From the NCBI GenBank assembly GCA_934101685.1, contig CAKORZ010000002.1, positions 1 through 48,361 on the forward strand: DNA of 48,361 nucleotides, written 5' to 3'. A program made the translations under genes and the position numbers. Position 1 is the first letter of the stretch, and the number at the start of each line of letters is the position of its first letter. Shown here piece after piece: positions 1-48,361 of the stretch. The notes beneath the pieces were generated by a model that saw nothing but the letters and a program-made list of their open reading frames with translations, had not been told where the DNA came from and ran no database searches. Source of the DNA: an uncultured Bacilli bacterium. GTDB taxonomy: Bacteria > Bacillota_I > Bacilli_A > RFN20 > DUOF01.

Positions 1-636
1 GCTATGTGTGATAAATTAATTGAAGTGCTTGAAAATGAAGGAGATATTGCTCTTGTTAGTGATGCTGGTTATCCCCTTATTAGTGATCCAGGTTCTATTT
101 TAGTAGATGAGGTTATAAAAAAAGGATTTAATGTTACTACTATTTCAGGACCTTGTGCTTTTTTAAACGCTCTTGTTTCTTCTAATATGGATTTAAGCAC
201 TTTTACTTTTATAGGATTTTTAGATTCTAAAAATAGTTCTAAGAAAAAACAATTAATAGCTTTAAAAGATAAAAAAGAAACTTTAATTTTTTATGAATCT
301 GTTCATAGGATTGAAGAAACTTTAACTGATATTTTAGAAATACTTGGTGATAGAAAAATAACACTTGCGCGTGAACTTACTAAGAAATTTGAAGAATACA
401 CTAGAGGAAAAGTTAGCGAAGTTATTTCGTCTTTAAACGAATTTAGTAAAGGTGAATTTGTTATTGTAGTTGAAGGAAATAAGGAAGAAAAAGTTATTAG
501 CGAAGAAGAGATTCTTAATGAAGTTAAATATTTAATGGAAAGAGGAGAAAAAAGTAAAACAGCCATAGAAAAGGTTGCCTCTTCATATGGCTTAAAGAAA
601 AATTATGTTTATGATTTATATATTAAAAATAAGTAA
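1..636 (+). CDS. rsmI: 16S rRNA 2'-O-ribose C1402 methyltransferase RsmI, C-terminal part (5' end lies outside the window)
   Basis: The frame is open from base 1. LVSDAGYPLISDPG and FYESVHR motifs are typical of RsmI/YabC. Stop TAA at 634-636. Confidence 0.85.
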   Translation, partial: AMCDKLIEVLENEGDIALVSDAGYPLISDPGSILVDEVIKKGFNVTTISGPCAFLNALVSSNMDLSTFTFIGFLDSKNSSKKKQLIALKDKKETLIFYESVHRIEETLTDILEILGDRKITLARELTKKFEEYTRGKVSEVISSLNEFSKGEFVIVVEGNKEEKVISEEEILNEVKYLMERGEKSKTAIEKVASSYGLKKNYVYDLYIKNK

Positions 637-3600
637 TTAAATTTTAGTTAATATTTCATTTATATAATATATCCATTCATTATTAACCTTTTTAATTCTA
701 ATTCTAATATTATCCTTTTTGAAACTTAAAAGGATATTTTTATAATCTAAAGTATTAACTAATTCAAATAATTTTATACCTATTCCATCTTTATTAGATA
801 TTTCTTTAGACAAGTATACATCTATGAACTCTACATCATCTTTTATTCTTTCTACTTTAGAATGTGATGATAAAACATCCATTCTTTTCTTTTCTATTAA
901 TAAAGTAACATTTTCTGGCATTTTACCATGTATATCTTTAATTTGTTTTTCTAATTCTTCTAGATCACTTAAAGTTTTTACTGCATCTAATTTTTTATAC
1001 ATTTCTATCTTATTACCATCTACTCCAGCATATGAAGAAGGAATATATCCATTTATTTGAATATTGTTAGAAATACTATCATTTTCTTTAACAATTCCTT
1101 TTTCTTCTTCAATAGCATCTTTTAACAAGTCAAGATACAAATCTATACCTATATTTTCTATAAATCCAGATTGATTAGCACCAAGCAAGTCTCCTGCTCC
1201 TCTAATAGATAAATCCCTTAAAGCTATTTTGTATCCGCTTCCAAGTTCAGTAAATTCTTTTATAGCTCTTAATCTATTTGTTGCTACTTCACTAACTTGT
1301 TTATTAGGTTTGAACAATAAGTAGGCATACGCTAATTTATCACTTCTTCCTACTCTTCCTTTTATTTGATAAAGTTGAGATAATCCAAAATGATCAGCAT
1401 CTTCAATAATAATAGTATTAGCATTTGGTATATCAATACCAGTTTCAATAATTGTCGTACACACTAGCACATTTAATTTATTATTATAAAAATCATATGT
1501 AACTTCTTCAATTGCTTCTTTATCCATTTTCCCATGTATAATTCCTACACGTGCTCCTTTAATCTTACTTTCTATGTCATAAGCGACACTAGCAATATTA
1601 CTAGTCTTATTATATAAATAAAAGACTTGTCCATTTCTTCCTAATTCTCTTTCAATTATTTCTTTTATAATTTTAGGATTTTTTTCCATAACATAAGTTT
1701 GAATTGGCATTCTTTTTTCTGGTGGAGTTTGTATTTGGCATAAACTTCTTATTCCTATTAATGACATTTGCATAGTTCTAGGAATAGGAGTAGCACTTAA
1801 TGTTAAAACATCAATAGAGTTTTTAAACTCTTTGATTTTTTCTTTATGTTCTACACCAAATCTTTGCTCTTCATCTACAATTAATAAGCCTAAATCATGA
1901 AACTTTATATCATTAGATAAGATTCTATGTGTTCCTATAAGCATATCTATTTTCCCATCTTTTAAATCTTTAATAATTTTTTGCTGTTCTTTTTCTGTTT
2001 TAAATCTATTTAAAAGTTCTACTCTTACATTAAAGTTTTTAAATCTATCAATAGCGCTTGCATAGTGTTGGCTTGATAATAAGGTGGTTGGACAAAGAAG
2101 AGCTACTTGTTTAGCATCTTTTATCGCTTTAAAGGCTGCGACAAAAGCAACTTCTGTTTTACCAAAGCCTACATCACCACATAAAAGCATATCCATTGGT
2201 ACACTTTTTTCCATTTCTTTTTTTACTTTTTTTATAGCCTCTAATTGATCTTTAGTGTAAACATAAGGGAAATCATTTTCAAACATCATTTGTAAATCAT
2301 CGTCACTAGAAAAAGCATACCCTATTTTTTTAGTTCTTTCTTCATATAGTTTTATTAGATCTACCGCAATATCTTTTACTTTATTTTTAATTCTTTCTTT
2401 AGTCTTTTCCCAATCATTACTCCCTAGTTTATTTAAAGTTGGAGCTTTTCCCTCTCTTGCTGCATATTTTCTTACTAAAGAGAATTGTTCTAAAGGCACA
2501 TATAAAACTTCATTATTTTTATATTCTATATGCATATAATCCTTAGTAACTTTACCTGCTTTTATTGTTTCTAATCCTTTATATCTACCTATACCATAAT
2601 TCTCATGAACTAGATAATCACCTATTTGTAAATCTTCATACCCGCTTATAGCTTGCGAGCTTTTAAATTTAGTAAAATATCTACCTGTAGTTATCTTTTG
2701 TAAAAATAATTCTCTAGCAGTTAAAACTACAATTTTTTCTTCATCTAATACAAACCCCTCAATTAAATCTTCATTTATTATTTGAACTAGATTTTTATCT
2801 ATCTCATATTCATCAAACCATAAATTAAGATTAGTAATTTGATGTTCATTTGTTAAATAAATATATATTTTGTATTTTAAATCCAAATAATTTTTTATTA
2901 ATTTAGTAGCCATTTTAGAACTACCATTACAATTAGTAAGAGGATTCAAATAAAAGTATTCATCACTATCTTTTGTTTGAAAATCATTCAATTGTATTAT
3001 TTTTTTACAATCCACTAATACATTATTTAAGTCATAATATAAAGATATATTACTTAATACCTTTTTATCTTCATATAATTCGCATTTATAATCATATGTT
3101 TCTTTTACTAATAAATCATAATTATTATAAATTGATGGTTTATCCATTAGCAAACATACATCAGCATTAAAATAATCATTTAAATTATTACAATCATTTA
3201 TTAATGAATAGTATTTATATAAAGAAGTAGTGTATGTTTCTGTTTCTATTCTTTCGATATCTTCATTTACATTTTCTTTTAATAACTCTGCTTCATCTTC
3301 ACTTAATAATTTACTTTCTTTTTCTAGTTCATTTTTTAATATTTCAATAGCTTTTTCTTTGTCTTTTATTATTAGTTCACTCGCAGGCAATATCAAAACA
3401 TGATCATCTTGTTTTATTGTAGTTTGTTTTTCTAAATCAAAATATCTTATGCTTTCAATTTCGTCATCAAAGAATTCTATTCTTACAGGATTATCATAAT
3501 TAATACTAAAGAAATCTAAGACCTCTCCTCTTGAAGAATATTCTAAAGTATTACAAACTTTATTAACTCTTTTATAACCATTTTTTTGTAAAAAGTTTTC

Positions 3601-4041
3601 TAAATCTTTTTTATTAATAGTTTGACCCACAACTACTCTTTTTACTCCTTCTTTAAAGTCCTCTTTAGAAGGTAAGTATCTTAAAAACGAACTAGTATGT
3701 GTTATTAAAATGCCAGGTTCTTCTTTTAAACATTTGTTAAGGGCGTATATTCTGTTTGCTAATAGTTCTTTTGATTCAGCTACTGTTTCTATTCTAATGG
3801 TTTCATCAGAAAAATATGTGATAATATTTTCATCTTCTAGTAAATTAGTTAAATATTCATACAACAAAGAAGCATTATGTAAACTATTACATAACACTAA
3901 ATATTTTTTCTTGTTTTGTATATAACTACTTGCTAGTAAAAGAGCTTTTTTGAAAATAGAATCACAAATATAATTTTTTTTTGCTTCACCAAAAGATTTA
4001 ACAATTTCTTTATCTTTAAATAAGTTTAATATTGATTTCAT
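637..4041 (-). CDS. mfd: Transcription-repair coupling factor Mfd
   Basis: 1134 aa. CarD-like RNAP-interaction segment (GDYLVHENYGIGRY). SF2 helicase motifs GDVGFGKTEVA, VDEEQRFG, TLSATPIPRT and QIKGRVGRS. The start ATG overlaps the pth stop by 1 nt. Confidence 0.95.
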   Translation of the reverse strand: MKSILNLFKDKEIVKSFGEAKKNYICDSIFKKALLLASSYIQNKKKYLVLCNSLHNASLLYEYLTNLLEDENIITYFSDETIRIETVAESKELLANRIYALNKCLKEEPGILITHTSSFLRYLPSKEDFKEGVKRVVVGQTINKKDLENFLQKNGYKRVNKVCNTLEYSSRGEVLDFFSINYDNPVRIEFFDDEIESIRYFDLEKQTTIKQDDHVLILPASELIIKDKEKAIEILKNELEKESKLLSEDEAELLKENVNEDIERIETETYTTSLYKYYSLINDCNNLNDYFNADVCLLMDKPSIYNNYDLLVKETYDYKCELYEDKKVLSNISLYYDLNNVLVDCKKIIQLNDFQTKDSDEYFYLNPLTNCNGSSKMATKLIKNYLDLKYKIYIYLTNEHQITNLNLWFDEYEIDKNLVQIINEDLIEGFVLDEEKIVVLTARELFLQKITTGRYFTKFKSSQAISGYEDLQIGDYLVHENYGIGRYKGLETIKAGKVTKDYMHIEYKNNEVLYVPLEQFSLVRKYAAREGKAPTLNKLGSNDWEKTKERIKNKVKDIAVDLIKLYEERTKKIGYAFSSDDDLQMMFENDFPYVYTKDQLEAIKKVKKEMEKSVPMDMLLCGDVGFGKTEVAFVAAFKAIKDAKQVALLCPTTLLSSQHYASAIDRFKNFNVRVELLNRFKTEKEQQKIIKDLKDGKIDMLIGTHRILSNDIKFHDLGLLIVDEEQRFGVEHKEKIKEFKNSIDVLTLSATPIPRTMQMSLIGIRSLCQIQTPPEKRMPIQTYVMEKNPKIIKEIIERELGRNGQVFYLYNKTSNIASVAYDIESKIKGARVGIIHGKMDKEAIEEVTYDFYNNKLNVLVCTTIIETGIDIPNANTIIIEDADHFGLSQLYQIKGRVGRSDKLAYAYLLFKPNKQVSEVATNRLRAIKEFTELGSGYKIALRDLSIRGAGDLLGANQSGFIENIGIDLYLDLLKDAIEEEKGIVKENDSISNNIQINGYIPSSYAGVDGNKIEMYKKLDAVKTLSDLEELEKQIKDIHGKMPENVTLLIEKKRMDVLSSHSKVERIKDDVEFIDVYLSKEISNKDGIGIKLFELVNTLDYKNILLSFKKDNIRIRIKKVNNEWIYYINEILTKI

Positions 4042-4595
4042 TAATTATATAAACTCATTACTTTGTTAAAATCGTATTTAGTGAAATCTTCTATTATATT
4101 ACTTATTTTTTCTATTTCCTTATCTATTATCTCTTTTTCTTCATCTTTAAATTTGCCTAAAACATAATTTACAGTATCTATATTTTTATCTTTAGAAATA
4201 CCAATTCTTACTCTTTTAAAATCGCTTGTTTTGATATTTTCAATTATATTTTTAATGCCGTTATGTCCTCCAGCACTACCTTTTTCTCTTAGTCTAATAA
4301 CACCTACATCTAAATCCATATCATCATATATTACAAGCAAATCTTTTACATCTATATGAAAGTATCCCATAAAGTCTCTTACACACTCTCCTGACAAATT
4401 CATATATGTTTGAGGCTCTAATAAAAGAACCTTTTCATCATTTATTTTTGTCTCTGTATATAAGCCTTTAAACTTTCTTTTATCTATGCTTAAATTATTT
4501 TTTTTAGCATAAAAATCTAACGCCATAAAACCTGCATTATGTCTAGTATTTTTATACTCTCCTCCATAATTACCAAGGCCTACTATTAGTTTCAT
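4041..4595 (-). CDS. pth: Peptidyl-tRNA hydrolase
   Basis: MKLIVGLGNYGGEYKNTRHNAGF and GGHNGIKNI motifs. I prefer the ATG at 4593-4595, preceded by AAGGGAGA, over the track start at 4628, because the extra 11 codons overlap a terminator-like hairpin. Confidence 0.93.
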   Translation of the reverse strand: MKLIVGLGNYGGEYKNTRHNAGFMALDFYAKKNNLSIDKRKFKGLYTETKINDEKVLLLEPQTYMNLSGECVRDFMGYFHIDVKDLLVIYDDMDLDVGVIRLREKGSAGGHNGIKNIIENIKTSDFKRVRIGISKDKNIDTVNYVLGKFKDEEKEIIDKEIEKISNIIEDFTKYDFNKVMSLYN

Positions 4596-4610
4596 TAAAT
4601 AATCTCCCTT

Positions 4611-4640
4611 CAAACAAGCAAAAGGCACTAATAAGTGCCT
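4611..4640 (-). terminator. Putative intrinsic terminator or attenuator downstream of the giant ORF
   Basis: 7-bp stem aggcact (4623-4629) / agtgcct (4634-4640) with loop aata. On the minus strand it is followed by TTTGCTTGTTTG, a weak U-tract. Confidence 0.4.
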
Positions 4641-4649
4641 ATGCTTAAA

Positions 4650-7600
4650 TTACTTTAATACTTTTACTTTCTTTCTAAAGATTACTACTTTTCCAAATCC
4701 ATATATAATAGCTGCTCCTGCTATAAATATCAATGACCATCCAAGTGGATCTTTGTTAAAGAAATTCTCTCCAATATTCATTCCAAGTTCTTTTTTAGCA
4801 ACTTTTTTGTCTACTACAAATACATATACAAATCCGCCTAAATTAGAAATTATGTTTTGATATTTACTTTCAACGGTTATTACACTTTCAGAATGTTCAT
4901 TTAAGTAATTAGAATCATTAGTATTTAAAACCATATAAGCCCCTTCATCTAATGATCTATATCCAAGAACACCATTTCCACAACTAGAAGTTCCTTTATA
5001 TTGGCTAGTAGGTGTAGCAAATACTAAAGTATCGTTTGCTGAGAATTTATAATCTTTATCAGACTTAATTATCAAAGATTTACCATCTTGTAATTCTAAT
5101 AAATATTGTTTCTTTGGTTTTAACAATACGTTATTTAAACATATGTTATCACTATTATTTATAGATATTTTATATGTCGTTGTATTGCCTGCTAAATCAG
5201 TTAATACAAACATATATTCTCCAGATTCTTGTACTTTTTGCTTCTTAGAATATGCTTCACCATTTAATGTAACTTTTACTATTGGTGCTTCTGCTTTACT
5301 TGTTGGTTCTTTCCAAGTTATATATGCATATCCCTTTATAAAATCACCTGCACTAGCACTAGCATCATTATCATTAATAAATAATTGATATTTAGGAGCT
5401 TGTCTATAGATAACAAAATGTCTTTCTATACTTTCATTGCCAACTGTATCAAAGGCTTTTATTTCATATACTCCTTCTTCTGTAAATTGCATTGATGTAG
5501 ATTCAATAGTTATCCATTCACCATCATTAATACGATATTTCAAATAACTACCTAAATTGTTATCTACAGATGTAACGCTAACCATCTTTGCATTTGTATA
5601 ACTATTTTCTGATAGTTCATAAGTTACATATGATGTATCTGCAGTAACACTTATATCTGGTGAATCGTTGTCAATTGTAATGTATTGAATGTCTCTTCCA
5701 ACTGTAATATTTCCTATTTCATCTCTTGCTATAATTTTATATGTGCCTGTTTTTAGTAAAACATAACCTGATGCTGAGAAAGTTGCAATAGGTTCATCGT
5801 TACATGTATATTCATCATTTTCTAGAACACATCCGCCATATATTATTCCTTCACCATTAACTGTATCATCTATAGAAACACCAACTTCTCCTTTATAATA
5901 TTCAAAGACACCTACTTTATTTCCACTTATAGTAATCTTAGGTGGTTGTTTATCTATAATGAATTCTATTTCAGAATATAGAGATGGGTAATAATTACCA
6001 TTAGTATCTTTTTTAACATATGCAACATATTTATACTTAGAAGTTCTTCCATATACTTCTTTTACCATGATATTTGTATCTCTTCTTGTATAGCCGCTAG
6101 CAGTTTCTAAGTATAATTCTATGCTATATATATCTGTACAATCACTAACAACACTATCTTCATAACAGAATAGTTTTACATTATTTTTTACCTTTTCGCC
6201 ATTCATTATTATTAGTTCATTTCCATCAGTACCAATAAGTTTATTTCCATTTTCATCTACTTCATATATCTCTATTTCTGGAAGTTTTATATTAATACTA
6301 AATGTGAATTCACTACTTTCTGTTATATTACCTGCAAAATCTTCAAACAAGAATGTGTATATTACATCATTTTTACTATTTATAGTAAAGGTCTTTATTC
6401 CTGCTTCATTAAAGGCTGTTTGATCACCTTTACAAGGATTTAATAATTTAAATGTTTTATTTCCTTCATCATTTATAGTTATAGGAGCAAATTTTGTAAC
6501 ACCATCTTTATTCCAACTAATTACATCTTGGTTTGATTGGTTTTTAGTAATTGTGTAATAAGTTTGTCCTATAGTGAATGAATTAGATTCAATTAACACA
6601 GATGATGTGCTTCCATTATCTACCCAAACAACAGATAATCTACCATTTATTTCTTTTATAACATATGTTAAGTTGTAGTTACATGACCATTTTAATGATA
6701 CAAGTTTTTCTTGCCATTCTATAGTTACCTCTGAATTTATATAATTTCTAAAATCATTTATAAACTCTTGTATTGTGTTAAATGTAAGTTTACCACTTGG
6801 CTTGTTAACTGTAATTGTAACGCCTGAAGTATCTGGGTTTGTTTTATCTATTTCAAACAATGAATATCTACGTCCTGTATTAGAATTCTCCATTTCCTTT
6901 TTCTTAATTTGTAATGCTTCCAAACAATTAAGTTCATTAACTTCCCAAGAAGAAATAATACTTACATCAGTATATATATCTTTACAATTTATAGTTCCAT
7001 CGTTTCCAATACATCTCTTTTGTATTAAGATAGATTCTCTATTTACTAATTCTACTTTGTAAATTCCCTCATCTTTATATGTTAAAGTTGATTGTGAGTA
7101 ATTACCAGAAATGAATTCAGCTTCTATTTTATTTTCTTGATTACCTGTAGTACTACATTTACCAGAATGTGTTGTACCCATTAATTGTGACGTACATACT
7201 AATTGCCATGAATTATTATTTAATTTATATAAATTTATGTAATTAGTTATATCATCCCATTTAAGTATTAGATCACCTTTAGTTATCATTCTTTGTTCTT
7301 CTTCTATAAATGTATTATTATCAATATATTTTATAGTATTAGAACTATCAGTAGAATAACTTAAAGTGAAATCAATTGGGTTATATATAAATTTAACTTG
7401 ATTTGTGTTGCCATGATCATCTTGCAAGCTAATTTCAAAGAATCCATAAATATGATTAATATTTGAAATTTTAACTTTGTAAATATTTTTACCATTAGCA
7501 GAACCATCTGTATTTTCACAACCATATAATAATCCAGTTGTTCCATTTAAACACTTTAAAGATTTTAATATATCTTCACTAGTTTCATAAACTTCTCCAT

Positions 7601-10600
7601 CACTTGACCATTTAGCATCTAAATTGTTAGTTAATGTTCTTGTATTCCATGTATCTACTATTGTAACCAAGGCATATTGATTACTTCCTTCACCAACATA
7701 TGATAATTGAATATTAGGTGATATTTGACTCTTTGAAACAATAACTTTTGTAACGTTACCAGCTCTGTCAATAAATTCTAATGTCGTTATCATGTTATCA
7801 TCGTCAGCTATTCCTACTGGTATTTCAAAATAGTATTCTCCATTATTTCCTATTTTCAAATAATCATTTATGTTTTCATATGTTACGATATTTGAATCAA
7901 ATTCTCTTTGAATAGTTCTAATTAATCTCAAATATGAGTATACTTCATCTTCATTTTTATATATCTCGTATTTTTGTTCAAATCTGCTTATATCACTACT
8001 TTTCTTTAAAATTAAGTAGAATTTAGTAGTATTTGTTTTAATTGTATTACTAATACCTGAACTATTTATATAAATTTCTTCATTGTTATCTACAGTTTCT
8101 CCATTCTTCTCCGATCTATATTTAATATTCAAGAATGAATTATCATCTACAAATACTGCATAATATGATTTATTACTATGATTTACTATTTTATTATTAC
8201 TTGAGTTAGTATATGAGATTGCTCTATCTACTTCCTCAAAAATATAGTATGTATTTCCATTCAATTGTAAGTTAAATGTTGCTGTTTGTGGAGTAGAAAA
8301 ATTAGTAGTACCATTTTCAGTCATTGTTTTGTAATAGTATCTAATTGATTCTGTATCCCTTGTATTATCTTCATTAACTTCTAAATCAATATTTAAATTA
8401 ACGATATAATTCAAAATTTTAACATAAACTTTTATACAATTTTCTGTGCTATCACATGTTTCTTCAATAGATACTGAATTATCTACATCATTTTTCTTTA
8501 AATATACATATTTGTACATATTTGTTTCTTTGCAATTTTCATTATTTTCCGGATCACATATACCTTGATAAATAGAACTATCTCCAAATAGTTTATCACC
8601 ACCATATGTTGGGAAAATTAACTTAGACAAATAACTAGCAACATCTTGTAATATAGCTTCCTTAGTGTCAAATCTTCCTTCAATAAATGTTCTAGAACTC
8701 AAATCATAGTAAGAATAGCAATATTTATTAGTGTTACAATATCTTGCATTTTCATCAATATGTTTAGAGTATACATTATACAAATATACAATCGCTTCAG
8801 TCTTTGTTGCAAAAGCATAGAATAAATTAGAGTTTAATATTGAAAGATCATTTATATTGACTGCGTTATTTGAATTTGAAACAGAAGATAAAATAGTGCT
8901 TATTACATTAACATTACTATTGCTTATTACATCTACTGGTACACTGAACCAATAGCTTGAACCTGTTGGTGTATTTTGAGATTTATTGTAATCAGGAGCT
9001 GTATTATCAACATCTATTCTTGACACATCTTCATGATCATTATTATTTTTTGATCTACCTGCTGAATTCATCGCTTTATCTACAGCTTTTATTAGATATC
9101 CACCATCTTCTCTAATATAAGCAACAATTGATGAAATCTTGTAAACGTTACTAGCATCTTCTGTGGTAAAATTATGTCCCATTTCATACTCACTAAATCC
9201 ACCTGAACTATTTTCAAAGTAATAAGTTACATAGAAATACTTATCTTCATTCGGCAATACTTTAGTATACACTATTTTATATACAACTTCGCCATTACTA
9301 TTAGTTTTAATGTAGTTATATCCACCAGAATATGATTCTTTTCTAAATGTTCCATTTAGCATTTCCTCACATTCATAATATCCATCATCAGATGTAGAGA
9401 TTTCTCCTCTAAGTTCACCTTTCTTACAGTATAATTTAGCATCTTCTTTTAAACTAACCGCATAGTAAAGTTTGTTTGTTTTTTCATCAATTTCTGCATC
9501 AATTTTCATATCAGGTATTGTGGTATCAATGATAAATTGATGTGATGTGTAATTGTATTTTAAATACATTACATTCAATGAATTGTTATCACAGTCACTT
9601 CCATTTGTGCAGATTTTATTTTCTTTATAACTACCTTTATCATAAACATAGAATTTGTATATTCCTTGAGCTTGATTTGAATAATTATATTCTCCTCCAC
9701 TTTCACTAATCTTCTTTACGCTTTTTTGAATATTGCTTCCTCTTGGATTTTCAAAGATATTAGTTGGCAATACACATAAATCAGGTGTACCAGTACATGA
9801 GTATACTTCAAAGATACCCTCGTCCTCATTTTCAAACAAAATATTAACTTCATTATAGTATCCTGATAGGCTATTAATTCTAGTTCCATTAATTTTAAAT
9901 TCAGGAATTGTTGTATCTTCTATGTAAACAGTTCTTATAAGAGTTTTGCTAACGTTACCAGCTAAATCAGTAACTATATATTCTATCTTATAAACATCCA
10001 CTAAATTTTCTTTAATAATCCTATTTCCATAACTATCCTCTGCTACCTCTACCCAATAATTAGAATCTGTTAATAAACTAGGATAATAGTTGTAGTAATC
10101 TTCAACATAGCAATAGTCACTATTACTATCACACGAATAATCTCCTCTAAAGATATAACCACTTACCTTTTTCATTAGTGTGTAATAAGTAGTATTTTCA
10201 TCTTTAGTTGTTCCGTTTGGAACTGCAACAAATGTATTATTTTCTTTAATATAATTATTAAATGTAATATTAAAATTATACTTATAATAAATAATTTGAT
10301 ATGTAAGACTATTTTTAATATATATGTCTGCACCTTGAGAATTAATTCTGTTTGTAATGTCATCATTAGATTTAATATCATTAGTGTAATTACTATTTAT
10401 ATACTCACTATCATATGTAACATTAGTGTTTTCCTTATCTACGTAGTCTACGCTAATATTGTGTACATCTTTTTTACCATTATCACGGAAGTCAATAGTT
10501 GGTTTTTGTCTATCTATAAACAAATAATTTATAGTAGTTTGATTATCACAGAAATCATATATTGTTAATGTGTAATTAATATAAGTATCTTCTGTTTCAT

Positions 10601-13600
10601 CACTTATTAATTCAAAATATGTTTTATTTTCTCTATAATCATACTCTGTTTCATTAATTGAACATTTTTCTTCTTGATCTGTTATAGAAGAATAATATTT
10701 ACATTCAATCTTGTAGATAGGCTCACTAAATTCAACAACTAAATTTTTATCTGTTAATTTGTATTTGTTATCTTCTGTTTTTAAAGAATAAGCATATCTA
10801 ACAAAATATTGAACACCAGTTTGTTTTGTTAAACCATCGGCAACCTTTTCATACACTGAATCTTTAACATAATATTGTGTGTAATCATTTATTTCATCAC
10901 AAGCAACAAGTACATAACTATTTTCTGAAACCTGTTTATAATATGTATTTTCAGAACATTTATTATTTCTTAATTCATTGCTAACTTTATAATAAGCATT
11001 TGTTTTGATGTAGTTATTTTCTGTTTCTGTTAATCCTCTATTGTCTTCAACATACTCAAGTGAAGATATATTTACAACAGATGGTGCTATTTTATCTTCT
11101 ATTATAATAACAGTTTCTAGATAGTTGACAGAATAGTTACCAGCTCCATCAATAGCTCTAAATATAATAGGTCTTCCTAGTGTAGAAACTAATCCAAATC
11201 CAAACTTTACCTCTTGTTCATTACTTTTAGCAATTTGCCATTTTCTATCATCAAGAATTCCGCATCTTCCATTAACTCTTACCATTCCATCAATTGGGCA
11301 ATTATTATTAGCATCTTTATAATCATTTGATACTAAATTGTAATATTTTATATTTTCGCTAATTAGTTTAATTTTTCCTATATCATTTTCAGTAACTTCT
11401 TCACATGTTCCACCATTTACTTGAACACATGTTTGTGGCAATATTGTGGAAGGAAGATATTTTCCATTATCTTCTACATATTTAGGATCATCATAATAAT
11501 AATTTAAGTAATTGCTTGTAGAAATATTTGCTGTATCTTCAACTAAAGTAAATCCTTCATTATCCTTTGTATAATAATTAGTATCTGAGAATTTTCCAGT
11601 ATTTTTATACATTGTATATAATTTACACTCTGTATCCTCTGCAGTGCACACTTCATCATATGTTTTTGTATACATTTCTTTAATATTAACTGGTTCTTTA
11701 TTATCGCCATAATAATATTGTGTATTAGGATCAATTTGTTCATCAATAGAAACCTTTATATAAGCTCCTTTTTGATAGATCTTGGCATTATTTGAAATAT
11801 CTTCTATTAATTTATCCTCGCTTCTATATATTGGATACATTTTTTTGAATAAAGTTACATTTGCATCTGCATATATATTATTTTCTCTTAGTGAATAATT
11901 TCCACTAGTGTCTCTAACATAATTGTTATATGTTACTCTATTCGCTTCATATGCTACAATAGAAACATTGTTCTTAATATTTTCTTGGCTAGGCAAATCT
12001 GAGCATAATATTTTTCCTGAATCAGCAATAGTTGTTTCATTTTCACATTTAAACGATTCTAATGATGCATCTGCAGCCATTGATAACATATATTGTTTAT
12101 TGTTATCAAAGTCATATTTTCCAAACTCAGTAGTTGGTGTATAGCTACTATCATAATAGATATATGGCATTTCATTATCAAATATAAATCCTTGTCTTTT
12201 TGTAAATGTGTTATTAAAGTAATCTGTTACAGTAATATTTAATGTATTAGTTCCAGATTTTCTTGATTCGTTTATAGGAATAACAAATTTAAATAAAATT
12301 GATTTAGTAGTTGTTCCATCAACTCTACATTCATAATCATCCACTAAACCTGTACCTAAAGAAAGTTTACAATTTCCATTTTCATTTATAACAGTCAATG
12401 TCATAACAGTTTCTGGTTCTGATGAATCACTACTTGTTATACCATATTTAACAGTCATTATTGTTTCGCCATTCTTATTTTCTAAGAAACTATTTTCGCT
12501 AACAGTAATCCTAACATCGGCAAATTGTTGATATTCACTTAAATTTTTATTGTTAACATCTACAATTTCATCAATACTAGGAGCCTCTTTATCTATAGTA
12601 AATGCATACGAAGTTCTGTTTCCTCCAGCATCAACAAAAGTAATAATGTATGTTCCACTCTTAGTAAACTTTAGCCATCTACCATCTTGAGTGAAGATAG
12701 CATTTGTACCATTTATTGACTCGTCACATTTACCTAATGCACAAGTATAAGGATTATAATAAGTCTCATTATCGAATGTCATAACAAGTAATCTATTTAT
12801 TACATTTTCCATTATCATTTCTGATTCTAGATCGAACGCAATTCCCCAGCTACCTATATTAATTATTTTATATGATTGGTTAGTTGAATCATAGATAAAG
12901 TCAGCTGTAGAAAAATTATTATTTTCTCCTTTACAATTTTCAGATGCTCCACATTCAACTTGAGCAATTATGTTTGGCTTTTTAGTATCAATAACAAATG
13001 TATATTCAACTGGTAAAGTAATTAAATTTCCTTCTTCTCCTTCAACTCCAGTTACATCTGTATATAATTCACTTGAAACATAGTAAGTTCCATCACCTGT
13101 AAACGCTAAATAATAATCTCCATTCATCTCAGTAATGAAATAAATTCCTTTTTCTTGAAGTTTGTTAATAATATCGCTTTCTGCATTTTTTATATCGCTA
13201 AACTTGTATTGATTAATGCCTTCAGTGTCTCCACATTGTGGTGCTCTAACTTGATCACCATATAGCACAAATAAGCATTCCATATCATCAGCATTAGAAC
13301 TATCAAAATTATTCATTATGTTTAAGTTCTTAGCCATATTAATTCTTAATATTCCTAAATTGTTTATTTTAAATTTCAAGTACACAAATTTATTTGTAAA
13401 CATCATTGTTTTATTAAAATCATTATATAAAGTTGTAGGAATTAAATCTTGATACTTATATGTTTCTGGTGATTTTGCTTGGAAGAAAATGCTAGTTTGT
13501 TCTAGTTCATCTGCATCAGAAGTTGGTAATCTTTTGTCACAATTTTCTTCGCCATTAGTACATGTAAAGTTAGATTTTTTCTCATCATAACTTTCGTCAT

Positions 13601-16600
13601 CTTCAACATAAATATCTAATTTCGCCTTTACTATACCAATACCACCAATAGCTCTAGATTCATTATAGAAACTATCAACTAATGTGAAATTGTACAAGCC
13701 CTTTGAAATTTTAAATACATCTTTATCATCAAGTATATTACATTCTTCATTATCGCATTGAACCTTAGGGATACTAATTCCTCCAGTAGTTTTATCTTCT
13801 AAAGTAGTAGATGCTGATATTAAGAATGATATGCTTTTTATTATTGCACTTTCATTTATAACATATTCTGGATCTTCTCTTGCTTTATCTAGTTCTTTTT
13901 TATTTAAAAGCATAATAGCTCTAATATATTGAGAAAGTCTTTCGCCAAATGAAGCCATATTTGTAGTTTCATCAATTTCCGTACAATCTGTTGTACAAAT
14001 TTCACTCTGCGTATATCTAACGGCTAATGAATCAAAATCATTTCTTTCATATAAATCTATTATTAAGTTAAAGGCATCTTCTCTTTTATCATCAGTTTCT
14101 TCAACTCTTAATTCTAATTTTTGAGTTCCAATTTTAAAATAGTAAGTCATTTCATTTCCTGCTCTATCACTTGCTGTAATAGAATATATTTTGTCAGGTT
14201 CGTTCTTATCATATCCATAAGCAATTTTTACGTATTCCGCTAAATTATTAATACATTTTCTATCGTTAACTGTGGCATTACATTTTAAATAATATTTTTG
14301 CTTATTAACTATTGTATAAGCATATGGATCTATATCAAAGATATTTGAGATTGTGATATCTCTAGTAAGCAAGTCTGGATCACTTTCACTTTTTCCTCTA
14401 TATAATTCTTCATAAAAAATTTGCTTTGTTGTCGCGCTTCCTGCTGCTTTGTAACTAATAGTTGGAACTGTTGAATCTAAAATAAATGTTGCTGATTCTC
14501 CACACACTTCATTTATTTCTCCATAGTTATAGCAATACTTTACAACGTATTTCCCATCTTTAGAATAATCTGCTGATGAGGACTTTTTAAATTGCACATT
14601 GTTTTTTCCAGATACGCTTGTTAATACAGGTATATTAGATATATAATAGCCATCATCAGAATTCAAAGTTTCATAAAATTCCACAACTAAATATACATTT
14701 GTTTTTAAATTTAAATTTAATTCTTTAGTATATAGTTCTGTTGTAGTTTCATCATTATATATATCTAGAACTGGTTTATTCGCTAACTTTTCAGTGTATC
14801 TTGTATTTTGCTCACTAACAAAATAATTATTATCTTCTATTATTTGATTTAGAATTCTTTGAAGAGATTTTAAATTTGCAAAAGCATATCCTTTTTGATT
14901 ATTACATATTCCTTTTAATCTTCTATTTGCATCTAACTTACATGAACTATCATTTTCATAGTTTAGTTCTAAATCTATATAATATACAAAATAAAAATTT
15001 TGGTTTGTCAATAAAGCGGTATCATCAAAAGCATTTACTCCTTCATTGCGGTTATATTTTTTGTTAACCAAAGCAATTCTAGTATATTCTTGTAATACAG
15101 CATATTCTTTTGCTTTTTCCTCTCCTTGGAAAGCTACTTTATTGTTATGAGGCTCCGCTTCATATTTTAAGAAATTAGAACGAGTATATACCAAACTTCT
15201 TGTATCTAGTACAAATTCTCCTTTTCCAGTAGATGTATTATATATAAATCTGTAGTAAGAAGTTCCTTCTGCTTTCTCTAGGTTATCTTCTATTGGATAG
15301 TAGTACTCACTCCAAGTGCCATCTCTTAAAGCTGTTGTTTCTGTTCTATTATATAAATACCATTTATCAATTCCTAAACCACCAATTTCAATGTTGTCAG
15401 GTAAATTATTTTCAATAACAACGATAGTTCTACCAATTATAAAATTAATATCATTAAAAGATATAAATCTATGGTATGTAGATATATCCGTTACATTTTC
15501 AGAAGTTATTGTTGTACTATCTGGATAGGCAATGCTTTTATTTCCATATTTCATTTTATATTTATCCATTACCATGTTTCCAGGACAACTAGTAGCATTA
15601 TCACCATCACACACTTTTTGATTTTGAAGTAAAGAAATATTATCATAGTTTGCAAATACAGTTTTATCAACAATTGCTATAAATGAATCCTCATTTCCTT
15701 TATTAGAAACTAGTACATCATTTATTTTAGTAGTTTTTGTTGATCCAGCAAACACATAGTTTATTTCTCCATCATTGCTTTCTCTAATATATATATCGTT
15801 AATAGTAGATGTTCCAGTTAAAAATCTTTCTGTTATATTAAGAGCTCCATCATCATCGAATCCTACTTCAGAATAATATCCTGTAGCGCCCTTCTGTCCT
15901 ACAGCAATATACAGATCATCATTTATTTTCTTAACAGAGTTTAATGTGTCACTTGAATTATTATTTTTTATTAAAGCATCAAAGATTCCTAAATTATTAT
16001 TTAGTAATACATATAGAACATTTTCAGTTCCTGAAGAATTTTCACTATTTGAAAATTGTGTTTTAATTCTATCTCTTCTTGTCTTTCCAACAATCAAATA
16101 ACCATTTTCACGTGAAACTATATCATTGAAGTATGTTGTTGTTGTACTTGCTTCATTATATGTTAAATAGTAATATGGTTTTTCAGATACGCATCCGTTT
16201 TCATCAGTAAAATTATCTACTTCGCAACTTGTCACATATCCACCTACTGCACCATTATAGCCTTCAACTTCACTACTTCCAACTGCGATTATTTTAGCTC
16301 TACTATCATCATTAACAACAATTAGTGAGTTATATCTTGATTCCAAACTATTAGCATAATAACTAATATTTACAAGTTCAGTATTATTTCCAATATTTAT
16401 TGTAGATCTCATAATCTTACCAATTGTCTTGTTATATGTATCTGTATAATATCCTACTGCCACTAAATAGTTGCCTGTCAATTCAATCTTATTAATTCTA
16501 GTCATTTCAACTGGTATGATTTTTCCATATTCTACAAGTCCACCATTTCCACCAGAGCTTAACTGTATTCTGCGCACAAAGCTTTTAGTTGAACCATCTT

Positions 16601-17297
16601 TTGTATATGTTCCACTTATATAAAAATCTGTTTTAGATGTTGAACCCACAGTCTTTATAATATCATATAAACTAACATCGCTTATTTCTGAAGTTGATGA
16701 TATTCCTAGTCCTTCAAAAAACCATAGTGTATTTAGACAATCAAATTTTTCATTCCATATTTGTCTTCCTATTAAATCATATTTTATTATATATGCATTG
16801 TTTCCAAAATTTCCAATTGCTAAATATCCATCATCTACTCCAATAATTTTTGTAAATGCGTCGTTTTCAGTAGTATTTACAGTTTCTGTATTCGCAACCC
16901 ATGTGCTTAAAGATTTGTTTAAGTCATTAGGTAGAACTCTAACTTGTCGTGTAATTGAAATTGAATCGTTTTCTGTTAAGAAATATTTAATCTTATAAAA
17001 TCCAGCGTTTTTAACATAATTATTTGATGATATAGCGCCAGATGCAGATGATGATTCTATAATCACTCCATTTATTTCAACAGTCACTTGATTTTTCACT
17101 GTTCCATCGCAAATTATTTCTACTCCACTATCGCTCCAACCAGCCTTAGTGTTTAAAACAAGATACTCGTCTCCATCTCTTAGGTTTATTTGACACTCTT
17201 CAGCTGACACTTTTTCAGCACCTAAAAAAGTGAAAAATGAAAACACTAAAATTAAAGCAAAAGTTCCCTTCTTTATTAATTTATTAATAAAATGCAT
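4650..17297 (-). CDS. Giant (4215 aa) secreted, C-terminally membrane-anchored surface protein with propeller-like and Ig-like modules; putative adhesin, family not assigned
   Basis: Uninterrupted 12,648-nt ORF in AT-rich DNA. Signal peptide MHFINKLIKKGTFALILVFSFFTFLGAEKVSA/EE (nt 17202-17297). C-terminal TM helix WSLIFIAGAAIIYGFGKVVIF (nt 4677-4739) followed by the basic tail RKKVKVLK. The ...DxxGN...DxxxP module-end signature recurs about 14-15 times. RBS-like AAAGGCGTGG lies upstream of the ATG. Confidence 0.9.
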   Translation of the reverse strand: MHFINKLIKKGTFALILVFSFFTFLGAEKVSAEECQINLRDGDEYLVLNTKAGWSDSGVEIICDGTVKNQVTVEINGVIIESSSASGAISSNNYVKNAGFYKIKYFLTENDSISITRQVRVLPNDLNKSLSTWVANTETVNTTENDAFTKIIGVDDGYLAIGNFGNNAYIIKYDLIGRQIWNEKFDCLNTLWFFEGLGISSTSEISDVSLYDIIKTVGSTSKTDFYISGTYTKDGSTKSFVRRIQLSSGGNGGLVEYGKIIPVEMTRINKIELTGNYLVAVGYYTDTYNKTIGKIMRSTINIGNNTELVNISYYANSLESRYNSLIVVNDDSRAKIIAVGSSEVEGYNGAVGGYVTSCEVDNFTDENGCVSEKPYYYLTYNEASTTTTYFNDIVSRENGYLIVGKTRRDRIKTQFSNSENSSGTENVLYVLLNNNLGIFDALIKNNNSSDTLNSVKKINDDLYIAVGQKGATGYYSEVGFDDDGALNITERFLTGTSTINDIYIRESNDGEINYVFAGSTKTTKINDVLVSNKGNEDSFIAIVDKTVFANYDNISLLQNQKVCDGDNATSCPGNMVMDKYKMKYGNKSIAYPDSTTITSENVTDISTYHRFISFNDINFIIGRTIVVIENNLPDNIEIGGLGIDKWYLYNRTETTALRDGTWSEYYYPIEDNLEKAEGTSYYRFIYNTSTGKGEFVLDTRSLVYTRSNFLKYEAEPHNNKVAFQGEEKAKEYAVLQEYTRIALVNKKYNRNEGVNAFDDTALLTNQNFYFVYYIDLELNYENDSSCKLDANRRLKGICNNQKGYAFANLKSLQRILNQIIEDNNYFVSEQNTRYTEKLANKPVLDIYNDETTTELYTKELNLNLKTNVYLVVEFYETLNSDDGYYISNIPVLTSVSGKNNVQFKKSSSADYSKDGKYVVKYCYNYGEINEVCGESATFILDSTVPTISYKAAGSATTKQIFYEELYRGKSESDPDLLTRDITISNIFDIDPYAYTIVNKQKYYLKCNATVNDRKCINNLAEYVKIAYGYDKNEPDKIYSITASDRAGNEMTYYFKIGTQKLELRVEETDDKREDAFNLIIDLYERNDFDSLAVRYTQSEICTTDCTEIDETTNMASFGERLSQYIRAIMLLNKKELDKAREDPEYVINESAIIKSISFLISASTTLEDKTTGGISIPKVQCDNEECNILDDKDVFKISKGLYNFTLVDSFYNESRAIGGIGIVKAKLDIYVEDDESYDEKKSNFTCTNGEENCDKRLPTSDADELEQTSIFFQAKSPETYKYQDLIPTTLYNDFNKTMMFTNKFVYLKFKINNLGILRINMAKNLNIMNNFDSSNADDMECLFVLYGDQVRAPQCGDTEGINQYKFSDIKNAESDIINKLQEKGIYFITEMNGDYYLAFTGDGTYYVSSELYTDVTGVEGEEGNLITLPVEYTFVIDTKKPNIIAQVECGASENCKGENNNFSTADFIYDSTNQSYKIINIGSWGIAFDLESEMIMENVINRLLVMTFDNETYYNPYTCALGKCDESINGTNAIFTQDGRWLKFTKSGTYIITFVDAGGNRTSYAFTIDKEAPSIDEIVDVNNKNLSEYQQFADVRITVSENSFLENKNGETIMTVKYGITSSDSSEPETVMTLTVINENGNCKLSLGTGLVDDYECRVDGTTTKSILFKFVIPINESRKSGTNTLNITVTDYFNNTFTKRQGFIFDNEMPYIYYDSSYTPTTEFGKYDFDNNKQYMLSMAADASLESFKCENETTIADSGKILCSDLPSQENIKNNVSIVAYEANRVTYNNYVRDTSGNYSLRENNIYADANVTLFKKMYPIYRSEDKLIEDISNNAKIYQKGAYIKVSIDEQIDPNTQYYYGDNKEPVNIKEMYTKTYDEVCTAEDTECKLYTMYKNTGKFSDTNYYTKDNEGFTLVEDTANISTSNYLNYYYDDPKYVEDNGKYLPSTILPQTCVQVNGGTCEEVTENDIGKIKLISENIKYYNLVSNDYKDANNNCPIDGMVRVNGRCGILDDRKWQIAKSNEQEVKFGFGLVSTLGRPIIFRAIDGAGNYSVNYLETVIIIEDKIAPSVVNISSLEYVEDNRGLTETENNYIKTNAYYKVSNELRNNKCSENTYYKQVSENSYVLVACDEINDYTQYYVKDSVYEKVADGLTKQTGVQYFVRYAYSLKTEDNKYKLTDKNLVVEFSEPIYKIECKYYSSITDQEEKCSINETEYDYRENKTYFELISDETEDTYINYTLTIYDFCDNQTTINYLFIDRQKPTIDFRDNGKKDVHNISVDYVDKENTNVTYDSEYINSNYTNDIKSNDDITNRINSQGADIYIKNSLTYQIIYYKYNFNITFNNYIKENNTFVAVPNGTTKDENTTYYTLMKKVSGYIFRGDYSCDSNSDYCYVEDYYNYYPSLLTDSNYWVEVAEDSYGNRIIKENLVDVYKIEYIVTDLAGNVSKTLIRTVYIEDTTIPEFKINGTRINSLSGYYNEVNILFENEDEGIFEVYSCTGTPDLCVLPTNIFENPRGSNIQKSVKKISESGGEYNYSNQAQGIYKFYVYDKGSYKENKICTNGSDCDNNSLNVMYLKYNYTSHQFIIDTTIPDMKIDAEIDEKTNKLYYAVSLKEDAKLYCKKGELRGEISTSDDGYYECEEMLNGTFRKESYSGGYNYIKTNSNGEVVYKIVYTKVLPNEDKYFYVTYYFENSSGGFSEYEMGHNFTTEDASNVYKISSIVAYIREDGGYLIKAVDKAMNSAGRSKNNNDHEDVSRIDVDNTAPDYNKSQNTPTGSSYWFSVPVDVISNSNVNVISTILSSVSNSNNAVNINDLSILNSNLFYAFATKTEAIVYLYNVYSKHIDENARYCNTNKYCYSYYDLSSRTFIEGRFDTKEAILQDVASYLSKLIFPTYGGDKLFGDSSIYQGICDPENNENCKETNMYKYVYLKKNDVDNSVSIEETCDSTENCIKVYVKILNYIVNLNIDLEVNEDNTRDTESIRYYYKTMTENGTTNFSTPQTATFNLQLNGNTYYIFEEVDRAISYTNSSNNKIVNHSNKSYYAVFVDDNSFLNIKYRSEKNGETVDNNEEIYINSSGISNTIKTNTTKFYLILKKSSDISRFEQKYEIYKNEDEVYSYLRLIRTIQREFDSNIVTYENINDYLKIGNNGEYYFEIPVGIADDDNMITTLEFIDRAGNVTKVIVSKSQISPNIQLSYVGEGSNQYALVTIVDTWNTRTLTNNLDAKWSSDGEVYETSEDILKSLKCLNGTTGLLYGCENTDGSANGKNIYKVKISNINHIYGFFEISLQDDHGNTNQVKFIYNPIDFTLSYSTDSSNTIKYIDNNTFIEEEQRMITKGDLILKWDDITNYINLYKLNNNSWQLVCTSQLMGTTHSGKCSTTGNQENKIEAEFISGNYSQSTLTYKDEGIYKVELVNRESILIQKRCIGNDGTINCKDIYTDVSIISSWEVNELNCLEALQIKKKEMENSNTGRRYSLFEIDKTNPDTSGVTITVNKPSGKLTFNTIQEFINDFRNYINSEVTIEWQEKLVSLKWSCNYNLTYVIKEINGRLSVVWVDNGSTSSVLIESNSFTIGQTYYTITKNQSNQDVISWNKDGVTKFAPITINDEGNKTFKLLNPCKGDQTAFNEAGIKTFTINSKNDVIYTFLFEDFAGNITESSEFTFSINIKLPEIEIYEVDENGNKLIGTDGNELIIMNGEKVKNNVKLFCYEDSVVSDCTDIYSIELYLETASGYTRRDTNIMVKEVYGRTSKYKYVAYVKKDTNGNYYPSLYSEIEFIIDKQPPKITISGNKVGVFEYYKGEVGVSIDDTVNGEGIIYGGCVLENDEYTCNDEPIATFSASGYVLLKTGTYKIIARDEIGNITVGRDIQYITIDNDSPDISVTADTSYVTYELSENSYTNAKMVSVTSVDNNLGSYLKYRINDGEWITIESTSMQFTEEGVYEIKAFDTVGNESIERHFVIYRQAPKYQLFINDNDASASAGDFIKGYAYITWKEPTSKAEAPIVKVTLNGEAYSKKQKVQESGEYMFVLTDLAGNTTTYKISINNSDNICLNNVLLKPKKQYLLELQDGKSLIIKSDKDYKFSANDTLVFATPTSQYKGTSSCGNGVLGYRSLDEGAYMVLNTNDSNYLNEHSESVITVESKYQNIISNLGGFVYVFVVDKKVAKKELGMNIGENFFNKDPLGWSLIFIAGAAIIYGFGKVVIFRKKVKVLK

Positions 17298-17325
17298 AAT
17301 ACCACGCCTTTCAATACACGATTTA

Positions 17326-17354
17326 ATTGTAAATTAATTAACCTTTTTATTCAA
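17326..17354 (-). promoter_or_regulatory. Candidate sigma-A-type promoter for the giant ORF
   Basis: On the minus strand: TTGAAT (17349-17354), 17-nt spacer, TACAAT (17326-17331), about 30 nt upstream of the ATG. Confidence 0.35.
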
Positions 17355-17389
17355 TAATTCGACACATATATTGTTCATAATTTTTAAGA

Positions 17390-17419
17390 TTGACAATATT
17401 TGTAATTATATTTTATAAT
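17390..17419 (+). promoter_or_regulatory. Candidate sigma-A-type promoter for the ParB-like ORF
   Basis: TTGACA (17390-17395), 18-nt spacer, TATAAT (17414-17419). An AGGTG RBS lies about 8 nt before the ATG at 17457. Confidence 0.45.
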
Positions 17420-17456
17420 TAGAGTATGATTTTTAATAAAAGTAGGTGTTTAAACT

Positions 17457-18629
17457 ATGGATTACACATTAAGTCAAAAAAGAGCCATTATCAGGGATGT
17501 TTTAGCTGAAGATGGTTTAACTTTAAATGATATGTCTAGATTTTTTTCTAGGACAATGACTTCAACTTCAGAAATTGAGCATCGTACTACCCCAAGTGGC
17601 ATTTCTTATGGAAAAGTTTCATCTTTTTTTACTCCTTCTATGGAAGAAATCTATATAGAAGATATTGTTGGATTAGAGTTTGCCACAAATAGTTTTTATG
17701 ATTGCTTGCTTAATATTTATAGGCCTGAATCACTCTTTGAAAATTTAGGAAAATTTGATAGAGAAAAATTTCAAAGAACATTAAGTAGTTCTAATTTTGA
17801 ACTTATTGAAAAAGATGGTAAATACTATGTTCATGGGGATGGCAATCACAGAGTTTTATTAATGCTTTTCCAATATTACAAAGGGTTAGCAAGACTAGAA
17901 AAGCTAAATGCGCCTGCTTGGATGTTTCATAAATATATTGGTGAATCAAAAATAACTGTTCCTGTTATCCATTTAGATCATAAAGAGAGCCTATTGAATT
18001 TTTTAGATAAATATAGTTTTGAAGTTTTTGAGCCTTTAGAACAAGATTTTATAAATAGTTTTACAGGCAAAAATAGTTATCGCACTATTGTTTATAATCA
18101 AGAAAACAATACATATTCCTTTTATTACAAAGGGTTTGAAAAGCATGAACTTACACCTAACGAAACATTAAGAGCTTTATCAAACATTGAAAACATAAGC
18201 TGTGAAAACAAAGTTCTTTTTAACGATGATCTATTTATTTTATTTAATGAACATTTTGGCCTTATGGACATTCCTTCAGACCATGTTATGCGTTGTGATG
18301 AGATTATTTCAAATTTAAGATTACCTGATACTAAATTTCCATATTTTATAGATGGATCATATGATTGCGAATGTTTCGATTTGCATATTGCTAATTCCTC
18401 ATATACTGATAAGATAGCTAATGTTATAGAAATAAATCGTTTTATTGAAGACCACCTTGATATTTTGAAAGCAGATAGGGTGGAAGATGTATATGAACCC
18501 GCTACTTGTTTGTATGAGAGAAAATACACAAACATTCCTTTAGAAAAAGCTATAGAAATCGTTAATGTTTTTAAAAAATTAGAAGATTTAATACTTATAA
18601 ATGAGCCGAAAAGAAAGACAAAAAAATAG
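17457..18629 (+). CDS. Hypothetical protein with an N-terminal ParB/sulfiredoxin-like domain (DGNHR motif) and a C-terminal region of about 250 aa of unknown function
   Basis: 390 aa. ELIEKDGKYYVHGDGNHRVLLM (DGNHR at nt 17838-17852) fits the hydrophobic-strand plus DGxHR core of ParB/Srx-fold domains. It has its own promoter and RBS. It is the only plus-strand gene in the left arm apart from rsmI. Confidence 0.8.
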   Translation: MDYTLSQKRAIIRDVLAEDGLTLNDMSRFFSRTMTSTSEIEHRTTPSGISYGKVSSFFTPSMEEIYIEDIVGLEFATNSFYDCLLNIYRPESLFENLGKFDREKFQRTLSSSNFELIEKDGKYYVHGDGNHRVLLMLFQYYKGLARLEKLNAPAWMFHKYIGESKITVPVIHLDHKESLLNFLDKYSFEVFEPLEQDFINSFTGKNSYRTIVYNQENNTYSFYYKGFEKHELTPNETLRALSNIENISCENKVLFNDDLFILFNEHFGLMDIPSDHVMRCDEIISNLRLPDTKFPYFIDGSYDCECFDLHIANSSYTDKIANVIEINRFIEDHLDILKADRVEDVYEPATCLYERKYTNIPLEKAIEIVNVFKKLEDLILINEPKRKTKK

Positions 18630-18650
18630 CAAATTAATTGCTATTTTTTA
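18620..18650. terminator. Putative bidirectional terminator shared by the convergent ParB-like gene and folD
   Basis: Imperfect palindrome tagcaaattaattgcta (18627-18643) has an A-run on one side and a T-run on the other. It overlaps both stop codons. Confidence 0.4.
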
Positions 18651-19489
18651 TTTATTCTTTTTTCAAATGAAGTTACCGTTTGACTCATTAAAGAAACTAT
18701 TGTCATAGGCCCCACTCCACCAGGAACTGGTGTGTAAGCACTTGCAATATTTTCAATTCCGTCTTGATCTACATCACCTATATTTCCTAGGTTATATCCA
18801 GCATCTATTACAACACATCCTGGTTTTAACCATTCTTTTTTTACAAATTTTGGTTTGCCAACACACGCTACAACTATATCCGATTTTTTTACTAATTCTT
18901 CTAAGTTTTTAGTCCTACTGTGAGCTATTGTAACTGTTGCATTTTTATTTAAAAGCATCATTGCCATAGGTTTACCAAGTATAGCACTTCTTCCTATAAC
19001 AATTGCCTCTTTTCCTTCTATTTCTATATTATAATTTTCAAGTATTTTCATGATTCCATAAGGAGTAGCACTTACATAAGCTTCTTCTCCCATAGACATT
19101 GCTCCAAAGCCTGCACTAGTAACTCCATCTACATCTTTACAAGGTAAAATTGAATTGAAACATTTTCTTTCATCAATATGTCTTGGTACTGGATGTTGAA
19201 GCAATATTCCATCTATATTTTCATTATTATTTAAATCTTGAATAATTCTAAGTAGTTCATCTGTAGTAGTATTGTAATCTAACTCTATTTTTAGAGATTC
19301 AATGCCTATTCTTGCACATGCATTCCCTTTCATTCTTACATATGTTTGACTTGCAGGATCTTCACCTACAATTATAGTTGCTAAAGTAGCAGTTTTTCCT
19401 GATATTTCCTTTAGTTTTGCAACTTTTTCTTTTAGTTCTTCTTCTAATCTTTTTGATAATTCTTTACCATTTAAAACAACAGCACTCAC
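18641..19489 (-). CDS. folD: Bifunctional methylenetetrahydrofolate dehydrogenase/cyclohydrolase FolD
   Basis: 282 aa. YVRMKGNACARIGI, LLQHPVP, GRSAILGKPMA and PVPGGVGPMT motifs. GTG start overlaps the dusB TGA (GTGA). GGGGG RBS. Confidence 0.95.
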   Translation of the reverse strand: MSAVVLNGKELSKRLEEELKEKVAKLKEISGKTATLATIIVGEDPASQTYVRMKGNACARIGIESLKIELDYNTTTDELLRIIQDLNNNENIDGILLQHPVPRHIDERKCFNSILPCKDVDGVTSAGFGAMSMGEEAYVSATPYGIMKILENYNIEIEGKEAIVIGRSAILGKPMAMMLLNKNATVTIAHSRTKNLEELVKKSDIVVACVGKPKFVKKEWLKPGCVVIDAGYNLGNIGDVDQDGIENIASAYTPVPGGVGPMTIVSLMSQTVTSFEKRINKK

Positions 19490-20472
19490 TCTAATTCCCC
19501 CAATTCTTTTTTATAATTATATATTAAATTTTCAAAGTCTTTATATGTTTCGACATGATTAATTTTATTTTTTAAATTAGTTGAATTAGGAAGTCCTTTT
19601 ACATAATAACAAGCATGTGTTCTCATCTCTTTTATAGCTACTTTTTCATCCATTATATTGCACAATTCTTTAGCGTGTCTTAAACACAAATCTAACCTTT
19701 CATCATTAGATGGATTTTCTAAAATTTCTCCTGTTTCTAAATAGTGATTTATTTGCTTAAAAAGGAAAGGATTGCCTAACGCTCCTCTTCCTATCATTAT
19801 AGCATCACAACCCGTTTCTTTTAGCATTCTAACAGCATCATCAATGCATTTAATATCACCATTCCCTATTACAGGAATTTTAACGCTATCTTTTACCATT
19901 TTTATGTATTCTATTCTTGCATTTCCAGTGTAAAACTCGCTTCTAGTTCTAGCATGTACACAAATAGCACTAACCCCAGCACCTTCTAACATTTTCGCCA
20001 TTTCTACTACATTTATATGCTCTTCATCAAACCCTAATCTAATCTTTGCAGTTACAGGTTTTTTACTAGCTTTTACTATAGCTTCTATTTTGTCTTTTGT
20101 ATCTTCAATATCTTTAAGCCAAAAACTACCAGCTTGAGACTTTAAAACTTTAGGAACAGGGCATCCCATATTAATATCTAAAATGTCTGCTTTAGTGTTG
20201 TTTATTATCTCTACTGCTTTAACTAAATATTCTTTTTCTCCACCAAATAATTGAAGCGCTACTGGATGCTCATTATCATCTATTTCTATCATTTTATATG
20301 TATTTTCACTATTAAAGCATAACGCCTTATCACTAATCATTTCTGTATATACTAAGCTAGCACCATATTCTTTTGCTATTTTTCTATATACAATATTAGT
20401 AATACCTGCCATAGGAGCACATACTACTTTTCCTTTAATTTCTACATTTCCTATTTTCAAAATAACCACCAA
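19486..20472 (-). CDS. dusB: tRNA-dihydrouridine synthase (DusB type)
   Basis: 328 aa. VVCAPMAGITN, DINMGCP and HARTR motifs. The track start is a TTG with no clear RBS, so the exact start is uncertain. Confidence 0.9.
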   Translation of the reverse strand: MVVILKIGNVEIKGKVVCAPMAGITNIVYRKIAKEYGASLVYTEMISDKALCFNSENTYKMIEIDDNEHPVALQLFGGEKEYLVKAVEIINNTKADILDINMGCPVPKVLKSQAGSFWLKDIEDTKDKIEAIVKASKKPVTAKIRLGFDEEHINVVEMAKMLEGAGVSAICVHARTRSEFYTGNARIEYIKMVKDSVKIPVIGNGDIKCIDDAVRMLKETGCDAIMIGRGALGNPFLFKQINHYLETGEILENPSNDERLDLCLRHAKELCNIMDEKVAIKEMRTHACYYVKGLPNSTNLKNKINHVETYKDFENLIYNYKKELGELE

Positions 20473-20490
20473 AGTTATTTTATCATTTAT

Positions 20491-22557
20491 TTAGTAAACT
20501 TCTATTCTTTTTTCTAGTAGTTTTACAATATTTTTTCTAAGTTCTCTTTTTATATATCTAGCGCCATATTTATTTAATTCTTCTTTATTTATTACATCTT
20601 TAACAAAGCTTTCTTCATTTATCTCAAAATTAAATTTATTTTGATACTCTTTTAAATAATTGTCTGTTATAGTTTTAACGCTATTTTCATCTAACTTATT
20701 AAAATATATTATTTCATCAATTCTACTTATAAATTCATAAGAAAAATGTTTATTTATTTCTTTATATACTTCTTCATTTTCTTTATTACTAGGTAAAAAA
20801 CCAAACTCTTTACTAGTATTACTTCCTATGTTAGATGTCATTATAATTATAGAATTTGTAAAGTCTATTTTTCTTTTTCTTGTATCGTAAAAATATCCTT
20901 CATCAAATATATTCAAAAAGACATTAATTACATCTTTATGAGCTTTTTCTATTTCATCTAGAATAATAACACTATGAGGGTGTGTACGAAGTTTATCTAC
21001 TAATAAAGTTTGATTTTCATATCCCACATATCCAGGTGGAGTTCCTATTAATTTTGATAATGAATGTGGCTCTTTAAACTCTGCCATATCTATTTTTATA
21101 TAAGCATCACTACTACCAAAATAATATTTAGCTATTTGTTTTGCTAACTCTGTTTTTCCAACTCCACTAGGGCCTACAAAAAAGTATATACCAAGTGGTT
21201 TATTATCTTCTATTAAACCTTTTTCTATATAAGATATGTTGTTAATAACTTTATCAATCGCTTCTTTTTGTCCTATAATTTTTTCATTTAATTCATTAAT
21301 TAATTTTTCTTTTTTAAAAGCTGTGTTTATTTCAACATTGTATAAATTTTCAATAGTTTGTATTACTGTTTCTTCATCTAAACTAGTTAAATTCTTCTTT
21401 TTTGCATTTACTAAACTGCAGTCTAAAACATCAATTGCTTTATCAGGAAAATAACGATCTGTTATATATTTTTTAGATAAATATACTATTCTTTTGCACA
21501 TATTATCGCTTATATTAACACCATGAAAATCTTCATATCCTTTTTTTATTCCCTTTAGTATTTCATAGCATTTAACTTCATTAGGTTCATCTAGCTTTAT
21601 AAGTTGAAATCTTCTTTCAATTGCTTTTTCTTTTTCTATTATTTTGATGTATTCATCATAAGTAGTCGCACCAATACAATGGATATCTCCTCTTGCTAAA
21701 TATGGTTTTAGTATGTTAGATGCATCAATCGCGCCTTCTGCTCCACCTGCTCCTATAATATTATGTATTTCATCTATAAAAATAATTGCATTATGATCTT
21801 CTTTTATTTTTTTTACTATCTTTTTTAATTTTTCTTCAAATTCTCCTCTATATTTAGTACCTGCTACAATTGAGGGAATATCTAGTTCATAAACTACCTT
21901 ATTTTTTAACTCGCATGTTATATCTCCAGTCACTATTTTATATGCTAAATACTCTACTAAAGCACTTTTTCCAACGCCTGGTTCTCCTACTATTAAAACA
22001 TTTGGCTTTTGTTTTCTAAGTAGTGTATTTACAATCAAATCTAGTTCTTTTTCCCTTTCATAAACTACTACTGGTTCTTTTAACATTTTTTTATTTAAAT
22101 TAGTTAACTCTTCTACATTATCAAGAGGGCTTATCTTATTAACTTTTAAATTTTCTAATAACAAATTAAAATCAACATTATATTTTTCTAGTAATTCTCT
22201 TGCTAAAGAATCTTCTTCTTTTATCATATACGTTGCTAAAACTTCAACGCTAACTTTTTCTTCATTTAATTTTTTTGATGCATTAATAGAATTTTCTAAT
22301 ATTTCTTTAAAAGAAGGAGTATATTCCATATAAAAAGGCAAGGAATCTTTCTTTTCAAATAGTGATAATAATTCTTTTTTTATTAATTCATAAGTAATAT
22401 TTTGACTTTCTAAAAGTTTTTTAACTTTGGTGTCTTTAACTTTTAAAAAAGATAATAACAAATGCTCACTACCCACACTAGTATGTCCAAAATCAAATGC
22501 TATAGATTCCGCTACTGCAATAATCTTTTGAGCCTTATCACAAAAACTTTTAATCAT
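20491..22557 (-). CDS. ClpC/ClpA-like two-ring AAA+ ATPase with a Clp N-domain and no M-domain
   Basis: 688 aa. Clp_N repeats at the N-terminus. D1 GEPGVGKSA / IIFIDEIH. D2 GPSGVGKTE / [14 protein letters not shown] loop in the position of the ClpP-docking VGF/IGF loop. Strong AGGAGG RBS. Confidence 0.9.
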
Positions 22558-22632
22558 ACAATTCCTCCTATATAAAATTTATGATTAATACACATTTAAT
22601 TATGAACCAACTTTTAGCATTTAAACATTTTA

Positions 22633-23367
22633 TCAATAAAGTTTTCTAGCTACTCCTCTTGTATCAATTCCTCCTAGTCCTACTCCTCTAGATACCGTTT
22701 TTTTTAATGTAGCTTCAACATCTATATAACTTCCAACATGAGATTTTGCTACACTTATTGCTATGTACACTGGATCTAAAACATTTATATTTTGTCTAGT
22801 TGGAGAAGATGCAAAATTAGCACCACTTTCTATTAATGCTTCATAATAAGATTGACAAGCACCAGCAAAAATAACTAAAGCATCTTTGTCTGCTTGATAA
22901 ATACGAGCTTTTTTAACTGCTTGAATAAAATATTTGCTATTTTCAAAATGTTCTTTTTTATTTGAATCAACTTTATAATTATCATGCCCTGTTATTATTA
23001 AAATATCAGGTTTATGTTTAATTAATAAATTTGTTACTTGTTCAGGCATATCTTTTTCTTTCATGTAATATCCTTGCGCAGGTATATCATATTTTTTATA
23101 TATTTCTAAGCATTTTTTTAAGTAATTCTCATCTCCATCTAAATGAAGAACACACCCATTTATAAGCTTAGAATTACGTGAAAACTCTAGCTCTATTTGT
23201 TCTTGAGTTTCTTCTTTATCATATATTTTTAAGTCGCTTAAAGGAGCATCTGCACTTAATCTAATGCACACACCTTGTAATATAGCAATATTATTACTTA
23301 TATCTATTATTTTAAATACAACATCATGGTTATATTTATATCTTGTAACTAAAGCACCTATTTTCAT
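22633..23367 (-). CDS. yabG: Sporulation-specific protease YabG (peptidase U57)
   Basis: 244 aa. LHLDGDENYLKKCL, ITGHD, VIFAGACQS, GANFASSP and GLGGIDTRG match B. subtilis YabG closely as I recall it. Confidence 0.92.
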   Translation of the reverse strand: MKIGALVTRYKYNHDVVFKIIDISNNIAILQGVCIRLSADAPLSDLKIYDKEETQEQIELEFSRNSKLINGCVLHLDGDENYLKKCLEIYKKYDIPAQGYYMKEKDMPEQVTNLLIKHKPDILIITGHDNYKVDSNKKEHFENSKYFIQAVKKARIYQADKDALVIFAGACQSYYEALIESGANFASSPTRQNINVLDPVYIAISVAKSHVGSYIDVEATLKKTVSRGVGLGGIDTRGVARKLY

Positions 23368-23418
23368 AACTTCACCTCATATTAATGTATGTTGTTATTT
23401 AAAAATAGGTACTATGTT

Positions 23419-24093
23419 TTACTTTAAAAATGCAGGAAATTTATATTCATCTTTAATTACTTGATTATATAAATTCATGCTTTCTATATGCATTAAAACT
23501 AACTTTTCTTTATTTAAAGTTTTTATTAAATTGTAATCCATATGAACAGAAGCTGAAGTTCCTACTTCACTATATATTTTCACAAAATTTTTATCATTTA
23601 CTTTTTCTTTTAAATATTCAAAATCATTAGAATCACTTGTGTATAAAGTTTTCTTATTATCTTTATCAAAAATAATACTATAACATTCTAGTAACGGTGT
23701 ATGTGTTGTCTTTTTTAATTCTACTTTAAAAGAAAATGGCAAATCTAAATTAACAAATTCATAAATTGATGTACTTACTCCAGTTAAATTTAATAGTTTT
23801 ATTACTTCGCTTGTAAATGTTTTACTATTATTTATAATTTTTACTTTTATCTTAAAATAAGCATCGCAATATTGAATAAATGTAGGTAATCCCCCAACAT
23901 GATCACCATGCAAATGAGTAAGTATAACATATACTTCTTTATCTTTATTTACTAAATTATATTTAACTATTTTTCCAAAACTATCTAATCCTAAATCAAT
24001 AAATAATATTTTATTATTTTCTTCTATATAAGCACAATTGCATCCTAACTCACTATTAAAAGCTCCACCAATTCCAATAAAATTTAAGTCCAT
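23419..24093 (-). CDS. MBL-fold metallo-hydrolase
   Basis: 224 aa. HLHGDHVGG metal-binding motif. AAAGGATG RBS. Confidence 0.8.
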   Translation of the reverse strand: MDLNFIGIGGAFNSELGCNCAYIEENNKILFIDLGLDSFGKIVKYNLVNKDKEVYVILTHLHGDHVGGLPTFIQYCDAYFKIKVKIINNSKTFTSEVIKLLNLTGVSTSIYEFVNLDLPFSFKVELKKTTHTPLLECYSIIFDKDNKKTLYTSDSNDFEYLKEKVNDKNFVKIYSEVGTSASVHMDYNLIKTLNKEKLVLMHIESMNLYNQVIKDEYKFPAFLK

Positions 24094-24094
24094 A

Positions 24095-24922
24095 TTATTT
24101 CATCCTTTCAACTATTTCTAATAATTCCTTTATAGTTAATTCCTCTATCCTAATTGTTTCTTTTATTTTTAACTCATTTAATGTTTTTAATATCTTTTCT
24201 TTATCAAAAGGAAGGGTGTTTATCAAAGTCTTTCTTCTGTTTTTTAAGCATTCTTTTATTATTTCTAAGAAATAATAATCTAGTTTATAACTATCTTTAT
24301 TTATATTAAATTCAAGAACAATAGAATCTACTTTTGGTCTTGGTTCAAAATCATTTTTACTCACATACATTACTGTATTTACATTACAATAATTATCTAT
24401 TAATACTTTTAAAAAGCTTTCTATTTTATCTTCTTTTTTTAATAATTTTTTTCCAACTTCTTTTTGCATCATTACTATCATTTTAGTAATTAAAGGATGT
24501 TTTAAAGCTATTATTTTTTCTAAAATATCGGAAGTTATATAGTAAGGCAAATTAGAAACAATAATTACTTCTTTGTATTCTTTATAGTTACTAATTAATT
24601 CATTTAAATCCACTTTCATAAAATCTTCATTTATTATTTTTAAATTAGAACAATCTTTAAAGTTTTCATTTAGAACTTCAACCATTTTTTTATCTATTTC
24701 AATTGCTATTACTTGCTTTGATAGTTCTAATAATTTTTGAGTTAAAGCTCCAAGCCCTGGGCCTATTTCTATGACAAGCGTGTCTTCTTTTATATTACAT
24801 TTATTAGCGATAGTTTCTATAGTTTTAGGGTTGATTAAAAAATTTTGCCCATATCCTTTTTTAGCAATTAAATTATATTCTTTTAAAATTCTAAATGTTT
24901 CTTTTTTAGTTGCTATTATCAC
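24095..24922 (-). CDS. rsmA: 16S rRNA (adenine1518/1519-N6)-dimethyltransferase RsmA/KsgA
   Basis: 275 aa. GQNFL and EIGPGLGALT motifs. GTG start overlaps the rnmV TGA. Confidence 0.94.
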   Translation of the reverse strand: MIIATKKETFRILKEYNLIAKKGYGQNFLINPKTIETIANKCNIKEDTLVIEIGPGLGALTQKLLELSKQVIAIEIDKKMVEVLNENFKDCSNLKIINEDFMKVDLNELISNYKEYKEVIIVSNLPYYITSDILEKIIALKHPLITKMIVMMQKEVGKKLLKKEDKIESFLKVLIDNYCNVNTVMYVSKNDFEPRPKVDSIVLEFNINKDSYKLDYYFLEIIKECLKNRRKTLINTLPFDKEKILKTLNELKIKETIRIEELTIKELLEIVERMK

Positions 24923-25446
24923 TCTATCACTTCCTTTATTTCTTTTATAGTAAGTCCAAACATATTTACTCTTTTTAAAAATGTTTTAGCGTTACACCAT
25001 CCTAAATGATAGTAATTACATACTTTTTCTCTTTTACTTTTTGAATCATTTTTTCCAAGTAATCCTAACTCATATAAATCACTTTCACTAACTAATTTTT
25101 GATTATTTTTCTTATAAGTAACTACATTTTTTAAAGCTTCTAGAATATCTTCTTTTTTGGTTTCTGCTATTCCTACTTTTTTACCTTTTATAGCCTTACT
25201 TTTTTCTACATAAGCATGTTTACAATCGCCTATGTAGTTAGTTATTATATTTCTAATTCTAAGACCTGGATAATCTGGATCTGTTAAAATAATAACACCT
25301 TGTTTTTCATTTGCTTCTTTTATAAAATCTAGTGTATTTTTTGATATTTCACTACCATTAGTTATTACTATATCAGCATCTAAAAAACTTTTTAAAAAGA
25401 TTAAATCAGTTTTCCCCTCTACTACTATTAACTCTTTTACTTTCAT
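24919..25446 (-). CDS. rnmV: Ribonuclease M5 (Toprim domain)
   Basis: 175 aa. LIVVEGKTD and ILTDPDYPG Toprim motifs. GAGGT RBS. Confidence 0.92.
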   Translation of the reverse strand: MKVKELIVVEGKTDLIFLKSFLDADIVITNGSEISKNTLDFIKEANEKQGVIILTDPDYPGLRIRNIITNYIGDCKHAYVEKSKAIKGKKVGIAETKKEDILEALKNVVTYKKNNQKLVSESDLYELGLLGKNDSKSKREKVCNYYHLGWCNAKTFLKRVNMFGLTIKEIKEVIE

Positions 25447-25448
25447 TT

Positions 25449-26210
25449 TTATACCTCAAAAAAATCACAAGCATTATTGTACACTATTTGTGACATTTCT
25501 TCTTCATTTATATTTTTTAGTCTAGACATTTCTTCTACTACTAAATGAATATATTTTGGCTCATTTCTTTTTCCTCTATAAGGATGAGGAGTTAAATATG
25601 GAGCATCTGTTTCTGTTAATAAATGCTTAGAATCTATTTCTTGTACTACTTCTTTATTTTGCTTAGAATTTAAGAAAGTTAAAGCCCCTCCAAATGCTAG
25701 CATGAATCCTAATTTAATAAATTCTTTTGCTAACTCTAGTGAATAACTGTAACAATGCATTATTCCTTTTTTATAATACATTTTATTTTCTTTTAATACG
25801 TTAAAAGTATCTTCGGCTGAATCACGAGAATGAATAATAATAGGTAAATTATATTTGTTAGACCATTTTATTTGTTTTATAAAAACTTCTTTTTGTTCTT
25901 CTTTATTATCTTTATCCCAATGATAATCTAAACCTATTTCTCCAATTGCTACTACTTTTTCATTAGTTAAAAGACTTTCTATTTTGTCTAAATCATCTTT
26001 ATTCATCTTTTTTATTTCACTTGGATGCATTCCAACTGCTGCATATATAAATTCATATTGTTTTGCTATTTGTATAGCTTTTAGTGAAGTTTCTAAATCA
26101 TAGCCAACTACTACCATTTTATTTACACCATTTTCTAGTGCATTATTAACTATTTCATCTACATTTTCATATTGTTCGCTATTTAAGTGTACATGTGTGT
26201 CAAAATACAT
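25449..26210 (-). CDS. tatD: TatD-family metal-dependent hydrolase (YabD-like)
   Basis: 253 aa. YFDTHVHL, EIGLDYHW, IIHSRD and ETDAPYLTP motifs. Confidence 0.93.
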   Translation of the reverse strand: MYFDTHVHLNSEQYENVDEIVNNALENGVNKMVVVGYDLETSLKAIQIAKQYEFIYAAVGMHPSEIKKMNKDDLDKIESLLTNEKVVAIGEIGLDYHWDKDNKEEQKEVFIKQIKWSNKYNLPIIIHSRDSAEDTFNVLKENKMYYKKGIMHCYSYSLELAKEFIKLGFMLAFGGALTFLNSKQNKEVVQEIDSKHLLTETDAPYLTPHPYRGKRNEPKYIHLVVEEMSRLKNINEEEMSQIVYNNACDFFEV

Positions 26211-26216
26211 AATATC

Positions 26217-27545
26217 CTACTTTCCTAAGCAAAATCTAGCAAAGATTTCTTCACTTAAATTTATTTTGCTACGATTACCTAAAATATCTTCAATATTATT
26301 TAAAGCACTAACTAAATCAATAGACACTAAATCAATTGGAGTGTCACTTTCTAACTCTTTTAAACCATTTTCTATATTGCTCAAACTTGCCTCTAATAAT
26401 CCAATTTGTCTAGAATTAGTTAATAAAGGTTTATTATCATAATTATAGTTATAACCCACTACTCTTTTTATTTCTTTTTTTAAGTCTTCTATATCATTAT
26501 TTTTAGCACTTATTTTTATTCCTTCTAGGGTTGTTTTTTCGTTTAATTCTTTTTTATTTATTACTCTTATTACTTTTTTATTTTTAGTTAATTCTATTAG
26601 TTTTTTATCTTCATCATCTAATTCACTAGATGCATCTAATAGTAAAAGAATAAGATCTGCTTCATTTATCATTTTTAATGATTTTTCAATTCCTATCTTT
26701 TCTACATTATCATCACTTTCTCTAATACCTGCAGTATCTAATAAATTTAATTTTAATCCATCTAAATTTACTTGACCTTCTACTACATCTCTAGTAGTAC
26801 CAGCAATATTAGTAACAATAGCTTTATCTTCTTGTAATAAAGCGTTTAATAAACTAGATTTGCCTACATTTGGTTTTCCAACTATTGCAACTTTTATTCC
26901 ATCTTTTATAATTCTACCTATATTAGCATCTTTAATAATATCTTTTATATCTTTTCTTAACTCTACTAATTTTAAAGTTGCTACTTCTTTAGTTACAACT
27001 TCTGCATCATCATATTCAGGATAATCTATATTTACTTCTATATTTGAAATTATTTTTAATAATTTTTCTTTTACATCCATTATCATTTTAGAGGTATTTC
27101 CTTTTAGTGATAAAACTGCTAATTTGCTTTCTTCTTCACTTGTTGCTCTAATCATGTCATTAATTGCTTCTGCTTGTATTAAATCTATTTTGCTATTTAA
27201 ATATGCTCTTTTAGAGAACTCTCCTCTATTAGCCATTCTTGCTCCATTTTTAATACATGCTTTAATTATTTTGTTAACAATAAACATTCCACCATGGCAA
27301 TTTATTTCAAAAGAATTTTCTCCTGTAAAAGAATGAGGTGCAACAAAAGTAGTTATAATTACTTCATCTATTATTTCATTATTATCTACTAAATTACCAA
27401 AATATGCTTTATGTCCTTCTGGTTTAATTTTTTTACTAAATATCTTATTTAATAAATCAAAACTATTCTCCCCACTTACTCTAATTAACGCTATTGCAGA
27501 TTCCATTGGTGCTGTTGCTAAAGCTACTATTACATCGTTCATCAT
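26217..27545 (-). CDS. mnmE: tRNA modification GTPase MnmE
   Basis: G1 motif GKPNVGKSSLLNAL, DTAGIRE, C-terminal FCLGK. I prefer the ATG at 27543-27545, preceded by AGAGGAA. This also removes the overlap with the upstream small ORF. The track start is 27566. Confidence 0.93.
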   Translation of the reverse strand: MMNDVIVALATAPMESAIALIRVSGENSFDLLNKIFSKKIKPEGHKAYFGNLVDNNEIIDEVIITTFVAPHSFTGENSFEINCHGGMFIVNKIIKACIKNGARMANRGEFSKRAYLNSKIDLIQAEAINDMIRATSEEESKLAVLSLKGNTSKMIMDVKEKLLKIISNIEVNIDYPEYDDAEVVTKEVATLKLVELRKDIKDIIKDANIGRIIKDGIKVAIVGKPNVGKSSLLNALLQEDKAIVTNIAGTTRDVVEGQVNLDGLKLNLLDTAGIRESDDNVEKIGIEKSLKMINEADLILLLLDASSELDDEDKKLIELTKNKKVIRVINKKELNEKTTLEGIKISAKNNDIEDLKKEIKRVVGYNYNYDNKPLLTNSRQIGLLEASLSNIENGLKELESDTPIDLVSIDLVSALNNIEDILGNRSKINLSEEIFARFCLGK

Positions 27546-27555
27546 ATTTATTCCT

Positions 27556-27762
27556 CTATTCTTCATTTAATTCTTTTAATCTTTTATTTATTACTTGTAT
27601 CTCTTCTAATACTTTTTTATATTTTTCTTTTACTAATTTAAGTTGATCTTCATTTAATGAATCTTTATTTTCTTCATATTTTTTCTCTAATTGTTTATAT
27701 TCTCTAACTTTTAAATTTAATTTTAAAGTAAGTTCTAATATTTCTTGTTTTTTATTATCCAT
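27556..27762 (-). CDS. Small (68 aa) K/E-rich predicted coiled-coil protein, function unknown
   Basis: Strong AAGGAGG RBS 7 nt upstream of the ATG. The stop lies 10 nt before the mnmE start. A heptad-like charged sequence runs throughout. Confidence 0.65.
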   Translation of the reverse strand: MDNKKQEILELTLKLNLKVREYKQLEKKYEENKDSLNEDQLKLVKEKYKKVLEEIQVINKRLKELNEE

Positions 27763-27815
27763 TATAAAAGACCTCCTTTTTTAAAATTATATCATTAAAA
27801 GATAATTATTTTTAT

Positions 27816-27856
27816 AAAAATAAAAAATATTTAGATTTTTATTTCTAAATATTTTT
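27816..27856 (-). terminator. Putative intrinsic terminator downstream of jag (A/T-armed hairpin, possibly bidirectional)
   Basis: Stem aaaaatatttaga (27823-27835) / tctaaatattttt (27844-27856) with an 8-nt loop. T-rich tract on the minus strand. Confidence 0.5.
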
Positions 27857-27862
27857 AAATCA

Positions 27863-28456
27863 TTATTCTTCTTCTACGTAGTAAATTGTTAATCTACGAT
27901 CTTTTCCTTGCCCAACACTTTCTGTTTTTATATTGTGATAATTTGTAAGTGCTCCATGGATGATTCTTCTTTCATCACTAGGCATAGGTCTAAGTGTTAC
28001 TTTAGTTTTTGTTTGTTGTACTTCTTTAGCATATTTTCTAGCCATTTGGATTAACTTTTCATATTTTTCTTCTTTGTATTCACCAATGTCTAATAAGATT
28101 TTGTAATGCTTATTATAACGATTGTGAATAGCTGCTCTTACAAGTTCATTTAATGCTTGAAGTGTTCTTCCACCTTTTCCAATTAATACAGCATCATGAT
28201 CTGTCTTGATATTTACATGAATAACTTCACCTTCATATTTAGCACTTAATTCAACTTTTAAGTTCATATTAGTTAAAATAGTATTTAAATAATTTTTAAC
28301 ATAATCAATTACATCAGCAACAAAATATGCTTCTATTTCAACACTTGTATCTGTTTGAGTTAATACTCTATATTGTAAGTATTCAATATCAACATTTAAT
28401 TCATCAGCAGCTTTATCTAAAGCTTCATTTAAATCTTTACCTTTGTACAAATTCAT
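27863..28456 (-). CDS. khpB: Jag/KhpB RNA-binding protein (KH plus R3H domains)
   Basis: 197 aa. GKGGRTLQALNELV (KH) and ERRIIHGAL (R3H). Canonical position after yidC. Confidence 0.9.
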   Translation of the reverse strand: MNLYKGKDLNEALDKAADELNVDIEYLQYRVLTQTDTSVEIEAYFVADVIDYVKNYLNTILTNMNLKVELSAKYEGEVIHVNIKTDHDAVLIGKGGRTLQALNELVRAAIHNRYNKHYKILLDIGEYKEEKYEKLIQMARKYAKEVQQTKTKVTLRPMPSDERRIIHGALTNYHNIKTESVGQGKDRRLTIYYVEEE

Positions 28457-28477
28457 TTTAATCCACCTCTTACTTAA

Positions 28478-29599
28478 TTATCTTACTACTTTTGCTTTCT
28501 TTTTTCTATTACCTAGGTTATATAATTTTTCTTTTACTTTAGGACTTTGGAAAATAATTGTTTGAACAATACTAAATATTGCTCCTACTGTCCAATAAAT
28601 TGCTAAAGCAGATGGTAATAAGAAACCAGTTATTAAAATCATTACTAACATAATGTTCATCATAAGAGATGTTTGTTTGTTTGATTCTCTAATTTTTTCT
28701 TTATCTTTATAACTAGCTTGTTTTAATCTAATAATGTTAGGTATCTTCATTGATAAAATTTGAGCTCCTGTCATTAATAAGAATAATATTATTGCAGTTA
28801 CATTTAAATTAAATACTTGTGTACTTACAGCTTGCCCTAAAGTCAATCCTAAAAATTTACCTGTTCTAATAACTAATGTTTGGCTAACTGCAGACCATAC
28901 AGATAAGAATATTGGTAGTGAAATAATTGTAGGAAGTAAACTAGCAAGTGGGTTTATACCATTTTTCTTATATATTTCCATTACTTTCATTGATAATCTA
29001 TTTTTTTCTGCTTGTGTTATGTTAGGATCTTTTAATTTATTAGAAATTTCTGTAATTTCTGCTTGAATAGATTGCATTTTTTGAGTTTGCACTTGGCTTT
29101 TGAAAGTTAAAGCTAACATTAACAATCTTATTATTATAGTTGTAACAACTATAGCCAATACTTTTCCAAATCCTGTTGCGCCAAATAAACTTGTAAAGCT
29201 TACTAATAGCCAAGAAATAGGGAATACAATTAAGCCTTCTAATAATCCTTTTTTAAATGCATCTCCCCAAGTTTTTCCTTTTATAATAGCACCACTATTA
29301 GGATCTTCCATATCACTCATAGTAATACAAGCTTTAGGATGGCTCTTATATTCAGAATCAATTTTGTTTTGTATATTTTGATCTATATATTTTTGAATTT
29401 CTGCTTCATCTGTTATGTTGTTTGTTATTGCTTCTTCTCTAAGTGTAGCTTTATACTCTTCATTACCTTGCCATTTTTCTGTTATGGATTGCTTTATAGC
29501 AGCATAATCTTCCTCACTACACATAGTTTGGCTACAACTACATCCGCTTACCATTAATACTGCAAAAAACAGTACTATTATCACTTTTAATTTTTTCAT
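28478..29599 (-). CDS. yidC: Membrane protein insertase YidC/SpoIIIJ (lipoprotein type)
   Basis: 373 aa. Lipobox LMVSGC. Multi-TM core with a PIFLSVW-type segment. Basic C-terminal tail. Confidence 0.92.
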   Translation of the reverse strand: MKKLKVIIVLFFAVLMVSGCSCSQTMCSEEDYAAIKQSITEKWQGNEEYKATLREEAITNNITDEAEIQKYIDQNIQNKIDSEYKSHPKACITMSDMEDPNSGAIIKGKTWGDAFKKGLLEGLIVFPISWLLVSFTSLFGATGFGKVLAIVVTTIIIRLLMLALTFKSQVQTQKMQSIQAEITEISNKLKDPNITQAEKNRLSMKVMEIYKKNGINPLASLLPTIISLPIFLSVWSAVSQTLVIRTGKFLGLTLGQAVSTQVFNLNVTAIILFLLMTGAQILSMKIPNIIRLKQASYKDKEKIRESNKQTSLMMNIMLVMILITGFLLPSALAIYWTVGAIFSIVQTIIFQSPKVKEKLYNLGNRKKKAKVVR

Positions 29600-29600
29600 T

Positions 29601-29933
29601 CTATTTTTCCTTTCTTAATTTCAATAATAAATTTTTTAAAGATTCTTTATTCTTAATAAAGTTATTATTAATATAGTTATTTCTAACTATTATAACTATA
29701 TCATTATTTGTATTAATTTCTATTAATTCTTTTAAAAATTCGTTTATTTGTCTTTTAACTTTATGTCTAACTACTGAATTTCCTATTTTAGAGCTAACAC
29801 TTATACCTACTCTAACATGATTTAATTCATTATTCTTTATATAAACTACATATTCTTTATTAGCTATACTTTTTTTATTATCTAATACGTTTTTGAAATC
29901 TTGATTTTTTAATAGTCTATTTATCTTTTTCAT
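29601..29933 (-). CDS. rnpA: Ribonuclease P protein component
   Basis: 110 aa, basic. KIGNSVVRHKVKRQ resembles the RNR motif. Sits between rpmH and yidC. Confidence 0.9.
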   Translation of the reverse strand: MKKINRLLKNQDFKNVLDNKKSIANKEYVVYIKNNELNHVRVGISVSSKIGNSVVRHKVKRQINEFLKELIEINTNNDIVIIVRNNYINNNFIKNKESLKNLLLKLRKEK

Positions 29934-29952
29934 ATATATTCCTTTTTATTAA

Positions 29953-29977
29953 TAAAAAAAGCTACTTACTAGTAGCT
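29953..29977 (-). terminator. Hairpin plus U-run between rpmH and rnpA (terminator or attenuator)
   Basis: Stem agctact (29960-29966) / agtagct (29971-29977) with loop tact. On the minus strand it is followed by a T-run. Confidence 0.4.
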
Positions 29978-29984
29978 CCTTTTA

Positions 29985-30119
29985 TTAAGCAGATAGGACT
30001 TCTCTTCCCTTGCTTCTTCTTCTAGCAAGTACTTTACGACCATTCTTTGTTGACATTCTTGCTCTGAATCCATGAACTTTAGAATGTTTTCTTTTACTTG
30101 GTTGATATGTTCTTTTCAT
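29985..30119 (-). CDS. rpmH: 50S ribosomal protein L34
   Basis: Not in the ORF track because it is under 60 aa. My translation: [54 protein letters not shown] upstream. Confidence 0.95.
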
Positions 30120-30511
30120 TGTTACACCCCCATTAGATAATACACATAGCGATAAAATTATAAGTTTTTTTACTATCTAAGTCAATTATTTTATATTAGT
30201 ATTTGTAAACAATTTTTGTTGATAATTTTATTTTTTATGTTTATAAATTTGATTTTTTCTTAGAGATACAATGAAAATTTAATGTTTATAATTTTTCAAA
30301 TTGTTAAAAACTATTAACTTTTTTGTCAACTGTTTATAACTTTTAACTTATTAACAAAAAAATAAACAAATAAAGATGTTGAAAATGTGTATTTTATTTA
30401 CAAATTGTAGGTATAATAATTGTGGATAACTTTGTGGAAAGATAAATTTGTGATTTTTTTTCCACAATATGTGTTATATTTGATTTGGTTGTATAGGGGA
30501 GAGAATATATT
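30120..30511. other. oriC part 1: DnaA-box cluster upstream of dnaA (also the dnaA promoter region)
   Basis: Perfect box TGTGGATAA at 30421-30429. Near-boxes: TGTGGAAAG 30433-30441, TTTTCCACA 30458-30466, TGTTGATAA 30217-30225, and TGTTTATAA three times at 30238, 30283 and 30331. Located between rpmH and dnaA. Confidence 0.8.
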
Positions 30512-31870
30512 ATGAATTTTTCTAAATTAAATAGTATTTGGGAAGAAGTACTATCATCTTTGAAAAATAAATTACAAGATAATAATATCTACAATACTTT
30601 TTTTCAAGATTCAAAACTTTATGAAATTAAAGATGATACTGCTTATATCAGTGTCAAAACTAAGTTTGCTAAGCAATTATTAGAGTCTAGATATTCAACA
30701 ATTATAGAGATGACTTTAGAAGAAGTATGCAAAACTCATTACAATTGTGTAATTACATTAGAAAATATTAATGATCCTTTTGAAGTAAAAACAGAAACTA
30801 GAGTTGAAGATAAAGAAGGATTTGTATCTAATTTAAATAGTAATTATACTTTTGAAAATTTTGTTGTTGGGCCATCTAACCAAGAAGCTCAAAGTGCTGC
30901 ACTAACTGCGGCATTAGAACCAGGTAAATTTTATAATCCATTATTTATATATGGTAAAAGTGGTATTGGTAAGACACATTTATTGCATGCTATAGGTAAT
31001 TATATTAGATATAAATCAGGTCAAGAAACTAAAGTATATTATATTTCTAGTGCTGATTTTCTTGATGATTATGTTAATGCAATAAGAGAAAATACGATTA
31101 ATGAATTAAAAGAAAGTTTTAAAAAAATGGATGTTTTATTAATTGATGATATTCAATTTTTATCAGGAAAAGATAAAACTAATGAAATGTTTTTCCATAT
31201 TTTCAATCATTTAATTAATAATAGAAAACAAATTGTTATAACTAGTGATAGATCACCTAATGAGTTAAAGGGACTAGAAGAGAGATTAGTTAGTAGATTT
31301 GCTAGTGGATTAAGCGTTTGTATTCAAAATCCTGAATATGAAACTTCCTTAGAGATTCTAAAGAAAAAAGTAGAAAATCAAAATATTAGTTCTAAAGTTA
31401 TAAAAGAAGATGTATTAAGTTATATTGCTTTAAAATATTCTAAAGATATTAGACAATTGGAAGGTGCTTTAAATAGATTAGTGTTCTATGCAGAATCATT
31501 TAAAAAACAAACTAAAGTTATTGATCTTGATTTAGCACAAGAAGCTTTAAAAGGATTAGTAGTTAATCAAAATAATAATAGTAATGCTTTAACTATAGAT
31601 AAAATAAAGATGGCTGTAGCAGATTACTATAAAATTTCTACGTCACAACTATCTGCAAGTATTAGAGTTAGTAATATTTCTAATGCTAGACATATTGCAA
31701 TGTATTTATGTAGAAGTTTATTAGATGTTCCTTTTATTAAAATTGGAGAAGAATTTGGTGGTAGAGATCACTCAACTGTTATAAATGCGTGTGAAAAGGT
31801 TGAAAAATTGTTAAAAACTGATGCTAATTTTAAACAGGCAATTGATGATATAAAAATCTTATTAAAATAG
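30512..31870 (+). CDS. dnaA: Chromosomal replication initiator protein DnaA
   Basis: 452 aa. GKSGIGKTHLLHAIGN, LLIDDIQFL and the C-terminal DNA-binding helix (EFGGRDHSTVINA). Confidence 0.97.
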   Translation: MNFSKLNSIWEEVLSSLKNKLQDNNIYNTFFQDSKLYEIKDDTAYISVKTKFAKQLLESRYSTIIEMTLEEVCKTHYNCVITLENINDPFEVKTETRVEDKEGFVSNLNSNYTFENFVVGPSNQEAQSAALTAALEPGKFYNPLFIYGKSGIGKTHLLHAIGNYIRYKSGQETKVYYISSADFLDDYVNAIRENTINELKESFKKMDVLLIDDIQFLSGKDKTNEMFFHIFNHLINNRKQIVITSDRSPNELKGLEERLVSRFASGLSVCIQNPEYETSLEILKKKVENQNISSKVIKEDVLSYIALKYSKDIRQLEGALNRLVFYAESFKKQTKVIDLDLAQEALKGLVVNQNNNSNALTIDKIKMAVADYYKISTSQLSASIRVSNISNARHIAMYLCRSLLDVPFIKIGEEFGGRDHSTVINACEKVEKLLKTDANFKQAIDDIKILLK

Positions 31871-32007
31871 GCAAAAATAAAGACTTTTTATATAATAAAA
31901 GAAAGAAATATGTTATAATAATTAAGGATTAAAAAGTGAGTTTTCCACACAATCCACACATATTATAAAAATAAAAATATATAAATAAAAAAAGGAGAAA
32001 TAAAAGA
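31871..32007. other. oriC part 2: DnaA boxes plus an AT-rich candidate unwinding element between dnaA and dnaN
   Basis: TTTTCCACA at 31941-31949 and CAATCCACA at 31950-31958, directly followed by tattataaaaataaaaatatataaataaaaaaa. Confidence 0.6.
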
Positions 32008-33132
32008 ATGAGATTTATAATTGCAAGAAACAAACTTATGAGTGCTTTGAATATTGTTTCAAAAGCCGTTACTAGTAGAACTCCTATTGCTGTACTAACT
32101 GGTATTAAATTTGAATTAAATGAAGAAGGATTAACTTTAATTGGTAGTGATACAGATTTATCAATATCTACATTTATTAAAGCAGAAGAGAACAATGATA
32201 AAATTATTACTATCTTTGAAACAGGTAGCTGTGTATTAAATGCTAAATACATTACTGAAATAATTAGAAAGTTAGATGGAGAAAGAGTTGAGATAGAATT
32301 AGTGGATGGAAACTTAGTTAAAATTATTGATCAAAAATCTAACTTTAGTTTAAATAGCATTAATGTAAATGAATTTCCATTTATTGATTTTAACTTTGAT
32401 AGTAATGTTATTAAATTAAAAGGAGATTTATTAAAGCAAGTAATAGCTCAAACTAAATTTGCTACTAGTCAAAAAGAAACTAGACCTATATTAACAGGTG
32501 TTAACTTTAAGGTTGATGGTAATGTACTTGAAGCAGTTGCTACAGATACATATAGATTAGCTAAAAAGAAAATTGTAATTGGTGATACTGCTTATTTCAA
32601 TGTAACTATTCCTGCTAGAAACTTAGATGAAATATCTAAAATAGTTGAAGGTGGAGAAGAAATAATTATTAACTTCTTTGATAAGAAGGTTATGTTTAAA
32701 ATTAATGATACAATTATTTCAACAAGAGTAATAAGTGGTGTTTATCCAGATACGTCAAAATTAATACCAGATTCATTTGAAAATAAATTGAATACATTAA
32801 CTAATGAATTCTTAGCTGCTATTGATAGAGCAAGTTTATTATCAAGTGATAGAAATAATATTGTTAAGTTAAGTTTAAATACAGATAAAGTAGAGATTTC
32901 TTCTAGAAGTCAAGAAATAGGATCTGTTGTGGAAAAAATATCAAATTATGAATATGAAGGTAATAAATTAGATATTTCATTTAGTGCTCAATATATTACA
33001 GAAGCAATAAAAGCTATTGGTAGTAATGACGTTGAATTATGTTTAAATGGTGAAATGAAACCATTTATAGTTAAAAATAAAGAAGACGATTCAGTACTTC
33101 AATTAGTATTACCAGTTAGAACTTACCAATAA
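32008..33132 (+). CDS. dnaN: DNA polymerase III beta sliding clamp
   Basis: 374 aa. Position after dnaA. RPILTGVNF and ATDTYRLA motifs. Confidence 0.96.
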   Translation: MRFIIARNKLMSALNIVSKAVTSRTPIAVLTGIKFELNEEGLTLIGSDTDLSISTFIKAEENNDKIITIFETGSCVLNAKYITEIIRKLDGERVEIELVDGNLVKIIDQKSNFSLNSINVNEFPFIDFNFDSNVIKLKGDLLKQVIAQTKFATSQKETRPILTGVNFKVDGNVLEAVATDTYRLAKKKIVIGDTAYFNVTIPARNLDEISKIVEGGEEIIINFFDKKVMFKINDTIISTRVISGVYPDTSKLIPDSFENKLNTLTNEFLAAIDRASLLSSDRNNIVKLSLNTDKVEISSRSQEIGSVVEKISNYEYEGNKLDISFSAQYITEAIKAIGSNDVELCLNGEMKPFIVKNKEDDSVLQLVLPVRTYQ

Positions 33133-33189
33133 AATAAATGTTTACAAAAAGTAAAAAAAATGAAATAATTGTATTAAGAGGTGTTTCTT

Positions 33190-33927
33190 ATGAATAAAAT
33201 ATTAAAAAAGATTTCTGCTTGTTTAGTAGCTATTGTATGTGTCTTAGGTTGTTTTGGTTGTTCTTGTGAGAGACAACTAAGTGTAAAATACAGTGCTAAG
33301 GTAGAAAGAGAAAATTCTTTTGAAAATTTTTCTGATCAATTATTAGTAGGAGCTTTAGTTGAAAAGAAATTTAGAGAGCCTGCAAATACACCTTGTTATG
33401 AAAAGGTAGATGGCGAAATGGTTCTTGTAAAAGATGCTAATGTTCGTACTTGTTATGACGAGACAGGAAAAAATAAATTTGAAAGAGCAACAATTGGATA
33501 TGTTGAAAAAGTAGAGTTAGAAAGAAATGTTATGATTAGTACTGTGAATGGTAAGGATCAAAGATCATTTACTTCAAAGGGTACAAAAACTAGTGAGAAA
33601 TATAGCTTAATATATACTATTGAAATTAGAAATAATGAAAGTTCAAAGTCTATATATATTAAGAAAGATAAACTAACAATTGAAAGCATATTTGGCGACC
33701 AATTGAAACAAGAAGCTATTGATAATGGAAAAGTTTCTATGTATATTGAAAATCAAAGTTCTGTTACTGAAGAAGACGGTTATTATAATTTAAAAAGTAC
33801 ACATAGTTTAACATATAACAATTCATATATTGTGTTAGTAATTACAGTAAAAAATGTAACAAATAAAGATTTAAAAGATAGTAGAAATAAAACTTTGAAT
33901 TTAAATTTAGATGTAATTGTAAAATAG
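33190..33927 (+). CDS. Hypothetical lipoprotein
   Basis: ATG at 33190 follows AAGAGGTG. Signal peptide plus lipobox (CVLGCFGCSC). No recognisable domain. Confidence 0.75.
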   Translation: MNKILKKISACLVAIVCVLGCFGCSCERQLSVKYSAKVERENSFENFSDQLLVGALVEKKFREPANTPCYEKVDGEMVLVKDANVRTCYDETGKNKFERATIGYVEKVELERNVMISTVNGKDQRSFTSKGTKTSEKYSLIYTIEIRNNESSKSIYIKKDKLTIESIFGDQLKQEAIDNGKVSMYIENQSSVTEEDGYYNLKSTHSLTYNNSYIVLVITVKNVTNKDLKDSRNKTLNLNLDVIVK

Positions 33928-33936
33928 TTAAATAAG

Positions 33937-33968
33937 TCCTATAAAACTAAAATTTTATAGGATTTTTT
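33937..33968 (+). terminator. Intrinsic terminator after the lipoprotein gene
   Basis: 10-bp stem tcctataaaa (33937-33946) / ttttatagga (33953-33962), followed by TTTTTT. Confidence 0.7.
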
Positions 33969-33981
33969 ATTTAATCTAATA

Positions 33982-34010
33982 TTTACAAATATTAAATAAT
34001 AAGTTATAAT
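33982..34010 (+). promoter_or_regulatory. Candidate promoter of the rpsF-ssb-rpsR operon
   Basis: TTTACA (33982-33987), 17-nt spacer, TATAAT (34005-34010). An 80-nt leader precedes rpsF. Confidence 0.5.
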
Positions 34011-34090
34011 AGCAAGGCGTGTAGTGAAGGACATGCATCTTCTCTGCTAGTTAGAAGCTAGCTGAATTTAGACCAAAGGGGGGTAATTAA

Positions 34091-34378
34091 ATGAGAAAGT
34101 ATGAAATTATGTACATTCTTAACTCAAATCTAGATGAAACTACTAGAAAGGGCGTAATTGAAAATTTAAATAAAATTTTAACTGACAATGGCGCTAAAAT
34201 TAGTGATGTTAATGAATGGGGTAACAGAGAATTAGCTTATGAAATCAAAAAGCAAAATAGAGGTTACTATGTTGTTACAACTTTAACTAGTAATGATGCT
34301 AAAGCTGTAAGTGAATTTGATCGTTTATCAAAAATTAATGCTAATGTTCTACGTCATATGATAGTAAACTTAGACTAA
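34091..34378 (+). CDS. rpsF: 30S ribosomal protein S6
   Basis: 95 aa. MRKYEIMYIL start, WGNRELAYEI motif. Confidence 0.96.
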   Translation: MRKYEIMYILNSNLDETTRKGVIENLNKILTDNGAKISDVNEWGNRELAYEIKKQNRGYYVVTTLTSNDAKAVSEFDRLSKINANVLRHMIVNLD

Positions 34379-34396
34379 TAAATAGGAGATATTAAT

Positions 34397-34852
34397 ATGT
34401 TAAATAAAGTTATCTTAATTGGAAGAACAACACGTGATGTTGATTTTCGTAGAACAAGTAGTGGTACACCAGTAGCAACCTTCACATTAGCTTTGGATAA
34501 TAGATATGTACTTAAAGATGGAAAACCAACAACTGATTTTATAAATTGTGTAGCATGGAATAAAACTGCTGAAACAATGGAGAAATATGTAAAAAAAGGT
34601 GCTTTGATTGCTGTTGAAGGTAGAATTCAAACTAGAAATTATGAGAATAAAGATGGCAATAAAGTTTATGTTACAGAAGTTGTTTGCGAAAATATGAGAA
34701 TGTTAGATACTAGAAATTCTAGTAATAACGCAACATACTTGGAAGATTATGAACCAAGTAATAATGGTTATCAAAAAGATGAAGATAACACAGAAAATGT
34801 TACAAATAATAATGTAGAATTTAACATTTCTGAAGATGATTTACCATTCTAA
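34397..34852 (+). CDS. ssb: Single-stranded DNA-binding protein
   Basis: 151 aa. OB-fold N-terminus ([14 protein letters not shown]). Acidic C-terminal tip DDLPF. Confidence 0.96.
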
Positions 34853-34869
34853 GAAAGGAGAAAATAATA

Positions 34870-35097
34870 ATGGCTTTTAAAAAACAAAAAACTAGAAAGA
34901 AAGTTTGTTTCTTTACTAAAAATAAAATTACTTACATTGATTATAAAGATGTAGAATTATTAAAGAGATTCGTTAGTGCTAACGGTAAAATTATTCCTCG
35001 TCGTGTTACAGGAACAAGTGCTAAATATCAAAGAATGTTAGCAGTAGCAATTAAAAGAGCAAGAGAAATGGCTTTATTACCATTTGTAGCTGAGTAA
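34870..35097 (+). CDS. rpsR: 30S ribosomal protein S18
   Basis: 75 aa. [14 protein letters not shown] and [10 protein letters not shown] motifs. Confidence 0.96.
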
Positions 35098-35124
35098 GAT
35101 TAGTAGAAATACTAATCTTTTTTA
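35098..35124 (+). terminator. Intrinsic terminator after rpsR
   Basis: Stem gattagta (35098-35105) / tactaatc (35110-35117) with loop gaaa, followed by TTTTTT. Confidence 0.7.
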
Positions 35125-35187
35125 TTATATTTATTAAAAATATAATTAAAAAAATGTATAATATTAATGGTAATGTGGGGGAGAGTA

Positions 35188-37179
35188 ATGAAAAATATTT
35201 TTTATAAAGAAAAAAATAGAGTAATTGCATTAATCATAATACAGTTTACATTAAGTGTACTATCTTTATTAAATTATTCATTTGGCAAACCATTAATAAA
35301 TATAGATAAAGAAATTTTATATACTGCTTTAGTTGTTTTTGTAATACTATCTAATGTTATTTATTTTTTATCTTTTTATAATAAGATAGATAAGAAAAAT
35401 TCTATAAATAACATTAAAGTCAATTCTTTGATCTTAAATAATTTGAAAGAGATTGATACTTTTGGAGAAATTGGTGTTTTATTCTATGATGAATCGTTTG
35501 AAGTTATTTGGGTTAATGATTTTTTAGATAGTAGAATGATTAATATTGTTGGTAAAAATTTAATTAAATATAACAATGATTTTCATCTTATTGCAGAAGA
35601 TAAAAATGAAACAGCAAAAATAACTATTAATAACAGAATTTATGAATGTAAATGTTTAAAAGAATTAAAAATGGTTATTTTAAGAGATGTTAATCAATAT
35701 GAGAATTTACTAGAAACATATAATAATGAAGCACCTGTTATTTTAAATATAACAATTGATAATTATTCAGATGTATTAGCATTACTAGATGATACTAAAA
35801 CTAGTGAATTAGAGTCTAGAGTAAGAACTACTATTAATGAATGGTCTGTTAATAAAAGAATATATTTGAAGAAAATTAGAAATGATGCATATATAGCTAT
35901 TATGCAAGAGAATACTTACGAATCTATTTTAAAGGAAAAATTTTCTTTAATAGAAGATGTAAAGAAAATATATGAAGAAGATAATAACTTTACTATTTCT
36001 ATTGGTGTAGGTAGAGGAATAAATGATTATATTAAACTATCTGAATTAGCATCAAGTGCAGTAGATGTTGCTTTATCTCGTGGAGGAGACCAGTGCGTAG
36101 TAAATACATATGGTAAAAATATGGAGTTCTATGGTGGTGGTAGTGAATCTAAGAGTAAGAGACATAAAGTTAAAGTAAAAGTTGTTTCTAAATCATTAAC
36201 AGCTTTAATACAAGCTTCTGATGCAGTTTATATTATGGGACATATTCAATCAGATTTTGATTCTATTGGAGCATGTCTTGGTATGTATTCTATAACTAAG
36301 CAAATGAATAAAAAGGTAAAAATAGTATATGATGATAAATTAGTTGAAATAAAGGCTAGATCTGCGTTTAGACAATCTTTTGAAAAAGAAGAAATAGATG
36401 AAATGATTATTAAGCCTAATAAAGCTGTAGAAGAAATGACAGAAAACAGTTTACTATTATTAGTAGATGTTTCTAATCCAGATATTACAATGAGTCAAAA
36501 GGTTGTAGATGCAGCAGAAAAAATAGCTATTATAGATCACCATAGACCTGGTGATAAACTATTATCACAAATTTTTGCTTATCAAGAAAGTGCAGCATCA
36601 TCTGCATGTGAAATGGTTAGTGAAATAATTAGATATTCAGAAAATAAAATTAGAATAACTCCTGAAGTAGCAACTTATATGTTAACAGGAATATTACTAG
36701 ATACTAATAACTATAAAAATAGAACAGGTTCTAGAACTTATGAAGCATCAATGATTTTAAAAGAATATGGTGCAGATAATGTACAAGCAACTGAATTTTT
36801 GAAAGATGAATATGAAGAATATCAATTAAAAGTAAAAATATTAGCAAACTCAGAAACACCTTATTATGGAGTTGTAGTATGTATGGCTAGTGATGATGAT
36901 ATTGTGGATAGATCAATGCTTGCTAAAGTAGGTCAAGAAGTATTAGATGTTAAAGAAATTAAAGCTTGCTTTGTAATAGGTAAAATAGAAGATAATAAAG
37001 TAGGTATAAGTGCTAGAAGTGATGGAACTATTAATGTTCAAAAGATAATGGAAAGTATGAATGGTGGAGGACACTTTAGTAGTGCTGCTACTCAAATAGA
37101 AAATTCTTCCATTGAAGAAGTTAAAAAGATGCTATATTCTAAGTTAGAAAGTTTTGTTGGAGATACTAGAATAGAATAG
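35188..37179 (+). CDS. gdpP: Cyclic-di-AMP phosphodiesterase GdpP (TM, PAS-like, degenerate GGDEF, DHH/DHHA1)
   Basis: ATG at 35188 follows GGGGGAG. Two N-terminal hydrophobic helices. DHH-family motifs IMGHIQSDFDSIG and IIDHHRPG. DHHA1 motif GGGH. Confidence 0.9.
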   Translation: MKNIFYKEKNRVIALIIIQFTLSVLSLLNYSFGKPLINIDKEILYTALVVFVILSNVIYFLSFYNKIDKKNSINNIKVNSLILNNLKEIDTFGEIGVLFYDESFEVIWVNDFLDSRMINIVGKNLIKYNNDFHLIAEDKNETAKITINNRIYECKCLKELKMVILRDVNQYENLLETYNNEAPVILNITIDNYSDVLALLDDTKTSELESRVRTTINEWSVNKRIYLKKIRNDAYIAIMQENTYESILKEKFSLIEDVKKIYEEDNNFTISIGVGRGINDYIKLSELASSAVDVALSRGGDQCVVNTYGKNMEFYGGGSESKSKRHKVKVKVVSKSLTALIQASDAVYIMGHIQSDFDSIGACLGMYSITKQMNKKVKIVYDDKLVEIKARSAFRQSFEKEEIDEMIIKPNKAVEEMTENSLLLLVDVSNPDITMSQKVVDAAEKIAIIDHHRPGDKLLSQIFAYQESAASSACEMVSEIIRYSENKIRITPEVATYMLTGILLDTNNYKNRTGSRTYEASMILKEYGADNVQATEFLKDEYEEYQLKVKILANSETPYYGVVVCMASDDDIVDRSMLAKVGQEVLDVKEIKACFVIGKIEDNKVGISARSDGTINVQKIMESMNGGGHFSSAATQIENSSIEEVKKMLYSKLESFVGDTRIE

Positions 37180-37190
37180 GGGGTATAAAA

Positions 37191-37637
37191 ATGAAAGTTA
37201 TTCTATTAGAAGATGTAAAGAAAGTTGGTAAGAAAGGTAGTATAGTAGATGTTAGTGATGGATATGGAGCTAATTTCTTGATTCCAAGAAAACTAGCAGT
37301 GCTTGCTACAAAAACAAGTTTAGAAATTAAAAAGACTCAAGATGATAATAAAGCAAAAGAAGAAGAAATAAAAAAAGAAAAAGCTATAGAATTAAAAGAT
37401 AAGATAAAAGATTTAGTTGTAGAATTAAAGGCTGGAACAGGAAAAGAAGGAAAGTTATTTGGAGCTGTTTCTTCTAAAGAAATAGTAGATGAATATAAAA
37501 AACAATTTGATATTGAATTAGATAAGAGAAAATTTATTAACTATAATCCAATTACAGCACTTGGTTATACTAAAGTTGAAGTTGAATTATATAAAGATGT
37601 TATAGGAGTTATTACAGTACACGTTAGTGAAAAATAA
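37191..37637 (+). CDS. rplI: 50S ribosomal protein L9
   Basis: 148 aa. MKVILLEDVKKVGKKGSIVDVSDGYGANFLIP. Confidence 0.96.
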   Translation: MKVILLEDVKKVGKKGSIVDVSDGYGANFLIPRKLAVLATKTSLEIKKTQDDNKAKEEEIKKEKAIELKDKIKDLVVELKAGTGKEGKLFGAVSSKEIVDEYKKQFDIELDKRKFINYNPITALGYTKVEVELYKDVIGVITVHVSEK

Positions 37638-37656
37638 GTTTAGGAGTTGATGTTTT

Positions 37657-39030
37657 GTGAAAAATTTGCCATATTCATTAGAAGCAGAAAAAGCAGTACT
37701 AGGAGCAATGCTTGTATCTAGAGATGCTTTATTAAATAGTGTTGTTAGATTAACAGAAGAAGATTTTTATGTGCAAGATCATAAACTTATTTTTGATACA
37801 ATTAGAAGTGTTTATAATAAGGGTGTAGATGTAGATATTGTTACTGTAGTAGAGCAATTTACTTTAAATAACACATTTGATGAATTAAGTGATAAAGAAT
37901 TAATTTATGATTTAGTTGAAAATGTTGTTTCACCATCTAATATTGAAGAATATATTAGAATTATTCAAGATAAAACAACTTTAAGAAAATTAGTTAGTTT
38001 GGCAAATGATGTTTCTAAAAAATGGGAAACAGAAGAAATTAATGATATTAGTGAATATGTAGCAAATGTTGAATCAGATACTTTAGCTATTACTAGAGCG
38101 AGAAATGTAGGAGAATTTAAAACTACTAAAGAAGTAATAGATGTTTTAAAAGAAAAATTATTTAATACTAGTAAAGCTAGCGGTAATTTAACTGGCGTTA
38201 CTAGTGGATTTACAGATATAGATAATATAACACATGGGTTTCAAAGCGGAGACTTAGTAATACTTGCTGCTAGACCATCAATGGGTAAAACAGCTTTAGC
38301 ACTTAATTTTTTAGTTAACGCTGCAATAAAACAAAATGTTACAGTTGCTATGTTTTCTGTAGAAATGCCAGCAGAGCAATTAATGCAAAGAATGCTTAGT
38401 TCTTTATCTGGTGTTAATGGAGATAAGATAAGAGGCTTAAATTTAAATGATAAAGATTGGACTAAGATAGATGTTGCGGCAAATCAACTTAGTAAGGCTA
38501 AAATATATGTTGATGATACATCAAGTATTAAATTAGGTGATTTAGTTGTTAAAGCAAGAAAATTGAAGTCTTTACATGATGATTTGTCTTTGATAGTAGT
38601 AGATTATTTGCAAATTGTTAAAGGATCAGATAGAGCTAGAAAAGAAGGTAGACAACAAGAGGTTACTGAGATATCTAGAACATTAAAAGAATTAGCGAGA
38701 GAATTAAAAGTACCAGTTATTGCTTTATCACAATTATCACGTGATTCTGAAAAGAGAGATAATAAAAGACCAATGCTTTCAGATTTAAGAGAATCTGGAG
38801 CAATTGAGCAAGATGCTGACTTAGTTATGTTCATTTATCGTGAAGATTATTTTGATAATCAAAAAGGCGCTAAAAAGGAAGAAGAAAAGAAAGAGGCTAA
38901 TCAGGGTGGTAGTGGTATAGCAGAAGTATCTATTTCTAAACATAGAAATGGTGCGACTGGAGTAGTACAACTAGTATTCTTAAAAGAATATGGTTTGTTC
39001 TCTAATTATTCAAAAGCAGAGGAAGAGTAG
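37657..39030 (+). CDS. dnaB: Replicative DNA helicase (DnaB family; DnaC in B. subtilis nomenclature)
   Basis: 457 aa. GTG start after AGGAG. LPYSLEAEKAVLG, ARPSMGKTA and IVVDYLQ motifs. Confidence 0.95.
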   Translation: MKNLPYSLEAEKAVLGAMLVSRDALLNSVVRLTEEDFYVQDHKLIFDTIRSVYNKGVDVDIVTVVEQFTLNNTFDELSDKELIYDLVENVVSPSNIEEYIRIIQDKTTLRKLVSLANDVSKKWETEEINDISEYVANVESDTLAITRARNVGEFKTTKEVIDVLKEKLFNTSKASGNLTGVTSGFTDIDNITHGFQSGDLVILAARPSMGKTALALNFLVNAAIKQNVTVAMFSVEMPAEQLMQRMLSSLSGVNGDKIRGLNLNDKDWTKIDVAANQLSKAKIYVDDTSSIKLGDLVVKARKLKSLHDDLSLIVVDYLQIVKGSDRARKEGRQQEVTEISRTLKELARELKVPVIALSQLSRDSEKRDNKRPMLSDLRESGAIEQDADLVMFIYREDYFDNQKGAKKEEEKKEANQGGSGIAEVSISKHRNGATGVVQLVFLKEYGLFSNYSKAEEE

Positions 39031-39032
39031 AA

Positions 39033-39797
39033 ATGAAGTTTATTATATTAGCAAGTGGATCAAAAGGGAATTCTACATTAGTTATAAATAATAAAAATGA
39101 TGTTTTATTAGTTGATGTAGGTATACCTTATAAAGAAATAAGTGAAAAAATTAGTAGATATGGATATGATATAAATAATATTAAGCATGTTTTAATTACA
39201 CATGAACATGATGATCATATTAAATCTATTAATTCTTTTTCTAATGCTAAAAAATATTCTTTAAAAGAAATTAAAGTTGCTACTGAATATTTAGAAAAAT
39301 ATAAGGAAGTAGAAATAAATGGTTTTTATGTAACGGCAATTCCTTTATCTCATGATGTTAAATGTTGTGGATATGTTATTAGAGATGAAAATGAAAGTTT
39401 AGTGTATATAACAGATACTGGTTATATTAATTACAAAAATATTAGTTATATTAGTAATGCTGATTATTATATTTTTGAGAGTAATCATAATGTTCCTATG
39501 CTTATGGAAACTAAAAGGCCATTTTTTATTAAAAGTAGAATTTTAGGTGATGAAGGCCATTTAAGTAATGAAGTAGCTAGTGAAACATTATGCGATATAA
39601 TAGGTAATAAAACAAAGCAAATATATTTAGCACATTTGTCTAGAGAAGCAAATACTAAAGAATTAGCACTTAAAACTTTTTATGATACAGCTAAAGAAAA
39701 AAATATTGATATAAGTAATATTTTTGTTAATGCAGCAGATCAAAATATAGAACTAATTGGTGGGAATAACTATGAAAAAGTTCTTGTTAATAATTAG
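39033..39797 (+). CDS. MBL-fold metallo-hydrolase (YycJ/WalJ-like)
   Basis: 254 aa. ITHEHDDH motif. Its position before an HtrA-type protease matches yycJ-yycK in B. subtilis. Confidence 0.85.
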   Translation: MKFIILASGSKGNSTLVINNKNDVLLVDVGIPYKEISEKISRYGYDINNIKHVLITHEHDDHIKSINSFSNAKKYSLKEIKVATEYLEKYKEVEINGFYVTAIPLSHDVKCCGYVIRDENESLVYITDTGYINYKNISYISNADYYIFESNHNVPMLMETKRPFFIKSRILGDEGHLSNEVASETLCDIIGNKTKQIYLAHLSREANTKELALKTFYDTAKEKNIDISNIFVNAADQNIELIGGNNYEKVLVNN

Positions 39798-40755
39798 TAT
39801 AATTTTTTCATTATTATTTAGTGGCGCTAATATACAATTAACTAGTGCTGAAGAAGCTAAAAATAACGAAGTAACTGATTGTGGTAAAATAGAAAATGAA
39901 ATCATAAGGATAACTAATAAATATGGAGTATTTGTAGGAAATGGTTTTGTATATAAAGTGAATGATGAGGATGCATATATTATTACTAGTGATAAATTAA
40001 CTTTAAGTGATGAAGGTAATAAAATTATATATTATAATGAAGTAAGTAATGATGCTTTTGTGATAGGAAAAGATTCTTATAATGGAGTTATGGTTTTAAA
40101 AGCAATGAAAGCAGATAATGTTAAAGGCGTTTGTTTATCTGATAGTTATTTTTTTATGCCAGGTCAAAAAAATATTTTGAAAGGATATAAAGATAATGAA
40201 AATAGATATGTTGAAAAAACATTTTTTAATAAGCAAGGAATTTTACAATATAAAAAAGATTATATAAATATATACAAAAGCATCATCCAAGCGAAATATC
40301 AAAATTTTAAAGAAGGTATGGCTGTAGTTGACGAACTTGATAGACTTGTTGGTATGGTGAGTGGAGATATTGATAAACTTAATGAAAATAGTTTTATAAT
40401 TGAAGTTAATAAATTAACAAAAATTGCAGATTCTATAGTGAAAAGTAGAAATTATAGTGTAAATTATATAAAATATGTTTTAGAAGATTATAACAAATTA
40501 GATGAATATTATTTAAAAAATTATAAGGTAAGTAAAGAAGTTAGTTTTGGTGTTGTTATAGTAACATTTAAACCTTTAAGTTATATATTTGGTGGATTAA
40601 ATCAGGGTATGGTTATACAAGAAGTTAATTCTATAGTTGTTAAAAATATGTATGAATTAGATAACCAATTATCAAGATATAAAAAAGGAGATATAGTTTG
40701 TTTGAAGGTTATAAAGAAAAATGGAAAAATTGGATATTATTATACAAAAGTGTAA
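39772..40755 (+). CDS. Secreted HtrA-like protein lacking the catalytic triad (predicted pseudoprotease) with a PDZ-like C-terminus
   Basis: ATG at 39772 follows GGTGGG and overlaps the upstream gene by 26 nt. Signal peptide MKKFLLIISIIFSLLFSGANIQLTSA. It aligns by eye to the downstream HtrA, but His, Asp and Ser are all replaced. Confidence 0.75.
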   Translation: MKKFLLIISIIFSLLFSGANIQLTSAEEAKNNEVTDCGKIENEIIRITNKYGVFVGNGFVYKVNDEDAYIITSDKLTLSDEGNKIIYYNEVSNDAFVIGKDSYNGVMVLKAMKADNVKGVCLSDSYFFMPGQKNILKGYKDNENRYVEKTFFNKQGILQYKKDYINIYKSIIQAKYQNFKEGMAVVDELDRLVGMVSGDIDKLNENSFIIEVNKLTKIADSIVKSRNYSVNYIKYVLEDYNKLDEYYLKNYKVSKEVSFGVVIVTFKPLSYIFGGLNQGMVIQEVNSIVVKNMYELDNQLSRYKKGDIVCLKVIKKNGKIGYYYTKV

Positions 40756-40767
40756 GGAGGAATAAAT

Positions 40768-41838
40768 ATGAAAAAATTACTATTAGTATTACTTATGGGG
40801 TTAATGGTTTGTGGATGTAGTTGTAAGAAAGAAAATGTTAAATGCCCTAATGATAAAGGTGATAATACTGAAGAAGTAAAAACGATTGTTGGTAATGATT
40901 ATACAGATCTTTACAAAAAAACAACTACTAGTGTTGTAAAGATAGTTTTACGTAATATAGAAACTAGAAAAGTTAATTATCAAGGTAGTGGTGTTGTTTT
41001 TTATGAGGAAGGAAATTATGCATATATTATTACTAATAATCATGTTGTTAGCGCAAATAGTAGATATTTAGAAATAGAAGTGTATTTTTCTGATGAAAGT
41101 GGTAATGAAAGTGGTAAAAGTGAAATTGCTACATTGATTAGTCAAGATGCTAATGAAGATGTTGCTGTTTTGAGAATAAATAAAAGTGATAAATATAAAG
41201 TTGCTACTATTGGTGATTCAGATAAGGTTAATATAGGCGATTTTGTATACACTATTGGTTCTCCAAATGATTACTTTAATGTTTCTACAGCTGGATATAT
41301 TATTTCAAATAATATTTTAACTAAGTATGATGCTAATAACTCAGGGGTTCCTGTTGATATTTATGAACTAACTTTTAGTGCTGTTATAAGTCCTGGAAAT
41401 AGTGGTGGAGGATTATTTAATAGTAAAGGTGAACTTATAGGAATAACAACATATAACCATGCTGATTTAACATATTTATATGCTGCTTTGCCTATAAACT
41501 TTTTTGTGAAGGTAGCTAAATCTATTTTAGGAACTGGCGATAAATATACAAGACCAGTTTTAAATATTTCTACTTTATCAATAAATTCTATAGGAGTAGA
41601 TAGGACAAGATATGGAATTGCCGATAATATATATACTGGTGTTTATGTTTTGGAATCTAGAGAGTCCACAATACCTGTTCAATCTATTATTGTTGCAATA
41701 AATGGAAAAGAAATAAAATCTACTAATGATTTAGGAAAAGAATTACTTAAATATAATGTTGGAGACACAATTAAAGTAACTACTAGATATAAAACAGGTG
41801 TGGGAGAAACTACTGTAGATGTAGTGTTACATTCATGA
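40768..41838 (+). CDS. htrA: HtrA/DegP-family serine protease lipoprotein with a PDZ domain
   Basis: 356 aa. Lipobox MVCGC. Triad contexts ITNNHVV, EDVAVLRI and GNSGGGLFN. C-terminal PDZ-like segment. Confidence 0.92.
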   Translation: MKKLLLVLLMGLMVCGCSCKKENVKCPNDKGDNTEEVKTIVGNDYTDLYKKTTTSVVKIVLRNIETRKVNYQGSGVVFYEEGNYAYIITNNHVVSANSRYLEIEVYFSDESGNESGKSEIATLISQDANEDVAVLRINKSDKYKVATIGDSDKVNIGDFVYTIGSPNDYFNVSTAGYIISNNILTKYDANNSGVPVDIYELTFSAVISPGNSGGGLFNSKGELIGITTYNHADLTYLYAALPINFFVKVAKSILGTGDKYTRPVLNISTLSINSIGVDRTRYGIADNIYTGVYVLESRESTIPVQSIIVAINGKEIKSTNDLGKELLKYNVGDTIKVTTRYKTGVGETTVDVVLHS

Positions 41839-42308
41839 TTAAAATAAAAATTGTTTGTGTTGGTAAAATAAAGGAAGCTTATTTAAATAGTGGAATTAGT
41901 GAATATTTAAAAAGGCTAAGTGGTTATTGTAATATTGAGATTATTGAAGTAAAAGATGAAAAGATCTCTAATAGTACTAGTGATGAGAAAATAAAAGAGA
42001 TTGAAAGTAATAGAATATTAGAAAAAATAGATGATAAAGACTATGTCATATTATTAGATTTAAAAGGAAAACAATTAAGTAGTGTTGAATTAGCTAATAA
42101 AATGGATTCTTTAATATCGCAAGGTATAGGTAATTATGCTTTTGTAGTAGGTGGATCTTTGGGTGTTAGTGAAAATCTTCAAAAAAAGGCTGATTTTTTG
42201 ATTTCTTTTTCTAGGCTTACATTTACTCATCAGATGGTTAGATTGCTTCTTTTAGAGCAAATTTACAGGGCTTTTAAGATAAATAATAATGAAACATATC
42301 ATAAATAG
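41835..42308 (+). CDS. rlmH: 23S rRNA (pseudouridine1915-N3)-methyltransferase RlmH
   Basis: 157 aa SPOUT protein. ATGA overlap with htrA. FVVGGSLG and SRLTFTHQMVRLLLLEQIYRA motifs. Confidence 0.93.
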   Translation: MIKIKIVCVGKIKEAYLNSGISEYLKRLSGYCNIEIIEVKDEKISNSTSDEKIKEIESNRILEKIDDKDYVILLDLKGKQLSSVELANKMDSLISQGIGNYAFVVGGSLGVSENLQKKADFLISFSRLTFTHQMVRLLLLEQIYRAFKINNNETYHK

Positions 42309-42313
42309 TAGAT

Positions 42314-42338
42314 AAGGCATCAAAATATGCCTTTTTTT
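42314..42338 (+). terminator. Intrinsic terminator after rlmH
   Basis: Stem aaggcat (42314-42320) / atgcctt (42327-42333), followed by a T-run. Confidence 0.7.
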
Positions 42339-42383
42339 ATTTGTTTAATCAACATTTTATTTAACTTTTTTAATTTATATGAT

Positions 42384-42409
42384 AGAATATAAATATATAT
42401 TTATATTCT
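42384..42409. repeat. 26-bp perfect palindrome in the yaaA-recF-gyrB upstream region (candidate operator)
   Basis: AGAATATAAATATATATTTATATTCT equals its own reverse complement (checked base by base). It overlaps a TAGAAT -10-like hexamer and lies 31 nt upstream of the yaaA ATG. Confidence 0.6.
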
Positions 42410-42439
42410 TTCATAATTGATATAAAAAGGAGAAATAGT

Positions 42440-42647
42440 ATGGAAAAAGTTAGTATAAAAAGTGAATATATAACATTAGGACAATTTTTGAAATTTGTGT
42501 CAATTATTGATTGTGGAAGTTATGCAAAACAGTTCTTATTAGAAAATAAAGTTTTGATTAATAATGTTCCAGATAATAGAAGGGGTAGAAAGATATATCC
42601 AGGTGACATAGTTAAAGTTCTTAACAAGCAATACGAGGTAAATAGAA

Positions 42648-42658
<11 letters not shown>
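42440..42658 (+). CDS. yaaA: S4-domain RNA-binding protein YaaA
   Basis: 72 aa. ITLGQFLK and GRKIYPGD motifs. Canonical position immediately before recF. Confidence 0.88.
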
Positions 42659-45643
<2,985 letters not shown>

Positions 45644-45657
45644 GGAGGTGCGAGTAA

Positions 45658-48246
45658 ATGGAAAACGAAAATAATGAATTAGAGAAAAAAGAAAATATTA
45701 GTGAAGATGATATTCATGATCGTAGTGTAAAACCTGTACAAATGTCTAAGGAAGTTAAAAAGGCTTTCCTAGATTATGCAATGTCAGTTATTGTATCTCG
45801 TGCACTTCCAGATGTTAGAGATGGATTAAAACCAGTACATAGAAGAATTATTCATACAATGAATGAGCTTGGTGTTCAAGCAGGAAAACCATTCAAAAAG
45901 TCAGCTAGAATAGTTGGTGATACGATGGGTAAATATCACCCTCATGGTGATACTGCAATTTATGAAGCTTTAGTTAGATTAGCGCAAGATTTCTCTTGTA
46001 GATATCCTCTTGTTGATGGACATGGTAACTTTGGATCTATCGATGGTGATGAAGCTGCTGCTATGCGTTATACTGAAGCAAGAATGTCTAAAATTGCTAT
46101 GGAAATGGTAAAAGATATAGATGAAGATACAGTAGACTTTATGGATAACTATGATGGTACTGAAAGAGAACCTACTGTTTTACCTTGTAGATTCCCTAAC
46201 TTATTAGTTAATGGTACTGTAGGTATTGCTGTTGGTATGGCTACTAATGTTCCAACTCACAATTTAGGAGAAGTTATTGATGCTGTACTTGCTATTAGTA
46301 ATGATCCTGGTATTAGTGTAATAGATTTAATGAATAATTATATTCCAGGTCCTGATTTTCCAACAGGTGGTATAATACTTGGAAGAAATGGCATTAAGAA
46401 AACTTATGAAGAAGGTAGTGGATCAATAGTAGTTAGATCTAAATGTCATATTGAAGATATGGAACATAAAGATAGAAAACGTATTATTGTTACAGAAATT
46501 CCATATCAAGTTAATAAAACAACTTTAATAGAAAAGATTGTAGAATTAGTTAAAAATAAATTAGTTGAGGGTATATCTGATTTAAGAGATGAATCTAATA
46601 GAGAAGGTATGCGTATTGTTATTGAATTAAAGAAGGATGCTGTTCCTGAAGTAATATTAAATCAACTTTATAAATTAACTCAATTACAAACTACATTTGG
46701 TGCTAATATGCTTGCTATTGTTGATGGTGAGCCAAAGGTATTAGGATTAAAAGAAATCTTAAATCAATATTTATTACACCAAGAAAATGTTCTTACTAGA
46801 AGAACTAAATTTAGATTGAATAAAGCTAATGATAAAATTCATATTTTACAAGGATTAAAGATTGCAAGTGATAATATTGATGAAATCATGAGTATTATTA
46901 GAGGTAGTCAAACTACTGATATTGCTACTGAACAATTAATGAATAGATTTAATTTATCAGAAAAACAATGTAAAGCAATTCTTGATATGAAACTACAAAG
47001 ATTAACAGGATTAGCTCGTGCTGAAATTGCTTCTAACATTGAACAATTAGAAAGAGATATAGCAGAATATCATCGTATTCTTGAAAATAAGGAAGCATTA
47101 CTTGAAATAGTTAGAACTGAATTATTAGAGATGAAGAATAAGTTTGCTGATCCTAGAAGAACAGAAATTACTAATGATTATAGTAATATAGATGATGAAG
47201 ATTTAATTCCTCAAGAAGATATTGTAGTATCACTTACTATAAATGGCTATGTAAAACGTGTTACAACTGATACTTATAAGTCACAAAATAGAGGTGGCAG
47301 AGGAGTTATGGGAATGACTACTCATGAAGATGATATAGTAGATCAATTACTTATAACTAATACTCATACTGATGTATTATTCTTTACTAATACTGGTAGA
47401 GTATATCGTATTAGAGGATATAAGATTCCTGAATATTCTAGACAATCTAAAGGATTACCAATTATTAATTTATTAAATATTGATAAGAGTGAGAAAGTTA
47501 AAGCAATGATTTCAATTGATGGCAATAGTATTAGTGGTAATGAAAAGTTATTGTTTGTAAGTAAGAATGGTATTAGTAAACGTGTAAATATTGAAGAATT
47601 TAGAAATATTAGACAAAATGGTAAGATTGCTGTTACTCTTAAAGAGGGCGATGAATTATTTGCTGTTAAGAAAACAAATGGTAATGAAGATATTATTATT
47701 GCTGCTAGTAATGGTAAGGCTGTAAGATTTAATGAAAATAACATTAGAAGTATGGGTAGAACAGCTAGTGGAGTTAAGTCTATTAATGTAGGTAATGGTG
47801 AGGTTGTTGGTGTAGCTACATCAAGTCAAGGTGAATATATATTAGTATTGACTGCTAAAGGTTATGGTAAGATGTCTCATATAGATGAATATCGTGTTAT
47901 GACTAATAGAGGAGGAAAAGGTGTTAAGACTGTAAATGTTACTGAAAAGAATGGTAATTTAGTATGCCTTAAGACTGTAAGAGGCGATGAAGATTTACTT
48001 GTTGTTACTAACAAGGGAGTTATCATTAGAGTTCCTCTAGAGCAAGTTAAAGTTGCTAGTAGAAATACTCAGGGTGTTAGAATAATTAAGATAGCAGAAG
48101 GTTCAGTAGTTTCTTCAATAGCAGTTGTGGAAAAAGATGAAACAGTTGAAGAAGAAATTAAAAAACAAGAAGAAAATGAACCTCAAGAAGTAGTTAATGT
48201 AACTATACCTGAAGAAACAAAAAATGAAGAGTTAGAAGAAGAGTAG
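45658..48246 (+). CDS. gyrA: DNA gyrase subunit A
   Basis: 862 aa. [24 protein letters not shown], the active-site context [10 protein letters not shown], and C-terminal beta-pinwheel repeats with an acidic tail. Confidence 0.98.
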
Positions 48247-48261
48247 AAATTACTCTTCTTT
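48238..48261 (+). terminator. Hairpin overlapping the gyrA stop codon (weak terminator candidate)
   Basis: Stem gaagagta (48238-48245) / tactcttc (48251-48258) with loop gaaat. Only TTT follows. Confidence 0.3.
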
Positions 48262-48317
48262 CAGACTGTTGACAAATAGGTCGGTGAGTCTGTAAATAAA
48301 TTTGTGTAAAGTTAAAT

Positions 48318-48355
48318 CCCTCTATGGTAAGATAAAAATACCAAGGAGGGTTTTT
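48318..48355 (+). promoter_or_regulatory. Imperfect hairpin plus T-run that contains an AAGGAGG; either a terminator or an SD-sequestering structure for a gene starting beyond the window
   Basis: ccctctatggta (48318-48329) pairs with taccaaggaggg (48339-48350) with 2 mismatches. TTTTT follows at 48351-48355. Confidence 0.35.
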
Positions 48356-48361
48356 ATATAT

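Follow-up and report, generated by a model that had tools for sequence, protein, structure and literature searches.

The product of a 12.6-kb gene probably represents a new, lineage-restricted fibrillar-adhesin-like family, and with the gene transcribed divergently from it this gene would make up a strain-variable two-gene surface cassette (positions 4650-18629). The window, i.e., the whole 48,361-nucleotide stretch of DNA that was analysed, derives from a gut member of the class Bacilli that is uncultured, low in GC, and small in genome. The argument draws on direct observations of the reading frame, its topology signals, the predicted folds, the distribution of the family, and the divergence and tree discordance of its alleles. 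The features discussed below are as follows, with amino acid (aa) positions referring to the giant protein.

4650..17297, minus strand: giant ORF with an ATG start, 4215 aa; mature protein ~476 kDa, pI 4.65.
17202..17297, minus strand: Sec-type signal peptide, aa 1-32 (MHFINKLIKKG...FLGAEKVSA/EE), highly conserved in all orthologs, without a lipobox.
16923..17201, minus strand: N-terminal Ig-like beta-sandwich, aa 33-125, with 7 or 8 strands (AlphaFold, pLDDT ~80-87).
15663..16907, minus strand: predicted seven-bladed beta-propeller head, aa ~131-545, of repeated four-strand units (pLDDT 80-94).
15405..15662, minus strand: beta-rich subdomain after the propeller, aa 546-631, confident in the AlphaFold model.
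14718..15404, minus strand: conserved region, aa 632-860, modelled with pLDDT <50; three predicted helices.
5148..14717, minus strand: stalk, aa 861-4050, of divergent beta-sandwich (Ig-like) modules.
4749..5147, minus strand: membrane-proximal domain, aa 4051-4183, modelled as beta then alpha/beta, ending in the invariant IGENFF.KDP.GW.
4677..4739, minus strand: single C-terminal transmembrane (TM) helix, aa 4187-4207, with a Kyte-Doolittle maximum of 2.22; a helix in the model and present in all orthologs.
4653..4676, minus strand: basic cytoplasmic tail RKKVKVLK, short and nearly invariant.
4623..4640, minus strand: terminator-like hairpin with a T-run, directly 3' of the giant gene's stop codon.
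17298..17456, no strand: divergent intergenic control region between the giant gene and its 390-aa neighbour.
17457..18629, plus strand: partner gene, 390 aa (45.8 kDa, pI 5.1), its sequence without a signal peptide.

A preliminary description of this DNA had reported an uninterrupted minus-strand ORF of 4,215 codons about 13 kb from oriC. The exact coordinates of the ORF were reproduced, and its start lies 13.2 kb from the start of dnaA (30512), with the GC skew changing sign at ~30 kb. For the base composition of the coding strand, the probability of a stop is 0.096 per codon and log10 P for 4215 codons with no stop is -185, while stops number 371 and 748 in the two remaining frames of that strand. 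The gene is at least 99.95% identical across four independent gut metagenome assemblies, and its full-length orthologous proteins measure 4019-4294 aa; this agreement excludes a frameshift or an assembly artefact, and the frameshifts that the preliminary description had allowed for were not seen (0 gap openings in the four assemblies). Relative to orthologous alleles omega is 0.23, which indicates that the giant protein is under purifying selection. The gene is single-copy, sits at a fixed ori-proximal locus among pth, mfd, folD, and dus, and is co-oriented with replication; its GC content matches that of its flanks. No integrase, repeats, or tRNA were found near it, no Rfam or tRNA features within the window, and no DNA-level tandem repeats within the gene. 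As regards the records themselves, contig ends fall inside the giant gene in several assemblies, recorded copies of the protein deviate by a few residues, and gene callers differ in their choice of start for pth.

That the locus is functionless DNA in decay, a chimera produced by assembly, or of mobile or phage origin (e.g., a tail-fibre gene) is essentially refuted. An orphan sequence without Pfam matches, contig breaks inside the gene, and the many tail and fibre proteins returned by the viral fold library would all suit such an origin, but the chance of 4215 stop-free codons is 1e-185, the gene is intact in at least 10 diverged lineages at the omega given above, and four samples assembled it identically. 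Its fixed chromosomal position, free of mobility features and with the GC content of the flanks, also argues against mobility, and the viral fold matches are generic Ig/FN3 arrays.

The domain plan put forward in the preliminary description (signal peptide, Ig-like domain, propeller, divergent modules, TM anchor) is supported by both sequence and predicted structure. At the N-terminus, sequence prediction finds a hydrophobic h-region at aa 7-32 followed by a VSA/EE site, kept in all orthologs, as had been proposed for a signal peptide ending in FLGAEKVSA/EE. At the C-terminus, IGENFFNKDPLGW precedes the hydrophobic stretch and the basic tail; the single hydrophobic helix described at nt 4677-4739, followed by RKKVKVLK, was recovered as such. 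An LPXTG-like motif (pattern [LIVS]P.[TASG]G) is absent from the entire giant protein, as is a lipobox, and Pfam agrees with the earlier reading that there are no SLH, LysM, or choline-binding repeats. We infer from these signals an anchoring geometry in which the C-terminal TM helix and the short basic cytoplasmic tail would hold a Sec-exported, fibrillar protein of ~476 kDa in the cytoplasmic membrane.

Structure prediction supports the proposed anatomy of the distal part as well. The Ig-like domain of ~90 aa corresponds to the modelled beta-sandwich at aa 33-125, within which the Cys35/Cys63 pair is invariant. The seven or so propeller-like blades form a confident all-beta region whose top Foldseek matches are seven-bladed and other beta-propellers, at probability 1.00, and the blades share the motif F.KI..v.DGYLAIG...iiKYD..G..iW. 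The best match is the propeller of CylK (E 2.9e-12), followed by EED, semaphorin, henipavirus G, and NanA. A CylK-like enzymatic head was set aside, since at 13% identity and with mostly generic propellers next in rank the match is at the level of fold only; given that the best structural match is an enzyme, the modelled head may nevertheless have a catalytic or other role. The same blade motif occurs in P0025, fused to a type IV pilin-like N-terminus, which is another filament-displayed context for this type of blade. No known adhesive domain is detectable by sequence in the giant protein, and the propeller head has no homology to any such domain. The conserved region at aa 632-860 carries the motifs GIDKWYLY, AFQ..EKAKE.A.LQE, YYFVYYIDL, and NYFVSE.

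The stalk is estimated to hold ~30 or more divergent Ig-like modules, an estimate that takes in aa 1071-3479 (~2,400 residues), which lie outside the models. Many modules end in G.Y.I...D.AGN...(F/I).ID...P, and close pairs of conserved cysteines, many of them invariant among orthologs, are found throughout. Self-BLAST of the giant protein gave no internal repeats, and the modules had to be detected with HMMs. Started from a single module, an iterative profile reached 9 modules, from aa 863 to 4050; by this profile search the stalk modules are mutually homologous. The region at aa ~2764-3200 is not canonical. The preliminary description had counted a two-part signature, D-x-x-G-N followed by D-x-x-x-P, 14-15 times. 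Its first half stands at that count (14 occurrences versus 1.8 expected; for D-x-A-G-N, 6 versus 0.05), and DxxxP alone occurs 16 times versus 5.1 expected, whereas the strict two-part form, with DxxxP no more than 25 aa after DxxGN, occurs only 5 times. The model of the C-terminus shows a chain of beta-sandwiches, then a small alpha/beta domain and the TM helix. Foldseek matches of the stalk are Ig/FN3 arrays of giant surface proteins, S-layers, and adhesins (GhpA, HPI, cadherin, SiiE); the top PDB matches are fragments of GhpA (E 2e-10, 10-12% identity), and the many tail and fibre proteins matched in the viral fold library are likewise generic Ig/FN3 arrays. A giant membrane-anchored surface fibre, as first proposed, agrees with the predicted topology and folds, and it is from this architecture that we infer surface exposure and adhesion.

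Family searches agreed with the earlier reading, in which the protein could not be assigned to any named family. Neither among the Pfam nor among the NCBIfam models did one pass in the giant protein or in five full-length orthologs, and at E<=0.01 Pfam gave no match in 6/6 full-length members, every Pfam Ig family included. The OmpL47-type model NF047446 matched weakly at aa 3900-3960, with 20.4 bits against a curated cut-off of 40, and neither PF17963 nor PF16403 matched the giant protein or the orthologs. When 1.84 billion representatives were scanned exhaustively with HMMER, only 24 matched, all of which, except one weak match, look like orthologs or ortholog fragments; JGI metagenomes scanned with the family alignment returned nothing. 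A search with the central aa 2591-3366 gave no match. For the C-terminal 866 aa, the sole match in a word-based search was a weak one to P0001, a surface protein of candidate division SR1 (CPR), which carries PF17963 and PF16403 and whose tandem Ig repeats align with the giant C-terminal region at 24-25% identity. Synteny was compared across the pth-folD interval, where an accessory element had been suspected in an otherwise housekeeping origin region. The interval holds the giant gene only in close relatives, with Mfd at least 66% identical; in relatives at ~40% Mfd identity it does not, consistent with an accessory element. At this position the giant gene is confined to a narrow clade of MAGs of uncultured "Bacilli" from the human gut.

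The most unusual property of the cassette, missed in the preliminary description, is its strain-level divergence together with tree discordance. Compared to a sister lineage, the giant gene (dS 1.19, dN 0.278, omega 0.234) and the partner gene (dS 1.23, dN 0.281, omega 0.228) have diverged to the same extent, whereas ten flanking genes show dS of 0.39-0.76 and dN of 0.011-0.073. DNA identity is 95-97% up to the stop codon of the giant gene, drops precisely there to 61-78%, and on the far side recovers only beyond the neighbour gene, at folD. By these sequence comparisons, the giant gene and its 390-aa neighbour are one fast-diverging cassette. Between strains whose flanking 8.7 kb are ~96% identical, the fibre alleles can be only ~62% identical. 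By their flanks, the window groups with L009 (95.9%) and L037 lies outside (90.7%); by the giant gene, L009 groups with L037 (83.5%), and it is the window allele that lies outside (70-71%). This conflict between the gene tree and the flanking-genome tree, as judged from sequence, suggests either that alleles have been replaced or that the polymorphism is ancient.

Divergence is uniform along the giant protein, with no hypervariable tip, and mean omega is well below 1; thus nothing here directly signals that a binding site is under positive selection. Mosaic recombination inside the gene was considered and rejected, the three alleles being uniformly divergent without identical blocks. Phase variation was rejected too: no convincing invertible-promoter repeats were found in the control region, no convincing inverted repeats near the promoters, and no tandem or homopolymeric tracts. 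The control region contains a perfect TTGACA-18-TATAAT at 17390-17419 (plus strand) for the neighbour gene and a weaker candidate promoter for the giant gene at 17354-17326 (minus strand); the ATG at 17297 is preceded by an AAAGG RBS.

The link between the giant gene and its divergently transcribed neighbour, suspected earlier, is strongly supported by the pairing of the partner with a giant ortholog in 5/5 contexts and by the matching divergence statistics. The cytoplasmic neighbour evolves equally fast, which pressure from immunity or phages on an exposed surface does not explain by itself. The partner and the giant C-terminus were folded as one concatenated chain, in which both parts folded well; the partner is modelled as a confident alpha/beta protein (pLDDT ~90), and fold searches with the concatenated model returned matches dominated by Ig arrays. 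It carries an invariant Y.V.GDGNHR motif, with GDGNHR placed after a beta-hairpin and at the start of a long helix, a placement that we take to resemble that of DGxHR-type ParB/Srx proteins. On this motif alone it may be called "ParB-like": in Pfam searches of the partner family at E<=10, only scattered single-member noise appeared and ParBc (PF02195) was not matched. Searches of PHROGs, PADLOC, and the PDB by profile or sequence gave no match, and there were no phage or plasmid matches.

Among known systems, fibrillar-adhesin-like (FA-like) proteins come closest. They are defined operationally by detectable Pfam stalk, adhesive, or anchor domains (PMC8286594), and they 'evolve quickly' and are hard to identify computationally (Monzon et al., PMC8286594, PMC9210967; the latter for both statements). 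Like them, the giant protein is a long single chain with a tandem beta-sandwich stalk, a distal globular domain, an anchor at the opposite end, and fast evolution, and it has a predicted export signal. Unlike them, it lacks their defining Pfam domains in 6/6 full-length members, appears anchored by a C-terminal TM helix and not by LPXTG, SLH, or CHU_C, and has stalk modules that are all highly diverged, without DNA-level tandem repeats. It falls outside the LPXTG sortase-anchored class, since the hydrophobic stretch and basic tail are present and the motif absent, and Pfam found neither the SLH nor the CWB2 domains of Firmicutes S-layer proteins. With SiiE, LapA, MpIBP, and GhpA of Aureispira it shares a stalk of tens of Ig-like domains in a chain; the fold match to SiiE 2yn5 has a TM-score of 0.42 on the target. 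Secretion of those proteins is by T1SS or T9SS, and they have secretion signals at the C-terminus and BIg repeats that bind Ca2+, whereas the giant protein differs from SiiE, RTX adhesins, and GhpA in its N-terminal Sec signal and C-terminal TM anchor, at only 10-17% identity, and its neighbours are pth, mfd, folD, and dus, not the T1SS genes of RTX/T1SS adhesins. The strand pair ...G.Y.(I/F).A.D.AGN...(I).ID...P is shared with OmpL47-type (NF047446), Big_9 (PF17963), and Bact_surface_Ig-like/DUF5011 (PF16403) domains, but NF047446 scores far below its curated cut-off, the two Pfam models do not match, and the P0001 repeats are similar only at the level of motif and BLAST.

Ebh reportedly has a C-terminal membrane-spanning anchor. 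Like Ebh and Embp of staphylococci, the protein described here is a giant Gram-positive surface protein without LPXTG; unlike them, it combines an all-beta Ig-like stalk with a propeller head in place of alpha-helical FIVAR/GA and DUF1542 repeats, with no sequence similarity. Ebh, itself without LPXTG, is tightly cell-associated and has a role in cell size and envelope assembly (PMC5031765). An Ebh-like envelope scaffold or spacer, serving envelope integrity, cell size or shape, or forming a protective brush that would guard against complement, IgA, or phages, with no specific ligand, is an unlikely reading. The TM anchor without LPXTG is as in Ebh, divergence is uniform with a tip that is not specially variable, S-layer proteins are also among the Foldseek matches, and the gene is single-copy at a fixed, ori-proximal, co-oriented locus. 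Against a scaffold, the distal end carries a distinct globular propeller, as binding modules typically do, and a core envelope component is expected neither to be missing in relatives at ~40% Mfd identity nor to be replaceable by ~62% identical alleles in 96%-ANI backgrounds; Pfam detected no FIVAR, GA, or DUF1542 repeats and no other family.

It is less likely still that the fibre is a cell-cell capture device, analogous to episymbiont giant surface proteins or Aureispira GhpA, by which a cell of reduced metabolism and possible dependence on a partner is tethered to another microbe. Allele diversity would then track partner specificity. The GhpA fragments at the top of the stalk's PDB matches, the SR1 protein as the only word-based match of the C-terminal 866 aa, and a strong allele divergence that fits specificity switching are consistent with capture, and related reduced-genome Bacilli orders are predicted to be minimal in metabolism and host-associated (PMC10868615). 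Both similarities (GhpA, 10-12%; SR1 P0001, 24-25%) are, however, those of generic Ig-like arrays only, nothing in the analysis marks the organism as an episymbiont, and capture is a sub-case of adhesion and not a distinct mechanism.

The fibrillar-adhesin-like reading is the one that we favour. In this mechanism, a stalk of roughly 30 or more Ig-like modules, many braced by conserved cysteine pairs, would reach the order of 100 nm and project the N-terminal Ig-like domain and the seven-bladed propeller head off the cell. The head is predicted to be the likely ligand-binding part, and with such a part at its distal end the protein would work like a fibrillar adhesin; candidate ligands are host mucus or epithelium, particles, and other microbes. 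The giant gene and its partner would evolve and be exchanged as one unit, with alleles whose age, or at least whose divergence, far exceeds that of the genome around them, as might be expected for an exposed structure selected by phages, host immunity, or changing ligands.

Variable surface cassettes exchanged among strains exist elsewhere, e.g., the Clostridioides difficile S-layer cassette and streptococcal surface antigens. The present cassette resembles these in being one chromosomal locus for what would be the dominant exposed protein, with alleles over-diverged and discordant relative to the flanks, and differs in consisting of a single 12.6-kb gene with a cytoplasmic partner and not of an S-layer or glycosylation cluster. 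A wider and rather speculative reading, which we hold to be improbable as it stands, is that the fibre and its GDGNHR partner form an undescribed, swappable two-component 'surface identity' module of reduced-genome gut Bacilli. The partner would be a ParB/Srx-like protein of NTP-binding or nuclease type, functionally matched to its own fibre allele, whether as an allele-specific regulator, as a biogenesis or quality-control factor for the 12.6-kb transcript or the 476-kDa product, or as a promoter of recombinational cassette replacement; the fibre allele would set which host or microbial partner a strain attaches to.

Related small-genome Bacilli orders, RF39, RFN20, and ML615J-28, have been described (PMC10868615). 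Uncultured Bacilli with small genomes are common inhabitants of the human gut whose biology is known from genomes only. The giant locus, which is invisible to domain databases, illustrates that a family of proteins of >4,000 aa can have zero Pfam coverage. The occurrence of ~62% identical fibre alleles in ~96% identical flanks matters for strain tracking, for assembly, and for immune or phage interaction, and a cytoplasmic orphan evolutionarily locked to a fibre offers a concrete, testable way into the making or exchange of giant surface proteins. The giant locus probably provides the main contact between the organism and its surroundings, and the ligand of the head, if found, would give a first indication of the lineage's niche or partner.

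The giant gene (window 4650-17297, minus strand) is one ORF of 4215 codons with an ATG start. The composition of the coding strand (A 0.41, T 0.31) predicts one stop per ~10 codons and puts the chance of 4215 codons without one at ~1e-185, while the other two frames of the same strand contain 371 and 748 stops; the uninterrupted ORF reported in the preliminary description is thereby confirmed. Two expression signals flank it:

Upstream of the giant-gene ATG, minus strand: AAAGG ribosome-binding site
4640-4623, minus strand: terminator-like GC-rich hairpin followed by a T-run, right after the giant-gene stop codon

The distance from dnaA is 13.2 kb, and because GC skew marks the minus strand as the leading strand on this arm, the gene is co-oriented with replication. 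Four independent human-gut metagenome assemblies (one from a Hadza sample) carry the gene at ≥99.95% identity with no gap openings. Sequencing or assembly error is therefore excluded, and no frameshift was found. Readings of the gene as an artefact, a pseudogene or a mobile element are essentially excluded. Contigs of other assemblies end within the gene, at window positions 9785 (L005 and L008), 11960 (L007) and 17012 (L004), the break at 9785 being common to two different samples; co-existing divergent alleles may fragment assembly at this locus.

A hydrophobicity scan of the giant protein resolved only two segments, a signal peptide (aa 7-32) and a C-terminal helix (aa 4187-4207) directly followed by RKKVKVLK; neither an LPXTG-like motif nor a lipobox was found. 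The mature protein is computed at ~476 kDa and is acidic (pI 4.65). Its 69 cysteines fall mostly in close pairs (for example 35/63, 358/369, 563/571, 786/798, 922/932, 1006/1015, 3249/3260, 3823/3832 and 4053/4106), many invariant across orthologs at 36-63% identity, which suggests that the modules may be disulfide-braced in an extracellular protein from an anaerobic gut habitat. Self-BLAST showed no internal repeats. The D-x-x-G-N motif noticed earlier is real, with 14 occurrences observed against 1.8 expected (D-x-A-G-N, 6 against 0.05), and an iterative profile seeded with a single module (aa 3883-3972 across orthologs) picked up nine modules spanning aa 863-4050.

We modelled both ends of the protein. 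For the N-terminal part, AlphaFold2 was run on aa 33-1070 with an alignment of 11 ortholog sequences (mean pLDDT 70.9), and the model contains:

aa 33-125: beta-sandwich
up to aa ~630: all-beta region of repeated four-strand blades, pLDDT 80-94
aa 632-860: conserved stretch, poorly modelled, with three helices
beyond aa 860, to aa 1070: additional beta modules

The top Foldseek match of this model in the PDB was the seven-bladed propeller enzyme CylK (E 2.9e-12), followed mostly by generic propellers (EED, semaphorins, henipavirus attachment-glycoprotein heads and NanA sialidase). The C-terminal model (aa 3480-4215, pLDDT mostly 75-90) comprises six to seven beta-sandwiches in series, then a small alpha/beta domain close to the membrane, and finally the TM helix. 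It matched Ig-domain arrays, namely Aureispira GhpA, S-layer proteins, cadherin and SiiE, and, in a viral fold library, phage tail and fibre proteins. The predicted structures and Foldseek matches thus bear out the proposed succession of an Ig-like domain, propeller-like blades and many modules. Given typical Ig-domain dimensions, the stalk, with an estimated 30 or more modules, would have a length on the order of 100 nm.

At the sequence level, a Pfam search of the giant protein gave nothing above noise, a PDB sequence search gave no match, and the best NCBIfam match, to an Ig-like barrel of the OmpL47 type (aa 3900-3960), scored 20.4 bits where the cut-off is 40. At E<=0.01 no Pfam family was matched by any of the family's six full-length proteins, in keeping with the earlier failure to place the protein in a named family. 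When aa 1-1200 were searched exhaustively with HMMER against 1.84 billion representatives, only 24 matches came back, five of them full-length (4019-4294 aa). Judged from coordinates and identities, the remaining matches are probably fragments of such full-length proteins; among the matches, P0003 proved to be the product encoded at locus L013. The sole exception is the weak match P0025, in which a type IV pilin-like N-terminus is fused to blades of the same type, DGY(I/L)A(V/I)G...KYD..G..IW. P0025 (505 aa, encoded outside the window) carries a type IV pilin N-terminal methylation motif and several propeller blades, which suggests that surface filaments of other kinds may also present the propeller class of the giant's head. 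Common to the six full-length members are the signal peptide, numerous invariant cysteine pairs and a C-terminus in which IGENFF.KDP.GW leads to the TM helix and KKV.VLK. A JGI metagenome search found no relative.

By synteny, the giant gene lies upstream of pth-mfd where Mfd is 99, 82, 82, 81 or 66% identical to that of the window, and is missing there from 14 genomes at 39-48% Mfd identity. The pth-folD interval, for which emptiness in relatives had been the question, does not carry the giant gene in relatives at this distance; upstream of pth-mfd, ordinary-sized genes (about 890, 525, 700 and 610 aa) take its position in L014-L027. Because of this occupancy, the cassette of giant gene and divergent 390-aa neighbour has the look of an insertion that is confined to a single genus-level clade.

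We compared the cassette with its flanks in related lineages. Relative to L009, a relative's MAG locus, Mfd is 99% identical and the giant protein only 62%. DNA identity is 95-97% across mfd and pth, drops to 61-78% exactly at the giant-gene stop codon and remains there; dS is 0.14-0.32 and dN <=0.029 in ten flanking genes, against ~1.03-1.08 and ~0.24-0.26 in the giant gene. At the other boundary, visible against the sister-lineage loci L031 and L037, the low-identity block takes in the 390-aa neighbour and stops at folD.

Divergence of window genes from L037 (omega, dN/dS)
Giant gene: amino-acid identity 0.63, dS 1.19, dN 0.278, omega 0.234
390-aa neighbour: amino-acid identity 0.62, dS 1.23, dN 0.281, omega 0.228
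Ten flanking genes: amino-acid identity 0.85-0.98, dS 0.39-0.76, dN 0.011-0.073, omega 0.02-0.19

In a comparison of three lineages and one flank, 8.7 kb of flank placed the window strain and L009 as sisters (95.9%) with L037 as the outgroup (90.7% and 90.6%), whereas in the giant gene L009 and L037 were sisters (83.5%) and the window allele was the outgroup (71.2% and 70.2%). Divergence is even along the giant gene, allele comparisons revealed neither mosaic blocks nor a hypervariable tip, and its GC content equals that of the flanks. Quicker amino-acid change alone fails to explain the divergence, as dS is elevated too; on this synonymous signal, the cassette alleles appear older than the genomic backgrounds carrying them. 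Two explanations would account for this: recombination among related lineages that replaces the cassette as a whole, or a long-maintained polymorphism. The omega of 0.23 indicates purifying selection on the giant gene, and hence a functional protein. No phase-variation features were found at the cassette.

The partner gene is arranged as follows:

17457-18629, plus strand: 390-aa gene, divergent from the giant gene
Upstream of the 390-aa gene, plus strand: perfect sigma-70-type promoter

In each of the five contexts that were inspected, which reach down to 37% identity, it and a giant ortholog stand head-to-head; a search of 5.8 billion clusters yielded just 12 homologs of its protein. No signal peptide is visible in the protein sequence; searches of Pfam, PHROGs, PADLOC and PDB profiles, and tblastn against phages and plasmids, gave no match. 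The model is confidently alpha/beta (pLDDT ~90); the fold search used the chain concatenated with Ig arrays, and these arrays dominated its matches. An invariant Y.V.GDGNHR sits where a beta-hairpin meets a long helix, and it resembles the DGxHR signature that certain proteins of the ParB/Srx superfamily carry. With the sequence searches negative, 'ParB-like' is a lead, not a result.

The cassette is surrounded by Firmicute origin-region housekeeping genes (mfd, pth, folD, dus, a ClpC-like ATPase, YabG, ksgA and trmE, and further jag, yidC, rnpA, rpmH, dnaA, dnaN, ssb, dnaB and gyrBA). After trmE the order is tatD, a Toprim/DUF4093 gene, ksgA, an MBL-fold gene, yabG, clpC, dus and folD. The stretch from trmE to the cassette (window 18641-30000) lacks the gidA-gidB-noc-soj-spo0J (parAB) block that is usual near ori, and no canonical ParB was seen within the window. 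Two ORFs, both also called on the public contig, lack a Pfam match here and there: 33181-33927 (plus strand, 248 aa) in the dnaN-ssb neighbourhood and 39757-40755 (plus strand, 332 aa) in the dnaB-htrA neighbourhood. Two MBL-fold hydrolase genes, 23419-24093 (minus strand) and 39033-39797 (plus strand), have precomputed Pfam matches to Anti-Pycsar_Apyc1 (PF23023) and Lactamase_B and are probably ordinary housekeeping MBL enzymes. Among reference genomes the nearest is a MAG of Hadza origin, which bears the label 'uncultured Bacilli bacterium' (contig 1.03 Mb; 26% GC over its 23-kb locus), and remoter relatives are labelled 'uncultured Mollicutes'. These labels, and the sporulation genes in the vicinity (YabG, YabP and SpoVT), suggest that the organism belongs to one of the reduced-genome Bacilli orders that have been described (PMC10868615).

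The giant protein would be exported by its Sec signal and held by its C-terminal membrane anchor, with a distal Ig-like domain and propeller head presented on a long Ig-like stalk. This predicted architecture matches that of a fibrillar adhesin; in the comparison class (PMC8286594, PMC9210967) the likeness lies in the Sec signal, distal head, long Ig-like stalk and C-terminal anchor. We favour such a surface-fibre or adhesin-like role with modest confidence. The chief alternative, that it serves without specificity as an envelope scaffold or protective brush in the manner of Staphylococcus aureus Ebh, seems rather improbable. The anchoring style recalls Ebh, which is cell-bound without LPXTG (PMC5031765). 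The stalk of Ebh is helical and unrelated to the Ig-like stalk here. Since membership in every tested named family fails at the sequence level, we assign the giant protein to a new family that is restricted to its lineage and would function in the way of a fibrillar adhesin, and it is set apart by the behaviour of its cassette and by its co-diverging cytoplasmic partner.
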